Below are positions 1 through 64,000 of a DNA stretch of 64,000 bases, piece by piece; positions within the stretch are counted from its first letter, which is position 1, and each line of letters opens with the position of its first letter. The DNA lies in assembly GCA_964621445.1 (NCBI GenBank), contig CAZUNO010000002.1, positions 32,001 through 96,000 on the forward strand, written 5' to 3'. The position numbers were made by a program, and so were the translations under genes. The notes below the pieces were generated by a model. It ran no database searches and was not told the origin of the DNA. It saw only the letters and a program-made list of their open reading frames with translations. The DNA comes from Candidatus Hadarchaeota archaeon (lineage in GTDB: Archaea; CAYQAE01; CAYVLA01).

Positions 1-779
1 CCCTCATGCTCACAAAAGTCCACGTCAGAGTTATTGATGTTAACCGCGTTCTCTATCTTCTCCCTCAACCCAGATGATAGAGAGGAATTTGCTATCCTCT
101 TATCACCGGGTGAAGGTGATAGAAACGGGCCAAGGGAGCTCTCCTCCCAGCTGCTGAGATCCCTGGATCGAATGACGTGAGGCTCATATCTTGGACCTGG
201 TTTTGACTCAAGGTATACCATGTAATAATTTTCATCAAAGAAGCGCAAGGCCGGGCAGGCAGTATACTTTTCTCTCGAAAACACATGATTAAATGGCATC
301 ATCTCCCATTCGCGGAGATTCTGTGACTGGGCAAAGAAGATGGTGAATCTCGATCCCACCAATTCTGCCGGCCCTCCCAGCTCCAAAGCCATCACATACC
401 TATTCCCTGACTTGCATACCGATGTATTATAGACCTCCTTATCCCCCAGCTCGAGAGCCGTGACCGAATCCCATTTCGATAGATCCCTGCTCCAAAACAC
501 CCGGATCTCCGAACCGCCGGGCTCATTTGTGCCATAGGCAAACAGCATCGGTCCTTCCACAAATGCGCAGCCAAAATGATAGCCGGGCGCAAATCGTGTC
601 AAGACCTCTCCCGAAGCTGGATCAAGGAATCGGAAATATGATCGTCCGGTGTGGTTTCCGTAATAATTCTCCCTGACGTATTCAAATCGAATTAGACGCT
701 CCTTGTACACCACGGGCGTGGTCTCCACCATATCGCAGTCTATGGTACCCTTCTTGACGATTTCTGGCTTCAAGCCCAT
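1..779 (-). CDS. Beta-propeller glycoside-hydrolase-like protein (partial, runs off the left edge)
   Basis: Not in the ORF track; translated by hand from ATG at 779 (MGLKPEIVKKGTIDCDMVETTPVV...) with no stop before position 1. Repeated S-x-[DN]-L-x-x-W blade motifs (SRDLSKW, SQNLREW, SRDLSSW). Confidence 0.7.
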   Translation of the reverse strand, partial: MGLKPEIVKKGTIDCDMVETTPVVYKERLIRFEYVRENYYGNHTGRSYFRFLDPASGEVLTRFAPGYHFGCAFVEGPMLFAYGTNEPGGSEIRVFWSRDLSKWDSVTALELGDKEVYNTSVCKSGNRYVMALELGGPAELVGSRFTIFFAQSQNLREWEMMPFNHVFSREKYTACPALRFFDENYYMVYLESKPGPRYEPHVIRSRDLSSWEESSLGPFLSPSPGDKRIANSSLSSGLREKIENAVNINNSDVDFCEHE

Positions 780-888
780 GCATCAACTTCTGGAAATTAA
801 CTAATAAAGCCATTGCTTCTCAAAAAGGCAAGCCAAATCATTATTCAGCGTTGATCTGGTTTCAAAGCTACTCAAGGAGGACACGGAA

Positions 889-2061
889 ATGGGAATTAGC
901 ATAGGCGTGGTTGGCCTGGGTTCTTTCGGCTCCAGCTTTGCCCCGCTTTTCAAAAACCACCCGCTGGTTGATAGAATAGCTCTCTGCGACCGGGAGCCGG
1001 AAAGAGTCAAGGCCTTTTCAGAAAGGAATTCATTCCAGGATAAATTCGACCCCTCAGATGCATATTACTCACTTGATGATATAGTGAAGAGCGATCTCGA
1101 CGCCATAGCCCTGATTACCCAGCCATGGCTTCACGCTCCTCAGGCGGTTAAGGTAATGGAATCCGGAAAAAGTGTCTACAGCGCCGTCCCTATCATATCC
1201 TTGCCGTCGGGCAAGGAGATACTCAATTGGTGCGACAGGATCATAAAGACCTGTATAGAAACGGATATGTATTACATGCTGGGAGAGACCACCTACTACA
1301 GACCACAGGCCATGTACTGCCGAAAGCGACGCGAACAGGGGGACTTCGGGGATTTCGTGTATGCTGAAGGTGAATATCTCCACGACATCGATAGCCCAAC
1401 CAGCAGCTTGAGGAAGGTTAGAGCGAGTCGTTTGGCCTCAGCGGCTGGTAGAGAATGGATTCAGACCGAAAAGGAGTATGAAGAGCGGGGAGCGATAACC
1501 GGTCCCATGCACTATCCCACCCACTCCACATCCGGCCCCGTTTCCGTGATGAATGCTCACGCCACCAGGGTTTCAGCCCTGGCATATTATAGCAAACGCG
1601 AGGACGAGTATTTTGGCGGCTCTCCCAGTAACGAGACTGCGCTATTCAAGATGTCCAACGGGGCCCATGTACGTATCTGTGAATACAGGGAGATAGGCCT
1701 TCAGAATCGAGAGATCTTTCGCGTATATGGAAACGAGGGCAGCTTCGAAAATGATACCTGGTGTGACAAGCATTCGTGTACCACTCTGAGCACGGAGGAG
1801 ATGAGGGACCCTCTTCCCCAGGATGTATATGATGCCTTTGCCAGGTACAAACCGGATGACATATACGGCGGTCATGGGGGTTCACACGCCTACTTGGTAA
1901 ACGAGTTCGTCGAGGCCGTACATCAGGACCGCCAGCCGGCCATAAATGCCTGGGAAGCGACAAGATATATGGCCATGGGGGTCATGGCCCATCAATCGGC
2001 ATTGAAGGACGGAAGGGTCTTGGATGTTCCGGACTGGGGAGATGCACCGGCAACCAGCTGA
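889..2061 (+). CDS. Gfo/Idh/MocA-family NAD(P)-dependent oxidoreductase
   Basis: N-terminal Rossmann motif GVVGLGSFG; ITQPWLHAPQ...GKSVYSAVP; AEGEYLH; RBS AAGGAGG upstream. Confidence 0.85.
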   Translation: MGISIGVVGLGSFGSSFAPLFKNHPLVDRIALCDREPERVKAFSERNSFQDKFDPSDAYYSLDDIVKSDLDAIALITQPWLHAPQAVKVMESGKSVYSAVPIISLPSGKEILNWCDRIIKTCIETDMYYMLGETTYYRPQAMYCRKRREQGDFGDFVYAEGEYLHDIDSPTSSLRKVRASRLASAAGREWIQTEKEYEERGAITGPMHYPTHSTSGPVSVMNAHATRVSALAYYSKREDEYFGGSPSNETALFKMSNGAHVRICEYREIGLQNREIFRVYGNEGSFENDTWCDKHSCTTLSTEEMRDPLPQDVYDAFARYKPDDIYGGHGGSHAYLVNEFVEAVHQDRQPAINAWEATRYMAMGVMAHQSALKDGRVLDVPDWGDAPATS

Positions 2062-2104
2062 TAGTTAAGAGTCGCCCGGATGAAGCCATCTAGAGAAGAT
2101 TCCA

Positions 2105-2542
2105 ATGAAGGACTGCATATTTTGCAGGATCGTCGATGGCCAGCAGGAGAGCGAAAGGGTCCTCGAAACGAAACAGGCCCTGGCCTTCCTGGACATAAAT
2201 CCCAGAGCACCGGGCCACACCCTTATAATACCCAAGGATCACGCTCGGACGCTCACCGATCTTGATCCTGACCCCGCCGCCGGGGTCTTCCTTACCACGA
2301 GGCGAATCTGCACCATGATCGAGGACGCCCTAAATCCGGAAGGATTTACCATAGGGATCAATGACGGACCTGAGGCGGGACAGGAAATACCGCATCTACA
2401 CGTGAATGTGATTCCTCGATTTAAGGGAGACGGCGGTACCTCGGTTCACTCCGTTGTCCAAAACCCCCCTGTCAAAGACCTATCAGAGATCGCGGAAAAG
2501 ATAAGAGATGCCGGTTTGTCAGATATAAGTTCCCGGCCCTAA
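2105..2542 (+). CDS. HIT-family nucleotide hydrolase
   Basis: DCIFCRIV start, FLDINPRAPGHTLIIPK, AGQEIPHLHVNVIPR (third histidine of the triad is Asn). Confidence 0.9.
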   Translation: MKDCIFCRIVDGQQESERVLETKQALAFLDINPRAPGHTLIIPKDHARTLTDLDPDPAAGVFLTTRRICTMIEDALNPEGFTIGINDGPEAGQEIPHLHVNVIPRFKGDGGTSVHSVVQNPPVKDLSEIAEKIRDAGLSDISSRP

Positions 2543-2583
2543 ACCGAAAAGATACTTCAGTTCAACCTACTGATAGGAACTCA

Positions 2584-2874
2584 ATGAGTAGCCAGAAGAC
2601 ACTCCTGCTGGACGAGATGTACACTGGCTTCAAGGAATATTTCGAGATAATGGAATGGGAAGTGGTCACCCTGGATGATCTGGACCTCCAGGGAGCCGAT
2701 GATAAAGAAGTAGTGAGATGCGCAAAAGAGAAGGACCTCCTGCTCGTTACCCAGGATCAGAAACCGGCAGAACTAGCTGAAATCACCGGTGTCCCCTTCG
2801 TTTTAATCTCAAAACGTTTGGTGGCGGAATTGATCGATTCCGAGATTCGAAGGAAGTACCCGAATCTGAAATAA
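2584..2874 (+). CDS. DUF5615/Mut7-C-like PIN-domain protein
   Basis: LLLDEM, GADDKEV and LLVTQD motifs of the PIN-like family. Confidence 0.7.
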   Translation: MSSQKTLLLDEMYTGFKEYFEIMEWEVVTLDDLDLQGADDKEVVRCAKEKDLLLVTQDQKPAELAEITGVPFVLISKRLVAELIDSEIRRKYPNLK

Positions 2875-2935
2875 GCTATCCCCGCCTACGGTAGCAGTAG
2901 GTAGATCGATTACCACTTTTTCCCAACCATAAGAG

Positions 2936-5182
2936 ATGCAGATTAAGATGAAAGAAAAGGTAAAACTACTAATTAGCGGATTGCCTGAGAACTCAGGCCC
3001 AGGGGACCTACTCGGTGCTATGGCCAACGATACACGAATCGACGGCAAAGAGGTCGGCAGAATAGATATCAAAGGGTCCGTAGCCACCCTCTCGATTCCC
3101 TCGGGGGCCGCGGACAGCGTGATTGCCAATCTGGATGAGGTCTCCGGAAGACCAGTCACCGTGGCCAGGGCACGATCAAAAAATCTCAAGTCCCATCTCC
3201 TTGGCCTAGCAAGACTGGTGGAGATGGAAAGAGAGGAAGAAATGCGAAGGCACGAAAGGGAAATTCGAAATCTAACTGGTTTTCAGAGGGAAAAAGAGGG
3301 CCGTGCAATTCTCCATCTAAAGGGCAAGGACAAGGGAACCGGCCTGGGTGGGAAATATCTAATCAAGTTCGTCCGCCAGAGGCCCGGTGAGCAGCTTCCG
3401 GATACGGAGATAACCGTAGGTGATCTGGTCATGTTATCCAGAGGGAATCCACTGAAGGCAAATAATCCAACTGGAACCGTTTCCAGCAAGACCAACTATT
3501 CCTTAACCATCGCCTTTGACCGTAAACCTCGCCGTTTCCTCTTTGGAAAGGGGCTAAGGTGCGATCTTTACGTAAACGACATAACCTATCAGCGCCAGCT
3601 TGAGGCCCTTAAGGAGGTTACTTCAAGGGATCAGAGTCGAGACCTGGCCAGCAAGGCTCTGGGACAGGACGGGCTGGAATTCGAGGATCAAGGGAACCTT
3701 CAAATCCTCAACAAGAATCTCAATACTTCGCAAATCGAGGCCGTCCGGAAGGCGCTAGCCGCCAACGACTTCTACCTGATACATGGTCCTCCCGGAACCG
3801 GGAAGACGGTGACCTGCATCGAGGCCGCACGCCAGCTAATCAGGCGAGGAGAGAAAGTTCTATGCACGGCGGACTCAAACACCGCCGTCGATAATCTGGT
3901 TGAACGCCTCGCTGACTGGGGAGAAAACGTGGTTCGGGTTGGTCACCCAGCCCGAGTCACCCCGAACTTGAGGAGCCACACCTTGGATGAGATAATTCAA
4001 AATGACCCCAGCTATATCCAAAGCCAGGAAGCTCGGGAGGCCGCACTAAAGCTCGTCGATGAACAGGGCAAACTGACCCATCCCGGCGGCAGATGGCGCC
4101 GTGGAATGAGCAATGGAAAGATCCTTGCCCTGGCCCGTAGAGGTAAGGGCTCAAGGGGTGTTCCCCCTTCGAGAATTAAGGAGATGGCCAAGTGGATCCA
4201 TCTCAAATCCAAGATAGATGACCTGTTTAACAAGGCGCAGAGGCTTGAGGAGGAAGCAATATCACACGTATTGGAATGGGCGGATGTGATCTGCGCCACG
4301 AACTCCGGTTCAGGCTCCGAATTGATGTCTGACCGGGAATTTAACACCGTGATAATTGACGAGGCAACCCAGGCCACCGAACCCAGCTGTTGGATACCTA
4401 TGGTACGTGCAAATAAAGTGGTGATGGCTGGCGACCATAAGCAGCTACCCCCTACAATACTGAGCCCCGACGCCGAGGGCCTGAGCAAGACCCTTTTTGA
4501 GTCCTTGGTCGAGGTGCACGGAAACCGATGCAGATCCATGCTCAAGATTCAGTACAGGATGCACGAGAAGATCATGCAATTCTCCAACCAGCAGTTCTAC
4601 GATGACCTGCTAGAGGCCGACGAATCCGTCGCCTCCCATACTATCCTTGACCTCCTCCCTGATTCCAAAGTAAGATCTCCAAGTGATTCCCTTGAGAGCC
4701 CGTTGGTCTTTGTGGATACTCGGCATATTGATGGGAACGAGAGGACAAGAACTGGCTCCACATCTAAGGAAAACCCGGTAGAAGCGGAAATAGTTGATTT
4801 CATAACCAGCCAGATTCTCGATCTGGGGATTCTCCAGAGAGATATCGCCGTCATCTCCCCCTATGACGATCAGGTGGATCTTCTGAGAAGACTTATTGGA
4901 ATGGAGGAAATTGAAATAGACACCGTGGATGGATTCCAAGGTAGGGAAAAGGAAGTGGTAATCGTCTCACTTGTCCGGAGCAATTCGCGAAACAGCATCG
5001 GTTTTCTGAATGATATTCGCCGTCTTAATGTTGCGCTCACCAGAGCCAAGAGAAAGCTGATTATCATAGGTGATAGTTCAACCATTACCTCCCACCAAAC
5101 CTACGAACATCTCTTGGAGTATGTCCGTTCCACAGGAAAGGTAATCTCACTCGAAGAGCCCCCAAAGGCTTCAGCGCGGTAA
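2936..5182 (+). CDS. IGHMBP2/Upf1-like SF1 helicase with an N-terminal DbpA-type RNA-binding domain
   Basis: GPPGTGKT, SNTAVDNL, IIDEATQ, GDHKQLPP, QYRM, TVDGFQGREK, RRLNVALTRAK. The N-terminal PGDLLGAMAND...EVGRIDI segment resembles the DbpA RBD. Confidence 0.9.
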   Translation: MQIKMKEKVKLLISGLPENSGPGDLLGAMANDTRIDGKEVGRIDIKGSVATLSIPSGAADSVIANLDEVSGRPVTVARARSKNLKSHLLGLARLVEMEREEEMRRHEREIRNLTGFQREKEGRAILHLKGKDKGTGLGGKYLIKFVRQRPGEQLPDTEITVGDLVMLSRGNPLKANNPTGTVSSKTNYSLTIAFDRKPRRFLFGKGLRCDLYVNDITYQRQLEALKEVTSRDQSRDLASKALGQDGLEFEDQGNLQILNKNLNTSQIEAVRKALAANDFYLIHGPPGTGKTVTCIEAARQLIRRGEKVLCTADSNTAVDNLVERLADWGENVVRVGHPARVTPNLRSHTLDEIIQNDPSYIQSQEAREAALKLVDEQGKLTHPGGRWRRGMSNGKILALARRGKGSRGVPPSRIKEMAKWIHLKSKIDDLFNKAQRLEEEAISHVLEWADVICATNSGSGSELMSDREFNTVIIDEATQATEPSCWIPMVRANKVVMAGDHKQLPPTILSPDAEGLSKTLFESLVEVHGNRCRSMLKIQYRMHEKIMQFSNQQFYDDLLEADESVASHTILDLLPDSKVRSPSDSLESPLVFVDTRHIDGNERTRTGSTSKENPVEAEIVDFITSQILDLGILQRDIAVISPYDDQVDLLRRLIGMEEIEIDTVDGFQGREKEVVIVSLVRSNSRNSIGFLNDIRRLNVALTRAKRKLIIIGDSSTITSHQTYEHLLEYVRSTGKVISLEEPPKASAR

Positions 5183-5239
5183 GTACTGCCCCATCGGTAA
5201 TCGCAAAGCTTATTACCGGTGTAGGTATTTCCCTATGCG

Positions 5240-7555
5240 TTGCCCAGGCCATTCATCCTGAGTTTCCAGGTATTTATCCTAAGTCTGATTTTTGCCAGTG
5301 TATTTCTAGGTACCGGGTTTGGGAAACCCTTTGAGGCAACTCTGGTTCTGGAAACAAAGAACATCTCCATTGGCACCAGGATCGGGAATCCAAATCTTAC
5401 CTTCGCCCTGGAGAATGAATTTGGAGAGGACGTCCAGGGAGCCGCCGGATATCTGACCATGCTGGCAGAAAATAAGACCCTATATGAGAATAATGGATCC
5501 TATTATGCGAATTTAACCGATGTCAGCGCCGGCACCTATGACATAGTTGTCAGACTCCAGAAGGAGGGCTATCATATCCCAGAACTCCGGACCACCTTCT
5601 ACCTGGAATATGAAAGAATCTACCAGGGCTACACAAACCTTACGAGGCTTTCCGGTCTATCATTTACCACCGATCGCCCCGAGGTTTGCACGGCGTCTTT
5701 CAACCAGGAACTGGTGGAAATATCTGTCGTCTACGACAAGTCCAGGATCCCCGTCGTCCACTTCCATCTTGTATTCCCGGAACCCCTGGACCTCTCCCGA
5801 TTCGATCTTGTACGGATCAATATATCCCACCAAAACTGTCCCTCGCTACAAATCGGCCTTCAGGATGACGAGGGCTCAAAGACCATGTTAACCCTGGATA
5901 CGGACGGGGATATGGATGTGAAATGGAAATATCGCGAGGCGACTGACTGGGTTAACTTCAAATCCATCAGCAAACTGGTTTTCCAGACCATGCAGCGGAG
6001 GGATGGAAAGAATCACAGGATTGCCTTGGAAAGCCTGGAATGGGTCAGGAACCCACGGTATATCCACCAATGTCCTCCCACCTTGAAGGATGCCCTCCAA
6101 AACACCCTTTCCCATAGAGCCGATCCGATCTTCGTGCATGGCCCCACCGGCCTACCCTTTGAATTCATCAACCTTTACGAGTACACGGTGCCCTCGGTCA
6201 GCGAGCTTGACATGACCATCGGGAATAATGAGATAGGGGAGGGATTGACCTCTTTCTGGATGTATTACCTGGGCTCGGGAGAGAAATGGGTAGAGGAATT
6301 CCTTCGACAGGCCGCAGTTGCCGAGGCGCGCTACCTGGACCCGGGCGATGGTCTTATCGGTCTCCATCATTATTACAGAAGAACCGGAGAGCTAGACGAT
6401 GACACCCACAATCTAAGGGGATGCAAGTTTCGGGGTGGGCCCGCGGGGGAGAGTTCTGCCCAACATGGTGCAGAGGAGGCCATGTACATGATGTTACCAG
6501 CGGCCTGGATCCTGGGTGAGGAGGAGGCATTGCACGCCCTGGAAAGATATAGCGAAACACTCCTCCAGCTAAATTCTGAACCTGATTTCCTCCATCTTCA
6601 CCTCTACGTGAAGAAGTGTAATGGTGAATGGTATGTCGGGGACTGGAACGGAATGCACGACCAGAAGATGGAAGTCGTTGATCCTGACCCCTCGGCCTTC
6701 ACGGATCTATCCGAGTTCTGGTGGATAACACCCATGCTGGGAACGGCCATTCTGACCGAGAACCAGACGCTGAGAACGCGAATAATCGATCGCTGCCGTC
6801 CAATCCTGGATAACGTTATCCAATACCAGGCGGTTAATGGAGAAATCCCCTTTGTATATACCCTAGACGGATCAAGGGCAATTTTTAACGCCACCGCAAA
6901 GGGCTGGAGCGGGTATAATGTCAACAGCTTCTACGCACGTTCGGCTTACCTCATGCATAACCTGACGGGGGATGAGAAATACCTGCATTCGCTTGAGAGG
7001 ATGTACGACTTCTTCCTTCAGGATGGAACACCGGGCAGTTATCGATTCGCCCCCCAGATTATATTCCATTCCCTGTACACCGGAAATGAGACATTGGCAA
7101 GCCGCCTGGTCCAGGATATAAGATCGCGGTATACTTTGGATAGAATAGAGCATTCCATATTGGATTGTACGTGGCGCCTTTTGCCCTGGATTTTTACCGG
7201 TAACTTAACCGATCTTCAGATCGCGCTCCGGGGGGAAAGCAGATTCAGGACCGAGAACTGGCTAGAGATACCGGGAGGTTCCGGAAGATACCACTACTAT
7301 CCACCCTATGTAGTGGACACCATAGTGGAATGGGGTTGGTGCCCCCTCGATAAATTCGGGAGTGGGATCGAGGATTTCTACGCACTATCTCAATTAGGCC
7401 CCTCTTCGATGGGACTGGTGGAGCGCGACCTATTGACCATGGGTTTTCTGGCCAGGATACCTGATTGTCCGGTCATCTCGTTGGCCCTCCTTGCAATCCT
7501 GGGCGCGTTGCTCAATAGAAATCGATCTAGCGGAAAATTCCGGGGAAAACCATAG
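5240..7555 (+). CDS. Secreted, probably carbohydrate-active surface protein with a C-terminal sorting-like tail
   Basis: Signal peptide, many N-x-S/T sequons, a beta-rich N-terminal part, a helical part with (alpha/alpha)-barrel-like repeats (AYLMHNLTGDEKYL, YTGNETL), and the tail IPDCP-hydrophobic-RNRSSGKFRGK. Confidence 0.6.
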   Translation: MPRPFILSFQVFILSLIFASVFLGTGFGKPFEATLVLETKNISIGTRIGNPNLTFALENEFGEDVQGAAGYLTMLAENKTLYENNGSYYANLTDVSAGTYDIVVRLQKEGYHIPELRTTFYLEYERIYQGYTNLTRLSGLSFTTDRPEVCTASFNQELVEISVVYDKSRIPVVHFHLVFPEPLDLSRFDLVRINISHQNCPSLQIGLQDDEGSKTMLTLDTDGDMDVKWKYREATDWVNFKSISKLVFQTMQRRDGKNHRIALESLEWVRNPRYIHQCPPTLKDALQNTLSHRADPIFVHGPTGLPFEFINLYEYTVPSVSELDMTIGNNEIGEGLTSFWMYYLGSGEKWVEEFLRQAAVAEARYLDPGDGLIGLHHYYRRTGELDDDTHNLRGCKFRGGPAGESSAQHGAEEAMYMMLPAAWILGEEEALHALERYSETLLQLNSEPDFLHLHLYVKKCNGEWYVGDWNGMHDQKMEVVDPDPSAFTDLSEFWWITPMLGTAILTENQTLRTRIIDRCRPILDNVIQYQAVNGEIPFVYTLDGSRAIFNATAKGWSGYNVNSFYARSAYLMHNLTGDEKYLHSLERMYDFFLQDGTPGSYRFAPQIIFHSLYTGNETLASRLVQDIRSRYTLDRIEHSILDCTWRLLPWIFTGNLTDLQIALRGESRFRTENWLEIPGGSGRYHYYPPYVVDTIVEWGWCPLDKFGSGIEDFYALSQLGPSSMGLVERDLLTMGFLARIPDCPVISLALLAILGALLNRNRSSGKFRGKP

Positions 7556-7625
7556 TAACCAACTTTCCAGACCTTCTCGAGTCGTGGTTACATTATTCTT
7601 GAAAGGTCAAGGGGCATAAAAGGGA

Positions 7626-7997
7626 ATGAATCTCACCGATGAGGATATCGAAGAAGCACGGGTCTATCTCGTTAACGAAATGGTGGAGGAAGAATTCCAG
7701 GAAATACTTTACCAAACGGATCTCACTTGTCGTCTCTGTACCCGATGCTGCATAGACTATGGAATCCCTGAGATCTCAAAGCCGGCAGGTGTAAGATGCC
7801 CCTATCTAACCGAGGAGGGATTGTGTGAAATATACCAGGACCGGCCACGGCGCTGCAGGGATTTCCCCCACCTCAAGAATCTAAACTACGTGAAGGCCAA
7901 TAGCCGGTCAATCTTTCACGTGAAGAGCAGCTGTCCAGTTATCACTGAATTCATCGAGAATATTCTGGAAAGGATCAGGGAAATCAAAAAATGCTGA
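7626..7997 (+). CDS. YkgJ-family Cys-cluster (Zn/Fe-chelating) protein
   Basis: CRLCTRCC, CPYL...CEIYQDRPRRCRDFP. Confidence 0.85.
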   Translation: MNLTDEDIEEARVYLVNEMVEEEFQEILYQTDLTCRLCTRCCIDYGIPEISKPAGVRCPYLTEEGLCEIYQDRPRRCRDFPHLKNLNYVKANSRSIFHVKSSCPVITEFIENILERIREIKKC

Positions 7998-8863
7998 GCA
8001 GCCGTTTACCACTCCCGAATGTGATTCGAATGATGGGTAAGGATATTCTTGATCATTTCCTCTCCAGATCTGACTGGGTTGATGGAGAGAATACAGTTGA
8101 CCGGGTAATAGTTGGCGATCCCGAACTCGATTCATCCTCCTGCCTGGTAACCTGGATGCCCTCACTTTCCGCACTCCGCACCATGCATGGAAAGGGCATC
8201 CCCCTCATGATTTGTCATGAACCGGTATTCTGGAATCACCACGATCAGAGCCCCGGTTCCAGCCCCCAATCATCACGAAAATTGAACTACATCCAGGACC
8301 GCGAGCTAACAATAGTGAGGATTCATGATTGCTGGGATAGATGGCCGGAAGCCGGAATTCCCTTTGCATGGGCTCGATTCCTGGGTATTGGAACCAAGCC
8401 AGCGAAGATTGGAGCCAACGGCTATCAGCATAGATATGATATCAAGGGGATAGGACTCCGCGAGTTCGCGCTCAAGGTCGCAGATAGGTGCTCAACTATC
8501 GGTGAACCGGTCATCCAAGTAACGGGGGATCCGGGAACCGAAATATCCCGGGTGGGTATAGGGACGGGATGTGCATGTGATATCAATATCTATCTGGAAA
8601 TGGGTTGTGACTGCTCCGTGGTTTGTGACGACGGGTCCTCCTACTGGGCAGGAATCCAGATGGCCAAGGACATGGAACACCCAGTAATTCGAGTGAATCA
8701 TGGAACATCAGAGGAGCCAGGGATGATCTCCCTTACCGGTTATGTAAATGAGAACCTGGAGGGCCTAAACGCGATCCACCTTCCCCATGGCTCGAGCTAC
8801 CGGCCAATGGGATTACTCGAGTCAGGAGCCCACCAAAATTCACGAAGGTTCCCAGGTCCGTGA
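7991..8863 (+). CDS. NIF3-like dinuclear metal-centre protein
   Basis: ICHEPVFW, RIHDCWD and NHGTSEEPG motifs. Confidence 0.75.
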   Translation: MLSSRLPLPNVIRMMGKDILDHFLSRSDWVDGENTVDRVIVGDPELDSSSCLVTWMPSLSALRTMHGKGIPLMICHEPVFWNHHDQSPGSSPQSSRKLNYIQDRELTIVRIHDCWDRWPEAGIPFAWARFLGIGTKPAKIGANGYQHRYDIKGIGLREFALKVADRCSTIGEPVIQVTGDPGTEISRVGIGTGCACDINIYLEMGCDCSVVCDDGSSYWAGIQMAKDMEHPVIRVNHGTSEEPGMISLTGYVNENLEGLNAIHLPHGSSYRPMGLLESGAHQNSRRFPGP

Positions 8864-10027
8864 ATGCTTACCCAGGAATAGGAATATCGATAGGCAAATG
8901 ATCAACGGCAAATAGGGCAACTCCCCAATGATCCCCACATCATCACCATAGGATGCCACGAAAAGTTCGGTGGATCGGGACCCACAGCCGATAAACTCCC
9001 CGGTCCAGGAGGGGCTGACGTCGTATGCGATATCTATATTGGTAGGCACGAAGTCCAACTCCCATAGTAAATCCCCGTTTTTGTCCACTTTGAGAAAATG
9101 GGCCAGCATGGGATAAAGACCAGTAATGCCTCCGGCCACGTAACCTCCTTCCACCTCGGTAACTGAATTAGCCTCATCCCTTTCGGGGGTTCCATATGCC
9201 TTCTCCCAGATCTTATTGCCTTCCTGGTCTATCTTAAGTAGGTAGAAATCCCTTCCTCCTTCCCCAAAAGATTCGGTGAATCCGGCCATGAGATAGCCAC
9301 CATCCTCGGTTGCAATTATGCTATCGGCAACTTCAAAATCATCCCCGCCTTGGCTCTTTTCCCATAGGACCTCCCCTTCCTCATCTATCTTAAACACGTA
9401 GGCATCCCCACCTTTGAAGCCCGCGACAAGGTAGCCAGAGTCCCTGGCGGTGACGATGGAGTTGGCCTGACCCGTGCCATAGGTTCTGTTCCAGACAATT
9501 TCCCCGGCCGAATTCAGCTTTAACAGGTATATATCCACATTAAGCCTCTGATAGAGCGAATAACCGGCCAGAATGAAACCACCGTCCCCGGTCTGTACGA
9601 TGGACCTCCCATACTCCTCATTCTCCCGCTCGATTACCCTCTGCCAAATCATCTCTCCCGATTCATCGGTTCTTACCACGGAGATATCTAAACGATCATC
9701 GTCCACGCCACTACCGGCCGAGATCCCACACATGATATACCCGTCCTCCAATGGCAATAAGTCAAAGGCGGAATTCTTTTTTTCCTCAACCGGATAGTAG
9801 CTTCTATTCCATATCACGTTTCCCATTTCGTCCAACTTGACCAGGATATATTCTTTATCTGATCCAGTGCCCGCGAAAACGTAGCCATTATCAATGGCCC
9901 TGGTAATTGACCTGGCCTCAGAGCCATTCAAAGAGATATTCCATAGCTGCTGTGGCAGCCCCATTGCCGGGATGCAGAGCATTACCATAAACGACAGCGC
10001 TAGTATTCCTTTCTTAAAGAAAGACAT
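8840..10027 (-). CDS. Secreted beta-propeller repeat protein with a C-terminal sorting-like tail
   Basis: Probable start MSFFKKGILALSF (signal peptide). About 7 repeats of SI..T.DGGY..AG...D.YLLK.D..G...W. Tail IGELP-hydrophobic-GKHSR. Confidence 0.75.
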   Translation of the reverse strand: MSFFKKGILALSFMVMLCIPAMGLPQQLWNISLNGSEARSITRAIDNGYVFAGTGSDKEYILVKLDEMGNVIWNRSYYPVEEKKNSAFDLLPLEDGYIMCGISAGSGVDDDRLDISVVRTDESGEMIWQRVIERENEEYGRSIVQTGDGGFILAGYSLYQRLNVDIYLLKLNSAGEIVWNRTYGTGQANSIVTARDSGYLVAGFKGGDAYVFKIDEEGEVLWEKSQGGDDFEVADSIIATEDGGYLMAGFTESFGEGGRDFYLLKIDQEGNKIWEKAYGTPERDEANSVTEVEGGYVAGGITGLYPMLAHFLKVDKNGDLLWELDFVPTNIDIAYDVSPSWTGEFIGCGSRSTELFVASYGDDVGIIGELPYLPLIICLSIFLFLGKHSRTWEPS

Positions 10028-10052
10028 GCCTCTGGCCGTCTGGCAATTATTT

Positions 10053-10955
10053 TTATCTCTTTCCCCCCGGAAGTCCGACTTCATCCACATAATGCCTCCT
10101 TAAATTGGTCAAGGTTCCTGGTACCACCTCGTATTTCTCCTTTAACTCTCCCAGGTATCCGATTAGGTCCAGCAATGTTCTCGTATGGTCCGTATCCTCC
10201 CTGTCATACCGGTAACAATTATGGGTAAACAGGCATAGGCATTGGAAATCGGCGGACCTATCCTCCATTTCTCTCAGTGCCCGATTTACTATCGGCAGAT
10301 GCCATACATCGAACTCTCCGTGTTCTATTCGCAGCTCGTAAGGAAAGCCATTTGGATGGTGCCTGCTGGGGTCCGTGGTAACTGGAACTTCCAAGAAAGG
10401 CAGACCTCCCGCTTCCAGCCGGTTCTCCTCGTTGGTCCAGTGAGGATGACGGGAAGTATCCTTCCACTCGGCCGCAAAACATGGGACCTCCCTTCCCGGA
10501 TCCGAAACCGATCCTTGCTCAAATCCCAGGGAATAAAGAACGGGAAATGTATTGTCGTCGGCTGAGAAATTCCCGGGTCTAAAGGACTTCGGGGCCTTCC
10601 CAATTGCCTCCTGGAAAATCCTGCTGCCCTCCCCGATTATTTCCTTCTGGCCATGGTAATCATATTGACCTAGATAATTGGAATATTGGCCATTTCCCAT
10701 CGTCTGTGGGTGTATATGCAAACCCATCTCAACCCCCAGTTTTGAGAGTTCACGGAATAGCTCTGCCTGTCTCTGGGCACACTCCGGCGTTAAGAAAAGG
10801 GTGGGCGGAATCCCGGAATCAAGAAGTCGTTTGGAAAAGCCGTATATGGCCTTTTCGCTCCTATCCCAGCTTTCTGGTCCTCCGAGTTCATTGGGGAACT
10901 CCCCAACGCTTCGTTCACAGTCCATAGTGAACGCTATGTATAGCCTTGGAGCCAT
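10053..10955 (-). CDS. Polysaccharide deacetylase (NodB/CE4-like)
   Basis: AFTMDCE, EMGLHIHP, SFRPGNF, LEVPVT, FTHN. Confidence 0.8.
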   Translation of the reverse strand: MAPRLYIAFTMDCERSVGEFPNELGGPESWDRSEKAIYGFSKRLLDSGIPPTLFLTPECAQRQAELFRELSKLGVEMGLHIHPQTMGNGQYSNYLGQYDYHGQKEIIGEGSRIFQEAIGKAPKSFRPGNFSADDNTFPVLYSLGFEQGSVSDPGREVPCFAAEWKDTSRHPHWTNEENRLEAGGLPFLEVPVTTDPSRHHPNGFPYELRIEHGEFDVWHLPIVNRALREMEDRSADFQCLCLFTHNCYRYDREDTDHTRTLLDLIGYLGELKEKYEVVPGTLTNLRRHYVDEVGLPGGKR

Positions 10956-12278
10956 TCAAGCCCCCTCTTGGCAGTCATTACCGAAAAATATCTCACTTGA
11001 ATCAGCCTTTTCGGCAGTAATCCCACGCAGATGCCGGAAGTTTTTCCTCCTTGCGGCCTCTGCTCCATAGCTATATTTGGGAGGCTCCCGGGCCCGAGAT
11101 TCCCTTTCACAGGATATATTGGGGGAGCAATAATCAAATTCGTTATCCGATATCCAAATTTGTCTAGCCTCTGATTCAACTAAAATTCCTGTCTCATCGC
11201 CGCCAGCCATCCCGGAAATGGAGTTTTCCTGGATAGCGATATCATGGGCGGGTCCACATATCTGGATCTGGCTATCCCCTGACTTGAAGGAATTTCCCTC
11301 GATTTGGCACCTTCTCACAAGACAGGCATGCATTTCAACTGGTCTCTCCGTTTTTCGGAATATTATCCCTGGACCTCCGTTGCTTCCGATACTACAATTT
11401 TCGATCAGGTTATAGCAATCTCTGGTGCCAATGGATATGCCGGAGGAGAGATTACCTGTAAATTCACAATCCCGGACGGTGATATGATTGGCACGCACGC
11501 AGAAGAATAATCCATTTAAGTCATTATCTCTGGCCTTGCATTTCTCGAATAGCATCCCTGTACTCCCTGCACCTGGGTGGTAACCATTTCCAGCATTTTT
11601 TTCCAGGAGACAGTCACTTACCCTAACCCTGCTACACATCTGGAAACCAAATCCTTCCCCCTCAAATGCCCTTTCCTCGACTTTCTGAACTTCGATTTGA
11701 TGGCTTCGGAGGAAATAGACCGCGGCACCTCTACATGGACCTATCCCTGCTGGTTGTTCTTCCCTGTTTCCATCGATCACTAGATCGCTGACCTTGGCGT
11801 TTTCTATATCCAAACCATAGATGAGAGGGAATGCGGTCACCAATACTGGATTGAATCTTTTCTGATAGTCAGCATGCAGACCAGTGTCAATACCTATCCA
11901 ATTATCATCAACCCACGTAATGCGGCCGAAGGTCTCGTAAAAGCCCCGATGTTCATCGTCCCCTATAGTCACCGTCATACCAGGCTCAAGGCCTTTGGCA
12001 TCGATTAGAGGAACATCAAGCATTCCATAATTATGATACCCGGAGAGGGGATATATGGATCCTGGTGATTTCCTTAGAACCGTCTTTTTACCCTGACCCT
12101 GCAGAGTGGTGTTGGAACGCAATTCTATTCCCCTGTCGATTTCAAGATCCATCTCCGGCAAGATAACACGGCCTCCGGCCGGAGATATGCCATCGATTTC
12201 CTTTTGAATATCGGTTGCGGAGGTTACGTCCGATTTCCTTAACCTGACGGAATGCATTGGGTTACCCTCACACCTCAT
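10956..12278 (-). CDS. Right-handed parallel beta-helix (pectate-lyase-like) protein
   Basis: IQKEID...GGRVILP...LRSNTTLQGQG, DLVIDGNR and repeated C...N...G rungs. Confidence 0.8.
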   Translation of the reverse strand: MRCEGNPMHSVRLRKSDVTSATDIQKEIDGISPAGGRVILPEMDLEIDRGIELRSNTTLQGQGKKTVLRKSPGSIYPLSGYHNYGMLDVPLIDAKGLEPGMTVTIGDDEHRGFYETFGRITWVDDNWIGIDTGLHADYQKRFNPVLVTAFPLIYGLDIENAKVSDLVIDGNREEQPAGIGPCRGAAVYFLRSHQIEVQKVEERAFEGEGFGFQMCSRVRVSDCLLEKNAGNGYHPGAGSTGMLFEKCKARDNDLNGLFFCVRANHITVRDCEFTGNLSSGISIGTRDCYNLIENCSIGSNGGPGIIFRKTERPVEMHACLVRRCQIEGNSFKSGDSQIQICGPAHDIAIQENSISGMAGGDETGILVESEARQIWISDNEFDYCSPNISCERESRAREPPKYSYGAEAARRKNFRHLRGITAEKADSSEIFFGNDCQEGA

Positions 12279-12389
12279 CCCCCTTCCAACAAAAAGGTGT
12301 ATTCGACAATACGTCTCCTCTCCGATATTCAGAGGCAGATGGAATAGCGGTCAAACAAGGCAAACACTATATAGACTGGCATTACCGAA

Positions 12390-14291
12390 TTGAGATCGAT
12401 GGATATGATATTTCTCATTGAGGCCGGAATCCATTTTGCATCTGCCTCGTCTATTTTGTGGCTGCTTCCGTTCATTGTCCTCGCCCTTCATGATGCTTCC
12501 GCTGGTGTTCCATGGAACTCGATAAGTAAATGGAAAATAAGATTGACCGGAAATCCAACAGCTAGCGAGCAGTATGCTGCCATTGAGCTACAGCGCTTTC
12601 TGAATGAAGCAGGCCAGGTAAAGCTCCAAATACAAAATGAGCTCTCGGAGAAGGGCCCTGCCATATTCATAGGGCCTGATGCCGTATCCATGGCTGAAGA
12701 TATGGAGTTCAATATGGAGGATTTGGGCCCTGAGGATTTTCAGATCTCGGTTGATGAGACCGGGATCTTCATTGCTGGGGGCAGGCCCCGTGGCACGCTA
12801 TATGGAGTATATGCCTTTCTTGAGGATGCGCTTGGAATCCGTTTTCTTACCCCGGACCACACCTTTATTCCCCATATGGATAATCAAAAAGCGATTCCCC
12901 ATATGGATAAAAAGTTCTCACCGCCTTTCTCCTTCCGATGGAGCAGATTTGGCGAAATCCTGGAAGACCACCTCTTCGCTACCAGAATGCGCACCAATAC
13001 CGTTCAGGAAGAGGAAAAGCTTGGAGGCAAAACCCCGGTAAAACTGATTAACCACACATTTGGACAACTAATGCCCTGGTCTGAATACGGGGACGAGCAT
13101 CCCGAATATTACAACGAAATTGATGGTAAGCGGCCTAAAAATATCTGGCATGATCAATATGACCCGGGAGTCCAGCTCTGCACCACGAATCCTGATGTCA
13201 TCCGTATTGTCACGGAAAAGGTATTGCGGAAATTGGAAGAAACCCCTGACCTGGCCAACATCTCAGTTTCCCAAAATGACAACGGCCAATACTGTCAATG
13301 TGACCGATGTCGGGCCATAGATGAGAGAGAGGGATCCCATATGGGGTCCCTTCTGACCTTAGTGAATGTCGTTGCCGACGAGGTGGCAAAACGATATCCC
13401 GGTGTAATGGTGGGCACCCTGGCATATGCCTACTCAAGAAAGCCGCCCAAGAATATCAAGCCCAGACCCAACGTCCAAATCCAGCTCTGCAGTATAGAAT
13501 GCTGCCAAACCCATGCAATTGATGACCCGGACTGCCCCAAGAATCCTCCATTTTGCAAAGACCTAAAGAACTGGGGAAAGATCTGCGATAACGTATATGT
13601 CTGGGACTACGTGACCAACTTCCACAACTACCTTCTCCCCTGTCCAAATCTTCGTACATTGGGTAACAACGTGAGGTTCTTCCACCAGAACGGGGTTAGA
13701 GGATTGCACATGCAAGGGCCGGGGCCGGGAGCAGAGATGGGCGGACTTCGTAATTATATAATTAGCAATTTGATATGGGACCCATCTAAAGATGACGGAG
13801 TTCTTATGGATGAGTTCCTAAGGCTCCATTACGGCAAGGCCGCTGGTTTGGTAATGGATTATATTGATCTCATACACGACGCAGCGGAGGAGAACACCCA
13901 GCACCGTAACTGTTTCGGATCCGCATCAGAACATGGTTTGAACGCTGATCTGGGATGGAAAGGCCTGACTATTTTCCGGAAAGCGATTGATGAGGCGGAT
14001 TCAAGGGCTATCCAGGAAAGGCTGGAAAAGGCGTCCATTGGCTGTCACGCACTTATCGTGGAAAGCGTAGTGAGTCAGGCTTTCCAGAAGATACGAAGTC
14101 GAAAGAAAAATAGGGACAAAACGCCTTTTGTTCTTGATGTTCAAGCCAGGAAGATCCGTCCCTATTTGGGGCCGTTTTTCGATCTTTGTCGAAAGCACGA
14201 TATACCAAAGATGGGTGAATGGGCGACTTTGGACGAAGTTGAAGAGGTTGTCAGGGAGGGGTATAAAATGGAAGAGGGAGAATCATTCTAG
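12390..14291 (+). CDS. DUF4838-domain protein (GH20/GH67-like N-terminal domain)
   Basis: EQYAAIELQRFL, IAGGRPRGTLYGVYAFLE..LGIRFLTP, HPEYY, QLCTTNP, SVSQND...CQCDRC, TLAYAYSRKPP. Confidence 0.85.
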   Translation: MRSMDMIFLIEAGIHFASASSILWLLPFIVLALHDASAGVPWNSISKWKIRLTGNPTASEQYAAIELQRFLNEAGQVKLQIQNELSEKGPAIFIGPDAVSMAEDMEFNMEDLGPEDFQISVDETGIFIAGGRPRGTLYGVYAFLEDALGIRFLTPDHTFIPHMDNQKAIPHMDKKFSPPFSFRWSRFGEILEDHLFATRMRTNTVQEEEKLGGKTPVKLINHTFGQLMPWSEYGDEHPEYYNEIDGKRPKNIWHDQYDPGVQLCTTNPDVIRIVTEKVLRKLEETPDLANISVSQNDNGQYCQCDRCRAIDEREGSHMGSLLTLVNVVADEVAKRYPGVMVGTLAYAYSRKPPKNIKPRPNVQIQLCSIECCQTHAIDDPDCPKNPPFCKDLKNWGKICDNVYVWDYVTNFHNYLLPCPNLRTLGNNVRFFHQNGVRGLHMQGPGPGAEMGGLRNYIISNLIWDPSKDDGVLMDEFLRLHYGKAAGLVMDYIDLIHDAAEENTQHRNCFGSASEHGLNADLGWKGLTIFRKAIDEADSRAIQERLEKASIGCHALIVESVVSQAFQKIRSRKKNRDKTPFVLDVQARKIRPYLGPFFDLCRKHDIPKMGEWATLDEVEEVVREGYKMEEGESF

Positions 14292-14379
14292 ATACCGGGC
14301 TTACTTATCAGGCAAAAAATTGATCCTGCCAATTTATAGCACTAAAGTCCCCTCCACCTAGGTAGTTTTATGGAGTTCC

Positions 14380-15129
14380 GTGAAGTACATACCGATGTTA
14401 AGAGAAATCAGGCCTCTGCTCGGTTTCAGCGTTGAGGCCATGGATGGAGATATCGGGAGTGTAAGAGATTTTCTTTTCCAAGCTAATAATTGGGAGGTGA
14501 GATACCTCGTTGTTGATACGGGGAATTTCCTCTCCGGCCGCAATGTACTCATAATTCCCGAGGCCCTTGGAAAGCCCCAGGAGGATTCAGAGGTGTTCCC
14601 GGTCCAATTGACCAGGGAACAGATAGAGAACAGCCCCGATATGGATTGGGCAGAACCCGTATCCAAAGAGATGGAGGAGAATTTACGGCTCTATTTTGGC
14701 TTAAGGTTCTATTCAATCCCCCGGCAGGCCGAAGTCGCATTATTTCCAAAATCAATATCCGAGCAGGAAGAGGCACAGGAGAAACCGGATAGTGATGAAT
14801 CTAACATTCGGAGTCTGGACGAGGTGGAGGAATATTCCATACATGCCACCGATGGTAAAGTGGGCCATGTTGATGATTTCCTCGTGGATGATGATGCGTG
14901 GATGATCCGATATATGACCGTTGAAACGGGTAATTGGTTATCGGGTAAGACGGTGCTGATCTCCCCTAAATGGATAGATGGGGTAAGTTGGGTGAGGCGA
15001 GAGATCGATGTGGAACTTTCCCGTGAGGCGATTGAAAACAGTCCAGAATATGACCCGTCAAGCCCGGTGGATAGGGAATACGAAGCCAGGCTCCACGAGC
15101 ATTATGGAGTTCCAAAATATTGGTCCTAG
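14380..15129 (+). CDS. Tandem PRC-barrel-domain protein
   Basis: Two units of A.DG.IG.V.DF...W.VRY.VVDTG.WL.G..VLI.P ending in ENSP. Confidence 0.85.
   Translation: MKYIPMLREIRPLLGFSVEAMDGDIGSVRDFLFQANNWEVRYLVVDTGNFLSGRNVLIIPEALGKPQEDSEVFPVQLTREQIENSPDMDWAEPVSKEMEENLRLYFGLRFYSIPRQAEVALFPKSISEQEEAQEKPDSDESNIRSLDEVEEYSIHATDGKVGHVDDFLVDDDAWMIRYMTVETGNWLSGKTVLISPKWIDGVSWVRREIDVELSREAIENSPEYDPSSPVDREYEARLHEHYGVPKYWS
14617..14681 (+). repeat. 65-bp perfect direct repeat, copy 1 (copy 2 at 15499-15563)
   Basis: GAACAGATAGAGAACAGCCCCGATATGGATTGGGCAGAACCCGTATCCAAAGAGATGGAGGAGAA is identical in both PRC paralogs. Confidence 0.9.
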
Positions 15130-15276
15130 CCTCCAAGAATAGCGGAATGATTTACTGGAACTTCCGCATTGAATCCAGCAAATACATATTTGCCCTGCTC
15201 CTTTGGCCCGACAGGTCACTACATTCCCTTGGCTTCTCCGGATCCATTTTAAGAATAATCCAACATTTAGCAACTG

Positions 15277-16016
15277 ATGTTACAAAAAATCAAAGACCTA
15301 CGTCGATTTACGATTGAGGCAAAGGATGGTGAAATAGGGAGCATTCACGACTTCCTTTTTCAAGAGAATAACTGGTCCGTAAGATATGTGGTTGTGGATC
15401 CTAGAAAATACTTGCCGGGAAGAAAGGTTCTAATTATACCGGAGGCCCTGGGAAAGCCCGGTGTCAACCTTGAGGTCTTTCCGGTCATGTTGACCAATGA
15501 ACAGATAGAGAACAGCCCCGATATGGATTGGGCAGAACCCGTATCCAAAGAGATGGAGGAGAAGCTTCATACTTTTTTCGGTTGGCCGCCGTACTGGATT
15601 CCTGAGGAATCAGGAACCGCCGTTTTCCCCAAATCGGATTCCGGTGATAAGAAGAGAGAGGTTAGGGAGAAACCCGGAGAAGGAGAATCGAATCTCAGAA
15701 GCCTAAACGAAGTCGGTGATTACTCGTTCAACGCGATAGATGGAGATATAGGGGAAGTGAGCGACTTCGTGGTGGATGATGATGACTGGAAAATACGTTA
15801 TATGGTGGTCGACACCAGTGAATGGCTTCCGGGAGGGAGGTTATTATCTCGCCGGACTGGATCGATAGCATCAATTGGGCCGATAACAAGGTAGATGTCG
15901 ATCTAAGCCGTGAAGCGGTGAAGCAAAGCCCAGAATTTGACCCTGAAAAGCCCATAGGCAGAGAATATGAGGTTAAGCTCTACGAGCACTACAGAGAGCC
16001 CAAGTACTGGGTCTAG
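15277..16016 (+). pseudogene. Second PRC-barrel paralog split by a 1-nt frameshift near 15832 (pseudogene or sequencing error)
   Basis: ORF 15277-15894 matches the first paralog up to ...EWLPG. Homology (REVIISPDWID...PKYWV) continues in ORF 15822-16016. The sequence CCG GG AGG GAG GTT is one base short. Confidence 0.8.
15499..15563 (+). repeat. 65-bp perfect direct repeat, copy 2
   Basis: Identical to 14617-14681. Confidence 0.9.
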
Positions 16017-16081
16017 ACCCGGGGATCAAAAAAAGTAATGGCGGGAATCCAGTTATCAGCCCAGGCCAGGATGGTAAATCA

Positions 16082-17056
16082 ATGGCCTATTCGAACCTAC
16101 ATATCGAACATATCCAGAAGGTCTTCGATGACGGAAACCACAACGCCTTTACCGACCTCTGTAATTTCAAGGGTGACTACTACCTGACCTTCCGCAGTTG
16201 CCCGGATGGACACGGCGTTAACTCGACCTCAAGGATAATCATAATGTCCAGCAAAGAGGGTGAATCATGGAAGGAATCGTGCAGTTTCAAGGTCAACGAT
16301 CGCGATACACGTGATCCCCACTTCCTTTCCTTCAGGGACCATCTTTTCGTGTATACCGGTTGCTGGCAGGAACCCAAACCGGATGGTCAGCCCGATCTAA
16401 ACGATCAGCTAGGGTTTGCCGTCCATACCTCCGACGGCCGTATATGGAAGGGCCCGACCCTGCTGGAAGGAACCTACGGGCACTACATCTGGCGCGCGGC
16501 CAAATTTCATGGTAAGGCCTATCTTTGTGCCAGGAGAAAGAAAAAATTCGCGCCCTCTTTCCGTAGGGGAGAATCGCCGGAGGAAGTCCAGGCCACCTAT
16601 CTTGAAAGTAATAATGGACTGGTTTGGTCCTTTGGTGGCTATTTCGCCAAAACTATGGGTAACGAGACCGCCTTCCTTTTCGAGGAGGATGGATCCATGC
16701 TGGCCCTGGTTCGGGGCAGAGGAGATTTCCCGGCACGTATCTGCCGTTCGAATCCCCCTTATACCGAATGGACCAGGAAGGAACTTGAACAGAACGTCGG
16801 TGGCCCACTACTTGTCAGATGGGGCAATGAATATCTGGTCGGCGGGCGAAACACCACCGAACCAGGGAACCCAAAAACCACTCTTTATTGGCTGGTGGGA
16901 GAACACCTGGAGGAAGCCTTGGAACTCCCAAGCGCTGGAGACAACTCATATCCTGGATTTGTCTCCCTGGGCAAAGATAGCGCATTAATATCCTATTACT
17001 CGGCCCACGAGAACCGACAACCCTCAATTTATCTTGCCAAGGTTGTGAGGGGATAG
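16082..17056 (+). CDS. Sialidase-like (BNR/Asp-box) beta-propeller protein
   Basis: HNAFTDL, DTRDP, Asp-box-like SKEGESW / TSDGRIW / SNNGLVW, GDNSYPG, ISYYS. Confidence 0.7.
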   Translation: MAYSNLHIEHIQKVFDDGNHNAFTDLCNFKGDYYLTFRSCPDGHGVNSTSRIIIMSSKEGESWKESCSFKVNDRDTRDPHFLSFRDHLFVYTGCWQEPKPDGQPDLNDQLGFAVHTSDGRIWKGPTLLEGTYGHYIWRAAKFHGKAYLCARRKKKFAPSFRRGESPEEVQATYLESNNGLVWSFGGYFAKTMGNETAFLFEEDGSMLALVRGRGDFPARICRSNPPYTEWTRKELEQNVGGPLLVRWGNEYLVGGRNTTEPGNPKTTLYWLVGEHLEEALELPSAGDNSYPGFVSLGKDSALISYYSAHENRQPSIYLAKVVRG

Positions 17057-17173
17057 GGAAAGTTTTCTTAGTTTGGTTATGGTTCCCTAATAGGACTAGA
17101 TGGTTTACGTCTTCACCCAAAAATAACTGGGCGAAAACCCAGCTTGCAGGGATTCTAAGGAGGAACCAGCAGG

Positions 17174-18796
17174 ATGAGTAACGATAAAAAAACTAATTTT
17201 CTGTGGATATCATTTGAGGATACCAACCCCTTCTACGGTTGTTACGGTGACCACATCGCCCGCACTCCAAATCTTGATCGTCTTGCAGACGAGGGCTGCA
17301 TATGGACCAACGCATTCTCCACCGCGGGCGTTTGTGCACCCGCCCGCTCGGCCATAATAACCGGAATGTACCCCACCTCCATGGGCACTCATCACATGCG
17401 AACTACACATACCAACGAATTCGCTCCCGAATTACCCACCCCATACTCAGCCGTAGTTCCCCATTACGTAACCTGTTTCACCGAGTACCTGCGTGCAGCC
17501 GGTTACTACTGCACAAATAACGTTAAAACCGATTACCAGTTCGATCCCCCCTTAACGGCCTGGGATGAATTGAGCAAAAACGGACACTGGCGTAATCGTC
17601 CAGATACCGAGCAACCTTTTTTCTCGGTATTCAACCTGGGACGCACCCATGAAAGTGGCATGTGGCCAGAGAAATGCCCCGAAATAGCTTTTGACCCCGA
17701 TAAAATGGAATTGCCACCATATTTCCCGGACACGCCTAAGGTCCGCAGGGCCATGGCCCGAATGTATACCAACATCGAGCAGAACGACCGGGTTCTCGGG
17801 GATCTACTAGAACAACTTGAGGAAGACGGTCTGGCCGAGAATACGATAGTGTTTCACTGGAGCGATCACGGACCTCTGCCACGAGGCAAACGCTGGCCCT
17901 ATGATTCCGGTATCCGCATTCCAATGATAATCCGCTGGCCAGGTAGACTGGAACCCGGAAGCGTGAATGAGAATCTGGTTAGCACCATTGACCTCGGTCC
18001 CACTGTACTATCACTCGCCGAAATCGATATACCCTGGCATATGCAGGGGAAAGCATTTCTGGGATCACAAACCGGACCTAGCCGGGACTACATCTTTGCC
18101 AGCCGCGACCGGTATGACGAGTCCTATGACATGGTACGGGCCGTCCGGGACAAGCGCTTCAAGTACATCCGGAACTACTATCCTAACAAACCATACCTGC
18201 TCTGGATACCATACAGGAACAGGCATCCCATAGTACAGGAAATGTGGCGTTTGCACCTTGAGGACAAGCTAGAAGGAGCACAACGCCTGATGTTTCGGTC
18301 CCGGCCAGTAGAGGAACTCTATGATACACGACAGGATCCTCATGAAATTCATAATCTGGCGGATAACCCTGAATACCAACCGGAACTCAGGAGACTTCGT
18401 GAAGCCCTGGATGCTTGGATAAATGAGGTAGGGGACATGGGAGAAATCCCGGAAGAGGAGATGATACGCCGTTGGTACCCGACTGGGGAAAAACCACGCA
18501 CCGCGCCACCATTATTTATTCCTATCACTAAGGATAACCCAGGGAAGGACCCAGCCCCACGTGGGGGAGAATATCAAGGGCCTTTTCTCATTCAGATCTA
18601 TTGTGCCACGCAGGGGGCCTCTATCGCCTATACATTTGATCAGGATGATAACCCCCATTGGCTGCTCTATACAAAACCAATTCGATTACCAGAGGGCGAG
18701 AACAGGCTGAGAGCTAAAGCAATTCGAATTGGGTACACAGAAAGCACGGAAAGAGCGGCAACCTTTTCCGTATCTAACCACGGATTGCCAGCTTAA
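17174..18796 (+). CDS. Cys-type (formylglycine) sulfatase with a C-terminal chitobiase/Fn3-associated domain
   Basis: TPNLDRLA, CAPARSAIITG (CxPxR), SDHG, EELYD..DPHE..NLA; C-terminal TQGASIAYT...LRAKAIRIGY. Confidence 0.92.
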   Translation: MSNDKKTNFLWISFEDTNPFYGCYGDHIARTPNLDRLADEGCIWTNAFSTAGVCAPARSAIITGMYPTSMGTHHMRTTHTNEFAPELPTPYSAVVPHYVTCFTEYLRAAGYYCTNNVKTDYQFDPPLTAWDELSKNGHWRNRPDTEQPFFSVFNLGRTHESGMWPEKCPEIAFDPDKMELPPYFPDTPKVRRAMARMYTNIEQNDRVLGDLLEQLEEDGLAENTIVFHWSDHGPLPRGKRWPYDSGIRIPMIIRWPGRLEPGSVNENLVSTIDLGPTVLSLAEIDIPWHMQGKAFLGSQTGPSRDYIFASRDRYDESYDMVRAVRDKRFKYIRNYYPNKPYLLWIPYRNRHPIVQEMWRLHLEDKLEGAQRLMFRSRPVEELYDTRQDPHEIHNLADNPEYQPELRRLREALDAWINEVGDMGEIPEEEMIRRWYPTGEKPRTAPPLFIPITKDNPGKDPAPRGGEYQGPFLIQIYCATQGASIAYTFDQDDNPHWLLYTKPIRLPEGENRLRAKAIRIGYTESTERAATFSVSNHGLPA

Positions 18797-21216
18797 AGAT
18801 CCTCGATTATCAGGGGATGAGCTGGGTCAGTGATTAACCACTGGGGCAATCCCTTGTCAAGTGTAATGATCTCATAATTATCGGATTTATGCATCAGTAT
18901 CTTCCAGAACCCCGGTTTGGATTCCCCCCGCGAAATAAGGATATGGGAAGATGACCCATGAACCTTGGGATTTTCCAAGCACCCCATATGCTCCTCATCC
19001 GGGGAAAAGACATCGGCTTTAGCTCCACTCTTGCCAAGAATCAGGTTGAAGCTCTCCGTCCCTTCCGGTACGTGGAAATATAGGGGCAAATCTTCATCAA
19101 GGCACCTCCCATCCAGATCCAAGCCGTGAGGTGGAACATGGAAAGCCATCCAAGCACCGTTAACCCTCATTTTCTCCAAGGCTGCCATACGGTACGGAGC
19201 TCTAAGAAAATAGACCTTGTTTGCCTTTCCCTGGAAGGTAATTGACCTTCCTTCGGCCACCATCCCGGTGTCAATCGATTTGCCCTTTTCATCTGTCAAC
19301 ACGTATTGTATAAATTCGGCCCTTCTATGGAATCTCTCAATTTTGATCTTGACTGCTCCTTCGGACGAGCTGTATAGAAGCAAATCAATTCCACCCCTGC
19401 CCACTGGTACCAGGCAGTCCCTTGGACCTGTCTCACCCCCTATGGGCGGACTCTCCGTCACCGCCAACTCAGGGGGTTGAAAATCGATCTTTCTGGTTAT
19501 CCTACATCCCTCTCGCTGATTTGCAAGAAGCTCATCGATCTCATCCTCATCGAGGGTCAAAGGTGATTGGTAATCTGGCGGCAGGAAGCCGTAATCACGG
19601 AGGTTCCATTGGAGAAGTGACAAAACATGGCCAAAGATATCCAGCCTTTTTTGTTGACTTGCCTTCTTCTCCACGGATAAGGCATCGAGATAGCAGCTCT
19701 CGATCTCTGGATAGAGGGGGGCATATAACTCCTCCAAATGCCTCTCGGTGAGCAGGTATTTTGCACCTGAATTGCGGTTATAGAACCGAGAAAAGGCCCT
19801 ATCGAGGAGACCGAAGAGTCTCTCCACGGATTTCCCTGCTTCATAACCATAGGCCTTCAGGTAATATTCGTGGAGTATCTCCCTCGCATCCTGGTCCGGG
19901 TTCCATAGCAGTCTGGCAATGGTATAGTTACCGGGACCAGAAACGGGCCAGACTGGGTTACCGTAGATATATCCTCCCTTGAAGCCATATTTAGACATAT
20001 TTGAGAAGGTCGACTTCAGAAGCTCCGGTGACGGGGGGCATATTATCCCATTTGGTTGCACCAGGGTCGTCGGCAGATCATAGTAGTAGATATCGAAGCC
20101 GTGTTTTCTTGATAGTTCACTCCAATCTCCCCATATGGATTCGTCCCATCTTTGCTTGACCGAAGGACGATAGAGCCTGAAACCATAGGCAGGGCTATTG
20201 GGGATCACAAAGGCCAAGTTGGATTCAATATCCATTTCCTCGGAAGGCGGGTAACGATAATTCGCATACAGGTAACCCCCCAGCATGTGCTTCGGGAACT
20301 CCTTCTCCACAATCCGGGCCACATCGTTATAGAATTTCAAAACCAAAGGAGTAACCGAAATTTCACCATGGGGGTCAATTTCCTTAAGTGCCCCCGACTC
20401 CGGACTCTCGCTCCATGCCCCACCGTCGGCCGGTGATAGCGAGTACCACCGCCTTTTTGGATCCTCTCGAAATGCCTTGATGATTTTTTCGGCGAAATAT
20501 TGGACCATCTCCTGGTTCGTGGTCTCCAGCTTGTAGTATCGACCTATGGGCGGAACCCGATTTCCATCCCTCATGGCAAACCAGTCTGGGTGTTCATCGT
20601 AAAGAGAGGGAGGAACCGTCCTTATCCAACTATGATTATGCTCGATTGGGCAGACCTGGTGCAATTTCATGCGCTTATCCCATTCGTCCTCCAGAGGGGC
20701 TTTGTCTCTAAACGAAATAACGCGGTAATCAAAGGGTGGATGGTCTTCCCGGTCCATTTCGGGAATCACCAAATCTCCCATTTCCGTATATTCCTCCCCC
20801 ATCTCACCCGGCATTAGCCATCGGACTTCTAGATATTCCTCAATGAATGAATACACTCCATTGGAAGTACCATGATTCACTCCTCCCTTGTCGTTAAGCT
20901 CCCCATCTGGCGTGTCGGGACCTAGAATGAAGAGATTGGAATCGAGAGCTACAATTCTGTAGCCATCAATGGGAATCTCCGAAGGGTCCAGCCCCTCTTC
21001 CCTGGCTGCGGCAGTGTAACCCAAACTGATATACGGATTGGAAGGTGGCTGCTCGGTGGATATAACCTCGGGTAAAGCTCCAGTCACCTTTCCAAAATAA
21101 TTCCTTAGGTCCTTAGCCGCATTCCTTACGGATTCAGGAGCGGTTGGATCCAGGTAAATTGAATAATTGGTCTTTCTGTTCCGGACAATCGGGATTGATC
21201 CTCTTCCGGACTTCAA
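18793..21216 (-). CDS. DUF4838-domain protein with a C-terminal extension
   Basis: AAKDLRNYF.KVTG, GTSNGVYSFIEEYLEVRWLMPG, HPDWFA, SLSPADG, ARLLWNP; TTG start with AGGTG RBS. Confidence 0.8.
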   Translation of the reverse strand: MKSGRGSIPIVRNRKTNYSIYLDPTAPESVRNAAKDLRNYFGKVTGALPEVISTEQPPSNPYISLGYTAAAREEGLDPSEIPIDGYRIVALDSNLFILGPDTPDGELNDKGGVNHGTSNGVYSFIEEYLEVRWLMPGEMGEEYTEMGDLVIPEMDREDHPPFDYRVISFRDKAPLEDEWDKRMKLHQVCPIEHNHSWIRTVPPSLYDEHPDWFAMRDGNRVPPIGRYYKLETTNQEMVQYFAEKIIKAFREDPKRRWYSLSPADGGAWSESPESGALKEIDPHGEISVTPLVLKFYNDVARIVEKEFPKHMLGGYLYANYRYPPSEEMDIESNLAFVIPNSPAYGFRLYRPSVKQRWDESIWGDWSELSRKHGFDIYYYDLPTTLVQPNGIICPPSPELLKSTFSNMSKYGFKGGYIYGNPVWPVSGPGNYTIARLLWNPDQDAREILHEYYLKAYGYEAGKSVERLFGLLDRAFSRFYNRNSGAKYLLTERHLEELYAPLYPEIESCYLDALSVEKKASQQKRLDIFGHVLSLLQWNLRDYGFLPPDYQSPLTLDEDEIDELLANQREGCRITRKIDFQPPELAVTESPPIGGETGPRDCLVPVGRGGIDLLLYSSSEGAVKIKIERFHRRAEFIQYVLTDEKGKSIDTGMVAEGRSITFQGKANKVYFLRAPYRMAALEKMRVNGAWMAFHVPPHGLDLDGRCLDEDLPLYFHVPEGTESFNLILGKSGAKADVFSPDEEHMGCLENPKVHGSSSHILISRGESKPGFWKILMHKSDNYEIITLDKGLPQWLITDPAHPLIIEDL

Positions 21217-21321
21217 GGTTCACACCTGCGTTAAATGCATGGGGCTGAAATACAAAGACTCCTATTTTCATACATTATACATCGATTAAAATCAAATGGA
21301 GAAAAATCCAGCGGGAATAAG

Positions 21322-21460
21322 CGCTGGGGAGGGGATTTGAACCCCTGAAGCCTTTCGGCAACTGACTAGCTGCTCCGATCTGGATTAGCAGGCATACGCT
21401 GCTAAGCATCAGCGCCCTTCCAGATTGCCCGTGGATTTCTCCACACTAGGCGACCCCAGC
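21322..21460 (-). tRNA. tRNA-Ser(GCT) with three introns: 21425-21445 (position 15/16), 21394-21409 (29/30) and 21368-21385 (37/38); CCA not encoded
   Basis: The spliced 84-nt product is GCTGGGG TC GCCTAG^TCTGGAA GGGC G CTG^GC CTGCTA^A GTCAG TTGCCGAAAGGCTTC AGGGG TTCAAAT CCCCT CCCCAGC G. It has a 7-bp acceptor stem, a T-arm, a long variable arm and G73. Each intron folds into a BHB or BHL motif. Confidence 0.92.
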
Positions 21461-21485
21461 TCCAAGAGTGTGGACTTACACGGGG

Positions 21486-21500
21486 AAATAAATCTTTTCG
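21486..21500 (-). promoter_or_regulatory. BRE/TATA promoter of the tRNA-Ser gene
   Basis: Minus strand reads CGAAAAG-ATTTATTT, with the TATA ~26-33 nt upstream of G1. Confidence 0.65.
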
Positions 21501-21532
21501 ACAGAAGCGGCTCTCAATTTATCTGCGGCGAA

Positions 21533-23227
21533 TTAAACTGAATCCCCTACAAGAGATGTTGACAAATCTGAGGTTCCCTGTTTATCGTAGGGTAGAACCA
21601 GCATGAATTTCGTCCCCTTTCTAGTTTTTCTCCGGACATCGATGGTTCCGCCATGACCTTCCGCAATTTTCCTGCAAACGCACAGTCCGAACCCCTGCCC
21701 CTGTGCCTTCGTTGTAAACATGGGTTCGAAAATTCTATCCATATCCTCTTCGGGAATCCCTTCACCGGTATCACTAACGCTCATCTTAACGTTTCTGCCG
21801 TCAAAGGACGTGGATATGACGAGTTCTCCCCCATTGGGCATGGCCTGAAATGCGTTGGTTATGAGGTTAATGAGAACCCTTCTTATGAGATGAGGGTCCA
21901 CCTCGAATCCCTCCGGAGTGGGATCAATATCGGTTTGCACCGTCACATTATCAGGAACATCTACGGAATCGAGGACCTTCATAATGAAATCATGAACATC
22001 CACCGACTGAAGCTCAGGTCTTATGGGCCTAGCATAATCCTGAAGGTCGGAGACTATCTTGTTCATGTAACCGGCCCGCTTTTCAATCGTATCCAGCCGA
22101 TCCTTAACCTCCCTTAACGATCCCTTATCAAGTTCATTCTTAGCAAGATATAGGTTATTCACTATAACCTGCAGTGGATTCCGGAGGTCATGGCCAACCA
22201 TGGCCGTGGTCTCGCCGATAGCAGCCATTCGCTCCCTTTCCTTCAACTGCTTGGTCCTCTCCTCCACGAGCTGCTCCAAATGCTGCGAGTACTTCCTCAC
22301 CTTCTCTTCGGCCTCTTTCCTATCCGTTATATCCATTATTACTCCACGAAGCCCACTAAAATTTCCCTCATTCCATATGGGAATTGCACGCAATAAGACG
22401 GGGAAGGTGGAGCCATCTTTTCTTATTGCCGTAAACTCCCCTGGACCGATTTCTTGTTCCTCCACTAGTTTTCCTAATTCATTCTTCGCCTTCCCCCGAT
22501 CCTTCGGGGCCAACATATTAAACCCGTTTAGTCCGCGTTTAAGGTCTTCCTCACTGTAACCGAACATATTAAGAGCATTTTGATTCGTATAGGTCAAGTT
22601 TAGCTCCTCATCCGTTTCAAATATCGCCCCGGGCATCATATCGGCGACATTCCTGAAACGCTTCTCGCTTACCCTGCGACCCCACGAGGCCTCCTCCAAA
22701 CTTCTTGCAGAAAGCCACGCAACGGTCGCCAAAATAAAAAAACCAATCATGGCCATCACATTGGGGAATCTTTGACCAGCGGGTCCTAACCCCACAATGG
22801 TAATCGTTATGCTACATATGATGGCGAAAACAAAACTTGCCCATCGCCTCAATATGAAACTTGACAGTACTATAGGGATGGAGAAGAAGAAAACATTACG
22901 CCCGTCTGCAACTTCAACCGGGGAGTCGGAGAGAACGATGGCAATAATAAAGAGAAATAGTAATGCGAATGCCGCCGCTTCAACTGACCAATACCGGTAG
23001 AAGGCATATGTAAGCCCAATCGCCACGGTAATGATCCCAATCCCGATAAAAAGACTGCGTGTCTCCTTAGGCGAACCTACTTCCCCAAAGGATACCGCAA
23101 ATAACGTTATGATAAGGCCGACAATTAGGGCCATTGCCAGCGCTTCTAAAAAAAGCCGGACCAATCCCCTTCGCCGCTCACCTGGCATTTCGGATGAGAG
23201 ATTGCCTTGATTACTCAATCCATTCAC
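21533..23227 (-). CDS. Membrane-bound PAS sensor histidine kinase
   Basis: About 6 N-terminal TM helices, a PAS domain ending DITDRK, H-box VGHDLRNPLQ, N-box NLITNAFQAM, DTGEGI, FTTK, GFGL. Confidence 0.92.
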   Translation of the reverse strand: MNGLSNQGNLSSEMPGERRRGLVRLFLEALAMALIVGLIITLFAVSFGEVGSPKETRSLFIGIGIITVAIGLTYAFYRYWSVEAAAFALLFLFIIAIVLSDSPVEVADGRNVFFFSIPIVLSSFILRRWASFVFAIICSITITIVGLGPAGQRFPNVMAMIGFFILATVAWLSARSLEEASWGRRVSEKRFRNVADMMPGAIFETDEELNLTYTNQNALNMFGYSEEDLKRGLNGFNMLAPKDRGKAKNELGKLVEEQEIGPGEFTAIRKDGSTFPVLLRAIPIWNEGNFSGLRGVIMDITDRKEAEEKVRKYSQHLEQLVEERTKQLKERERMAAIGETTAMVGHDLRNPLQVIVNNLYLAKNELDKGSLREVKDRLDTIEKRAGYMNKIVSDLQDYARPIRPELQSVDVHDFIMKVLDSVDVPDNVTVQTDIDPTPEGFEVDPHLIRRVLINLITNAFQAMPNGGELVISTSFDGRNVKMSVSDTGEGIPEEDMDRIFEPMFTTKAQGQGFGLCVCRKIAEGHGGTIDVRRKTRKGTKFMLVLPYDKQGTSDLSTSLVGDSV

Positions 23228-24056
23228 TTCCAGAAATGGCCTCCTTCAGTCAATATTGGCGGGGCCTCCTTCTTTCACATTCATGGAAAAACAACGAAGG
23301 AAGTTGGTTTGCCAGGATCCGAGAGGGTCTTCAATCATTAAAGCCCAGATGAACTAAAGAATCACTCTGAGATTAATAATTAGATTATGTAAAAATCGCA
23401 AATCGTGTGGACCGACAGATGTATCTTGATTAATTCAGTTCTACGTAATTTTACAAAACAACGTCAATAAATGATGAAAATTTATTTGTAAAAGAGGCTC
23501 TTTGCTTCTAAATCGGCTCCAAATGCCCCAAATGTGACAAGAATAGCGAAAACCGCTCCTGGTTATAGGTATTATAGCAAAAGGAGTAATCCTAATGCGC
23601 CGATATTACCTTTAAGACCAGAAAGGGCCAAGTTTAAGAATAGAAATAACCAATAATTAAACATGGGGAAGGGGAAAAACGAGGACAATCTTCCAAAACT
23701 GCGTTTTATCCTGAGAGAACGTAGCATGGCCTGGGCTGCAGTAAAATTTGAACGGGAAGAAAAGAAATTGGAGATTGAGAAACCTGGGAGTCCATTAAGC
23801 TTGCTGAAATCCGACCGATTTGGTAGATCAGCCAAGAATTCGGTGCCCAATCACTTGGAATAGAATTCTTGATTGGCGTGGCTGATGGATGAAAAGGCCC
23901 GGCTCGGACTCTACAAGTGTCTGGAATATGAGGGAAAAATGGAGTTTAGGTAGGAATCTTGTTGAGGAGCCTACTTTATCATCCTGAAAATTGAGAATAG
24001 AGCTGGCAGCTCTCTTGCTATGATATTAATATGCGGATCATCCAATTAACTGAGAA

Positions 24057-24548
24057 ATGGAAAGAAGTGAGGTTTTAAGGCTCTGTGGAGCAAAGGGAAA
24101 AACCATTCTGGATATCGGGGCTGGTCCCCTGGCAAGGATCGCTGCAAAAAAGTTCAATTGTCGTGTTACCAGTATCGATATCGATGAATCAAAACTGAAA
24201 AGAGAAAAAGATCAGGTGGAAAGAGAAGAATTACAACATCAAATAGAACTGCGTAAAATGGATGCGGCTAATCTCCACCTTGAGGATAATTCGTACCAGA
24301 TTATTATCAGCTATGGTGCCCTTCACCACATTCCGTCGGAGGATCGGGAAAAATTCCTCTCTCACGCATTCCGGGTGGCGTCTGAGAAGCTGTGCATCGC
24401 TGATTTCAGACCTTCGGAATTTCCGCATTCCAAAGAGGAATACCTACCGGTCGACTTAAAGTGGTTGGGCTCCGCGCTTACCAAGCTGGGTCCAACTGAA
24501 AAACGTGTTGGGCGTCGTATGAATCTCTACATATGTTCCATCACATAG
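24057..24548 (+). CDS. Class I SAM-dependent methyltransferase
   Basis: ILDIGAGP, SIDID, MDAANL, YGALHHI. Confidence 0.85.
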   Translation: MERSEVLRLCGAKGKTILDIGAGPLARIAAKKFNCRVTSIDIDESKLKREKDQVEREELQHQIELRKMDAANLHLEDNSYQIIISYGALHHIPSEDREKFLSHAFRVASEKLCIADFRPSEFPHSKEEYLPVDLKWLGSALTKLGPTEKRVGRRMNLYICSIT

Positions 24549-24583
24549 AAAATATTAGTGGCATACCTCGGTTTTCTAGCATT

Positions 24584-25108
24584 ATGAAAGGAGCCGTAGT
24601 CGGCAGCACCAATCCCGTTAAGATCAATGCCGTCCGTGAAATCCTCGATTCTATTTTTGGAGATGTTCACGTTGAGGGCATATACGTCCCTTCTGGCATT
24701 TCAAGAATGCCGACCTCCCCAAAAGAGGCGATAAAAGGGGCCGAAAATAGGGCCCTGAAAGCCATGGAAAAGGGAGACTATGATATGGCATTTGGAATAG
24801 AGGGATTTACCCAGGAACTAGAACAGGGAATGTTCCTTTCCAGATGGTCTGTGGCAATGGATAGAGAGGGTAAGATGGGTTATGGGTGCAGCCATAAGTT
24901 TCAGCTGCCGAGTAAGATAGCCAAATCCATTAGAGCGGGGAGTGAGCTTGGCCCAATCATGGATGTTTTGACCGGTGAAGAGGGCGTTAGCAGGGAAAGG
25001 GGCGCCATCGGCGTCTTTACCAGGGGAACGGTAACCAGAAATGAAGCGGCCAAACAAAGCGTAATATGCTCACTGACCAGGTTCCTATCACCGGAACTAT
25101 ACCAATAG
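24584..25108 (+). CDS. yjjX: Inosine/xanthosine triphosphatase (YjjX family)
   Basis: VVGSTNPVKINAV, GAENRA, GIEG, ELGPIMD, GAIGVFT; start taken at the ATG at 24584. Confidence 0.85.
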   Translation: MKGAVVGSTNPVKINAVREILDSIFGDVHVEGIYVPSGISRMPTSPKEAIKGAENRALKAMEKGDYDMAFGIEGFTQELEQGMFLSRWSVAMDREGKMGYGCSHKFQLPSKIAKSIRAGSELGPIMDVLTGEEGVSRERGAIGVFTRGTVTRNEAAKQSVICSLTRFLSPELYQ

Positions 25109-25114
25109 GACGAA

Positions 25115-26881
25115 TCAGGCGAATTCGATATCCACTATCTGGCCCTGTTCATTGAACGTCGCTCTGAAAATGGCCACATCGCTCGAGAGCTCCTCTCTGT
25201 ATTCCTCCGCATCCCCCTGCAGAATCTTCCATAATACCTTCACTGATGTCTCTATCCCCCTACGCCCCAGTCCCCCGACCGCCAGCCGCTGGCCCTTTCC
25301 GTGCTCGGTGTAAAGGCATAGGTAACCCCAGCTGGAGGCATTACCTCCCAACTTTGGAATGCCGGTCTTAATCTCCTCAAGGGAGGCTTCCCTCCCCGGC
25401 GACATGGCTCTAAAGCGAAGCCGGCCAGAAGATTCGGATATTTCTAGACGACCCTCCTGTGATATATAGCCGGAAACGAAGTTTGCATCAGGCCCTCCCA
25501 TCCCTATCACATCACGGTACGTGTGCTGGGAATCCAGGGTGTATCTACCACCTGTTTTTGATGCCACTTGGCTATGGTTAAGAACTCGCACTTCAATGCC
25601 CTGGTCGCTAATTATATCACTGGTTTCATTCCCCCAGATCTCCAGCTCGGATGCAGAGACAATACCCGTCGTATTACCACCATAGGTAATCTCCGTTACA
25701 TTGCCCAAAAGGTTCCCGAGATGAAACAGGTCAACATCAAATTCCAGGTTTACCGAGCGCAATACCTGCCTCTTGCTTTCATTCGCAACCCAATACTCCG
25801 CGGCGAGAACGATACTTTCGGAACCCTCTGGTGAGATTTCAGCAACGGCCTCAAGCTCCCTCAGTTCACCTGGCCCCAGACTATCAACGGTGATGTTGCC
25901 GGATAACAATTGGGCGCCACCACTTTGCTTGTATAGGTTGATATTTGACACCGAACCCGTTCCTTGATTCCATATCCCAATCGGTATGGCGGCGGTATAG
26001 TTACCATTCGGGGAGGGATGGACCTTTGGGGAGGTATCCAAAGCTAGCGCCTGTAGTTCCGCCTGCACTATATCCCCTGATACCCAGCGCACCATGTTTA
26101 GCAAAAATTGGTTATTATCAAACGAGTTTAAAAATCGGCTGCTCCAGAGATCATTGTCACCTATACAAGCTATCCTTCCCTTTCCGTAGGTCGAGATGGC
26201 GGCTATGGTCTTTTTTCCCGTATCCTCGTCATCGTCAAGTTCCAGATCACCATCGGTGTCCGCCCATGATTCCTCTGAAGTCCAGGCCACGGGAGAAGCA
26301 TTTCCGGAGGTCTGCAATGAACATCCCGCGTGATAACTGATACGATCCAAACCATCGGTCACCTCATCTCCGGAGAATGCATCTATCATTGGCCAATGTG
26401 CATATCTGGAATCCGAGATAAAGGGATTATTCGGGTCGCAAATGGTATTTCTCTCAAAAATTATACCAAACTCCGAGGTTATCTCGTTCACCCTTTCACG
26501 GGCCCATGGCTGATACTTTGAGCTCGAACCCTGACCAGCGATAATCATGCCGTTTCCCTCGGACACGTAATCCAGAAGCATATCGATGTCATTGGACAGG
26601 CTACCACCATCCCTTGGCGTTATTAACAGTACGGAGACCAGATCCGTCAGGTTATCCGGATGAAGTTTTTGCACGCCGGTATAGGGACTTAGCAAGTGGG
26701 CCCTGAAGCCTATTTTATCAAATGATACCGCGGCATGCCAGTAATCATAAATGCTGAGCTGTTCCTCCATATGAGTCTCTATAAAGGCAGCAGTTGGTTT
26801 TTCAACCGAGGAAATTGGCACAGCCGAGAATATAATAACCAGCAAGATCAGGCCGGAAATCATCCGCCTCCTCCAAATCAC
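25115..26881 (-). CDS. Secreted multidomain protein (DUF4350/GATase-like domain plus Ig/CARDB-like domain)
   Basis: Signal peptide (WRRRMISGLILLVII), YGKGRIACIGDNDLWS...NNQFLLNMVRW, IWNQGTGSVSNI; probable GTG start just past the ileS stop. Confidence 0.65.
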   Translation of the reverse strand: MIWRRRMISGLILLVIIFSAVPISSVEKPTAAFIETHMEEQLSIYDYWHAAVSFDKIGFRAHLLSPYTGVQKLHPDNLTDLVSVLLITPRDGGSLSNDIDMLLDYVSEGNGMIIAGQGSSSKYQPWARERVNEITSEFGIIFERNTICDPNNPFISDSRYAHWPMIDAFSGDEVTDGLDRISYHAGCSLQTSGNASPVAWTSEESWADTDGDLELDDDEDTGKKTIAAISTYGKGRIACIGDNDLWSSRFLNSFDNNQFLLNMVRWVSGDIVQAELQALALDTSPKVHPSPNGNYTAAIPIGIWNQGTGSVSNINLYKQSGGAQLLSGNITVDSLGPGELRELEAVAEISPEGSESIVLAAEYWVANESKRQVLRSVNLEFDVDLFHLGNLLGNVTEITYGGNTTGIVSASELEIWGNETSDIISDQGIEVRVLNHSQVASKTGGRYTLDSQHTYRDVIGMGGPDANFVSGYISQEGRLEISESSGRLRFRAMSPGREASLEEIKTGIPKLGGNASSWGYLCLYTEHGKGQRLAVGGLGRRGIETSVKVLWKILQGDAEEYREELSSDVAIFRATFNEQGQIVDIEFA

Positions 26882-26882
26882 T

Positions 26883-29800
26883 CTAGGGAGCCCTGATAGA
26901 GATACGATATTCATCACCCTCCAATTGCCAGCTCTTTTGATATGACTCCTCCAATCCACGTCCAAAACTCAGCGATTTAGCCCTTGTCTCGGTGGATATA
27001 TAATCCTCATAATCGGCAAGCCTATCCAGGCCAGGACCATCCACTGCCACCTCGATGAAGTCGTCAACATCAAGATCCATATCCTTTCTCATATCCTGGA
27101 CTCGCCTCACTATCTCCTTGGCCATGCCCTCGCGTTTTAAATCCTTGCTGAGCCTGCAATCAACGACCACGGTTCCAGAGGCGAATTCGGAATCCGAATA
27201 GTACTCAGGCATCTCCTTTTCAAAGGATACATGTTCAGGGCGCACCCGGAAATCCCTCTTTTCGGTGTGCAAGATGAAATAATCCTGTTCGTCAAAGGCC
27301 TCCTTCACTTCCTTAGGATCCGAATTCAGCAGCCCATCAATTACCCGGTTTGCATCGGATCTAAACTCCCTCCCAATACTTGGGAGCTCTGGTTTTATCT
27401 CCAGCACGGATTCCACTTCATCCACACACTCAACCGACTTGCAGTTCGTCTGCTCCGTAAATACCCTATCCAGGTCCCGAAGGGCTTGCTTTACCTCCTG
27501 ATCCTCGGTTTTCACCATTATCCTGCCCACCGGCTGTCTGAGCTTTATCCCTGCCCTCTGCCTAGCCGCCAGGGAGGATTCGACCAGTGATCTAACGATC
27601 GCCATGGAACCTTCGAGACTTGAATCGGTCAGGCCCTCATCGGCAGCTGGCCAGCCCTGGAGATGAACGCTATCCGGCGTCGAGGAGCTCCTAACCAGCT
27701 TCTGGAAGATCTCTTCCGTTATATGTGGGGTTATGGGTGCCATGAGTCTCAGGAGGCGTTCGATTGCATAGTGGAGGCTGAAATAGCAGGCCAGCTTGTC
27801 AGGATCCTCGGACTCTATCCAGGTTCTATCCCTGGCCAGTCTGACGTACCACCTGCTGAGGTCGTCCAGGATGAATTTCTGGAGATCCCTGGTGGCATGC
27901 AGAAAATTCATCCCATCCAGGGACTCGGTCGTGCTCTCTATGAGCGAGTTAACCCTCGATATGAGCCAACGGTCCTCCGGTCTCAGGTGGCCCTCGACCC
28001 GCGAGGCTTCAAAATTCCGGGGGAATTCATCCAGCTCCATGTAGGTGGAAGCAAAGACGCAAACGTTCCAGAAGACGTTGATCATGCGCTGTATGGTGGT
28101 GAGTTCGTCGAAATTAAACTTCAGGTCCTCCCAGGGAAGGGTAGCCCATAGCAGGTAGTACCTGAACACATCTGCGCCAAACCTATCCACCACATCGTCG
28201 GGGTCAACTGCATTTCCCAGAGATTTGGACATCTTCCTGCCCTCGGCATTGAGGGAGAATCCGTGCATCAACACCTTTCTATAGCAGGATTCATCGAAGG
28301 TTATCACGCTCGCCGCCTGAAGGGAATAGAACCACTTGCCTACCTGATCTGACCCCTCCATGATGAGATCAGCCGGCCATATGGACAGGGCATCTGGATC
28401 TGAAGGGTAGCCAAGGGAACTCCAGGACGCTATCCCCGAATCGAACCACACATCTATTATGTCTGGGATCCTTGTCATCCTCCCTCCACATTCGCATTCC
28501 AGTTCTATTCTATCTACGCTGGGCCTGTGAGGATCGAAATTATCGGGATCTATCTCCGACGTGGAGAGCGAAGCCAGCTCCGTATATGACCCCACCACGG
28601 TCATCTTCCCGCAATCGCCACATATCCAGATTGGCATTGGTATTCCCCAATACCTGTTTCTGGAAAGACACCAGTCCCCTGCATATTCCACGCCGTTCTC
28701 ATATCTCTCGGACACCCAATCGGGTACCCAATCTACATCCCCATTCTCCTCGATTATCCTGTCCTTTATCTTGCTTATCTCCAGGAACCATTGTTCCCTG
28801 GCCATGAAAAGCAGGGGCGTCTTGCATCGCCAACAGTGAGGATAGCTATGTTTAATTATTCCCTCGTGGACGTAATAACCGCTTGACTTAAGGTCCTCTA
28901 TCACCAGGGGGTCGGCATCCTTTACGTACATGCCGTTGTACTTGCCGCCCTCTTCGGTGAATCTACCGCCGGCGTCCAGGGGCGAAAAGATCGGTGCCCC
29001 TACCTCGCGGCCTACCTCAAAGTCCTCCTCACCATGTCCAGGTGAGGTATGAACACAGCCGGTTCCCTCCTCGAGATCGACGTATTCCGCCAGGACCAGT
29101 CGGTGAAATTCATCCGCCCACTCCCCTTGCTTCGGGACCTGCTCCAGAAGCGGGTGTTCATATTGGAGACCCTCCAGTTCCGTTCCCGGCATGGTCTCCA
29201 AAATCTGGTAATCTTCTATCCCCGTCTGCTCCATAACCCTTTCCACGAGCTCGGAGGCCATTATCCACTTCTCATCCCCCACCAATACCCTGGCATACTC
29301 GAAATCGGGCTTTACCATAACCAATAGGTTTGAGGGAAGTGTCCATGGAGTAGTGGTCCACACCAGGACGTATTGGTCTGTAGCGTCCCTAATCTTGAAT
29401 TTGATATAGATGGATGGATCCTCTCGGTCTTCATAAGCCCCCCTGACCTCATGTTCAGCTAGAGCCGTCTCACAGCGAGGGCACCAGTGCACTACTCTTA
29501 CATCCTGAACCAGCAGGCCCTTTTCATAGGCCTTCTTTATGGTGTCCCAGCCGGCCTCCATGTACTTGGAATTGAATGTGACGTAGGGATCGTCCCAATC
29601 CATCCACACGCCAAGCCTCTTAAACTGATCGGTCATGGTCTTCAAGTGGCTCTGGGCATAACTCTTGCAGGCATCGATGAACTTTTCGACCCCAACCACG
29701 TCCTCGATATCCTTCTTGCTTTTCAGATCGAGTTCCTTCTCCACCTTAACCTCGATGGGAAGTCCATGGGAGTCCCATCCAGGCTGCCTCCTCACGTTCT

Positions 29801-30032
29801 TCCCCTTCATTGATAGATATCTGAGCACCGCTCCCTTGATGATCTTATTCCATGCCGTCCCGATGTGTATTCTACCACTACAATAGGGGGGCCCGTCAAG
29901 GAAGTAAAAGACGGGTTTGTCGGAGTTTCTCTCCTTGGATCTGGGGTATATACGGTTCTCTACCCACCAGGACTGGACGTCTTCCTCCAGCCCCTTCAGA
30001 TCCAGCTTCTTCTGAAGAGCTTCTACAGCCAT
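26883..30032 (-). CDS. ileS: Isoleucine--tRNA ligase
   Basis: FLDGPPY...HIGTAWNK, GWDSHGLPIE, WTTTPWTLPSN, WCLSRNRYWG, KMSKSLGN; start taken at MAVEAL (the ORF extends to 30059). Confidence 0.97.
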   Translation of the reverse strand: MAVEALQKKLDLKGLEEDVQSWWVENRIYPRSKERNSDKPVFYFLDGPPYCSGRIHIGTAWNKIIKGAVLRYLSMKGKNVRRQPGWDSHGLPIEVKVEKELDLKSKKDIEDVVGVEKFIDACKSYAQSHLKTMTDQFKRLGVWMDWDDPYVTFNSKYMEAGWDTIKKAYEKGLLVQDVRVVHWCPRCETALAEHEVRGAYEDREDPSIYIKFKIRDATDQYVLVWTTTPWTLPSNLLVMVKPDFEYARVLVGDEKWIMASELVERVMEQTGIEDYQILETMPGTELEGLQYEHPLLEQVPKQGEWADEFHRLVLAEYVDLEEGTGCVHTSPGHGEEDFEVGREVGAPIFSPLDAGGRFTEEGGKYNGMYVKDADPLVIEDLKSSGYYVHEGIIKHSYPHCWRCKTPLLFMAREQWFLEISKIKDRIIEENGDVDWVPDWVSERYENGVEYAGDWCLSRNRYWGIPMPIWICGDCGKMTVVGSYTELASLSTSEIDPDNFDPHRPSVDRIELECECGGRMTRIPDIIDVWFDSGIASWSSLGYPSDPDALSIWPADLIMEGSDQVGKWFYSLQAASVITFDESCYRKVLMHGFSLNAEGRKMSKSLGNAVDPDDVVDRFGADVFRYYLLWATLPWEDLKFNFDELTTIQRMINVFWNVCVFASTYMELDEFPRNFEASRVEGHLRPEDRWLISRVNSLIESTTESLDGMNFLHATRDLQKFILDDLSRWYVRLARDRTWIESEDPDKLACYFSLHYAIERLLRLMAPITPHITEEIFQKLVRSSSTPDSVHLQGWPAADEGLTDSSLEGSMAIVRSLVESSLAARQRAGIKLRQPVGRIMVKTEDQEVKQALRDLDRVFTEQTNCKSVECVDEVESVLEIKPELPSIGREFRSDANRVIDGLLNSDPKEVKEAFDEQDYFILHTEKRDFRVRPEHVSFEKEMPEYYSDSEFASGTVVVDCRLSKDLKREGMAKEIVRRVQDMRKDMDLDVDDFIEVAVDGPGLDRLADYEDYISTETRAKSLSFGRGLEESYQKSWQLEGDEYRISIRAP

Positions 30033-30158
30033 TTTGTAGCCCGTCCGGCGGGCTTCCATCGTTCAGCAGTTAATTAAGTGTTTCTCGTCAGAAAATTAAC
30101 CCGCATGGTGCCCGACAACATTTAAGATAACTACACACGGTGCCTTCCCAAGCTAGGT

Positions 30159-31619
30159 GTGTCCTTGGAACCGTTCGAAATGAATGCCCATGATGCAGTA
30201 GAGGCAATTCGAGGCGGTGAGCTTACCTCGGTTGAAGTTACTAGTTCCGTACTTTCCAGAATAGGTGATGTCGACGGCGATGTTCGTGCATATATATCCG
30301 TGGACCGGGAAGGGGCCCTGAAGCGGGCGGCACAAATCGATAAACAGCTCTCGGATGGCAAATCGCCGGGCCTCCTGGCCGGTGTTCCGGTGGCCGTAAA
30401 GGACAGCATAGTGACCAAGGACCTTCGCACGACATGTGGTTCCCGGATGCTGGAGAATTTTTCTCCCCCCTATTCAGCCACCTCGGTCAGCAGGCTATTG
30501 GAGCAAGGAGCGGTCGTAGTTGGCAAGACCAACTGTGACGAGTTCTGCATGGGAACCACGACGGAGACGAGTTACTTCGGGCCAACACATAATCCCTGGG
30601 ACCTGGACCGGGTTCCAGGAGGTTCCTCGGGCGGTAGCGCTGCCTGCATAGCGGCGGACGAAGCACTTACCTCCCTGGGTACGGACACCGGGGGTTCCAT
30701 TCGCTGTCCGGCAGCCTTCTGCGGAACTATTGGATTGAAGCCAACATACGGCAGGGTCAGTAGGTATGGCCTCATAGCTTATGCAAGCAGCCTCGACCAA
30801 ATTGGGACCTTGACCAAGGACGTTCAGGACTCCGCACTTCTCCTATCTTCCCTGGCTGGAAAGGACGAGATGGATTCGACCAGTATTGACAAACCAGTGG
30901 AGGATTATCTTGGTTACCTGGATCAGGGCATAGAAGGAGACCGCTTTGCGGTGCCCGGAGAATTCATATCCGACGCCACCGATGAATCGGTTGGGAAGGC
31001 CACCTGGAAGATTTCCGATGTACTCGAAAATCAGGGAGCCGAGAGGGTGGATGTGTCCCTTCCCTCCCTGGATTATTCTCTGCCCACCTATTACATCCTG
31101 GCCATGTGTGAGGCGAGCTCCAACCTGGCCCGTTATGACGGGGTCAGGTACGGATATTCAGTCGAATCAAAGGCCGACTGGATCCAGGCATTCTCAAAGA
31201 CCCGGGGTAGGGGTTTTGGCCCCGAGGTACGAAGACGAATCATTCTTGGAACCTATGCCCTCTCGGCCGGGTATTATGACGCCTATTACAGCAAGGCATT
31301 AAAGATTCGGACCTTGATCAAGCGGGATTTTGAAAAGGCCTACGAGAAGGTGGATTACCTGGTCACCCCTACAATGCCCGTTCCTCCCTGGAAAATAGGG
31401 GAAATGGCAGATCCGTTGACCATGTATCTGCAGGACATAGACACCGTTCCGGTCAACCTTATTGGTGCACCGGCACTTTCCTACCCCTCAGGACTGTCCG
31501 ATGGACTGCCCATAGGAGTGCAGCTAATCGGTAGGTATTTCGAGGAAGGCACCATACTCAGGGCTGCCCGGGCCCTGGAAAAGAAAATGCCCTTCCAAAA
31601 TCGGCCTCCTATACGATAA
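30159..31619 (+). CDS. gatA: Asp-tRNA(Asn)/Glu-tRNA(Gln) amidotransferase subunit A
   Basis: Amidase signature PGGSSGGSAA, GTDTGGSIRCPA, SSNLARYDGVRYG, RRIILGTYALSAGYYDAYY. Confidence 0.96.
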   Translation: MSLEPFEMNAHDAVEAIRGGELTSVEVTSSVLSRIGDVDGDVRAYISVDREGALKRAAQIDKQLSDGKSPGLLAGVPVAVKDSIVTKDLRTTCGSRMLENFSPPYSATSVSRLLEQGAVVVGKTNCDEFCMGTTTETSYFGPTHNPWDLDRVPGGSSGGSAACIAADEALTSLGTDTGGSIRCPAAFCGTIGLKPTYGRVSRYGLIAYASSLDQIGTLTKDVQDSALLLSSLAGKDEMDSTSIDKPVEDYLGYLDQGIEGDRFAVPGEFISDATDESVGKATWKISDVLENQGAERVDVSLPSLDYSLPTYYILAMCEASSNLARYDGVRYGYSVESKADWIQAFSKTRGRGFGPEVRRRIILGTYALSAGYYDAYYSKALKIRTLIKRDFEKAYEKVDYLVTPTMPVPPWKIGEMADPLTMYLQDIDTVPVNLIGAPALSYPSGLSDGLPIGVQLIGRYFEEGTILRAARALEKKMPFQNRPPIR

Positions 31620-31650
31620 ACCATTTTTCAGCAAGGAAACTCAACCCTGG

Positions 31651-31893
31651 ATGAGAATTAAAATGGCCATAAATTGGGTTCGACTGGCATGGACCTTGGG
31701 TTTCGCGGTGCTTGGGCTTACAGCCATCTTCATCTACATAGGATATATGCAAAAATACAACAGGAATTCGCAACTGGTGGAAAAGGAGATCCAATCATCA
31801 CCCCTTTCAAAGAGACCGGAACCAAAATCCTCATCCAAGAAAAGGAGAACTCCGAGACCCAGGGAAAGCAGAAGGTACAGGCGCAAGAAGTAA
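31651..31893 (+). CDS. Small single-pass membrane protein with a basic tail
   Basis: One TM helix followed by a K/R-rich C-terminus; fills the gatA-radA gap. Confidence 0.5.
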   Translation: MRIKMAINWVRLAWTLGFAVLGLTAIFIYIGYMQKYNRNSQLVEKEIQSSPLSKRPEPKSSSKKRRTPRPRESRRYRRKK

Positions 31894-31925
31894 TCTAAGG
31901 ATCGTCTCTGGGGCCAGGACATAAT

Positions 31926-32885
31926 CTAATCGGTGACCCCACCCTCGCCTATGGAAAACACGGTCTCCCCCTCCGCCAGATAGGGGCTGTCCACAAGCCT
32001 AGCGATCCTCTTATTTCCCTTGGCCTTTCTTAAAAATACCCGGTGGGTGCACTGGTGGGCAACTATATTCCCCCCTACGGGGGCTACCTGATCACCCAGA
32101 AGCATATCCACCTTGGCAAGTACCTGATTGGTCACCAAAACGGCAAGGTTGTGCATGTCCGCCAGTTTCTGTAGTTCGTGTACGTGCCGGTTCAGTTTTT
32201 GTTGTCTCTCGGCCAGCAGAGCCCTTCCCGCATATTCCGACCTGAAATATGAGGTGAGGGAGTCAACGATCAGGATCCGGACATTCCAATCATCGGCGAT
32301 ATTCTCCACCTCGCGAACCAATTCCATCTGATGGTCCGAGCTCTTCGCCTTTCCCACCTTGATATTGGTCAGGATATCCGAGCCGTCCTTATCCAGGTAT
32401 TCGGCCATCTGGATTATTCTCTCCGGCCTAAAGGTATTTTCGGTATCGATATACACCACCCTTCCACCAATGCCTCCCTTTTCCTCTGGAAGCTGTACCA
32501 TTACCGCGGCCTGGTGGGCTATCTGGGTCTTGCCGGAGGCAAACTCGCCGTACAGTTCCGTAATGGCCTGTGTCTCGATCCCGCCTCCCAGAAGGGTGTC
32601 CAGACGCTCGCTTCCGGTGGGTACCTTGCGCACCTGTCCCCTCTTTTCAAGAATGATATCGGCGGTCTCGAAACCCATGTTCATTACCGATCTCGCCGAT
32701 CTGATTATCCTCTCCGCCGTATCCTCTGAAATGGAAAGGTCCCCCGACAGTACTACCGGGGATTGTACGGCCAGGTTTCGTATGGTACTGTAACCAGCCT
32801 CCCGCAATTTCTTGGCCGTGGACGGTCCCACTGAATCCAGGGACTCGATATCATCGGCCTCTTGCTCCGGGCTAGTAGCGGCCAT
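31926..32885 (-). CDS. radA: DNA repair and recombination protein RadA
   Basis: N-terminal HhH (VGPSTAKKLREAGY), GGGIETQAITELYGEFASGKTQ, YIDTENTFRPERI, LAERQQKLN, RLVDSP. Confidence 0.97.
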   Translation of the reverse strand: MAATSPEQEADDIESLDSVGPSTAKKLREAGYSTIRNLAVQSPVVLSGDLSISEDTAERIIRSARSVMNMGFETADIILEKRGQVRKVPTGSERLDTLLGGGIETQAITELYGEFASGKTQIAHQAAVMVQLPEEKGGIGGRVVYIDTENTFRPERIIQMAEYLDKDGSDILTNIKVGKAKSSDHQMELVREVENIADDWNVRILIVDSLTSYFRSEYAGRALLAERQQKLNRHVHELQKLADMHNLAVLVTNQVLAKVDMLLGDQVAPVGGNIVAHQCTHRVFLRKAKGNKRIARLVDSPYLAEGETVFSIGEGGVTD

Positions 32886-34726
32886 TAATTATCACCCGAT
32901 AATTCCTCCACCATGGAGACTACCTCTTTCCTCGGGTCCGGTACCTCAACCTCTCCAACTCTAAGACATTCGTTGAGTAAAACCCCGGTGAACAGGAACT
33001 CCAATCCCTTTCGAAAACGGGACCTCATATCGTGAACGGGGCCATCATCGTTGAACAGGGGATCTGATCCCTTTCCGAAGATCGTGCATCGAACCTGGCC
33101 TGAGCCATCATCCAAAAGGCAGGAACAGATGGGTATTTCTTCGCCAAAAGAGGACGTGGTCCTGGCGTCAGTTAAAGCCACGGCTGCTGCGCGTATCTCT
33201 GACCTAACGGCGGGCTCCAGGTCCCTGATGGTGGTCCGGGAAGGGCTCCCCTCCGGGGGCTTTGGTACCTCCTCCTGCAGGTTATTAACCTGGCCCTGGG
33301 ACGAGACATGGACTTCTCCCAGATCATTGACCTTGACACCGGTCAACTTGATTGTGGCCCCCGGCTCCATATCCTTAACACTTTCCACGTGGCCATTCCA
33401 AAACACGGTGGTGGTTCTCCCGGTAACGTCTCCTACCACCGTCCGTACCAGCTTTGAATCCTCGAACTCCTCGGGAAGCCCCACCTCAATCATACGAACA
33501 TCAAGATCGACATTGGACATTCCGGGCTGCAGGTCGCAAATCAAAGGCTCGAAATCCTCAACTTCGATCACCACACGGCCTCTCCAGCCCACGTGAATCT
33601 CAAGTTCATCGTTTCTACCCTTCTTGGTGTATGCGTTTTCAACCGTGACCTCCGAGCCCTCGACCAGGTTATCGGCCATATCCGCGGCCTCCCCCCAGAG
33701 AACGAGTCTGATCTCTCCTGTATCATCGCTAATTATTAGGTTGGCTACCTTACCTTCCTCACCATTTATGCGACTGAAGCTCCTCTTGCCAAAATTCCTC
33801 TCCACCCTGCCACGGACATCCACATCCCTCATCGAATCGGTTACCTTGGAAATGGGGGTCAGGTTTGATTCAATCTCCGGGAGATCGCCTCCGCTTTCCT
33901 CTTTTACCTCAATTTCCGAGGAGGAGGAACAGTGTATCTCCACGGCATCGTTAAAACCCTCCTTGGTATATGCCCCGGTTATCCTTACGACGCTCCCCTT
34001 TCTTAGCCTCCGTATACCTTCAGTTTTTTCATTCCAGAGGGAAACTCGGATCTCCCCAGTTTCGTCCCGGAGGAAAACAGACACAACCCTGCCCTCCCTA
34101 CCATCGGCTCTATTGAAGGTGTTCACGCTGGACACGGAGGACACCACCCCCTCTATGGTCACGTCCCTCATGCCATTCTCGACGTCCCCCACCTTGACCT
34201 CGGTTTCCTCTAACTCGGGCATCGATTCCGATATGGCCGGATTCACCACCAGCCTGCCCCGACGACCTATATGGACTTCCACGTCTCCCGACAGCCCGGT
34301 CCTGGTATAACCCGACCTTACCTGAACAACATCTCCCCGTTTCACTCTCTTCTTCTCAACGGGCTTGGTCTTCTCCCCCCAAAGAACCAAACGAACGTCC
34401 CCCGTCTCATCCATGATCCTTAGATTGGCTACCTTACCTGAACCGTCATCCCGTTCAAATTCACGTACACCGTAGACCCTAAGCACCCGACCCGCAATGT
34501 CCACGCTGCTCATTCCCGGGCTAAGGTTCTTGATCTTGAAGCTGACTTCGGGCGCCTTGAACTTGGCTCCCATCTCCCTGGCCAGTAGCTTAGCCGCTCC
34601 TACCTCGCTCAGAAGTCCATAGTGTTCCTTAACCTTGTCCTGGATCCTGGACCTGAACTCCTCCAAAGTAACTCGGTCACTAACCTTCTCGTATACGTCC
34701 TTGATTGCTTGGAGGTCGTCTGACAT
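32885..34726 (-). CDS. rpa: Replication protein A (multi-OB-fold ssDNA-binding protein)
   Basis: About 5 OB repeats (D[ED]TG.[VI]R..LW); TAATG stop/start overlap with radA; TATATAA box at ~34770-34777 on the minus strand. Confidence 0.9.
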   Translation of the reverse strand: MSDDLQAIKDVYEKVSDRVTLEEFRSRIQDKVKEHYGLLSEVGAAKLLAREMGAKFKAPEVSFKIKNLSPGMSSVDIAGRVLRVYGVREFERDDGSGKVANLRIMDETGDVRLVLWGEKTKPVEKKRVKRGDVVQVRSGYTRTGLSGDVEVHIGRRGRLVVNPAISESMPELEETEVKVGDVENGMRDVTIEGVVSSVSSVNTFNRADGREGRVVSVFLRDETGEIRVSLWNEKTEGIRRLRKGSVVRITGAYTKEGFNDAVEIHCSSSSEIEVKEESGGDLPEIESNLTPISKVTDSMRDVDVRGRVERNFGKRSFSRINGEEGKVANLIISDDTGEIRLVLWGEAADMADNLVEGSEVTVENAYTKKGRNDELEIHVGWRGRVVIEVEDFEPLICDLQPGMSNVDLDVRMIEVGLPEEFEDSKLVRTVVGDVTGRTTTVFWNGHVESVKDMEPGATIKLTGVKVNDLGEVHVSSQGQVNNLQEEVPKPPEGSPSRTTIRDLEPAVRSEIRAAAVALTDARTTSSFGEEIPICSCLLDDGSGQVRCTIFGKGSDPLFNDDGPVHDMRSRFRKGLEFLFTGVLLNECLRVGEVEVPDPRKEVVSMVEELSGDN

Positions 34727-34815
34727 TGGTATCCTCGCAGATCCCCATCACCCCAAACAGCATTTAGTCTTATATAGTTTACCGGAGGGGAATCTGAAAT
34801 TTCCTGAAACAAGGT

Positions 34816-35127
34816 CTACTTATTGAAATCCAGGTCAACACCACAATCCGGGCATTGCCCTCCGTAAGAGCCAAAACAAATCTTGCAGAGGATCTTGCCG
34901 CACTCCGGACATGTGAAGTACCCCCTCTTCATGGAGGTCGTTCCACAAACCGCGCAGGAAATGGTCTCCTTCTCGAAATGTTCAAGATCAATGCCGCAAT
35001 CGGGGCAATTCAGATCGTTCTCCTTTGCACACTTCTCGCAAAGCATCTTCCGGCAATATGGACAGCGATAATAACCGGTCTCTGGTAAGGGGGTCTCACA
35101 AAGGGCACATACTCTTTCTTTGGCCAA
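34816..35127 (-). CDS. Small protein with two tandem C4C4 (RING-like) zinc fingers
   Basis: Two copies of C-x2-C-x11-C-x2-C-x4-C-x2-C-x7-C-x2-C; TTG start at 35127 with AGGTGA RBS. Confidence 0.75.
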   Translation of the reverse strand: MAKERVCALCETPLPETGYYRCPYCRKMLCEKCAKENDLNCPDCGIDLEHFEKETISCAVCGTTSMKRGYFTCPECGKILCKICFGSYGGQCPDCGVDLDFNK

Positions 35128-35258
35128 TGGTTTCACCTGGGCTAGAGATATTATTGTCACCGGATCCCTCTCCTGACTTAATAATATATCCGTAACCATT
35201 CAAAACGGGCCGCCCGGGAGGGAAAACCTTTTTCCCAAAATAATCCCCACCAATATGG

Positions 35259-35990
35259 ATGAAGAGAAGATTCAGGGTGATGCCCGCGGTCGACATTAAG
35301 GAAGGGAAGTGCGTGACCTTGGTGGGGGGAGACCCATCCAAGCGGATTTCCGAGCTCGAGGACCCACTCCTGCAGGCCAGGAGATGGGAGAGATGTGGGT
35401 CAAGCATACTACACGTCATAGACCTGGATGGCGCATTGGGGGGACTTCCCGCCAACCTCGACCTAGTCAAGGATATAGCCCGTAAACTGGATATACCGGT
35501 TCAGTTTGGAGGGGGCATTAGAAGCTTGGAAGCAGCGGAGAAGATATTGAATTCGGGCATTTGGAGGATAATTCTTGGAACCCTGGCCCTACATGAGCCA
35601 TCGGTAATAGGGGACCTCTCATCAAGGTTTGACCCGGAGAGGATAATGGTCGCCCTTGATTTCAAGGAAGACAGGGTATTGACCCATGGCTGGAAATCCC
35701 GGTCGGATATTGACCCCTTTACTGCTGCCCAAAGATTCGAAAAATTGGGCGCGGGAAGCGTGCTATTCACAAACGTTGAAGTTGAGGGTAGGATGAAGGG
35801 GCTCCCTATGAAACCCATAAGGAAGATGGTTCGATCAGTTGATATGGAGGTCATTGCCAGCGGGGGCGTTTCCTCGATCGAGGACATAATCTCCATTAAG
35901 AGGGCAGGAGCACAAGGGGCGGTGGTGGGTGCCGCAATATACACGGAAAGAATTAATCTGCGGGAAGCAATAGACCGAGCAGAGAGATAG
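35259..35990 (+). CDS. hisA: ProFAR isomerase HisA
   Basis: PAVDIKEGKCV.L..GD, LHVIDLDGA, QFGGGIRS, IASGGVSS. Confidence 0.93.
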   Translation: MKRRFRVMPAVDIKEGKCVTLVGGDPSKRISELEDPLLQARRWERCGSSILHVIDLDGALGGLPANLDLVKDIARKLDIPVQFGGGIRSLEAAEKILNSGIWRIILGTLALHEPSVIGDLSSRFDPERIMVALDFKEDRVLTHGWKSRSDIDPFTAAQRFEKLGAGSVLFTNVEVEGRMKGLPMKPIRKMVRSVDMEVIASGGVSSIEDIISIKRAGAQGAVVGAAIYTERINLREAIDRAER

Positions 35991-36587
35991 GTGAAGATAA
36001 TGCTTAAGATAGAGAGGCAAAGGGAGACGAAGGAGACGGATGTATCCATTACCATGGATTTTGATGGATCCGGAAAATCCTCGATAAGTACCGGACTACC
36101 CTTCTTCGACCACATGTTAACCTCCATGGCCAGACATGGAAGGATAGACACCGAGATAGATGTTGAGGGGGATCTTGATGTAGACGACCATCACGTTACC
36201 GAGGACGTGGGAATAGTTCTCGGCGAGGTGATCCTGCAGGCCCAAAAGGAAAGACCCTCGATCCGACGCTTTGGGAGCGCCATAATACCCATGGATGATG
36301 CGCTTATACTCATGGCCATTGACCTTGGGGGCCGGACCTACGTGGATCTAAAGGTCGACTTCAAGAAGGAGTATGTCGGAAGCTTCGTCCTGGATAACAT
36401 CAAGCACTTCATGAGATCGATGGCCGATACCGCCTACATGAATCTCCATGCACACAAGTTATCGGGCAGCGACGATCACCACCTGGCGGAGGCACTATTC
36501 AAGAGCCTGGGAATAAGCCTCTCCCAAGCCCTGAAAAAGGATCCCTCACTCTCCGGAGAGATTCCCAGCACCAAGGGCAGGATCTAG
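35991..36587 (+). CDS. hisB: Imidazoleglycerol-phosphate dehydratase
   Basis: RETKETD, FFDHML, DDHHVTED, PMDDAL, DHHLAEALFK, PSTKG. Confidence 0.95.
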   Translation: MKIMLKIERQRETKETDVSITMDFDGSGKSSISTGLPFFDHMLTSMARHGRIDTEIDVEGDLDVDDHHVTEDVGIVLGEVILQAQKERPSIRRFGSAIIPMDDALILMAIDLGGRTYVDLKVDFKKEYVGSFVLDNIKHFMRSMADTAYMNLHAHKLSGSDDHHLAEALFKSLGISLSQALKKDPSLSGEIPSTKGRI

Positions 36588-37249
36588 GACGCTTCATTTC
36601 TTAGGGCTTTTAGGATAAGGAAAATGGCCACCCTTATCCCGCACCACACGGTAACCCCCCGCACGTACTTTTCATACTTTACCGGTACCTCCTTTACCCG
36701 TAGACCCTTGCGCCTCGCCTCGTACAGCAGCTCCGACTCTATCTCGTACTGGTTGGCGGTTAGGTCCATTCCTTCAAGAGCCGAGGCTCGTATGGCCTTC
36801 AACCCGCTCTGGCTATCCCTGACTGGGTTTCGAGTAATCGCATTGGTCAGCTTGGTAAGTCCCCAGTTCCCGATCCTCATGATAAGGGGCGCCGAATCGA
36901 AATAATTGACCCGGTTTCCCAGAACTATGTCCGCCTCGTCATTGAGGATGGGCTCCACCAGGTTGGGGATGTCACTCGGGTAGTGCTCGCCATCACCGTC
37001 AAGCCTTAGAATGATCTCGGCGTCGTATTCCTCCGCTTTCTCCAGCCCTTTCCTGTATGCTGATCCAACTCCCTGGTTCCTATCGATCTTGAACACCTTA
37101 GCCCCTCCCGCAGTCGCCTCCTGGGAGGATAGATCGGTGCTCCCATCATCGATCACTATAACGTTGTCCACATACTTTGAGGCCTCACGGGCTATTTCCT
37201 GAATGGTTTTCTCCTCGTTGTGGACCGGGATCACGCAAATGGTCTTCAA
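36584..37249 (-). CDS. GT2 polyprenol-phosphate glycosyltransferase (DPM1/ArnC-like)
   Basis: VIPVHNEEKTI, VIDDGSTD, NQGVGSA, LDGDGEH.P, DIVLGNR, DSQSGLKA. Confidence 0.9.
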   Translation of the reverse strand: MKTICVIPVHNEEKTIQEIAREASKYVDNVIVIDDGSTDLSSQEATAGGAKVFKIDRNQGVGSAYRKGLEKAEEYDAEIILRLDGDGEHYPSDIPNLVEPILNDEADIVLGNRVNYFDSAPLIMRIGNWGLTKLTNAITRNPVRDSQSGLKAIRASALEGMDLTANQYEIESELLYEARRKGLRVKEVPVKYEKYVRGVTVWCGIRVAIFLILKALRNEAS

Positions 37250-37297
37250 GTATAATCCCTTACCGTTTGGCTTGAAAGATATCCCGAAAATGCCACC

Positions 37298-37999
37298 TCA
37301 TTTTCTACTCCAGGCAGCGTCTGGTCCCTCATCCACTATCTTTCCATCAACTATGACCAAACCTCTCTTGCAATGCTTAAGAAAGTTGGGATCATGGCTT
37401 ACCGTGATAATGGTTACCCCCAGGTCCTCGTTTACCCTTCCCAGCAGCTCGTAAACCCTTTCCGATGACCTCGAGTCCAGATTTCCGGTCGGCTCGTCCG
37501 CCAGAAGTATTTTTGGATTATTCGCCAGTGCCCGGGCTATGGCAATTCTCTGTTGTTCCCCACCGGATAGCTGATCAGGCTTATTTAAAGCCCTCTGCTT
37601 GAGCCCGATCAACCCAAGCAATTCGCTGGATCTACTGCTCCTGGACTGGCTATCCTTACCTGATAGGACCATGGGGAATTCGATGTTTTCAACCGCGGTT
37701 AGGGTTGGTATGAGATTATATGACTGGAATACAAATCCAATGGTGTGCAGTCTAAGATCCGATAACTCGTCATCGGAAAGCTGTGAGGTATCGCGTCCGA
37801 ATATCTCTACCAGTCCCGAATTTGGTCTATCCAGACAACCCAAAACGTTCAGAAGGGTCGTTTTTCCGGACCCGGAAGGGCCGGAGACTAACACGAAATC
37901 AGCTTCATCTACACTCAAGCTTACTTCTAGGAGCGCTTCCACCTCGATTTCGCCCGCTTTGTAGATTTTTCGCACTTTACGAGTCTCTACTGCCTTCAA
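37298..37999 (-). CDS. ABC ATPase of the LolD/MacB type
   Basis: GPSGSGKTT, IGFVFQSYNLIP.LTA.EN, LSGGEQQR, LADEPTGNLD. Confidence 0.93.
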   Translation of the reverse strand: MKAVETRKVRKIYKAGEIEVEALLEVSLSVDEADFVLVSGPSGSGKTTLLNVLGCLDRPNSGLVEIFGRDTSQLSDDELSDLRLHTIGFVFQSYNLIPTLTAVENIEFPMVLSGKDSQSRSSRSSELLGLIGLKQRALNKPDQLSGGEQQRIAIARALANNPKILLADEPTGNLDSRSSERVYELLGRVNEDLGVTIITVSHDPNFLKHCKRGLVIVDGKIVDEGPDAAWSRK

Positions 38000-38020
38000 T
38001 TTGGCCCCTCAGGGAGCTGG

Positions 38021-38050
38021 GAAACCCTTTAAAAGTATTCTGATAAATAT
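38021..38050. promoter_or_regulatory. Overlapping divergent promoters between the ABC ATPase and the permease operon
   Basis: Plus strand GAAACCC-TTTAAAA (38021-38034), ~22 nt before ATG 38056. Minus strand ATATTTATC (38042-38050) upstream of the GAGGGG RBS and TTG 37999. Confidence 0.5.
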
Positions 38051-38055
38051 TCCCC

Positions 38056-39207
38056 ATGGCCGAGGCCCAATCGATCTGGAAGATGGCCTTTAGGAACCTC
38101 TCGAATCAGAACAAGACCACTATACTAACAGTGGCGGCCATAGCAGTCTGTGTGATGACCTTTGTCTCCATCTTCTCAATCCTCGACGGCCTCCAGTTGT
38201 CCGTTGAGAAGGTAATTAGAGGCTTCTACGGGGAGGAAGGTAGAAGTGCATATGTACTTCCCGCTTCGGATGAAATCGAACAGGGACTTATACCCCGTGC
38301 GGTGGCCGAGGAATATAGAGGACTTGATGATGTATACGGCCTTTCCGAGGAGGATGTGGTGAATTCTTACTACCAGGGAAGAGAGGTGGACCTTCTCGGA
38401 GTTAATCTGGATGACCTTGACGCCACCCACGGATTCCAGGGAATTGATGGCAGGAGCATGGAGAAGGGACCGGAATGCATGGTGGGCTCCACGGCCGCCG
38501 AAATACTTGGCATAGATGTCGACCAAGAGATATCATTGGAACTGGATGACAGCACCGTCGACCTTTTGGTTACGGGAATATACGAGGCCAAGACGTCCCT
38601 CAATGCGAATATCCTGGTGAATAACGAATTCCTTTCCTCCAGAATTCCCCGGTTTAAGGTCAATACCTCCATGCTGCGTATTAAGCTCAAGACGGGAAAC
38701 CTGGAATCGGTAGCCGAATTCACCGAGGAAAACCACCCCGAACTCAGAATCAAGGAATCTGTTCAGGTGAGCAAGTTCTTCCAGAAATCCATCATAAACA
38801 TCTCCCGCCTTCTCAGCACCATCATTATTTTCGTTATACTGCTGATGGTCCTTGGTATATACAATTCAATGAACATGGTGGTTTCGGAGCGAAAAAGGGA
38901 AATTGGGATAATAAGGGCTATGGGAGCCAGGAGGTCCTTCATAGTCAAACTGTTCATGGCCGAAAGTACTATGCTTTCACTTCTAGGGGGCTTATTCGGG
39001 GTCGGGTTGGGAATAGCCATGTCGCATGGAATCACATCGATCTTTTCCATCTTCGTTGCCGGTTCCTCATCTGTCGCTCCCCTCACCAAGCTCACCACCA
39101 TTGGCTGGGCCATGTTTGCCTCCCTGTCGATAGGGCTAATTGGAGGAATTTCCCCGGCAAGTAATGCCTCCAAGGTGGAAATCTCAAGAGCCCTCACGGA
39201 GGTGTGA
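38056..39207 (+). CDS. FtsX/LolE-type ABC permease with a MacB-like extracellular domain
   Basis: MAFRNL...TILT.AAIA, ECMVGSTAA..LG, VSERKREIGIIRAMGA, PASNASK. Confidence 0.92.
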   Translation: MAEAQSIWKMAFRNLSNQNKTTILTVAAIAVCVMTFVSIFSILDGLQLSVEKVIRGFYGEEGRSAYVLPASDEIEQGLIPRAVAEEYRGLDDVYGLSEEDVVNSYYQGREVDLLGVNLDDLDATHGFQGIDGRSMEKGPECMVGSTAAEILGIDVDQEISLELDDSTVDLLVTGIYEAKTSLNANILVNNEFLSSRIPRFKVNTSMLRIKLKTGNLESVAEFTEENHPELRIKESVQVSKFFQKSIINISRLLSTIIIFVILLMVLGIYNSMNMVVSERKREIGIIRAMGARRSFIVKLFMAESTMLSLLGGLFGVGLGIAMSHGITSIFSIFVAGSSSVAPLTKLTTIGWAMFASLSIGLIGGISPASNASKVEISRALTEV

Positions 39208-42200
39208 ACATAGAGAGCCGTCTTCTCCATGCCATGAAGATATTTCCTCGTCACAGAATGTGGCTATCCTTAGCCGGGATAATGGTATGCGCCATTCTCT
39301 TCTTCGGGGTGCTCTCCGTGGTTCACTGGCTTAGCTATTCCTCAACCTCCTACTTCGGAGAGCAAGAGGGCATATACGTACTGGCGCAGGAGGAGGCGGC
39401 CACCGTCAAACAATCACAAGTTCCCCTCGCCCTGGCTCCGGCACTAACCAGGATGAATGGAATCCAGGTGGTTTGCCCCGAACTCTTCATATATGGGGTG
39501 TTAAATGATAAGGCTGTCATAATCCGTGGGATATTCCCATCGGATTTCCAATCACTTGAACCGGTCACCCTGATTCAAGGGCGGTGGCTCAGGGACGACG
39601 ATATCAAGGCCGCCGTGGCTGGCCAGAATCTAGCCCGAAAACTGGATCTGAAGGTGAACGATACCTACCTGCTTTCAGGATCCGAGGTTGATGACTTCGT
39701 CAGGATCAGGATCGTGGGCATCTTCAAGGGAGGGGGAATGATTGATGACGACCTACTCATGAACATACACTACGCCAGGTATCTCCAACAGGAAACACAA
39801 CCCGGTTATGCCTCAATAATCCGGGCCAAGGTCAACACCACCATCTGGCCCAGCGTAGAAAGCATCTGGCAATCGGTCAGCGGACTTCCCAATATAACGC
39901 CGCTCCAATATGAACCAACTGCTCCCAACAACACCCAGAGACTGCATTTCACCTGCAATGCCACAGCTCATACCGAAGTGGGCTCGGTCATACTCTACTA
40001 CAAAAAGCAGGGTCTCCATCGCACAATCCAAAAGACCATGATAAAGGGAAATTCAAGTCAGTTTAGGACCCAGATCGGCCCTGTGAAGGACTCCTCATGG
40101 GTACTTTGTTGGGCCAACGCCACTGATATTTTGGGCCACGATCGACGGACGCCTGAGGTTAACATCTCAATAACAGATGCCCTGGGACCGGACATATTCG
40201 ATCTGACAATTGAACCGCCCCCGCCCCAGACAAAGGATCACCTGGTAAACGTCTCCTTCAAGGTATTCGATACAAGCGAAATGGTCAGGAACGTAACCGT
40301 CCACACATATAATGTTGGACTTAATCGTACATTCCACGGAAAGGACTCCACGGGGCGGGCTTACGAGCTAACCCTGGGAAGGTTTGAACCGGGACCATTG
40401 ACCCTTTGGATATCCGCCCGGGATAGATTCGGCAATCTGGCACGAACGGCTCGATACAGGTACAGGATCCTCAATAGGACCGATCAATCCCCTCCCGAAA
40501 TAGGTGAGATGGTATTCGAGCCTGACCCCCCGAATGACAACTCCACCCTGACCGTGAACGTTCCAATGTTCGATGACTCAGAGATCGTTACCGCCGACCT
40601 TATCTATGACTATCAGGTCAAGGGCATTCACTACAATGGGACCCTTAAGATGAATAGAAGCCAGGCCCAGGAGGGCCTTTGGGAAGCGGTAACCGGTTCC
40701 TTTCCGGGTGCCACAACGATTCATTTCAGGATATTCGCCAGGGACCAATTCGGGAACGCCGTATACTCGGAGACCAGGGATGTATTCGTGAGATACTCGG
40801 AGCCACCGGAGGAGCTCCAGGTCTACAGATTCCCCCAATATTCCACTCCCGGCCTCAATAATCTGGTATTCGCCGTTCTCTACGACGCGGCGGAGATCCA
40901 GGAGGTCAACTTCACCTTCGTGGAAGCGGGTAGATGGACCAACCTCTCCATACCCGTGGGGATAACTACCTTTAGGGAACCCTTTCTCCTGGGGCGCCTA
41001 TCAACCGGGTTCAAGGAATATAATCTCTCCATGGAGGACAGGCGGGAAGAGGTGACCAGATATCCAGGACAGGGACTGGAAGGGTTCCTTGTTCAGCGAA
41101 AAAGACCCCACATAGAGGATATACAGTATTCCTCGACTGTAAGGAAGGGCTTTCCCCTAATGGTGACCTTCAGGGCAGTCGGCGTCTTCCCACTAAGCGA
41201 GGTATATACCACCGACTCCAGAGGGGTAGTGGAAAAATGCGAAAGGATTGAGGGTGAATATACCGCGATCCTGGGTCCATACTCCAAGCCGGGTGACTAC
41301 TCCTTCAGTATAACTACCCAGGACTGGGCGGGCAATACACGGACCATTGAAGACCGGGAATTCACCGTAGAGGAGGAATCGATAACCGATATCGACTTCA
41401 CGCCAAAACCGCCCATTCTGGGAGAGGAGCTAACCGTGACCTGTAGGGTGATCGGGGACTCTCCCCGCAAGAAGGTCCGGCTCATAGCACCTGTGGGCGG
41501 CAAGTACGTGTTGACTCCAATGGAATTGGAGGAGGGGAGGAGATTCGCGTCCATACCCATCGATAGCCCTGGTATTCTACCCTTCTCGGTACAGGTCGAG
41601 GATGGAGAGGATCTGATACGCTCAAAAACCGTACGGCTTAACGTCGGTTCCAACCACTCATCATTGTACCTGGCTCACAGCCCACCCCATCCTCTGAGTA
41701 CCCAGAATATAACAATCTCCATCTTTGCCAGGTCGGGTCATAACCTGAAATCGCTGGAACTGGAATGGAAAAATGGATCCCACGAGATTCCACATCGCAA
41801 GGTCTGGAGGCTAGAGGGGACGGAAACGAGATTAGACTTCAAACCGGGAAGGCAAATAGAGGGGACCCTTCTTTACAGGGCAATTCTTACCACTGAAATG
41901 GGTAGCCTTACCTATCCCCTGACGGAGGACGAGTGGCTCGGGATCTCCATCACCAAAAACCTGTTTACCCCCCCGGAAATTGGAAGATTATCCCTATCCC
42001 CCCAGACTTACGTGGGACTGGATGGGAACAGGGGACAGGATTTCCTTGTTGAGGTCGGTTGCCCAATTTCCTTTGACCAGGGTATATCCTCGGTTGAGAT
42101 AGATTACGTGGTAGACCAGAGAACCTATAACGAGCCACTCCTACCGGTTTCCCGGAAATACGGGCTCTCCTCAAGGTTTTATTCAGCCTATCTCGGTCCC

Positions 42201-45200
42201 TTCCCCACCAACGAGACCATAAGTTGTCAGGTCACTGCCAGAAGCATCTCGGGATTGGAATCCTCCACCCCGGAGGTGAGCTATGTCCTCCGGGATACGG
42301 AACCTCCGGAGATACAGGATATATATCACGACCCCCTACACCCTGAACCCAAAAAGGAAATAACCATTGGGTGCGAGGTAACCGATGACTCGGGTGTCAA
42401 GGACGTTTTGCTGCTGTACGGCGGCAATGGCACCCAAAATGCAGAGCGCATGATGCGGTACGGAAATACCTACACTCTGGACCTTCTCTCCCCGCCCGCG
42501 GGCGAATCCCTCACCTATGCAATACAGGCCACGGATAACTACGGCAACAGCAACCAGTCCTTGCCGGGTACCGTTACCTCTAGGGACGAAACCCCACCCG
42601 ATATATGGGAGGTCACCCATGACCCGCTGGAACCAACGGATAATGACAGCGTCAACATAACCGTCCGACTCATCGATCGGCAGGATGAAATCGAAAACGT
42701 GACCCTACTCTGGTACCAGTACACCTGGAAGAACCAGACCAAGAAGGGGGGCAGCGGGTACATTACCAGGGTATTCCAGATCGATGCCTCTGAGTTTGAC
42801 CCGGGAATGAACGTACGGTACAAGATCGAGGCCTTTGACCGTTCGGGAAACAAGGCGGTCTACCCCAACGTAGAGCAGGGAGAAACGCCTCCTTCTCCAC
42901 TTCTCTATGGCGATAATCCTAATTCCCTGAGACAGGAAGCATGGGAACCCTATCTCACCTTCCGGGTTGTCGACAGATCCCCTCCCGTTCTCACCCTTGA
43001 TGCCCAGCCCGAAAGTCCAAATGAACTTGAAACCGTTACCTTCGAGGTGTCAGCGGAGGACAATCACCTTCTCAGGAACTACACGCTTCACCTATGGGTG
43101 TCAGGGGTTTACAGGCCTTTCAGCGAGCAGGTAGGTCGTCCTAGCTTCAGGGACGAGTTCTCCTCCGGTCCCCTAGAACCGGCATCCACCATAGTTTGCT
43201 ATCTTGAGGCATACGACAGGTCCGGTAATTATGCCCGGTTTCCGGCTCGCTCCAACCTTACCATAGATGTGGAGAGGTTCGAATGGGGAGGCGAGATGGC
43301 CGCCGTCGATCCCAGGGTTGACCTTGAAGTCGCCGGCCCGGCCGGTTTTTCTCAGGGAATGGCCAGACAGGGAGCGGGAAAGATAATCGCCAGCATAAAT
43401 GGCATCCTTTTCATGACCTTTCTGGCCACCGTGGCCGGCATCGGCAATATAGTCTACACCTCGGTTTTCAAATCGAAGAGGGAAATAGGCCTGGTCCGAA
43501 CATTAGGGGGGAGCAAGAAATTCGTCACCCTTCTGGTGGCCTCGGTTACCGTCCTGCTGGGCCTGACCGCTGCCTTGATCGGGTGTGTAATTGCCTACCT
43601 GCTGATAACGGTGTTTTCTAACCTAGGAGCCTCCCTTGCCTGGGTCACCTTGAAGCCCACATTCAATATCCTTATTCTGGCAGCGACTTCAGCGGCCGCG
43701 GTGACCATTAGCCTCTTCGGTGGAATGGTAGCCCTTACCAGGCTTTTTTCATATACCCCTGTGGAATCGATAAGGACGGTGACCGCGCCCCAAGCGAAGA
43801 GGGAGCATCCAACCTACATCGAGAATACAAGGCGTTTCCCCGCAAAGACCATCGCCGTTTTACTCCTCATCACCATTAGTGCCGCTGCCATGATGCGCCT
43901 ATATCCTACATATATCTCCGAGCAGCCCTTCGATCCCGATTCCTGGTTGCACCTAACCGCTGCATCCGATATGCGGGAGACCGGCCATCTGAGACTCGAT
44001 TACGCTTCCCGGGAAATGCAGGCGGTCAGCGCCCTCCCTGGCCTCAACATCCTGCTGGTCGTATCCCAGGTATTGACCGGGAGCGAGATGATCCCAGCGA
44101 GGATCATAACCCCCATCATATCATCACTTGGCTTGATCCTGGCCTTTGTACTGGCCAGGAAACTCTCCAGGAGCGATATCGTGGCAGGAATGACCGCGAT
44201 CATACTGGCAGTGGTTGGCTTTTATGCCAACCGAACGGCAGCGCTTACCAAGGAGGCCCTCGCACTCCAGATGCTCCTACTCTGCCTCTACATGTTATAC
44301 CTAAGCCACATCTCCAGAAGCACCAAGCACAAGACTCTGCTAGTTGCCATTTCCGTTGCCCTGATGCTGACCCATCACCTAACGGCCATCTATTTCATGC
44401 TGATTTTTGTGGGATACATCTTTCTGAGAATCTTCCACAAGTATTCCCAGGGTGTCATCGACCCCCTGGAGGTCAAGCAGGATGCCCTAACCGGTCTTGG
44501 GGTCCTAACCAGCTATCTTATCATCAGCTTCACCCTGGGCAAGTACGAAACTCCGATACCATTCCAGGACTCCCTTCTGATAATATCCCTGTTCTTCGTG
44601 ACCATCGGATTCGGAAGAATTTTGCTTTCGTCATCATTCTTGGGCCAGCACCGGAGATCTATATCCCTGGTCGCAGCCCTGGGTACGGTTACCTTCCCCT
44701 TCATCGCCTACCGCGCCGGGCTCTTCTCCTACGCACCATGGGAACAGGTCCTCCCCATGATAGCCCCCCACTTGTCCCTTCTGGCCATAGCGATCCTGGC
44801 CCTGTTCCCGGTCTCCCTGCTCTCAGAAAATCGAAAGTCCTTCATCTTGGCCTGGGCCTCTGCCGTGATTCCCTTCCTATTATTTGGACTTGTCAAAAGG
44901 GATATCTTCGGCTACATACTGCTCTTCAGGAACATCTCATACGGTTATCAACTATCGGCCATATTGGTAGGCATCGCCTTCGTCTATGCCTACAAGCGTT
45001 TCGAGGCCGGAGGTCAGGATGGAATCCGCACCGGGCTGGTTGCCATAGCCGCGGTGCTCCTCATGACCAACCTTCTATTCGCCTCCCACATGGGTTTTCT
45101 GTCCCGCCCTTATGAGAAGAAGGACCTATACACGACCACGGAGTTCAACGCGGCCTTGAAGGTGAACCAATCAACCCTAAGAGGTCAGCTGGTAGGGTCG

Positions 45201-45500
45201 GACGAACGTGGTCGCCGGCTTCTATTGTACGTAACTGGGGAGGATGGAGACCAGATCACGACCTACGTCTATATGATCAGGATGGAAAAATGGTTAATAA
45301 ACAGGCTTAACGAACAGGTCAACTTGACCGAGAAGCCGCTGACCCATATCCTCACCTATGACGAGATGTTTGAGGTCGGTTTCGTGGATCAGGTACTGTT
45401 CAAGGATGTGGAAAGGCTAGAGCTCAATCGATATGAGGACGTCATTCTGGACAACGGCGGTGAACACCTCATTTACGTGGCCAGGAAGGAATGGCCGTAG
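39204..45500 (+). CDS. 2098-aa fusion: TM + MacB head + ~11 Ig-like repeats + FtsX permease + GT-C-like membrane glycosyltransferase
   Basis: QGRWL...VAGQNLARKL; repeats D..PP.I...P..P...V.D...A.D..GN (~39890-43290); KREIGLVRTLGG (~43476); DPDSWLH...ETGH (~43932), KEALAL, LTHHLT and more than 10 further TM segments. Confidence 0.85.
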   Translation: MNIESRLLHAMKIFPRHRMWLSLAGIMVCAILFFGVLSVVHWLSYSSTSYFGEQEGIYVLAQEEAATVKQSQVPLALAPALTRMNGIQVVCPELFIYGVLNDKAVIIRGIFPSDFQSLEPVTLIQGRWLRDDDIKAAVAGQNLARKLDLKVNDTYLLSGSEVDDFVRIRIVGIFKGGGMIDDDLLMNIHYARYLQQETQPGYASIIRAKVNTTIWPSVESIWQSVSGLPNITPLQYEPTAPNNTQRLHFTCNATAHTEVGSVILYYKKQGLHRTIQKTMIKGNSSQFRTQIGPVKDSSWVLCWANATDILGHDRRTPEVNISITDALGPDIFDLTIEPPPPQTKDHLVNVSFKVFDTSEMVRNVTVHTYNVGLNRTFHGKDSTGRAYELTLGRFEPGPLTLWISARDRFGNLARTARYRYRILNRTDQSPPEIGEMVFEPDPPNDNSTLTVNVPMFDDSEIVTADLIYDYQVKGIHYNGTLKMNRSQAQEGLWEAVTGSFPGATTIHFRIFARDQFGNAVYSETRDVFVRYSEPPEELQVYRFPQYSTPGLNNLVFAVLYDAAEIQEVNFTFVEAGRWTNLSIPVGITTFREPFLLGRLSTGFKEYNLSMEDRREEVTRYPGQGLEGFLVQRKRPHIEDIQYSSTVRKGFPLMVTFRAVGVFPLSEVYTTDSRGVVEKCERIEGEYTAILGPYSKPGDYSFSITTQDWAGNTRTIEDREFTVEEESITDIDFTPKPPILGEELTVTCRVIGDSPRKKVRLIAPVGGKYVLTPMELEEGRRFASIPIDSPGILPFSVQVEDGEDLIRSKTVRLNVGSNHSSLYLAHSPPHPLSTQNITISIFARSGHNLKSLELEWKNGSHEIPHRKVWRLEGTETRLDFKPGRQIEGTLLYRAILTTEMGSLTYPLTEDEWLGISITKNLFTPPEIGRLSLSPQTYVGLDGNRGQDFLVEVGCPISFDQGISSVEIDYVVDQRTYNEPLLPVSRKYGLSSRFYSAYLGPFPTNETISCQVTARSISGLESSTPEVSYVLRDTEPPEIQDIYHDPLHPEPKKEITIGCEVTDDSGVKDVLLLYGGNGTQNAERMMRYGNTYTLDLLSPPAGESLTYAIQATDNYGNSNQSLPGTVTSRDETPPDIWEVTHDPLEPTDNDSVNITVRLIDRQDEIENVTLLWYQYTWKNQTKKGGSGYITRVFQIDASEFDPGMNVRYKIEAFDRSGNKAVYPNVEQGETPPSPLLYGDNPNSLRQEAWEPYLTFRVVDRSPPVLTLDAQPESPNELETVTFEVSAEDNHLLRNYTLHLWVSGVYRPFSEQVGRPSFRDEFSSGPLEPASTIVCYLEAYDRSGNYARFPARSNLTIDVERFEWGGEMAAVDPRVDLEVAGPAGFSQGMARQGAGKIIASINGILFMTFLATVAGIGNIVYTSVFKSKREIGLVRTLGGSKKFVTLLVASVTVLLGLTAALIGCVIAYLLITVFSNLGASLAWVTLKPTFNILILAATSAAAVTISLFGGMVALTRLFSYTPVESIRTVTAPQAKREHPTYIENTRRFPAKTIAVLLLITISAAAMMRLYPTYISEQPFDPDSWLHLTAASDMRETGHLRLDYASREMQAVSALPGLNILLVVSQVLTGSEMIPARIITPIISSLGLILAFVLARKLSRSDIVAGMTAIILAVVGFYANRTAALTKEALALQMLLLCLYMLYLSHISRSTKHKTLLVAISVALMLTHHLTAIYFMLIFVGYIFLRIFHKYSQGVIDPLEVKQDALTGLGVLTSYLIISFTLGKYETPIPFQDSLLIISLFFVTIGFGRILLSSSFLGQHRRSISLVAALGTVTFPFIAYRAGLFSYAPWEQVLPMIAPHLSLLAIAILALFPVSLLSENRKSFILAWASAVIPFLLFGLVKRDIFGYILLFRNISYGYQLSAILVGIAFVYAYKRFEAGGQDGIRTGLVAIAAVLLMTNLLFASHMGFLSRPYEKKDLYTTTEFNAALKVNQSTLRGQLVGSDERGRRLLLYVTGEDGDQITTYVYMIRMEKWLINRLNEQVNLTEKPLTHILTYDEMFEVGFVDQVLFKDVERLELNRYEDVILDNGGEHLIYVARKEWP

Positions 45501-46310
45501 GTGCTTGTCTTGGAGAGATCTTTGGCCATCAGAGTAGACATCGACACCATCAAGGGGCTCTTGGATGGGGTCCCCATTCTACTGGACATGTTCGACGACC
45601 TGGGAATCCAGGCCACGTTTTTCGGCTGTGTGGGGCCGGATAAGACCTCGAGAAGTTTCCTGCAAGCTCCGCGAATCGCCAGGCATGTTTCCGTAAATCC
45701 CCTGAAAAAATTCGGGCTCCGTGAAATCATGGGTTCCATTAAAGGCCTTGATTTCCGCAAGCATGACGGGGAACTGAGGGAGATCCAGGAAAGGGGCCAC
45801 GAACTACAGCTCCACGCCTTCGATCATCTGGATTGGATAAAAAGGGTGGAGAACCTTGACCTATCGGGGACCAGGTCACTTATCGAGAGGGGCATACGTA
45901 GCTTTGAGGCAATCACCGGCAGGAAACCCCGGGGTTTCGCATGTCCAGCCTTCAGGGTTACGGAGAATGTCCTGCTGGCTGAACAGGAGCTGGGATTCGA
46001 CTATGCAAGCGATTATCATGATCTTCTGAGGACTGTTCCCTTCAAGCCGCAGGAATCATCGGTTCTACAGATACCGGTGAACGCTCCTCTGATAGAAGAT
46101 ATGGTAGCAAAGGGTTTGAGCGATGCGCAAATACTATCCAGGCTCAAAAACATTGTAGATCAAACCCCGCTGACCGTGTTTTATCTACATCCCTGCTATG
46201 AGCCTCGGCTAAAAGGGGACCTACTGAGGGATTTCATAGAACAGGCCCTGGAAAAGGCCCGTCATGTGAAATTTTGGGAGGTGTGGAAAAGCTGGAGTCA
46301 TTGCGCATAG
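45501..46310 (+). CDS. ArnD-family lipid-linked amino-sugar deformylase/deacetylase
   Basis: IRVDIDT..G...GVP.LL, VGPD, HELQLHAFDH..W, QIPV..P and F.LH...E match the ArnD motif order (RIDVDT, VGPD, HEVGLHAWDH, QIPVTLP). Confidence 0.85.
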   Translation: MLVLERSLAIRVDIDTIKGLLDGVPILLDMFDDLGIQATFFGCVGPDKTSRSFLQAPRIARHVSVNPLKKFGLREIMGSIKGLDFRKHDGELREIQERGHELQLHAFDHLDWIKRVENLDLSGTRSLIERGIRSFEAITGRKPRGFACPAFRVTENVLLAEQELGFDYASDYHDLLRTVPFKPQESSVLQIPVNAPLIEDMVAKGLSDAQILSRLKNIVDQTPLTVFYLHPCYEPRLKGDLLRDFIEQALEKARHVKFWEVWKSWSHCA

Positions 46311-47464
46311 TGATGATCTACGAGCTGGGACCTAAGGACGACGGTTCATTTCTCGGTGGCATAGAGTCCCACATACTGGGTCTTGCCAAGGAGCTAGCTC
46401 ATGACCATCAGGTAACCATTCTAACCGGCGCCATACCGGGGGAGAGAGATAAAACTGATCTCGATGGGCTGAATGTCATTAGATCCGATATCATGGGAAT
46501 GGTTTCTCGATCCTGGAACCCCACCAACCTTACAACGAGGCGACAGATCTTCTCCACCCCCGCCTTTCTAAGGACGGGAATCGACCTGGATGCCGACATT
46601 TACCACGGACATATTTACACCTCGGGGATTTCAGCTCTGGGCCTGGCATCGCTTGGTTCCGGTGGTTCGGTTAACACCATACACGGGTCCTACTATGACC
46701 ACTGGGAATCAATTACCAACTCGAGCCTCAAACCCCATGCCTACAGAGTGGCCGAGAGATTATTGGCAACGTTCCTAGCTCGCAATTGCGATAGACAGAT
46801 ACACACGGCAACCGATTTCGCGGTTAAGGTCAGGCAGTGGGGGGCACCGCAAGAAAAGGTCCAGGTAATACTCAACGGGGTTGATACCGATAGATTCTCA
46901 CCTCAGGTAAATCCCCGCGAACAATCGGACATACCAATAGTGATGACGGTTCGTCGGTTGGTACCCAAGAACGGGGTCCACCATTTCATCCAGGCCTGCA
47001 GCCATTTGGAGAGGGAATCTAGATTCGTTATAGTTGGCGATGGTCCTTCCAGACCGGGTCTAGAGTCGCTGGCGAGGAGGATAGGGGTGGACGACCGGGT
47101 TGAATTCCGTGGCGCAATTCCCAACAACCAGATGCCAGGAATCATCGCCGGTGCCGACGTGTTAGTTATCCCCAGTTTGGTCGAGGCCTCCAGCATATCC
47201 CTATTGGAGGCAATGGCCATGGCAAAGCCAACGGTGGTCACCAACATACCGGGCATCGACGAGGTAGCAAGTCCGGAGAGAAGCATCATGGTTCCACCCG
47301 GGAACCCCGAGGCCATCGCAACGGGCATTGATCACCTTCTATCCGATAGGAAGAAAGCGAGGGAACTTGGAAGAAAAGGACGAGAATACGTGGTCGCTAA
47401 TCGATCCATCAAGAAGATGACGGAGAAAACAATGATCATCTACCGCCAGGCACTCGAGTCCTAG
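46301..47464 (+). CDS. GT4 glycosyltransferase
   Basis: GGIESHI, NGVDTDRF, RRLVPKNG, PSLVEASSISLLEAMA; TTG start with GGAG RBS. Confidence 0.92.
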   Translation: MRIVMIYELGPKDDGSFLGGIESHILGLAKELAHDHQVTILTGAIPGERDKTDLDGLNVIRSDIMGMVSRSWNPTNLTTRRQIFSTPAFLRTGIDLDADIYHGHIYTSGISALGLASLGSGGSVNTIHGSYYDHWESITNSSLKPHAYRVAERLLATFLARNCDRQIHTATDFAVKVRQWGAPQEKVQVILNGVDTDRFSPQVNPREQSDIPIVMTVRRLVPKNGVHHFIQACSHLERESRFVIVGDGPSRPGLESLARRIGVDDRVEFRGAIPNNQMPGIIAGADVLVIPSLVEASSISLLEAMAMAKPTVVTNIPGIDEVASPERSIMVPPGNPEAIATGIDHLLSDRKKARELGRKGREYVVANRSIKKMTEKTMIIYRQALES

Positions 47465-47838
47465 ACCCTGGACAGCAGGATCAAGGCCAGTATACCACAC
47501 CCGATCCCTGCCGCTATCCTCAGATCTACCTCCTCGCCCAGCAATACAACGCATAGAACCGCGAACAGGACGTTTCCCAGGACAATAACCAGGTTCAAGC
47601 CCAGTACGGCAGGTACATCGTTTGACAGGAAAGCCAGATCCACCGCCAAAACCACCAGGCCCATCAGAAGAACAAGGTAGACATATGGATTTCTAGCCAG
47701 GGAGAAAAGAAAGGATGGGCTCAGGACCTGGGATAGCGAGGTTTCGTCGAGCTTATCCGCTGCAACCTTGTGAAAAAAGAGATTAAGACCACTAAGCACT
47801 CCAGCAACTATGGCGAATAATAGGATCTTACCCTGCAA
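47461..47838 (-). CDS. EamA/SMR-like 4-TM protein (ArnE/ArnF-like flippase candidate)
   Basis: 125 aa, 4 TM helices, ending VLLGEEVDLRIAAGIGCGILALILL (EamA-type end). Confidence 0.7.
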   Translation of the reverse strand: MQGKILLFAIVAGVLSGLNLFFHKVAADKLDETSLSQVLSPSFLFSLARNPYVYLVLLMGLVVLAVDLAFLSNDVPAVLGLNLVIVLGNVLFAVLCVVLLGEEVDLRIAAGIGCGILALILLSRV

Positions 47839-47840
47839 GT

Positions 47841-48656
47841 TTAGCCCCCCGAGGCTTCAGCCGCCCTCTCCTGGCTGGACTCCACCCTCCTAAACACGAA
47901 GAACCAGAAAACGAAGATCCAACCTATAAAGAACACGAAACCAAAATAGTCATGGAAGGTCTTCATGGCCTCAAACCCTATATAATAGGTTATGAGAGAA
48001 AGAACCACTATCCTCACTATATTGGCCGAGTAGGTCCCGGCCGCCCCCACAAGGAAGTAAACGCTACCCATCTTCTTGTCCATCCTATCCCTGAGATCAA
48101 CCAGCATCATGGCGAAGAAAGCCAGGAACAGGAAGGAGGAATGGATCCCCGAACAGGCCTCAGTAACCAGAAGGGTCACCGGCCGAGAGTGGTCGGGGGC
48201 TGAAAGAACTATCTCGTTTCCTGCTCCCGAAAAGGGAATACCCATCATGCTCAGCACCGCCCTGGAAAAATACATCACGTTTCCAAGCCAGGCCCTGCCG
48301 AAAGAGGTCTCCAGTATGTACTTATCGAATCCAATGGTTATCAAGAAATAAAAAACCAGAACCGGGGTAACGAAGAAGTAAAGCAAAGTCCGATAACGTA
48401 GCAGAAAATCGTACTCCCGCGACAGATAGCGATAGGCCAGGAACAAGGAACCGATCCCCACAAAAACCAAGCCGGACGCAACAGCCAGATCAGAGGAACG
48501 AACACGCTGGAAAAGGACGTATGAAACAAGCGCAAAAGCCAGGTACCCATAACCGAGGATCGAAACCTGAGAGAACGACACATTCTCCTTTATGGCGGAG
48601 ACCGGCCTCATAGAGATGAAGGACAGCGTATATCTAATAAATGGCTTGCGAATCAC
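47841..48656 (-). CDS. Archaeosortase/exosortase-family transpeptidase
   Basis: Polytopic protein with the triad motifs VTEACSG (Cys), ANIVRI (Arg) and FHDYFG (His). Confidence 0.9.
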   Translation of the reverse strand: MIRKPFIRYTLSFISMRPVSAIKENVSFSQVSILGYGYLAFALVSYVLFQRVRSSDLAVASGLVFVGIGSLFLAYRYLSREYDFLLRYRTLLYFFVTPVLVFYFLITIGFDKYILETSFGRAWLGNVMYFSRAVLSMMGIPFSGAGNEIVLSAPDHSRPVTLLVTEACSGIHSSFLFLAFFAMMLVDLRDRMDKKMGSVYFLVGAAGTYSANIVRIVVLSLITYYIGFEAMKTFHDYFGFVFFIGWIFVFWFFVFRRVESSQERAAEASGG

Positions 48657-48662
48657 TTTGGT

Positions 48663-49520
48663 TTATAAATCCAACCAGGGCCGGAGTAGAAATGTGCAAA
48701 ACAGCAGACAGCCAAGAGGAATTGCTATCACTATTACCAGGGGCAGGTCTCTCTGGGGCAGGGTACCTGCCTTGATTATCTTGATCGCTTCTGGGTCAGT
48801 AACCCCCTTCTCCTGCATTTTTTCTAGCAAAGCGGTGAGTTGCCAATAGTACGAGGTGAAACTCACAAATGCCGTAAACTCGCTCTCGACCCCTTCTGGA
48901 GGGCTATCCAGCTTGACCGCTTCCCGGTAAGCATCTCTAATGGCCATTGCCTTCTCCCGGTTTTTGCCTATCACGGTTTCATAACTGGGATAATCAAACA
49001 CCGTATTCCCCACCACCATGTACGAATCGCCCTGGATAACTATGGTTTTGCTAGGCATGAAATTGTATTGAGAACCAGAAACTGCAGATCTCACACCCAC
49101 CAGGCAGAGCATCACTATTGAGAAATATACCAGATCACGCCAGGCCGCATTCCAGCCCTTTCTCGAGGGGCACCTAAGGTAGATCAAGGCGATGACGCAC
49201 ACTAATAGTGCCAAAGCAGAAACGGTCACCGGGGGGTCCAGCAGGCCATTGCCGAGGCGGAACTTCTGGCCCAAGAGGTTCAGAACATCGTGGAAAAAAA
49301 ATAGATTGAGCAACGGCCCGGTGTCCAATTTCCCGTCTCCGTAAAGCCGAGTTATTTGTGGAAATACCGCCAGGGACCCCAGTGTGGACACGACTACTGC
49401 CACTCGGTAGGAACTGATCTCGGGGTTATCCTCCTCCCTCCTCTTTGGAATAGAAATTCCAAAGATGATCAAGCAACACCCCACGATCGCGCCGAAAAAG
49501 AAATGCGCGAGAGGATTCAT
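48663..49520 (-). CDS. Membrane protein, N-terminus resembling membrane metal-dependent hydrolases (degenerate)
   Basis: LAHFFFGA, LAVFPQ and NLFFFHDVL; several TM helices, a soluble loop and a C-terminal TM. Confidence 0.5.
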   Translation of the reverse strand: MNPLAHFFFGAIVGCCLIIFGISIPKRREEDNPEISSYRVAVVVSTLGSLAVFPQITRLYGDGKLDTGPLLNLFFFHDVLNLLGQKFRLGNGLLDPPVTVSALALLVCVIALIYLRCPSRKGWNAAWRDLVYFSIVMLCLVGVRSAVSGSQYNFMPSKTIVIQGDSYMVVGNTVFDYPSYETVIGKNREKAMAIRDAYREAVKLDSPPEGVESEFTAFVSFTSYYWQLTALLEKMQEKGVTDPEAIKIIKAGTLPQRDLPLVIVIAIPLGCLLFCTFLLRPWLDL

Positions 49521-49631
49521 TGAAATGAAGCAGCCGACTGGGCTGATTAATATTTCACCGGCATTAAATCAAAGGTAATAGCTTCAAATCCACGGGCTCT
49601 CGATACATTTAAGAGATAAATCGAGCCCCGT

Positions 49632-50897
49632 TTGCCTGGGATGGGCCGCAAGAAAATAATCATTCTAGGTATGGGTAGGATAGGGCTACCCACTGCTGCA
49701 TGTCTAGCCAACGCTGGTCACCAGGTACTTGGAGTCGATATAGATCAACGAAAGGTTGCCGATATCCGCGAGGGGAGGATAGATGGCAAGGAACCTGGAT
49801 TATCCGAAATGGTACTATCGGCCATGGAGTCGGGGACCCTCCGCATTTCAACGGAGCCGGTCCGGGGCGACGTATTCCTGCTTTGCCTGCCCACCCTGCT
49901 CAAGGAGGATAGGACATGTGATCTATCGGCCATTTCCTCCGCGATGGACTCCATATCAAATGTCATCTCGCCGGGCAATCTGATTATCCTGGAATCCACC
50001 GTGCCGGTACATACCACCCGGGATTTCCTGATACCTGGGCTGGAAAAGAGAGGAGTGGACACCTGTAAGGTGCTCTTCGCTTATGCCCCGGAGAGAATAA
50101 TGTCGGGAAGAATGCTGGAAGAGATAAGGAAGGATGACCGGATAATCGGTGTCACAAGTGAAAAGGCTGCAAAACTAGCCAGAGAGGTGTACGAGAGCTT
50201 CGTTGAGGGGGACATTTTCATTACCGATACCTCCACGGCCGAATTGGTGAAGCTCGCGGAAAACACCTACAGAGACATAAACATAGCTTACGCCAACGAG
50301 GTCGCCCTCTTCTGTCAGCGGGAAGGGATCGATGCCCGACGTGCAATAGAGCTGGCCAATAGGCATCCCCGGGTTGAGATACATCGCCCAGGACCCGGAG
50401 TTGGAGGCCACTGCATACCCGTGGTCCCTCATTTCCTGGCCCAGAATAATAGCTACGATATGATGATAAAAGCGGCGAGAAAAGTAAACGAATCCATGCC
50501 GAGATATATAGCCAACATGATAACCAGGACCATAAGCGGAGCGGAGCAACCAAAGGTCTCCCTTATGGGCATGGCCTATAAGTCCGGCTCAGGGGACACC
50601 GTAAACAGCCCGGGATTACAGATTCTGGAGCATCTCCAGGGTGAGAGGATGGAAATTCTCCTATGCGACCCACTTGTAAGAAACCAGGAAATGGACCTTG
50701 TGGAAATGGAGGAGGCCCTTTCATCGGACTGCATCGTCTTTCTAGTCGCCCATCAGCAATTCAAGGAAATTGATCCACCCAAACCCAAGAAGGCCATGGC
50801 GACCGTCATAGATACCGCAAACTGCATAGAGCCGCGGAAATGGATCCGGCAAGGCTGGAAAATTAAACGTTTCGCATCCAAGAATCCTAAGGCTTAA
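49632..50897 (+). CDS. Nucleotide-sugar dehydrogenase (UDP-HexNAc 6-dehydrogenase, WecC/WbpA-like)
   Basis: GMGRIGLP, ESTVP, APER, KLAENTYRDINIA.ANE, PGPGVGGHCIP. Confidence 0.9.
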   Translation: MPGMGRKKIIILGMGRIGLPTAACLANAGHQVLGVDIDQRKVADIREGRIDGKEPGLSEMVLSAMESGTLRISTEPVRGDVFLLCLPTLLKEDRTCDLSAISSAMDSISNVISPGNLIILESTVPVHTTRDFLIPGLEKRGVDTCKVLFAYAPERIMSGRMLEEIRKDDRIIGVTSEKAAKLAREVYESFVEGDIFITDTSTAELVKLAENTYRDINIAYANEVALFCQREGIDARRAIELANRHPRVEIHRPGPGVGGHCIPVVPHFLAQNNSYDMMIKAARKVNESMPRYIANMITRTISGAEQPKVSLMGMAYKSGSGDTVNSPGLQILEHLQGERMEILLCDPLVRNQEMDLVEMEEALSSDCIVFLVAHQQFKEIDPPKPKKAMATVIDTANCIEPRKWIRQGWKIKRFASKNPKA

Positions 50898-52008
50898 CCC
50901 GGGCAAAGCTCAGCATCAAGGTCAAATCCCTATCGACATCAACCTGAGCCACCACGAACTTCTTCTTTACGCTGGCCGCCAACCTGCCCGCTCGAACGAT
51001 CTCCGTTGGCGTGATGTTGGCATCCTTGGGGAACACGTGGATCATAAAGGGGGCGTGGTCGATGCCGGGGCCGTATTCATATACCGCAAAATCCACTCCG
51101 AATTTCATTCCGGATTTTACGATCATTCCCGAGTCCTTCAATCCCTTATAAACCTGGTATCTCTCTCTGAAGTTCTTCTCCCTTGAACCTCTATCCATTA
51201 GATCCTGAGGACTCAGCTCCCTTTCCCCCTCCTTCAACTCCACCCTTCCCTTCTCGGTCAGGTAAAGGGCCTCGATGAATGATAATGTGATGGGCCTTTC
51301 AAAGGTCATGGACTTGGGTTTCCTGAGGCCTATCGGCTTTCCGAAATATCCTTCCTTGTAAAGACTGAGAGCCCCCGTGTGATCCCAAACCACCATCATG
51401 GGCCCCACCAGATCCGCGGAGTCACTCCTATCGGACGGTTCCTCCTCCATAGAGTTGGCATCGAATCTCCTGATTTCGTAGTAGGAGACCTCTCCCTCCT
51501 CATCAACCAGGGCCAGGTAAACTCCCTTTTTGTACCTTGCGCTCAATGATAGCAGTTTCTGAAGCTCGTCGAGGGGTATTCTCTTCTTGCGGGAGAATGA
51601 GGCAACAATATGAGAACAGGGCCTGGAGGGTTTCTCGTAGAAGAAAAGGTAAGGCATGTCATGCATTCCGGCCCGGACCTTTCTACCTTTACTCCTCAGA
51701 TCTCTGTATACCAGATATTTTAGGAATAACATGGGGTCGGATTGCCGCCCTCCGTGGAGCAATTCCTGAAAACTTACCTCTTTTCCCTCCTCAAGGACCT
51801 CGATGATACCCCGGCTTTGAAGATTTAGGGCTGCCACCTTTGGAAGAAGCACCCCTCCTCTTTCGGAGAAACCATATCCCATTTCCCTAAGAGGTGCTCC
51901 GTCCTCCACGAAGACCCCATCTGCCTCCATATTGGCCACAAAAACCTCTTGCTCCTGGGAACCCTCTTCGCCGATCTCTTCATCTACGTCTTCGCGCAAT
52001 GGATACAC
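50887..52008 (-). CDS. endA: tRNA-splicing endonuclease, fused structural + catalytic units
   Basis: N-unit YLVYRDLRSKG...LALVDEEGEVSYY; C-unit KSGMKFGVDFAVY..GPGIDHAP, RAGRLAASVKK (Tyr/His/Lys triad); insert GYFGKPIGLRKPK. Confidence 0.93.
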   Translation of the reverse strand: MYPLREDVDEEIGEEGSQEQEVFVANMEADGVFVEDGAPLREMGYGFSERGGVLLPKVAALNLQSRGIIEVLEEGKEVSFQELLHGGRQSDPMLFLKYLVYRDLRSKGRKVRAGMHDMPYLFFYEKPSRPCSHIVASFSRKKRIPLDELQKLLSLSARYKKGVYLALVDEEGEVSYYEIRRFDANSMEEEPSDRSDSADLVGPMMVVWDHTGALSLYKEGYFGKPIGLRKPKSMTFERPITLSFIEALYLTEKGRVELKEGERELSPQDLMDRGSREKNFRERYQVYKGLKDSGMIVKSGMKFGVDFAVYEYGPGIDHAPFMIHVFPKDANITPTEIVRAGRLAASVKKKFVVAQVDVDRDLTLMLSFARVKP

Positions 52009-52171
52009 CCTGGTGTGAGGATGACTAAAACTCGAATTCCGGGCTAGAAGTCATGCTGAACAATGCCCAGACGTTTCATGGAGCCCAAATCGGGTATTAA
52101 ATCTTTTCAGCTGCCAGAATTTGGCATCGATTTGGAGAGATATTTCAACCGTATTCTTAAGGCGGTTCCAG

Positions 52172-53962
52172 ATGAGGATAGCCATAGTCGATCCCGAAAG
52201 ATGCAAGGGCGACAAGGATTGTCCATACCTCTGTCTCAAATTCTGCCCTGGCGTAAGAATGGGCGACGAGACCATAATTATCGATGAAGATACGAAAAAA
52301 CCAGTTATTAGTGAGAGTCTTTGCTCCGGGTGTGGCATCTGTGTAAATAAATGCCAGTTCGACGCCATAAACATCATAAACCTTCTTGAACCCCCGGAGG
52401 AGGGCGAGGTCCACCGCTATGGAAGGAACGCCTTCAGGTTATTCGGCCTCCCACTTCCAAGGGAGGGTAAGGTGGTCGGGGTAATCGGCCAGAACGGGAT
52501 CGGGAAGACAACCGCCATAAAGATTCTGTCAGGGGAGATGAAACCCAATCTTGGTGACTTTGATGGAGGCGAGAAGAACTGGGAAGATGTTTCTCGCTTC
52601 TTCAAAGGCTCCGAACTACAGAGCCATTTCGAATCCCTTTCCAAGGATGGTCTGAAACAGGCAATGAAACCCCAGTATGTGGGACAGATACCCAAGATTG
52701 CCCAAGGCACCGCAGGTGATCTGCTTGAGGATGCCGATGAGAGGGGAGTTTTCGATGAAATCGTGGAGGGACTGGATTTCGAGGAGGCACTGGAAAAGGA
52801 CGTGGCTAGTCTCAGTGGTGGTGAACTCCAGCGACTTGCCATAGGAGCCGTTCTCGGTAAGGCGGCCGACATATTCTTTTTTGATGAACCAACCTCCTAC
52901 CTCGATATCTATCAACGGCTGAATACGTCCAAGATGATCAGAGGTCTGGCCGAAGAGGGAAGATCGGTGCTGCTGATAGAGCATGATATGACCTCGCTGG
53001 ACTACATGAGTGATTACGTCCACCTTCTGGTAGGAGAGCCGGGCGCATATGGACTCGTCTCTGATATCAGGTCGGTGGGCGTGGGTATCAATACCTACCT
53101 GGATGGATTTCTTTCCCAGGAGAACCTGAGAATTCGTGAAAAGGCCATTAGATTCAAAATTCATTCCCCCATTGCCTTTCAAGAGGGGAAGCTGTTGACA
53201 TCATTTTCCGACCTTCAAAAGGACTTCGGCGATCAGTTCTCCCTGAAGGTACATGGGGCCGATATACACAAGAGCTCAGTGATAGGAGTTCTAGGTCCCA
53301 ATGCCATAGGCAAATCCACCTTCATAAAGATGCTCGCTGGTGAGGTTAAGCCCGACCAGGGTAAGGTCGACAGAACACTCAAAATAAGCTACAAACCACA
53401 GTACCTAACCGTGGAGAAGGAGGAAAGGGTCAGAGACCTACTTTGTCGGGTGGGGAAGGAAAGGTTTGATACCTCAATCTACAAGACCCGAATTCTTCGT
53501 CCCCTTGGAATAGATAGGATGCTGGACCTCATGCTCCCAAACCTCAGCGGGGGCGAGCTACAGAAGGTCGCTGTTACCGAGGCCTTGACCAGGGAGTCGG
53601 ACCTGATGGTACTGGACGAACCAACGGCTCATATCGATGTCGAGGACAGGCTTACCCTATCCAAGGTCATCCGAAACTTGGTGGAGCGTGAGGCCAGAGG
53701 GTGCATAGTTGTGGATCACGATACGCAGTTTCTTGATGTGGTCTCCGATAGTCTAATGATATTCGAGGGCATTCCTGGACTGAAAGGCACGGGCAAAGGG
53801 CCTTTTAACAAACGAGAAGGCATGAACAAGTTTCTGAAGGAGATGGAGATAACCTACAGAAGGGATTATCGCACCGGGAGACCCCGGATAAACAAGGAAG
53901 GAAGCAAGTTGGACAAGGAACAGAAACGAAAGGGCGAGTATTATTACCTACCAGGCGGCTAG
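52172..53962 (+). CDS. rli: Ribosome-recycling ATPase ABCE1/RLI
   Basis: MRIAIVD..RC...C...C..FCP and C.GCGICV.KC.F FeS domain, two ABC domains, ITYRRD..TGRPRINK.GS.LD.EQK..GEYYY. Confidence 0.96.
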   Translation: MRIAIVDPERCKGDKDCPYLCLKFCPGVRMGDETIIIDEDTKKPVISESLCSGCGICVNKCQFDAINIINLLEPPEEGEVHRYGRNAFRLFGLPLPREGKVVGVIGQNGIGKTTAIKILSGEMKPNLGDFDGGEKNWEDVSRFFKGSELQSHFESLSKDGLKQAMKPQYVGQIPKIAQGTAGDLLEDADERGVFDEIVEGLDFEEALEKDVASLSGGELQRLAIGAVLGKAADIFFFDEPTSYLDIYQRLNTSKMIRGLAEEGRSVLLIEHDMTSLDYMSDYVHLLVGEPGAYGLVSDIRSVGVGINTYLDGFLSQENLRIREKAIRFKIHSPIAFQEGKLLTSFSDLQKDFGDQFSLKVHGADIHKSSVIGVLGPNAIGKSTFIKMLAGEVKPDQGKVDRTLKISYKPQYLTVEKEERVRDLLCRVGKERFDTSIYKTRILRPLGIDRMLDLMLPNLSGGELQKVAVTEALTRESDLMVLDEPTAHIDVEDRLTLSKVIRNLVEREARGCIVVDHDTQFLDVVSDSLMIFEGIPGLKGTGKGPFNKREGMNKFLKEMEITYRRDYRTGRPRINKEGSKLDKEQKRKGEYYYLPGG

Positions 53963-54492
53963 TCCAGGCCCAAAACTGCAGCAACTTCCGAGAGCGAAAA
54001 GAAGTAATTGGAATCCTTATTCAAGTTGTAATCGGTTCTCAGCAGATAGGAATCAATACCTAGCTCCTTGCTGGGCAGTATATCCCTCTCATAGCTGTCG
54101 CCGACCATTATTACGTCCTTGTTACTGGCCCCCAGTTTAAACATGGCGTACTTGATCGGGGTTAGATCCTCCTTCTTCGCCTGTACAAGGGATGAGGTAA
54201 CCACCACATCCATGTATTCATCTATATTCAGATGCTCAATTATACCGGCGAGGCATTCCTGTATATGGTTGCAAACGACGCCCACCTTGATGTCATTTGC
54301 CTTGAGCTTCTTGAGGAGGGGTATGAGCTTAGGGTTAAGCCGCAGCTCCTCATCGACATATTTCTTCACCTCAGACATGTCCCCGTTGACCAGGTAGAGG
54401 TCAATCACCTTATTACGCACGATATCCGGGTGAAGTCCACTGGCAGAGTTCCACAACGTCCCGCCTGCATCAAAGAAAACGGCCTTTGTCAT
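53959..54492 (-). CDS. HAD-superfamily hydrolase
   Basis: AVFFDAGGTL, VVCN, MVGDSYERDI. Confidence 0.85.
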   Translation of the reverse strand: MTKAVFFDAGGTLWNSASGLHPDIVRNKVIDLYLVNGDMSEVKKYVDEELRLNPKLIPLLKKLKANDIKVGVVCNHIQECLAGIIEHLNIDEYMDVVVTSSLVQAKKEDLTPIKYAMFKLGASNKDVIMVGDSYERDILPSKELGIDSYLLRTDYNLNKDSNYFFSLSEVAAVLGLD

Positions 54493-54537
54493 CCCGAGGT
54501 TAACTAGATTGAAGGTGCAGAAAAATATTTTGATGTC

Positions 54538-54960
54538 TTAGCCGATGGAGAACTCTATTTCCCGCCCCAGGCGATCATATGCCTTCACATCCTTCCTGGA
54601 GTATGGATTTGCCATTATGAAATGAACCAATCCCCTTTTCTCGAAGAAATGAACATCGGCTCTCGACGGGTAGGGGTTCGACCCGGGATGACTGTGAGCG
54701 GAACCAATGGTTTCGATCATCGGCGGGAGCATCCCGATTTTCATGAGGACGTTGTCCTTTCCCAGATAGGCTCGAGGTAACACGAATCCCTCCACTCTCA
54801 GAACCTCTTGCTCGAGACCTCCCTCAAGAAGGGCTGCGAATTCACGGGGATGGGCCTTTTTTGCACCGCCCAAAAGGTCATCCAACACCTCGTGTTCAAT
54901 GACCACCCTTACGGTAGGTCCCTTCTCTCCTCCGAACAACCTATCCAGGAACCCTAGCAT
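54538..54960 (-). CDS. JAMM/MPN+ metalloprotease
   Basis: HPREF and GSAHSHP...PSRAD (E-x-HxH-x7-S-x2-D). Confidence 0.9.
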   Translation of the reverse strand: MLGFLDRLFGGEKGPTVRVVIEHEVLDDLLGGAKKAHPREFAALLEGGLEQEVLRVEGFVLPRAYLGKDNVLMKIGMLPPMIETIGSAHSHPGSNPYPSRADVHFFEKRGLVHFIMANPYSRKDVKAYDRLGREIEFSIG

Positions 54961-55010
54961 TTGTGAATGGGAGGGTACTCCAGCTTAAATATTGGATAGA
55001 TCAGGCCCCT

Positions 55011-56699
55011 TTACCCATTCTCTGTTTCATAGGGCCAGGCCAATAATCCACCCTCCATGACCTTTACATTTTCGAACCCTGCGCCATGAAGGATCCTGGC
55101 CGCCTCGTATCCTCTCAGGCTGATCTTGCACATAGTCACCAAATCCTTATCCCTTGGGAGCTCGTCCAACCTATCCCTCAACTCGCCCAGTGGTATAAGG
55201 GTGGAGCCCGGTATTTGGGATGTCTCATATTCGCCCTTGCTCCTAACGTCCAATAGGAGAAAGTCCTCCCCAGCATCAAACTTTTCCTTTACTTCGAGCA
55301 CCGATATTCCATCAAAGAGCCCATCGATCTTATTACGGGCCACATTGGCCAGAGTAATCAGGGGATCCATCGCCGAGGAATAGGGTGGTGCGTAACCCAG
55401 ATCCAGATTTGCCACCTCGTCGATGGTCATATCATTCATTATTGCAGCCGCGGCGACATCCATCCTCTTTACCACGCCTCCGGCACCGATTCCCTGTACC
55501 CCCAGAAGTCGTCTGGTCTTGGTCTCCACTATGGCCTTCAGTATTATGGGCTTGGCCGTCGGGAAGTAGTGGGCCCGATCCGGGGAGGCAATTACCGCCG
55601 TCGTAGTGTTTAGGCCCAGCTCCTCGCATCCGCGGGTGGTGAGCCCGCTTCTGCCCACGTTTTGGTTAAACACATTCAGGACATTTGTTCCTACAATGCC
55701 CCTGAAGATCTCCTCCCCCCCAGCAACATTAGTTCCGGCTACCCTGCCCTCCTTATTGGCCACGGACCCCATGGGCCAGAGCATGAGCTCACATACGAAT
55801 GAGGCCAGGTGTTCAACACAGTCCCCAGCCGCGTATATGTCCGGGTCCGAGGTCTGCATATGGGAGTTTACCCTAATCCCTCCACTCTCACCTATTTCCA
55901 GGCCAGCATCCCTGGCCAGGCCCACCACGGGCCTCACCCCGACGGCAACAAGCACGAATTCGGTGTCAATCTCCTTCCCGTCATCGGTTACCACCTTGCG
56001 GACGCGGCCATTATCATTGCCAAGGAACTTCTCTACCTTACTATTGGTGTGTATGGTTATGCCTTCCTCCCTCAGTGATTTTTCAAGTTGAAGGGTTAGG
56101 TCAGCATCCAGTAGACCAGGAAGCAGATGTGGCTGCATCTCGACAATTGTCACGTGCTTACCACATTCGCGGACTGCTTCCGTCATTTCACAGCCTATTA
56201 GGCCTCCTCCGACGATGGTAACCCTGTGGCAGGCCTTGGAAAAGGCCTCGTGAAGGGCGGCCGCGTCGTCGGGGTCCTTGAGTTGGGTCACGTTTTTCAG
56301 GTTAGCCCCATCAATTTTGAGTTCTATCGGTTCCGACCCGGTAGCTATTACCAGTTTGTCGTAGGGCACCTCGGACTTATTTCCGTCCCCGACGTTCTCG
56401 CAGTAAATAACCTTTTTCTCACGGTCGATTTCCAGCGCTTTTGTCCGGTTAAGAGCCTTTATGTCCTTAGCCTTGGCAAAGAATTTAGGGTCTCTCATCA
56501 CGCCAATTGGTGTTGAGATAAGCTCCTTCTTGTCCTTTACCACTCCAGAAATCCAATAGGGAAGTCCACATCCAGCATAGGAAAGTATCTCCTCCTTCTC
56601 TATGATGGTGATATCGGCTTCCGGATCCACTCTGCGCGCGCGAGCCGCGGCCTTTGGTCCAGCCGCAACTCCACCGATTACTACAATCTTATTTGGCAT
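55011..56699 (-). CDS. CoA-disulfide/persulfide reductase with a C-terminal rhodanese domain (CoADR-RHD/Npsr-like)
   Basis: GGVAAG, SYAGCGLPY, GGGLIG.E, YAAGDC, YAPPYS, rhodanese LDVR...CKISLRG...GGLLAW. Confidence 0.9.
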   Translation of the reverse strand: MPNKIVVIGGVAAGPKAAARARRVDPEADITIIEKEEILSYAGCGLPYWISGVVKDKKELISTPIGVMRDPKFFAKAKDIKALNRTKALEIDREKKVIYCENVGDGNKSEVPYDKLVIATGSEPIELKIDGANLKNVTQLKDPDDAAALHEAFSKACHRVTIVGGGLIGCEMTEAVRECGKHVTIVEMQPHLLPGLLDADLTLQLEKSLREEGITIHTNSKVEKFLGNDNGRVRKVVTDDGKEIDTEFVLVAVGVRPVVGLARDAGLEIGESGGIRVNSHMQTSDPDIYAAGDCVEHLASFVCELMLWPMGSVANKEGRVAGTNVAGGEEIFRGIVGTNVLNVFNQNVGRSGLTTRGCEELGLNTTTAVIASPDRAHYFPTAKPIILKAIVETKTRRLLGVQGIGAGGVVKRMDVAAAAIMNDMTIDEVANLDLGYAPPYSSAMDPLITLANVARNKIDGLFDGISVLEVKEKFDAGEDFLLLDVRSKGEYETSQIPGSTLIPLGELRDRLDELPRDKDLVTMCKISLRGYEAARILHGAGFENVKVMEGGLLAWPYETENG

Positions 56700-56755
56700 G
56701 CTCGAGATCACTCTTCTACTAAACGCCTAGGCTGTCAAATTCGCTTAAAACGATT

Positions 56756-57556
56756 GTGGTGCTTGGTAAGAGATTTCAGATGAGTTATATAGAAACCTCT
56801 ATGGACCCGAGAATCGAGAGACATGTCCGCGAAATAAACCGGTGTAACCAGAGAGGAGGTCGCATGCTGTCCATCCTGGACCTATTGGACGCGGGTACAC
56901 TGGATCGGGATATGGCGACATCCCTAATTGCTATGATGCTCGATGGCAAGTCCTTCCTGGTGGGAGCAAGGCCGGGAGGTGCGGGTAAGACCACGGTGAT
57001 GGGTGCGTTTCTAAATTTTATACCTGACATAGAGATCGTCCCCACTGAGAATAGCCAGGTGATCGAGCAAGGTCTGGATGATTCTCAAAGGAAATGCTAT
57101 GTGGCGCACGAGATAGGATCGGGTAGCTGGTATGCCTACATATGGGGTCAAGACGTGTCAAATTTCCTGGAACTGGCAGATACCCACATGATTGCCGGAA
57201 ATCTACATGCCGACACCGTCGAAGATGTATTAACGGCGTCCGGTATCAGACAGGACAATATTACACAACTTGAGCTGCTCATATTCCTCAAGATGGAAAG
57301 GGGATTTGGGTCCACGATAAGAAGGATAAATACGATTTACGAGAATATGGGAAGAGATGGTCCCGATGCCTTCAAGCCAATCTACACCTGGAGGGAGGAA
57401 GATGATGATTTCGAGAAGATCGGGGACCCCTCCATGGTGGAAACCTCTGAACTTCGATCCGCAGAGGAATTGCTTGATAGAATCGTTGGAAATGAACTAC
57501 GTAAAATAGAGGAGGTTCGGGCTCTGGCCCTCGAATACCTCGATGAGGAGAAATAG
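56756..57556 (+). CDS. P-loop ATPase related to the VirB11/CpaF C-terminal domain
   Basis: LSILDLLDAGTLD, GARPGGAGKTT, AHEIG, GNLHAD, RRIN.I.E. Confidence 0.65.
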   Translation: MVLGKRFQMSYIETSMDPRIERHVREINRCNQRGGRMLSILDLLDAGTLDRDMATSLIAMMLDGKSFLVGARPGGAGKTTVMGAFLNFIPDIEIVPTENSQVIEQGLDDSQRKCYVAHEIGSGSWYAYIWGQDVSNFLELADTHMIAGNLHADTVEDVLTASGIRQDNITQLELLIFLKMERGFGSTIRRINTIYENMGRDGPDAFKPIYTWREEDDDFEKIGDPSMVETSELRSAEELLDRIVGNELRKIEEVRALALEYLDEEK

Positions 57557-57561
57557 GGTTA

Positions 57562-59457
57562 TCACTTACCCTTTAACTGATCGGCGACGTACTCCAACCC
57601 CAGGTCCCTCAGTTTTCCAAAGGTTGGAACGCCATCTCCATCCCATCCGCACAGCTCATAGTACTCATCCAGCATCTCATCGAGTCTCACCACCATGCCC
57701 TCACAGGGCCCGCTCCTATGCGGTTCCTCCAAACAACGGGCAGGAAGGGAGTCATCCGCCCTACCAAATCCCTCTCGAACGTTGAATGCCCTGGTGAGGT
57801 TATCTATTCTCTCCCCTATCTCCAGGAATTTCCCCATGCTATATCCAAATCCGGTGGCTGCATTTACCATTTTCAAAACCGTATTTTCATCGTAGGCAAA
57901 GGAGGAGAAAAGGCATAGACCGGTGGAGTCCCAAACCACAGCTATATTTTCAGTCCCCGCCCTTACTTCCTGTGCTTTTCCCTCAGTGGTCTTGGGGTCC
58001 ATAGGGTCCCAACCCATCAGCTCCCTTCCCGCGGTCCAAGGGCGGAGGTGACAGGCACCCCTGTCGGATCTTGCATATGACAGGCCCATCCCCTGGGCTG
58101 CTCTGGGCATATATGCAGGGAACTCAAGCCCCTTTGTGTGCATTGCAAAGCGCTCGGAGTCCCCGCCGATCTCCTCTGCCGCTCTCTTAACGCCATTTCC
58201 AACCAGTTTACCCAATTTGCCTATTAGGGTTCCCGCCCTATTCACGGCTTCCAGAAGGGCCCCGCAGTCACCGAATTTCAGGTCCACGCCGTCTATATCT
58301 TCAGGCGAGATCAACCCCTTCTCTCGGCATTCCATGAGGAAGCCGATCGTATTTCCAACCGAGATGGTATCCATCCCGTAGTAATCCGAAAGGTAATCCC
58401 CTCTTGCTATGGTCTCCCGATCAGCGATCCCACACTGGGGGCCAAATGCCCAAACCGTCTCGTATTCCGGGCCTTCAGTCACAGTTCCGGCCATCGGACC
58501 TTCTGACACCACCCCGACATGGGCACACTGGATGGGGCAATTCCAGCAGGGACGGCTGCCGGGTGCCTCCCTCGGCACCCAGAGCTTCTTGGAAAAGGAT
58601 TCCCCGCTGACTGCCTCAACCTCTTCGAAACTGCCCTCTTGAAAATTCCTGGTCGGCCACCCTCCGGCCTCATTTATACCATGGATTATATTACAGGTCC
58701 CCCTGATCACAAGGGCCCCTTCCTTCGACCTGCTAGTTCTGAAATCCTCGGCTATCTTCCTATGGGCCTCCTTCACCGCCTCCAGGAAATTCTCCTCGTC
58801 CTTGACCAGATCTCCAGGTCCTTTAACATTACCACTCACAACTATGGCCTTTAGCCCCTTGGAGCCCATTACCGCCCCTGCTCCCCCACGGCCTGCCGCC
58901 CTCACCTCGGAAAGTATGCTTGCCAGCAATGCGCCACGCTCGCCGGCGGGGCCTATCTCAAGGACCTTTGAGCGCCGTTTTCCGGAGTGTTTATCCTTTA
59001 GAAACCGCTCAGTGGTGAAGGTATCCGCACCCCAGAGCCAACTTGCATCCTCCAATTCGCAACCATGTTCGTCTATTGCCAGGTACTTTGGATCCTCAGA
59101 CATTCCCTCGACAATAATTCCATCAAATCCAGACCACTTCAATTCTGGACCCCAAGACCCTCCACAATGGGAATCAAGCCATGTGCCGGTCAGAGGTGAT
59201 TTAGTGCAGATGCAGAAACGGTTACCTGTAGGGGCCCGGGTCCCAGTTAAGGGACCGGTCATGAACATGATTTTATTTTCCTCTCCAAGGGGATCAACGC
59301 CCCTTTTCATCTCCTGGAAAAGGGTTCCGGCGCAGTAACCCTTTCCTCCCAGAAGTGAATTTGTCATCTCACGGCTTGTTTCCTCCTCTTCCACAGTATC
59401 AGAGGATAGGTTAACTCTCAACATCTTTCCATTGAACCCAGACCAATCGGACGACAT
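57562..59457 (-). CDS. aor: Tungsten aldehyde:ferredoxin oxidoreductase family protein
   Basis: LRVNLS, KSPLTG, IGPAGE, AGRGGAGAVMGSKGLKAI, CWNCPIQC, GPEYET, GMDTIS, RGACH, DSTGLC. Confidence 0.93.
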   Translation of the reverse strand: MSSDWSGFNGKMLRVNLSSDTVEEEETSREMTNSLLGGKGYCAGTLFQEMKRGVDPLGEENKIMFMTGPLTGTRAPTGNRFCICTKSPLTGTWLDSHCGGSWGPELKWSGFDGIIVEGMSEDPKYLAIDEHGCELEDASWLWGADTFTTERFLKDKHSGKRRSKVLEIGPAGERGALLASILSEVRAAGRGGAGAVMGSKGLKAIVVSGNVKGPGDLVKDEENFLEAVKEAHRKIAEDFRTSRSKEGALVIRGTCNIIHGINEAGGWPTRNFQEGSFEEVEAVSGESFSKKLWVPREAPGSRPCWNCPIQCAHVGVVSEGPMAGTVTEGPEYETVWAFGPQCGIADRETIARGDYLSDYYGMDTISVGNTIGFLMECREKGLISPEDIDGVDLKFGDCGALLEAVNRAGTLIGKLGKLVGNGVKRAAEEIGGDSERFAMHTKGLEFPAYMPRAAQGMGLSYARSDRGACHLRPWTAGRELMGWDPMDPKTTEGKAQEVRAGTENIAVVWDSTGLCLFSSFAYDENTVLKMVNAATGFGYSMGKFLEIGERIDNLTRAFNVREGFGRADDSLPARCLEEPHRSGPCEGMVVRLDEMLDEYYELCGWDGDGVPTFGKLRDLGLEYVADQLKGK

Positions 59458-59500
59458 GAAGGGTGTAACCTCCCTTATCTCATTTAACTATTGGCAGTGA

Positions 59501-60274
59501 TTAGTAGGTTGGAGATTCCTCATACATTATGAGGAAAAGCTTCACCACCATGGCAACCAGGCCAAATATAATTCCAGCTATGATTACCATCATTAGAGGC
59601 CCGATTTTATCCCTTGAGCCGAACTCTACATAAACCCTGGCCTGTTCAGCACTCCTTTCGGTGAATACCCAGGTTATGGTCTGGGCGTCCTCGGTGAAGG
59701 GCAGCACGGTTACATTTTCCGTGGGAAGGAAATTTGACACAACCTCCCCAGGGGGCAGGTGGACGAGGACTTTGGTTTTGTTCGATACAAGATTGCATTC
59801 TGCAGTTACCATCGAGAATCTCTTACGGCTTCCTCCTCCTACCAGAAATGGATTCGCGTAATGCCTTACATCCTCCACTACATCCAGAAGCTTTATCTCG
59901 GTGTTAATCCAGGCCATCTCATCACATTGGGAAAGATCGAGGAACAGCTCCGTCCTATCCTTTGCGAATTGTGGATCCTGAACTGCCTTGCATCCCCCCA
60001 GTGTAACCTTGAACCTATCCTCGGGAGTTAGGATCTCCCCCGGTCCCTCGAATATATGGTCGATGCCAAAGGGATAGGTTATCTTCACCTGTCCATTCCA
60101 GTTCTTTACTCCCTCAATTGACATATGGTGTTCTAGATTGACCTCTCCATCCTTTTCAAACTGAATTTCAAACTGCTGAAAGGAAATCAAAGGCTTAGTA
60201 TACTCCCCACCGACATTAACGGAAACAAGTAATAATGACAGAAGGAGCCCCAGCCTCACCGGTTTCCCGCTCAT
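59501..60274 (-). CDS. Exported, C-terminally membrane-anchored protein of unknown function
   Basis: Signal peptide, beta-rich body, C-terminal TM helix. Confidence 0.6.
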   Translation of the reverse strand: MSGKPVRLGLLLSLLLVSVNVGGEYTKPLISFQQFEIQFEKDGEVNLEHHMSIEGVKNWNGQVKITYPFGIDHIFEGPGEILTPEDRFKVTLGGCKAVQDPQFAKDRTELFLDLSQCDEMAWINTEIKLLDVVEDVRHYANPFLVGGGSRKRFSMVTAECNLVSNKTKVLVHLPPGEVVSNFLPTENVTVLPFTEDAQTITWVFTERSAEQARVYVEFGSRDKIGPLMMVIIAGIIFGLVAMVVKLFLIMYEESPTY

Positions 60275-60334
60275 GTTTCCAGCCCACCCATTTCTAGAAT
60301 GCTTTTCACATTGAAATAGTAGGCCATCGACCTC

Positions 60335-60859
60335 CTAAATCTTGTTGGATAGCTTCCTAACAGCCTCTATCAAAGCTCCTTCCTCAAAAAGCAAGGCCAC
60401 CACGGGAATCCTCACCACCTTCTCAAGCGTATTTGCGGCGATCGGTCCACAGATTATCCCCTTCATCTTCTCCCTTTCAGCCCGTATACCCTGAATGATC
60501 TCCTCCTCTATAGTCATTGCCGGATATTCTCGGATGGCTATGGGCTTCGATTTGCCTTCCAGGGAAACAGTCCGCCTTAAGGTATCCAGAGCCCCTCTTG
60601 CGGTTATCACGCCTATAGTCAGCTCCACCTCGGCACGGTCTATTTTTCTCATGGACCTAACCAACTTCCTGAGACTGGAAAGCATGAAGTCCTCCCTCGT
60701 TCCGGCCAATATCTTGTATAGTGTGTTCTTGGGAATGACCTCCGTCCTATCACAGAACTCCTTGGCGGATAGATTCCTCTCCGCCAGGAATGTCTTTATT
60801 GCCTCCACTAGCTCGTCCGTCGATTCAATTGAGGCCATCAGCACATCGTCAGCATCCAT
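60335..60859 (-). CDS. Archaeal HTH transcriptional regulator
   Basis: IPKNTLYKIL.G.R HTH followed by IGVITARGALD...IREYPA.TIEEEI...GIICGPI; divergent from the ABC operon. Confidence 0.75.
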   Translation of the reverse strand: MDADDVLMASIESTDELVEAIKTFLAERNLSAKEFCDRTEVIPKNTLYKILAGTREDFMLSSLRKLVRSMRKIDRAEVELTIGVITARGALDTLRRTVSLEGKSKPIAIREYPAMTIEEEIIQGIRAEREKMKGIICGPIAANTLEKVVRIPVVALLFEEGALIEAVRKLSNKI

Positions 60860-60893
60860 TTATTTTCCTCCCAGGAAAAATTGATCGAATATA

Positions 60894-60952
60894 CTATTAA
60901 GCTTTTTCCTATTAAGGTTAATTATATTCCTCATACAGAAAAAGCTTTTAAG
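60894..60952. promoter_or_regulatory. Back-to-back BRE/TATA promoters (regulator versus ABC operon)
   Basis: Plus strand GAAAAAGC-TTTTAAG (60938-60952); minus strand GGAAAAAGC-TTAATAG (60894-60909). Confidence 0.65.
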
Positions 60953-60974
60953 ATAGTCTCATGCCCGGTTTCCG

Positions 60975-61964
60975 GTGACAATGTTGAATATCCGAAGCCT
61001 TGGGGCCATTATCGTGACAACCGCCCTGGTGACCCTAGCAGCAGCTTGCATAATGACGCCGGAGGAGGCCCACATTAGATATGGTGGTCAGTACTATCCG
61101 GGGGAGTTCCTACTTTACGGTTTAGGGGAGGAATTCTGGAATGAATACGACCTTAACGTAAGCCATATCATCTTCAGCTCGGCCGGAGAAAGTAACCAAG
61201 CCCTCATATCGGGTGATATCGACATTAACTGTGGAGCCGATAGTAGAACCGTTGCCCTGTTCAATGCCATACCGGACCAAGCTCTGGTCATAGGTACCGT
61301 TCAGAGAGGGAACAGGTACTCCACTGTAGTTAGAAAGGATAGTGAATATCAAAATTGGAACGACCTGAAGGGAGAAAAGATAGGATTAAAACTCGGGACT
61401 GGAGCGGAGGGCGTACTCCGCAAGTATTTCGACCAGGAAGGTCTGGGCTGGAATGACTACGAATGGATCAATCTGAATGTGGAGGACATGATCGCCAACC
61501 TCGAGCAAGGCACGATAGAGGCATTTCACGCCTGGGAATTCACACCTTCGATTGCTGAGGCAAAGGGCGTGGGCGTTGTAATGAGAACCTATGGAGACGT
61601 GGCCCTGGTACCGGCATCTATCCACACTACTAAGGAGTTCGCCAAGAATAACCGGGATGCAGTGGTTCGATTTCTAGCCGCACACCTTGAGAAGGCGGAT
61701 ATGATCGCAAATGATCCCCAAAATGCAGCCGGGATAGCCTCCGCGGCGGCGGACGAAATGGGCCTTGATGTATCAGAGGACGCATTCATTAGGGTCTTTG
61801 GAAGGATCAACTTCCAGATAGAGTTCAACGAGACGGTCATAGACGCCATTAGATCAACAGCTCAGTTCCTTGAATCCGAGGGCAAGATCGAGGAAGCCCC
61901 CGAAATAGTTGCAGATTCGAGTTATCTCGAGGAAGCCAAGGAACTCTACGAAAGCAGGAAATAG
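60975..61964 (+). CDS. NitT/TauT-family ABC substrate-binding protein
   Basis: Signal/anchor, ALISGDID, DLKGEKIG, AFHAWE. Confidence 0.85.
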   Translation: MTMLNIRSLGAIIVTTALVTLAAACIMTPEEAHIRYGGQYYPGEFLLYGLGEEFWNEYDLNVSHIIFSSAGESNQALISGDIDINCGADSRTVALFNAIPDQALVIGTVQRGNRYSTVVRKDSEYQNWNDLKGEKIGLKLGTGAEGVLRKYFDQEGLGWNDYEWINLNVEDMIANLEQGTIEAFHAWEFTPSIAEAKGVGVVMRTYGDVALVPASIHTTKEFAKNNRDAVVRFLAAHLEKADMIANDPQNAAGIASAAADEMGLDVSEDAFIRVFGRINFQIEFNETVIDAIRSTAQFLESEGKIEEAPEIVADSSYLEEAKELYESRK

Positions 61965-61978
61965 GTTTGTGAAAGAGA

Positions 61979-62785
61979 ATGCAGGAGAGCGGATTTAAGA
62001 AACACATCTATGAGTTTCTCTCCTTCGTCCTCCCTCTCCTGATATTTGCTGCAGCATGGGAATCCATATCTCGATCTGGCTTCATTAAACCCATATTATT
62101 GCCACCGCCCTCGGATATTCTGAATCGAATCTACCTGGAGGCCACCAAGGGAGCCGGGGAGATCGGTGTTTTTGACCACGTCTTCAACAGCCTTTATCGA
62201 TTGGTCCTCGGCTTCACAACCGGAGCATCGGTTGGCGCCCTCACTGGATTGGCGATGGGGACCAACAAGGCCATATACAGGTATCTTAATCCAATAGTAA
62301 GCGTCCTCATGCCGGTTCCGGGGATCACCTGGACCCCCATATTGGTCCTGGTTCTTGGATTTGGCGACCCAACCCTGATCACCATCACCTTCATAGCCTC
62401 CTTTTTCCCGGTCGTCTATAATACGGCTAGCGGTGTCCGCAGTGTTAACCGCGATTTCCTTCGAGCTGGGAGCATAATGGGTGCGAGAAGGACCGATACC
62501 TTCTTTCGCATACTTGTTCCTGCCAGCGCCGCCTACATCATTACTGGCCTCAAACTCGGGCTCGCCCGGGGCTGGAGAACACTCATAGCGTGCGAAATGA
62601 TCGCTGCTGCCCTCAAAGGTCTCGGCTACTGGATATTCGACGCAAAGGAATACCTGAGGACCGATATCATATATGGCGGCATACTGGTGATGGCGGTGAT
62701 ATTCGTCCTTGTGGACAGGATAGGATTTGCCTTCCTGGAAAGAAGAACCATAGAAAAATGGGGGATGGCAACTGAAATCTCTTAA
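61979..62785 (+). CDS. NitT/TauT-family ABC permease
   Basis: LLPPPS, SLYRL, NTASGVRSV...MGA, WRTLIACEM. Confidence 0.9.
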   Translation: MQESGFKKHIYEFLSFVLPLLIFAAAWESISRSGFIKPILLPPPSDILNRIYLEATKGAGEIGVFDHVFNSLYRLVLGFTTGASVGALTGLAMGTNKAIYRYLNPIVSVLMPVPGITWTPILVLVLGFGDPTLITITFIASFFPVVYNTASGVRSVNRDFLRAGSIMGARRTDTFFRILVPASAAYIITGLKLGLARGWRTLIACEMIAAALKGLGYWIFDAKEYLRTDIIYGGILVMAVIFVLVDRIGFAFLERRTIEKWGMATEIS

Positions 62786-62828
62786 CGGGACACGGAAGCT
62801 GAAGGATTTCACGATCTTCCTCCTCCCC

Positions 62829-63548
62829 ATGGCCTCCTTGGTAGCGATTTGGTGGGTCACATATCATCTTGACATAATACGAGTTCTGCCCTCGCCAGCC
62901 GAAGTTGCCTCCACATTGGTTGGCGAATGGTCAATGCTGGCCTCAGATTTGGCCACTAGCGCCTTTAGAATCGCTATCGGGTTCTCCATCGCCATGATCA
63001 TGGGCATACCAATCGGTCTGCTGATGGGCACCAACCGATATGCTTACTTCCTCCTAAGACCCGTCTTCGCGCTACTACTTCCAGTTCCAACCCTGGCCTG
63101 GGTTCCAATCCTACTTATTTTGTGGGGCATAGGCAATCAGACCATCATCTTTGCCATATTCCTTGGAGGATTCTTCAGCATTACCTACAATACGGCCACT
63201 GGCGTACGCAGTATAGATAAGGACCTGATTCTAGCCGCCAAGGTAATGGGGGCCTCAAGATGGGGCCTTCTCAAGAAGGTTCTGCTTCCGGGGTCAATGG
63301 TTTCCATGTTGGCCGGGCTCAGGCTGGCGGTGGGTTATTCCTGGAGAGCCTTGGTTGGGGCTGAGATGCTAGCTGCGGCCAATGCAGGGTTGGGGTTTAG
63401 AGTTTTCAATGCCCGGAGGTTTATGGCAGTTGACGTAATGTTTGCCAGTTTAGTAATAATCATGATCGCAGGATTCTTCATGGAGCGTTTCCTAATAGCT
63501 CCCCTTGAGGAGAGGACGGTGAAGAGATGGGGAATGCTGAGGATATAG
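62829..63548 (+). CDS. NitT/TauT-family ABC permease (start may lie upstream at 62772)
   Basis: LPSPAEV, NTATGVRSI...VMGA, WRALVGAEML. Confidence 0.9.
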   Translation: MASLVAIWWVTYHLDIIRVLPSPAEVASTLVGEWSMLASDLATSAFRIAIGFSIAMIMGIPIGLLMGTNRYAYFLLRPVFALLLPVPTLAWVPILLILWGIGNQTIIFAIFLGGFFSITYNTATGVRSIDKDLILAAKVMGASRWGLLKKVLLPGSMVSMLAGLRLAVGYSWRALVGAEMLAAANAGLGFRVFNARRFMAVDVMFASLVIIMIAGFFMERFLIAPLEERTVKRWGMLRI

Positions 63549-64000
63549 TTCGCTCCAGCAAATACAAACTGGAAGCCAGAAATATCCGCAAGGAGTTCAA
63601 TGACGGCGAATCAAGCGTCGTGGCCATCGAAGATCTCAACCTTTCGGTCGATCAAAGCGAGTTCTGCGTACTTGTCGGGCCTTCAGGATGCGGTAAATCC
63701 ACTTTTCTATATCTTGCCGCCGGCTTCGAAAAGCCCACCTCGGGTGAAATACTTCTGAATGGGACACCGATTGATGGCCCTGGTCCCGATCGCGGATTTG
63801 TTTTCCAGGAATTCGCCCTCTACCCCTGGAAGACAGTGCTATCAAACGTGAGTTTCGGTCTGGAGATTCAGGGAATGGACAAGACAGAAGCAAGGAAAAG
63901 GGCCGAGAAGTACATAAGGACAATAGGTTTAGAGGGCTTCGAAAACTCCTATCCCCATACTCTATCCGGGGGAATGAAGCAGCGCGTTGGCATTGCTCGG
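63527..64000 (+). CDS. NitT/TauT-family ABC ATPase (partial, runs off the right edge)
   Basis: Translated by hand: MGNAEDIV...VGPSGCGKST...FVFQEFALYPWKTV...YPHTLSGGMKQRVGIAR. Confidence 0.9.
   Translation, partial: MGNAEDIVRSSKYKLEARNIRKEFNDGESSVVAIEDLNLSVDQSEFCVLVGPSGCGKSTFLYLAAGFEKPTSGEILLNGTPIDGPGPDRGFVFQEFALYPWKTVLSNVSFGLEIQGMDKTEARKRAEKYIRTIGLEGFENSYPHTLSGGMKQRVGIAR

Follow-up and report, generated by a model that had tools for sequence, protein, structure and literature searches.

Genes of the locus

The window analysed here (the whole stretch of DNA, 64,000 nucleotides from a Candidatus Hadarchaeota archaeon) contains adjoining genes for an ArnD-like deacetylase and a GT4 glycosyltransferase, a nearby gene for an archaeosortase, a number of other genes, and two candidate substrates for the archaeosortase (Table 1).

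Table 1. Features of the window that bear on the cassette (positions are those of the window)
Feature	Position	Strand	Basis
Candidate archaeosortase substrate, 771 aa, secreted-type	5240..7555	+	tail: IPD, hydrophobic stretch, basic residues
Weaker candidate substrate, beta-propeller-type	8840..10090	-	PF13360 4.9e-10; tail: GE, LPYLP... hydrophobic stretch, KHSR
GT2, polyprenyl-phosphate sugar synthase-like (AglJ/PpgS/ArnC-like); locus context	36584..37249	-	PF00535 3.4e-25
MacB/Lol-type ABC ATPase (-), FtsX permease (+), 2098-aa FtsX fusion (+)	37298..45500	mixed	PF00005, PF02687, PF12704
ArnD-like CE4 (NodB-fold) deacetylase/deformylase; cassette core	45501..46310	+	PF01522 1.1e-11
GT4 (GT-B, retaining-type), distinct archaeosortase-linked clade; cassette core	46301..47464	+	PF00534, PF13439
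Four-helix membrane protein, 125 aa, lineage-specific	47461..47838	-	four hydrophobic segments
Archaeosortase, unnamed ArtC-like subfamily; cassette core	47841..48656	-	PF09721 2.7e-17
Membrane protein, 285 aa	48663..49520	-	four hydrophobic segments
NDP-sugar 6-dehydrogenase, UDP-ManNAc-dehydrogenase-like	49632..50897	+	TIGR03026 3.2e-110, over cut-off

The GT4 gene encodes a bona fide member of its family, with strong Pfam matches (2.6e-33 for PF00534 and 6e-19 for PF13439), no predicted TM helix, and EX7E glutamates, K and RR that are invariant in all 57 of the GT4s compared. Its start codon at 46301 is a TTG, with alternative starts at 46283 (a GTG that gives the 393-aa form on record) and 46274; whether translation begins at 46301 or 46283, the gene overlaps the stop codon of the upstream deacetylase (TAG, 46308-46310).

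The translation starts L/M-RIVMIYELGPKDDGSFLGGIESHILGLAKELAHDHQVTILT and contains RRLVPKNG further inside, the two segments that had led the original prediction to liken the protein to PIG-A, the GT4 of GPI synthesis. That prediction had cautioned that GG.E.H is common in GT4s. Within this genome it is the RL..KG-type segment that is generic (found in about 6 of the 15 GT4-like ORFs); the GG-I-E-S-H-I-type segment is not, occurring among those 15 only in the cassette GT4. Homology to PIG-A in particular is not borne out: the PIGA domain (PF08288) does not match the GT4 even at E<=10, and a search of the genome with that domain returned nothing over cut-off. The best NCBIfam match is instead the XrtA-system glycosyltransferase TIGR03088 (1.3e-32; 113 bits against a cut-off of 409), with BshA (84 against 274) and MshA (74 against 463) likewise scoring under their cut-offs. 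A profile of the GT4 family (A1; 24 sequences, 38-65% identity) finds its nearest solved relatives in BshA (5d00, 3.2e-36) and MshA (3c48, 2.4e-35), both over their full length, and matches PimA (1.4e-24) through the C-terminal half only. In a 44-row GT4 tree built without PIG-A, the cassette GT4s form a clade of their own (support 99, deeper forks not settled), apart from Asgard GT4s that match the PIGA domain; with one of these, a PimA-like protein, the cassette GT4 shares its N-terminal motif and 30% identity over 366 residues.

The deacetylase, for which neither a TM helix nor a signal peptide is predicted, appears to be soluble and cytoplasmic. It matches NF011923 (ArnD) at 3.2e-29 (102 bits, under the cut-off of 382) and the XrtA-system deacetylase TIGR03006 at 1.6e-7 (31 bits against a cut-off of 276); its nearest solved structure is that of ArnD (8t0j; 7.4e-18, residues 8-246). 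Residues D13, D15, H105, H109, D171 and H230 are conserved in 52-54 of 54 orthologues. Fusions of the deacetylase were looked for and none was found, which counts weakly against the anchor reading proposed below.

The archaeosortase, the single match of its kind in the genome, exceeds the cut-off of TIGR04178 (57 bits against 23) and falls under that of ArtC (TIGR03762; 60.5 against 100), and its C168, R215 and H235 are invariant in 51 of 51 sequences. Ten ORFs of the genome (0.95 expected) carry P[ED] immediately before a C-terminal hydrophobic stretch and basic tail. Of the two substrates that had been proposed for the enzyme, the 771-aa protein is among these ten, whereas the tail of the beta-propeller-type protein, though made up of the same three parts, has no P-E pair. 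Tails of the [IVL]PEF type are encoded beside foreign cassettes; only one of eight tails from this genome scores over the cut-off of an NCBIfam sorting-signal model.

Genes that surround the three

The neighbouring genes supply the candidates for additional GPI-like roles that the original prediction had listed, namely (beside the deacylase) the GT2 and the ABC/FtsX module. The notion that the locus as a whole mirrors GPI synthesis is nonetheless weakened, in that conservation of the GT2, flippase and GT-C candidates with the cassette stops at the borders of its own lineage: the genes for the GT2, the ABC/candidate GT-C proteins and the small membrane proteins are particular to that lineage and lie outside the cassette core. 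The entire locus is syntenic in all three same-family genomes (G002-G004), including the ABC/FtsX module and the 125-aa ORF. The latter has only faint Pfam matches (DUF2177 0.011, EamA 0.22) and 16 homologues, all 65-100% identical and none with a Pfam domain; no counterpart was found in Asgard or Halobacteriota cassettes, and to call it flippase-like is a guess. The 285-aa membrane protein has no family match in Pfam or NCBIfam, and 40-42% identical copies occupy the same place in G002-G004; it is syntenic within its own lineage only. The GT2 matches AglJ (8.5e-35), PpgS (3.1e-26) and ArnC (2e-8), all under cut-offs; GT2s 38-41% identical to it occur in the foreign cassettes L005 and L010, and the Asgard cassettes carry a GT2 of another kind. 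The dehydrogenase, syntenic in G002 and G003, scores 332 bits with NF008286 (under the cut-off of 459), and a UDP-sugar dehydrogenase or UDP-GlcNAc 2-epimerase is also encoded in the foreign cassettes L110, L005 and L010; the dehydrogenase of the window, an accessory and not a core gene, could supply a HexNAc-uronate donor.

A cassette conserved across three phyla

The deacetylase, GT4 and archaeosortase genes form a conserved cassette core. In a survey that covered three archaeal phyla and 58 loci centred on the GT4, the GT4 is present in all 58, the deacetylase in 54 (in each case adjoining the GT4) and a complete sortase ORF in 51; when the 811 ORFs of these loci were clustered, only these three families proved common to all three phylum groups. 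A search for related loci, in which 80 were kept, included eight in named genomes that are orthologous to the GT4 locus (39-44% identity over nearly the full length). All eight have the deacetylase next to the GT4, and the sortase lies no more than 4 kb away in all six that have enough flank.

Among 251 sampled Asgard genomes, 24 contain a total of 25 orthologous GT4 loci. At 22 of these the sortase shares the contig of the GT4 and is no more than 4 kb away (partial genes counted); in three GT4-bearing genomes it is on another contig. The sortase subfamily is present in all 24 GT4-bearing genomes and, at E<=1e-27, in only four of the 227 without the GT4; two Asgard cassettes (L110 and L111) contain the GT4 and sortase with no detectable ArnD-like gene. 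Within a Halobacteriota sample of the same size (251 genomes), the sortase lies within 4.1 kb of 27 of 29 GT4 loci (partial genes counted), and the GT4 is present in every one of the 25 genomes where the sortase match is strong (E<=1e-40). Genomes inside one phylum are related, so that the counts for both samples overstate independence. No sortase was found in two Halobacteriota genomes with the GT4, which there lies less than 1 kb from the start of its contig.

Gene trees of the GT4, deacetylase and sortase each place the top split between Halobacteriota and the Asgard plus own-phylum sequences (support 98-100), indicating a shared history. The surroundings of the cassette differ between groups. 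Those of Asgard archaea include a GT2 and one more GT4 (with, in addition, a GH114 glycosidase in L111 and a faint EpsG-like protein in L107). The Halobacteriota cassettes are flanked by housekeeping genes, and most of these loci consist of the three genes only, there being neither a polymerase nor a flippase nor another glycosyltransferase within 8 kb; one glycosyltransferase and one deacetylase therefore appear to suffice. No published description of an archaeal GT4-deacetylase-archaeosortase cassette was found in the literature consulted, which did not extend to Haft 2012.

A possible route to an amino-sugar anchor

The reading that we favour, at a probability of about one half, is that the GT4 and the deacetylase together produce a sugar with a free amine, probably attached to a lipid, and that this sugar resolves the acyl-enzyme of the archaeosortase. 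The cytoplasmic GT4, as its BshA- and MshA-type relatives suggest, would use a UDP-sugar to add an N-acetyl-hexosamine to an acceptor on the cytoplasmic side of the membrane. That acceptor could be a polar archaeal lipid such as archaetidylinositol, a polyprenyl phosphate or a small head-group precursor; since the acceptors of BshA and MshA are soluble, a lipid is not implied by the homology of the GT4. The cytoplasmic, metal-dependent deacetylase, to judge from its ArnD-type relatives and conserved metal site, would then take off the N-acyl group to yield a free amine, and the product would reach the outer face, in this organism perhaps with the help of the four-helix protein of 125 aa or of the ABC machine encoded nearby. 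There the archaeosortase would act on secreted proteins, cleaving their C-terminal P-E-type sorting signal by way of a cysteine thioester, and attack on that thioester by the sugar amine would leave the protein C-terminus joined to the amino sugar by an amide bond and held at the surface.

The suggestion in the original prediction that sortase substrates might be joined to an amino-glycolipid fits the cassette as comparative genomics reveals it in three phyla. The genes and their families, the intact catalytic residues, the linkage, the common history and the candidate sorting signals are observed; the donor, acceptor, flipping and transpeptidation itself are what we infer. Linkage of the genes indicates a shared process but does not establish the sugar as the nucleophile. 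A lipid-based rationale, in which the cassette provides a substitute amine lipid where PS decarboxylase is missing, was considered and rejected as not general: the decarboxylase was not found in this genome (96% complete), yet it is present in five of five other cassette genomes tested. Inositol-1-phosphate synthase is present here; its distribution is not discriminating in either Halobacteriota (24 of 29 cassette genomes against 137 of 251 overall) or Asgard archaea (20 of 24 against 184 of 251).

One alternative, which we consider unlikely, is a surface-glycan locus resembling those of PEP-CTERM/XrtA systems, where the GT4 and deacetylase serve to make an envelope polysaccharide or glycolipid that has lost part of its N-acetyl groups and the sortase handles proteins associated with or attached to the polymer, the sugar being no dedicated lipid anchor. 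The TIGR03088 and TIGR03006 matches point in this direction, as do the GT2, NDP-sugar dehydrogenase and ABC/putative GT-C machine around the cassette in the window and the extra carbohydrate-related genes of the Asgard cassettes. Those XrtA-type matches are, however, far under their cut-offs, most of the Halobacteriota cassettes have no polymerase, flippase or additional glycosyltransferase in the surrounding 8 kb, and a cytoplasmic ArnD-like deacetylase fits the type that acts on a lipid-linked monosaccharide rather than an exported polymer.

Even harder to sustain is an Arn-like pathway separate from the sortase, whereby the GT2 makes a polyprenyl-phosphate-linked N-acyl amino sugar, the ArnD-like enzyme deacylates it, the small membrane protein flips it and a GT-C enzyme transfers it to a lipid or glycan, leaving the GT4 and sortase to other envelope tasks. 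ArnD is both the best solved and the best NCBIfam relative of the deacetylase, the GT2 resembles synthases of the ArnC/PpgS/AglJ type, and the 125-aa ORF has four predicted helices and presumably the size of ArnE/F; but the genes that accompany that of the deacetylase from phylum to phylum are the GT4 and sortase and not a GT2, GT-C or small membrane protein, the deacetylase gene overlaps the start of the GT4, and the three gene trees agree.

A GPI-type pathway by descent, with the GT4 an archaeal PIG-A orthologue making GlcNAc-archaetidylinositol, the deacylase in the role of PIG-L, and GT2 and GT-C enzymes adding further sugars before a transamidase-like attachment, is very improbable: the paralogue-unique GG-I-E-S-H-I-type segment and its occurrence in the PF08288-matching Asgard protein, the inositol-1-phosphate synthase and the GT2 candidate in the same locus speak for it, but the PIGA-matching Asgard GT4s, none of them from a cassette genome, reach 76-198 bits with the family profile, where orthologues from the cassette reach 441-611, the seven PIG-L genes of this genome lie elsewhere (with no GT4 among 37 annotated ORFs within about 4 kb of them), and the absence of the PIGA domain, the non-homologous deacylase and sortase and the lack of conservation of GT2 and GT-C with the cassette in other phyla argue likewise.

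Comparison with known systems

The amino-sugar anchor that we favour can be set beside several known pathways. Bacterial PEP-CTERM/XrtA (EpsH) systems likewise combine genes for a polytopic Cys-Arg-His enzyme of the exosortase family, a GT4 and a CE4 deacetylase of the cytoplasm, and act on substrates with a P-E-type motif, TM segment and basic tail. Their marker genes (TIGR03088, the GT4 'stp2', and the polysaccharide deacetylase TIGR03006) are the best NCBIfam match of the cassette GT4 and a secondary match of its deacetylase, both far under cut-off; so far as the account in PMC7468200 goes, the acceptor is not known in either system. The present enzymes differ in being archaeal, with a sortase of an unnamed ArtC-like subfamily, and often amount to three bare genes, without a large EPS locus or FemAB-like and asparagine-synthase-like genes.

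In Methanosarcina, artA is syntenic with pssA/pssD, and an amine lipid has been proposed as the nucleophile that resolves the thioester (according to PMC7157517); there and in Haloferax volcanii, as that source describes, the archaeosortase depends on enzymes that make amine lipids (PMC7157517). That subfamily is ArtA/PGF-CTERM as opposed to ArtC-like with P-E-type signals, and here the linked enzymes are a GT4 and CE4 deacetylase, so that the amine would belong to a sugar and not to ethanolamine. The logic of an amine nucleophile is otherwise the same as for ArtA with archaetidylethanolamine and for the linking sugar of the T9SS.

The T9SS of Porphyromonas and Tannerella (PorU with Wbp/Vim) provides, in the description of PMC7468200, an experimental precedent for the transfer of protein C-termini, by a sortase-type enzyme, to the sugar amine of a glycolipid: the cargo becomes attached to a linking sugar, the CE4 deacetylase VimE is proposed to expose the amine of that sugar, and NDP-HexNAc dehydrogenase steps feed it, much as an NDP-sugar dehydrogenase adjoins the cassette here. 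Its authors also offer the speculation that, where an exosortase locus includes a deacetylase and glycosyltransferases, it makes the unknown acceptor (PMC7468200). In contrast, PorU is unrelated to exosortases, the T9SS is a bacterial outer-membrane LPS anchor, and VimA adds an amino acid to the freed amine, whereas the present cassette lacks a FemAB-like gene.

Two further pathways resemble individual steps. MshA and BshA, the nearest solved relatives of the GT4 family, belong to mycothiol and bacillithiol synthesis (MshA/B/C and BshA/B/C), where GlcNAc transfer is followed by de-N-acetylation and then by acylation of the GlcN amine; the acceptors there are soluble (malate, inositol phosphate), the deacetylases are of the PIG-L/LmbE type and the ligases are cytoplasmic. 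The Arn pathway of lipid A (ArnC, ArnD, ArnE/F, ArnT) includes the best relative of the deacetylase, ArnD, which removes the formyl group from an amino sugar carried on polyprenyl phosphate at the inner face, and the window locus also offers a GT2 and a small four-helix membrane protein; the ArnD equivalog cut-off is not reached here, and the partners conserved across phyla are the GT4 and sortase rather than ArnC/E/F/T-like genes.

GPI synthesis (PIG-A, PIG-L, PIG-K) shares the order of events: a GT4-type enzyme transfers HexNAc, a metal-dependent enzyme de-N-acetylates it, the product is flipped, and a cysteine enzyme puts a glycolipid in the place of a hydrophobic C-terminal signal. Among the parts, the GT4 alone is related at so much as the superfamily level, and it lacks a PIGA domain; the deacylase is CE4/ArnD-like rather than PIG-L, and the sortase a polytopic PF09721 protein rather than a C13 peptidase, as the original prediction had itself cautioned in calling both analogues. 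GPI anchoring also joins the protein to ethanolamine phosphate and not to de-acetylated GlcN, so that the analogy is inexact. The cassette would nonetheless build a sugar-lipid anchor by GlcNAc transfer and de-N-acetylation and attach it with a cysteine transpeptidase, using parts non-orthologous to those of GPI, which suggests that archaea with the cassette may fasten surface proteins to an amino sugar by a mechanism that is GPI-like in its working and not in its descent.

Gene content of the locus

The window is of archaeal origin (its genes include those for RadA, RPA, a tRNA-intron endonuclease and ABCE1), and its genome belongs to a phylum that is represented by only five species genomes in the collection. 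Three of its genes, encoding an ArnD-like deacetylase, a GT4 glycosyltransferase and an archaeosortase, form what is termed here the 'cassette', and are accompanied by a small membrane ORF for which Pfam and a homologue search returned close homologues only, and no family. The stop codon of the deacetylase gene (46308-46310) falls within the start region of the GT4 gene.

Positions of the cassette genes and the intervening membrane ORF in the window
Feature	Position	Strand	Remarks
CE4/NodB-type deacetylase	45501-46310	+	directly upstream of GT4
GT4 glycosyltransferase	46301-47464	+	start TTG 46301 or GTG 46283
125-aa membrane ORF, four predicted helices	47461-47838	-	
Archaeosortase	47841-48656	-	PF09721

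A separate glycan-active run of genes occupies positions 10053-21216 of the window, and includes a further deacetylase (PF01522), a beta-helix protein, a pair of DUF4838 proteins whose N-termini are of GH type, and a sulfatase that has a C-terminal chitobiase domain; this content suggests the turnover of a sulfated glycan.

Conservation of the cassette

In named public genomes, eight orthologous GT4 loci (39-44% identity) were found among 80 of 499 relatives, distributed over Heimdallarchaeota, Methanoperedens, Methanomicrobia and one Halobacteria MAG. An ArnD-like gene adjoins the GT4 gene in all eight, and an archaeosortase gene lies within 4 kb in each of the six that have enough flanking sequence. 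Larger samples gave counts that are not independent trials, because genomes within a phylum are related. In 251 Asgard genomes, 25 orthologous GT4 loci were found in 24 genomes, with the sortase gene on the same contig and no more than 4 kb away at 22 of the 25, and on another contig in the three remaining genomes; only four of the 227 genomes that lack the GT4 carry the sortase subfamily. In 251 Halobacteriota genomes, 27 of 29 loci have the sortase gene within 4.1 kb (mostly at about 1 kb), the GT4 genes of the other two lie less than 1 kb from a contig start, and every genome with a strong sortase match (25/25) also has the GT4.

When the 811 ORFs of 58 GT4-centred loci were clustered, only three families were common to all three phylum groups: the GT4 (58/58), the deacetylase (54/58) and a complete sortase ORF (51/58). 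Two of the four loci without a deacetylase are cut by contig ends, and the other two (L110 and L111) are real exceptions. The surroundings differ from group to group: in the lineage of the window the locus is syntenic from the GT2 gene through to endA in all three same-family genomes, and its GT2, small membrane protein and ABC/GT-C genes are lineage-specific, while the cassettes of Halobacteriota are flanked by housekeeping genes (NAC, a PUA-domain protein, methyltransferases, YjeF). Because the three genes recur together in three phyla amid such unrelated surroundings, they point to a single functional unit. Trees of the three genes, based on the 49 loci in which all are present, display the same split, Halobacteriota versus Asgard plus the phylum of the window, with support of 98-100.

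Two bacterial loci with GT4s 31-32% identical to that of the window were rejected as cassettes, as neither has a deacetylase or sortase match at E<=1e-8. In the Halobacteriota sample the cassette is carried by several single-contig genomes, possibly with cultured strains among them. One Heimdall-type genome harbors two copies of the GT4-sortase pair, on contigs C82 and C65 (loci L095 and L108), with a spacing of 2.2 kb in each. Proteins with a ribophorin-I domain (PF04597, a eukaryote-type oligosaccharyltransferase subunit) are encoded about 6 kb from Asgard cassettes (L003:15170-17263 and L008:16281-18449, for example), in a cluster present at 9 of the 25 Asgard loci. In two Methanoperedens loci (L005 and L010) the cassette is found with a UDP-GlcNAc 2-epimerase, an AglJ/PpgS-like GT2, an Rce1-like CAAX protease and DUF1616, the DUF1616 gene of L005 being flanked by two FtsX permeases; these surroundings partly mirror the ABC-linked locus of the window.

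The glycosyltransferase and the question of PIG-A

Assignment of the glycosyltransferase to GT4, a family of retaining GT-B enzymes, is supported by matches to PF00534 in the C-terminal domain (115 bits) and PF13439 in the N-terminal one (69 bits), and both glutamates of the EX7E motif, together with K and RR (the phosphate-binding K/R), are invariant in 57 of 57 orthologues. The original prediction had likened this protein to PIG-A, the catalytic subunit of the GPI GlcNAc transferase, on the strength of its N-terminal segment and the string RRLVPKNG, both of which occur in the translation as quoted, and had cautioned that GG.E.H is common in GT4s. Within the genome, the RL..KG-type motif is found in about 6 of 15 GT4-like ORFs, and the GG-I-E-S-H-I-type motif is confined to this GT4.

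Orthology with PIG-A was not borne out. The PIGA domain (PF08288), which sits between the first beta-alpha-beta unit and the remainder of the N-terminal domain, finds no match on the GT4, even at E<=10; the best match in the whole genome is on a different contig and scores 12.8 bits, where the cut-off is 27. Because control archaeal genomes likewise remain under the cut-off, the domain is mainly a mark of eukaryotic PIG-A. A profile of 24 members of the GT4 family, compared with the PDB, lies closest to BshA (5d00, 3.2e-36, full length; 2jjm and 3mbo, about 8e-40) and MshA (3c48/3c4q, 2.4e-35, full length), with PimB' and PimA further down and aligned over the C-terminal half only. In these comparisons 5d00 and 7qsg are named in the search output, and we take 2jjm and 3mbo to be BshA and 3c48 and 3c4q to be MshA. 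No PIG-A chain is among the PDB matches listed. In four of 251 Asgard genomes a GT4 barely passes the PIGA cut-off, and none of the four carries the cassette; with the family profile, these GT4s and weaker relatives of theirs reach 76-198 bits, versus 441-611 for the orthologues. In a 44-row tree, whose deeper forks are unresolved and which includes no eukaryotic PIG-A, the cassette GT4s form a clade of their own (support 99), apart from the PIGA-matching clade.

The identity of the partner gene points the same way, being PF01522/ArnD-like and not of the PIG-L family. All seven PF02585 (PIG-L) genes of the genome are on other contigs, and their surroundings (to about 4 kb), with 37 annotated ORFs, include no GT4. 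Sequence comparison also provides one point partly in favor of the PIG-A idea, namely 30% identity over 366 residues, with the N-terminal motif in common, between the GT4 and one PimA-like, PIGA-matching protein. Taken together, these comparisons do not support the GT4 as an orthologue of PIG-A, and place it in a part of GT4 that is rich in GlcNAc transferases. BshA and MshA take UDP-GlcNAc as donor and transfer GlcNAc, after which their products are de-N-acetylated and the free amine is acylated.

Two other GT4 paralogues in the genome, on contig C22 (29583-33659 and 16511-19530), group with the PIGA-matching, PimA-like Asgard GT4s, and two PIG-L-family genes are found 10-13 kb away from them. 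For a true pair of the GlcNAc-inositol-lipid type, these paralogues are better candidates than the GT4 of the window. Twelve PIG-A motifs (CM1-CM12) have been published (Tables 3-4 of PMC2446393).

The deacetylase and the archaeosortase

The deacetylase has the NodB fold (PF01522, 45 bits), and its best relative is ArnD, the 4-deoxy-4-formamido-L-arabinose-phosphoundecaprenol deformylase, in both NCBIfam (3.2e-29) and the PDB (8t0j, 7.4e-18, with residues 8-246 aligned, nearly the full length). The Asp and His residues of the metal site and of catalysis (D13, D15, H105, H109, D171 and H230) are conserved in 52-54 of 54 orthologues, and no TM helix is predicted. Since its score with the NCBIfam ArnD equivalog is 102 bits versus a cut-off of 382 (106-111 bits for cassette copies from outside its lineage), the enzyme is best classed, on sequence grounds, as ArnD-like rather than ArnD. 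A search for fusions of the deacetylase among longer proteins returned none at E<=1e-10, which is weak evidence.

The archaeosortase, the only one detected in the genome, belongs to its family by PF09721 (63 bits) and TIGR04178 (57 bits versus a cut-off of 23), has at least six hydrophobic segments, and displays Cys168, Arg215 and His235 as invariant residues in 51 of 51 relatives. Among the named subfamilies, none of whose cut-offs is reached, ArtC (TIGR03762) is the best, at 60.5 bits versus 100, and five cassette sortases from outside the lineage match it at 41-49 bits; by these scores the subfamily is ArtC-like and unnamed. A Pfam scan of the sortase gives PF09721 only, and not the soluble-domain, caspase-like Cys-His peptidase fold of PIG-K (peptidase C13), of which it could be an analogue at most. 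The caveat of the original prediction, that the deacylase and the sortase are not homologues of PIG-L and PIG-K, is thereby confirmed, the former being CE4/ArnD-like (PF01522).

Sorting signals

A three-part tail is present at the C-terminus of 128 ORFs of the genome; in ten of these P[ED] directly precedes the hydrophobic stretch (0.95 expected), in the form [IVM]PE in eight of the ten. These ten, which include the product of 5240-7555, are likely candidates for substrates of the sortase, judging from their tails. Tails of the [IVL]PEF type adjoin cassettes outside the lineage. NCBIfam sorting-signal models were mostly silent on the 16 tails scanned: the PEF-CTERM model (TIGR03024) matched one tail from outside the lineage, under its cut-off, and the PEP-CTERM model matched one of eight tails of the genome itself over its cut-off. 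PEF-CTERM is reported as the recognition signal of ArtC (PMC5244752).

At a distance of 3-6 kb from the cassette, four Halobacteriota loci (L120, L125, L128 and L130) encode NosD/beta-helix proteins with a PGFE, hydrophobic and basic tail resembling PGF-CTERM, in genomes where the cassette sortase is the only match to the sortase profile; the signal specificity of the subfamily may accordingly be broader than P-E. NCBIfam also has a model for a surface-protein sorting domain, 'Heimdall-CTERM' (NF045529), seen on L125:14640-15236; the sortase of the Heimdall cassettes could be the one that serves it. The genome of the window harbors about 25 paralogous ORFs, each about 410 aa long and scattered over many contigs (C1:102311-103549 and C9:24799-26037, for example), with a conserved tail of the form ..WVY.IE / W...LWTLMV / RR.LYRE.. 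(a hydrophobic stretch and a basic segment); much of the surplus of Glu ahead of C-terminal hydrophobic stretches in the genome comes from this family.

A proposed mode of action

The original prediction was of a GPI-like pathway in which every role had a candidate at the locus. The linkage of GT4, deacetylase and sortase is conserved; the GT2, small membrane protein and ABC/GT-C genes, being specific to one lineage, do not share in that conservation. A GPI-like way of working is plausible, and rests on this strong conserved gene linkage.

The substrate of ArnD is a lipid-linked amino sugar, which it deacylates on the inner side of the membrane. This chemistry and that of BshA and MshA, together with the precedents of ArtA and T9SS, lead us to read the cassette as the maker of an amine-sugar nucleophile for its sortase: the GT4 and the deacetylase would produce a sugar bearing an amine, and that amine would serve as the nucleophile. 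The donor, the acceptor (a lipid or another molecule), flipping and transpeptidation are all steps that we infer. In its most specific form, to which we assign a probability of roughly three in ten, the archaeosortase subfamily would join secreted proteins to a membrane lipid (for example, glucosaminyl-archaetidylinositol) through an amide bond made directly with the amine of its de-N-acetylated hexosamine, in a prokaryotic glycolipid anchor that parallels GPI, is made by a portable cassette of three genes and would reveal a class of acceptor for the exosortase family in general. Its range would then span Heimdall-type Asgard archaea, the methanogen and methanotroph relatives in Halobacteriota, and the small phylum of the window. 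The two loci that truly lack a deacetylase do not fit the amine-sugar reading.

No phosphatidylserine decarboxylase (PF02666) was found in the genome of the window, rated 96% complete; as a general rule, the idea that a sugar amine substitutes for lacking archaetidylethanolamine is dismissed by the presence of that decarboxylase in all five of the other cassette genomes examined. Inositol-1-phosphate synthase is present, on contig C17, and was rejected as a marker of an inositol-lipid acceptor because it is too widespread to discriminate; one survey used E<=1e-30, which may have lost weaker true matches.

Significance and comparison with known systems

The acceptor molecule that exosortases and most archaeosortases use for their substrates has long been sought, and only ArtA has been linked to one, indirectly, in archaetidylethanolamine. 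A minimal cassette that crosses phyla singles out two enzymes, the product of which could be prepared in vitro and sought on protein C-termini, and thereby renders the question of the sortase acceptor directly testable. Should the nucleophile be the sugar amine, a GPI-like glycolipid anchor of independent origin would exist in archaea, among them close relatives of the ancestor of eukaryotes. No description of the archaeal cassette was found in literature searches on archaeosortases (Haft et al. 2012 or Fig. S7 of PMC7468200 could bear on priority), and no NCBIfam model names any of its three genes.

Bacterial XrtA systems are already known, from NCBIfam markers, to be accompanied by a GT4 and a deacetylase, and the same logic, if true for the cassette, would probably extend to bacterial PEP-CTERM systems. 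ArtA requires PssA and PssD, artA is syntenic with both of their genes in Methanosarcina, and resolution of the ArtA thioester is proposed to occur by way of the archaetidylethanolamine amine (PMC7157517); an amide bond connects T9SS cargo with a linking sugar, exposure of the amine of that sugar by the CE4 deacetylase VimE is proposed, and exosortase loci with a deacetylase and glycosyltransferases are speculated to make the acceptor (PMC7468200). The proposed working of the cassette follows the logic of both ArtA and T9SS as systems of sortase-type enzymes.

Follow-up and report, generated by a model that had tools for sequence, protein, structure and literature searches.

The field's main idea ties the spread of non-canonical tRNA introns to the architecture of the splicing endonuclease EndA and to its specificity loops, and the locus described here raises the question of which kind of EndA it encodes and whether this enzyme accounts for the removal of an intron with a relaxed splicing motif. 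Within the window, the 64,000-nt stretch of DNA that was analysed, the open reading frame list and domain and PDB searches identify an endA gene on the reverse strand (50887..52008) of 373 codons plus a stop codon (50887-50889). The position of its GTG start (52006-52008) is uncertain by a few codons; in an 11-sequence alignment, conservation among its relatives begins at about residue 20, and residues 1-20 have pLDDT values of 61-68 in the AlphaFold2 model.

The product is an intact two-unit tRNA splicing endonuclease encoded in a single ORF. Both PF02778 (N-terminal domain; E 4.3e-20, cut-off 21) and PF01974 (catalytic domain; E 5e-42, 142 bits, cut-off 27) are present in two stretches of the protein, which also matches TIGR00324 with 124 bits (cut-off 59.6). 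The AlphaFold2 model has a mean pLDDT of 94.0 and a pTM of 0.88, is confident through the linker flanks and recovers the EndA fold (Foldseek E 1.2e-29 to 5x89). Foldseek returned 42 PDB matches at E <= 0.001, all those listed being EndA or TSEN chains, with 5x89 (TM 0.86 on the target) and 3p1y_A (0.87) as the best whole-chain matches. The original prediction of a non-catalytic and a catalytic unit within one 373-aa chain is upheld by Pfam, PDB alignment and hhalign. Pfam, hhalign and trees define a structural, beta-like unit 1 with N and C sub-domains (residues 21-181; 51466..51948, reverse strand), which is joined by the linker FDANSMEEEPSDRS (residues 182-195; 51424..51465, reverse strand), modeled without secondary structure over its whole length, to unit 2 (residues 196-373; 50890..51423, reverse strand), identified by alignments, trees and Foldseek as an alpha unit that is catalytic and belongs to the loop-bearing class (L1).

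When the two units are aligned with each other (hhalign probability 96.4%), the triad columns of unit 1 hold Tyr124, Pro130 and Lys161, and unit 1 is non-catalytic because Pro130 occupies the column of the catalytic His. A catalytic role through the conserved His of unit 1 was considered and rejected, since this residue falls three columns past the catalytic one in the profile alignment. Unit 1 also carries an acidic loop, DEEGE (residues 169-173; 51490..51504, reverse strand), where solved EndAs have the L10 loop, which docks into a basic pocket of the partner (PMC6379350, PMC5829648). Asp169 is invariant both among 146 two-unit proteins and in the 11-sequence alignment, and the same two sets also conserve the acidic loop and Lys302. 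By analogy with the enzymes described in PMC6379350 and PMC5829648, DEEGE would take the L10 docking role.

In unit 2, the catalytic triad spans 50962..51081 on the reverse strand (Tyr310, 51079-51081; His318, 51055-51057; Lys349, 50962-50964). Among the 146 two-unit proteins, Tyr310 and His318 do not vary and Lys349 hardly does; the 327 units used for the column counts below were selected for a Tyr-His-Lys triad, so that they add no test of it. His318 stands opposite a residue that is Ala in 3ajv, listed as the H133A entry in Table 1 of PMC6379350. Residues 197-356 align with the Aeropyrum pernix alpha subunit 3p1z_B in a phmmer search against the PDB (E 3.9e-43), and the catalytic half of the model superposes on A. 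pernix alpha with an rmsd of 1.8 A at 42% identity (Foldseek).

The loop stretch that the original prediction had placed at about 51293-51351 and had read as an insert resembling the crenarchaeal-specific loop is located by our analysis at 51292-51351 on the reverse strand (residues 220-239, GYFGKPIGLRKPKSMTFERP), and its identity is confirmed by alignment. This region aligns gap-free across the loop to A. pernix 3p1z_B and to Sulfolobus tokodaii 2cv8 (GYYGKPIGISKPKSAE), the 10-residue insert of unit 2 matching the Crenarchaea-specific loop (CSL/L1) without gaps, and the segment from Gly223 to Leu242 comprises 18 residues, the median in units lacking the loop being 8. Counted along the phmmer alignment, Lys230 (codon 51319-51321) is the counterpart of A. 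pernix Lys44, which the Fig. 1 legend of PMC6379350 names as the lysine of the loop; the role of this residue is taken from the same paper. A lysine occupies column 230 in all 24 members of the window EndA family, in 153/153 single L1 alphas and in 4/4 Korarchaeota-like fused proteins, and the column is a gap in 127 of the 129 alpha'2 catalytic units.

A second position sets the family apart from the other loop-bearing alpha units examined, all of which hold Trp where the window EndA has Arg370 (50899..50901, reverse strand). Arg is found in this column in 24/24 family members and in 121/129 alpha'2 catalytic units, and Trp in all 153 single L1 alphas and all four Korarchaeota-like fused proteins. 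PMC6379350 describes an Arg/Trp pair that holds the substrate in (alpha-beta)2 enzymes and two arginines in alpha'2 enzymes; judged from the alignment, Arg370 replaces Trp at a substrate-holding position, and this is a new feature of the family.

The window EndA can be compared with several known types. With crenarchaeal (alpha-beta)2 enzymes such as that of A. pernix (3P1Z/3AJV) it shares the triad, the gap-free CSL and the Lys230/Lys44 correspondence, whereas those enzymes have separate alpha and beta genes and an Arg/Trp pair and the window EndA is fused with Arg/Arg. With euryarchaeal alpha'2 enzymes (Archaeoglobus fulgidus 1RLV/2GJW, Thermoplasma acidophilum 2OHC) it shares the two-unit chain, the predicted homodimer design and Arg at 370, but these lack the loop, their catalytic unit belongs to another clade, and their specificity is narrow according to Table 1 of PMC6379350. 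The combination of a two-unit chain, CSL and Arg/Arg (the last taken from the account of alpha'2 in PMC6379350) recurs in 3P1Y, an A. fulgidus alpha'2 enzyme with a grafted CSL, a laboratory chimera described as having the "broadest substrate specificity", and the beta-then-alpha order recurs in the engineered Methanopyrus kandleri fusion 5X89, which lacks the loop. Both are laboratory constructs of 25-27% identity to the window EndA, and the units of 3P1Y are of alpha'2 descent.

The literature already contains the hybrid architecture that the original prediction had inferred. For Korarchaeum cryptofilum, Fujishima et al. put forward a fused alpha2 EndA bearing the specific loop in 2011 (PMC3239211), the proposal was repeated in 2014 (PMC4033280), and Kaneta et al. 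named the enzyme "irregular alpha'2" with L1 in 2018 (PMC5829648); the available text of these three papers reports no biochemical characterisation of it. Like the window EndA, the korarchaeal enzyme combines a structural unit at the N-terminus and a catalytic unit at the C-terminus in a single chain, with no separate beta gene, bears the L1/CSL with its conserved Lys, has a catalytic unit that roots among (alpha-beta)2 alphas and an N-unit grouped with that of the window EndA (support 99/94), and serves a host whose tRNAs contain non-canonical and multiple introns. It differs in having Trp at 370, where the window EndA has Arg370, and the latter also has an acidic N-terminal extension and an epsilon2 paralogue in its host. 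Identity to the window EndA is 29-39% for four proteins named for Korarchaeota or similar to theirs (P0161, P0165, P0176, P0270), and the host differs, the nearest genome records of the window family being labelled Hadarchaeota or Thermococci by their submitters. What is new is thus a fused loop-bearing EndA in such a lineage, with Arg at an otherwise invariant Trp position and an epsilon2 EndA alongside it in all four family genomes.

Separate phylogenies of the two units, computed with the loop columns included, favor the beta-alpha fusion that had been suggested as probable over an alpha'2 origin. Closest to unit 2 are single alphas assigned by name to Baldr-, Thor-, Hod- and Nezha-archaea, Methanomethylicota and Thermoprotei (44-54% identity along the whole length, versus about 30% to alpha'2 proteins), and unit 2 falls within the L1 clade, which unites the TACK and Asgard alpha subunits that bear the loop, with an SH-aLRT of 100 in a 67-row tree and support of 100/99 in a 44-row tree. 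In a careful 60-row N-unit tree, unit 1 is sister to the Korarchaeota-like N-units (99/94) and lies among beta singles, a wider grouping with support of just 89/69, with the alpha'2 N-halves outside. This tree was obtained by dropping 23 of 83 rows (long, compositionally odd, or single rows nested in other groups) after the quick tree had been seen, which could flatter the grouping; the quick 83-row tree itself unites the family with the Korarchaeota-like group at an SH-aLRT of 94. Because unit 2 lies in the L1 clade and unit 1 among betas, the protein is read as a beta-alpha fusion and not as an alpha'2 of euryarchaeal type with an added loop.

Descent from a euryarchaeal alpha'2 enzyme, with a CSL-like insert acquired by convergence or a small recombination, would explain why the best whole-length NCBIfam match is the alpha'2 model NF006795 (E 5.1e-52, well below the model's cut-off), why unit 1 finds its best match outside the family in the N-half of an Archaeoglobi alpha'2 protein (P0129, E 5.9e-23), and why residue 370 shows the alpha'2 state. 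The match of unit 1 to its half of the alpha'2 model is, however, non-discriminating, because long TACK betas match it too (P0133), and the 100% support for unit 2 in the L1 clade, its much higher identity to L1 alphas and the exclusion of the alpha'2 N-halves contradict this origin, which we regard as very improbable. An artefact, whether misassembly, misbinning or two neighboring genes fused on reading, is less probable still. The source is a metagenome bin of 89 contigs with an estimated contamination of 4.2%, but the reading frame is uninterrupted in four genomes, about 19 database clusters from several sources (three of them shorter pieces) are 59-69% identical to the window EndA, the contig agrees with the tetranucleotide make-up of the genome (r 0.990), and the model stays confident on both sides of the linker. 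The neighbors of endA are also kept in the sister genomes G002 and G003, namely an ORF of 421-432 aa, from its translation a putative sugar-nucleotide dehydrogenase, and one of 598-613 aa, a putative ABCE1-like ATPase on the same basis. With these homologue clusters and the same neighbors in two sister genomes, the ORF is not due to chance.

A more serious alternative is that the host lineage joined beta and alpha genes of its own, the N-unit likeness to Korarchaeota reflecting convergence or long-branch attraction. In the 44-row tree, the catalytic units of the family and of the Korarchaeota-like proteins each form their own clade at 100% support, the family standing apart in a basal position within the L1 clade, although weakly so (80/61); the linkers show no similarity, overall identity is as low as given above, column 370 holds Trp in one group and Arg in the other, and the N-unit sister grouping unites two long branches (stems of 1.12 and up to 1.67). 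Against this, the N-units form one clade, and forcing the catalytic units into a joint clade, which is not rejected, lowers the log-likelihood by only 2.33 (p-AU 0.325; 0.805 in another test). Nor was an unfused L1 alpha or beta seen in five genomes of the phylum; a search of the host contigs with PF01974 and the beta model found no separate beta gene, its sole match beyond the two endA genes being one at E 0.2 on contig C6. We hold an independent fusion to be rather unlikely, and favor an endA gene that was probably acquired from a TACK-related donor and was possibly already fused at that time; in favor of such a transfer, the only genome of the sister family encodes a single 190-aa loop-less alpha.

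A likely substrate of the enzyme lies in the same window. As the original prediction had it, a three-intron tRNA-Ser gene is present, here read as tRNA-Ser(GCU) (21322..21460, reverse strand; 139 nt), with introns at 15/16 (21425-21445; 21 nt), 29/30 (21394-21409; 16 nt) and 37/38 (21368-21385; 18 nt), all on the reverse strand. The latter two have full bulge-helix-bulge (BHB) motifs, and the helices of the 29/30 intron are complete in 4/4 genomes, with a change from G:U to G:C at pair 46:65 in G003. The 15/16 intron forms none of the three outer-helix pairs in any of the four genomes and is classed as a relaxed motif because the outer helix is missing. An alternative second intron at 31/32 (positions 54-69 of the gene) was rejected in favor of 29/30 (52-67) because no BHB can be drawn for it and positions 68-69 are conserved like exon, ARAGORN reading both parses as tRNA-Ser(GCU). 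A 7-bp pairing of positions 36-42 with 77-83 in the minimum-energy fold was likewise rejected as the anticodon stem, since it leaves an impossible D arm.

The gene was located by a T-loop pattern and reading of the sequence. Run on the unspliced window, ARAGORN found no tRNA, and neither did Rfam at its gathering threshold or at E <= 5; Rfam also gave no match on the unspliced locus alone; three-intron tRNA genes thus escape both programs here, and in annotation tRNA-Ser(GCU) would count as missing. Across the host genome, 26 of 38 Rfam tRNA matches are longer than an intron-less tRNA, and inserts outside the anticodon loop occur in 10/16 tRNA alignments, a biased sample in which loci were chosen by length. 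The tRNAs with introns of 246-2214 nt that ARAGORN reported with the -i option were taken as false where Rfam gave no match.

The proposal that the fused EndA explains removal of the 15/16 intron is supported in that this motif is relaxed and lacks the outer helix, but is weakened by a second EndA that the host encodes. This epsilon2 paralogue (402 aa; L012:835-2043 on contig C9) covers residues 13-387 of the 395 of ARMAN-2 EndA (E 2.6e-74) and, counted along the alignment, keeps the residues opposite Tyr236, His251, Lys282 and the ASL lysine Lys161. Epsilon2 EndAs (ARMAN-2, 4FZ2/9W2K) resemble the window EndA in their lysine-bearing loop at the matching structural place and are broad-specificity homodimers, as the window EndA is predicted to be, but they have three units (alphaN-alpha-betaC) and an ASL unrelated in sequence, a description that fits the contig C9 paralogue; 4fz2_A matches the window EndA at residues 241-367 only (E 4e-19). 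A complete ARMAN-type epsilon2 EndA accompanies the fused EndA in 4/4 genomes of the family, and the relatives of the paralogue form a tight group of their own at 61-72% identity, named DPANN proteins being 37-45% identical. A DPANN contaminant origin of contig C9 was rejected given its tetranucleotide correlation with the genome (r 0.993), this separate group and the presence of the paralogue in all four genomes. A further reason is that the contig carries the only Rfam-supported tRNA-Tyr of the genome and the tRNA-Ser(CGA).

Since an epsilon2 EndA with its own specificity loop is present in the genome, there are two candidate enzymes for removal of the relaxed intron, and the fused EndA is one. 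ARMAN-2 EndA cleaves relaxed motifs (PMC6379350, section 6), and the apparently intact paralogue, with its triad and ASL lysine, could make the relaxed cuts by itself, leaving the fused EndA to other substrates (strict BHB motifs, rRNA processing stems) or as a back-up. The retention of every loop and catalytic residue of the fused EndA in 24/24 members argues instead for selection on loop function, and the sequence assigns substrates to neither enzyme; we consider such a division of labor or redundancy unlikely.

Taken together, the sequence and its order of domains, the homology of the loop, the conserved residues, the fold and the positions of both units in the trees indicate that the window EndA is very probably a fused beta-alpha splicing endonuclease of the "korarchaeal" kind, and one that is predicted to work; we infer its dimerisation, activity and broad specificity, as well as its transfer. 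By analogy with solved EndAs, two chains would pair through insertion of DEEGE of unit 1 into the basic pocket of unit 2 of the other chain, forming an assembly of four units whose two active sites (Tyr310/His318/Lys349) are predicted to cut both bulges of the bulge-helix-bulge motif. Lys230 of the L1 loop would add an RNA contact and so permit cleavage of relaxed motifs at non-canonical positions, candidate substrates being the D-loop intron of tRNA-Ser(GCU) and the D-loop, variable-region and T-loop inserts of the tRNA genes of this genome.

Until now, Korarchaeota were the only basis for the fused loop-bearing form, although supplementary figures S9 of PMC5829648 and S2 of PMC3239211 may show others. 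In the window EndA family the substrate clamp carries a naturally occurring exchange of Trp for Arg, and the sister family, with its plain alpha-type enzyme, offers a natural test of whether the loop, and not the subunit arrangement, sets specificity. The fused EndA and the epsilon2 paralogue allow two loop types to be compared on one heavily disrupted tRNA set. More speculatively, the family may run two complete broad-specificity EndAs together, the fused enzyme with its CSL/L1 and Arg/Arg clamp and the epsilon2 enzyme with its ASL, both being needed and splitting the intron classes (D-loop, variable-region, T-loop, anticodon) or even pairing with each other. If true, this would be the first natural two-EndA system, and the spread of introns through tRNA genes could be driven by the stacking of acquired endonucleases.

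The endA gene occupies window positions 50887-52008 on the reverse strand as a single ORF of 373 codons with a putative GTG start, its residue-to-nucleotide coordinates having been confirmed via translation. In Pfam, both EndA domains are detected, the N-terminal one (PF02778, E 4.3e-20) and the catalytic one (PF01974, E 5e-42), and each is split over two stretches. In NCBIfam, the two-unit alpha'2 model NF006795 spans residues 44-372 (E 5.1e-52, its cut-off far from reached), and beta-subunit models match residues 97-179 weakly (E 5.9e-8). Profile alignment of the two units of the family (the window EndA with its close fused relatives) pairs them with 96.4% probability and matches the unit 2 residues Tyr310, His318 and Lys349 with Tyr124, Pro130 and Lys161, respectively, in unit 1. 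Because Pro130 falls on the His318 column, unit 1 lacks the catalytic histidine, like structural units; among split units, most non-catalytic ones retain Tyr (or Phe) and Lys without the His. The AlphaFold2 model, based on an input alignment of 146 two-unit sequences, reached a mean pLDDT of 94.0 and a pTM of 0.88, with pLDDT <70 at residues 1-20 only. These residues (window 51948-52008, reverse strand) form an Asp/Glu-rich acidic extension of variable length in the family. Unit 1 also carries an acidic loop, DEEGE (residues 169-173), whose Asp169 is invariant in the 146 sequences.

In phmmer searches of PDB sequences, residues 197-356 match the A. pernix alpha subunit (3p1z_B, E 3.9e-43), and the stretch GYFGKPIGLRKPKSMTFERP aligns without gaps to this subunit, as well as to S. 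tokodaii 2cv8 and P. aerophilum 2zyz_B. Counted along the phmmer alignment, the residue facing Lys230 is A. pernix Lys44, and the one facing His318 is His133. A review (PMC6379350) singles out Lys44 within the loop and reports that the A. fulgidus enzyme gained broader specificity once the loop was grafted in, and that a Lys-to-Ala mutant lost that breadth. Among 327 catalytic units aligned with MAFFT, the Gly223-Leu242 segment measures 18 residues in 24/24 family members and 18-19 residues in 153 single loop-bearing alphas and four Korarchaeota-like fused proteins; across the alpha'2 (129) and loop-less single (17) catalytic units its median length is 8 residues. The Lys230 column of this alignment is Lys throughout the 181 loop-bearing rows, and 127 of the 129 alpha'2 rows are gapped there. 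The gap-free alignment, the pairing of the lysines and the segment length bear out the crenarchaeal-loop-like insert of the original prediction, which is the Crenarchaea-specific loop (CSL; termed L1 by Kaneta et al. 2018) and no look-alike.

A word-indexed database search with the whole protein returned 512 matches at E <= 0.001. Among the best 120 of these, ranks 2-20 are 60-69% identical to the window EndA (16 proteins of 333-436 aa and three shorter pieces), followed by an abrupt drop to ~210-aa single alphas, with 38-50% identity across the catalytic half, and then by Thermoplasmatota-type alpha'2 proteins at ~30% identity. Against shorter proteins, the best 120 of 778 matches to the catalytic half include single alphas at 44-54% identity, those with names coming from Baldr-, Thor-, Hod-, Ran- and Nezha-archaea, Methanomethylicota, Methanosuratincola and Thermoprotei. 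HMMER, run exhaustively with just unit 1 as query, yielded 341 matches at E <= 0.001; among the best 150, the family itself is followed by N-halves of alpha'2 proteins, P0129 (named Archaeoglobi/Mnemosynella, E 5.9e-23) being the best, and by ~170-185-aa singles such as P0133 (named Thermoprotei, 38% identity). The matches also include other two-unit loop-bearing proteins, the Korarchaeota-like P0161 (Korarchaeota), P0270 (Methanodesulfokora/Korarchaeota), P0165 and P0176, which, unlike the family EndA, have no acidic N-terminal extension.

In a quick catalytic-unit tree of 67 rows, the family (100) falls within a 27-row loop-bearing clade (100), apart from 40 alpha4/alpha'2 rows. In a careful tree of 44 rows it is basal (80/61) in the loop clade (100/99), with the Korarchaeota-like group (100/98) placed elsewhere. 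Constraining the two sets of catalytic units to one clade lowered the log-likelihood of this careful tree by 2.33 (p-AU 0.325); for the larger quick set, the constraint even gave a better tree than a brief unconstrained search did (p-AU 0.805). The catalytic-unit trees were computed with loop columns included, which are not expected to affect placement given the long branch (0.48-0.99) to the loop clade. The family and Korarchaeota-like N-units are joined at 94 in a quick structural-unit tree of 83 rows, and at 99/94 in a careful tree of the 60 rows left when 23 long or odd ones were removed after inspection of the quick tree. In the careful tree, this pair sits in a weak (89/69) group with all 23 beta-like singles, and 19 alpha'2 N-halves fall outside the group. 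The separate phylogenies that the original prediction had named as a check thus place the catalytic unit in the loop clade and the structural unit with beta-like singles, in agreement with the beta-alpha fusion it had put forward as probable, and the window EndA is best read as such a fusion of the (alpha-beta)2 lineage. On the evidence of unit 1, a single fusion event common to the family and Korarchaeota is likely; the unit 2 trees do not decide the matter.

Foldseek comparison of the model with the PDB returned as top match 5x89, an engineered M. kandleri beta-alpha fusion (E 1.2e-29, TM 0.86 on target), followed by 3p1y_A, the CSL-grafted A. fulgidus enzyme (TM 0.87), and then native A. 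fulgidus alpha'2; over the catalytic half, the model matches A. pernix alpha with an rmsd of 1.8 A and 42% identity. According to passages of PMC6379350, the substrate is held by two arginines in alpha4 and alpha'2 enzymes, and by an arginine and a tryptophan in (alpha-beta)2 and epsilon2 enzymes. In the alignment of 327 catalytic units, the residue-370 column holds Trp in 153/153 single loop-bearing alphas and 4/4 Korarchaeota-like fused proteins, Arg in 121 of 129 alpha'2 units (Trp in 8), and Arg in 24/24 family members. With this arginine, the family EndA joins the CSL to an alpha'2-type clamp, departing from the loop-bearing kind. The same combination would be present in the laboratory chimera 3P1Y, going by what those passages state of alpha'2 enzymes.

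The window is part of contig C2 of a 3.2-Mb bin (89 contigs, 96% complete, 4.2% contamination). Among the five species genomes sampled for the phylum, four of the window's family and one of the other family, the fused gene is present in 4/4 family genomes (60-65% identity; truncated by a contig end in one), and the sole EndA in the one genome of the other family is a loop-less alpha of 190 aa that bears the triad. Both this pattern and the TACK/Asgard affinity of the two units suggest that the fused endA was acquired via transfer. In G002 and G003, two sister genomes, endA keeps its flanking genes and their order. In the window, these are a 421-aa ORF (49632-50897, forward strand) that on translation looks like a sugar-nucleotide dehydrogenase and whose end overlaps the endA end by 11 nt, and a 613-aa ORF (52121-53962, forward strand) whose translation, with two 4Fe-4S motifs, looks like an ABCE1/RLI-like ATPase.

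A separate beta gene was not found in the window's genome. All four family genomes carry a second endA, which in the window's genome lies outside the window on contig C9 (~28563-29771; locus L012:835-2043, forward strand) and encodes 402 aa. Its product, a complete three-unit epsilon2 enzyme, matches ARMAN-2 EndA (4fz2_A) across 13-387 of 395 residues (E 2.6e-74) and, counted along the alignment, keeps the residues opposite the triad (Tyr236, His251 and Lys282) and opposite Lys161 of the epsilon2 loop (ASL). Its relatives form a tight group of 16 clusters (61-72% identity), below which come hundreds of ~390-aa proteins (37-45% identity) from Aenigmarchaeota or Micrarchaeota where named. Its contig fits the genome in tetranucleotide composition (r 0.993; C2, r 0.990) and holds the genome's only Rfam-supported tRNA-Tyr. 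Atypical make-up was seen in C11 (r 0.861, GC 0.575), C10 (0.926) and C22 (0.928), against 0.96-0.997 in other contigs >40 kb; these three may be contamination or foreign islands, and C11 and C10 bear tRNA genes included in the genome tRNA count.

By our own reading of Rfam and ARAGORN output, 26 of the 38 Rfam tRNA matches in the genome exceed the intron-less length of their class. Twenty loci were sent to Rfam (19 chosen for length, plus tRNA-Ser) and 16 aligned; in this biased sample, 10/16 have 18-36-nt inserts outside the anticodon loop, in the D loop, variable region or T loop, with two inserts in several genes. The tRNA-Ser(GCU) gene (window 21322-21460, reverse strand) has three introns and is 88-90% identical in three sister genomes, both flanks being divergent. 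Cleavage of a BHB occurs after the second bulge base, and the ruler applied here combined this cut with a 4-bp helix and a 3-nt bulge on each strand. The introns at 29/30 (16 nt; central helix 4 bp, inner 1-3 bp, outer 3-4 bp) and 37/38 (18 nt; 4, 3 and 2-3 bp) form full motifs. At 15/16 (21 nt; central helix 4 bp, 3 in one genome; inner 5 bp), the outer helix has 0/3 pairs in 4/4 genomes, which makes this intron a relaxed hBH/BHL motif, as originally predicted. ARAGORN calls the spliced product tRNA-Ser(GCU) in 4/4 genomes, and neither ARAGORN nor Rfam found another GCU-anticodon tRNA in the genome. The three-intron gene itself (window 21300-21470, reverse strand) was missed by ARAGORN, with the intron option on or off, and by the Rfam tRNA model; automatic annotation would score this isoacceptor as missing.

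Several non-canonical introns carry GGG(R)AA(N) after a short hairpin, just 5' of the 3' cut: the tRNA-Ser D-loop intron (window 21425-21445, reverse strand) and variable-region inserts of tRNA-Met, Lys(CUU), Tyr and Ile (loci L023, L033, L035, L039). This common build suggests one intron family spread to different tRNA positions. Two 84-85-nt genes (L025, G000:C15:2241-2324; L026, G000:C45:5941-6025), given a GAA (Phe) anticodon by both Rfam and ARAGORN, have a 13-14-nt hairpin in the variable region, a Leu/Ser-like D arm and G73, and a normal intron-bearing tRNA-Phe(GAA) lies at C19:16867-16957. The hairpin may be either a variable-region intron or the arm of a long-arm (class II-like) tRNA reading Phe codons.

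The hybrid architecture of the original prediction is a known, if putative, kind, since three earlier papers describe a fused, loop-bearing form. For Korarchaeum cryptofilum, Fujishima et al. 2011 (PMC3239211) report an alpha2 EndA with a catalytic unit that branches from within the (alpha-beta)2 family and bears the Crenarchaeota/Thaumarchaeota loop; they propose a fusion of different subunits and 'a new class of homodimer'. It is entered as a hypothetical type by Fujishima and Kanai 2014 (PMC4033280), and Kaneta et al. 2018 (PMC5829648) likewise describe it. Kaneta et al. also score one Hadesarchaea genome as alpha4 with an L3 loop. Neither a fused loop-bearing EndA outside Korarchaeota nor two EndA types in one genome was found in searches of mostly open-access full texts. 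The window EndA belongs to this known class, the korarchaeal type, putative in function.

The endA product is most probably a homodimeric EndA of the korarchaeal kind, in which unit 1 would give the acidic docking loop (DEEGE, 169-173) and unit 2 the active site, the Arg339/Arg342/Arg370 surface and the L1 lysine. So equipped, the fused enzyme would allow cuts at relaxed motifs. Its proposed role in removing the 15/16 intron is plausible but not exclusive, since the epsilon2 paralogue is equally equipped. The host lineage, the Trp-to-Arg change and the co-occurring epsilon2 enzyme are the aspects worth a bench test.
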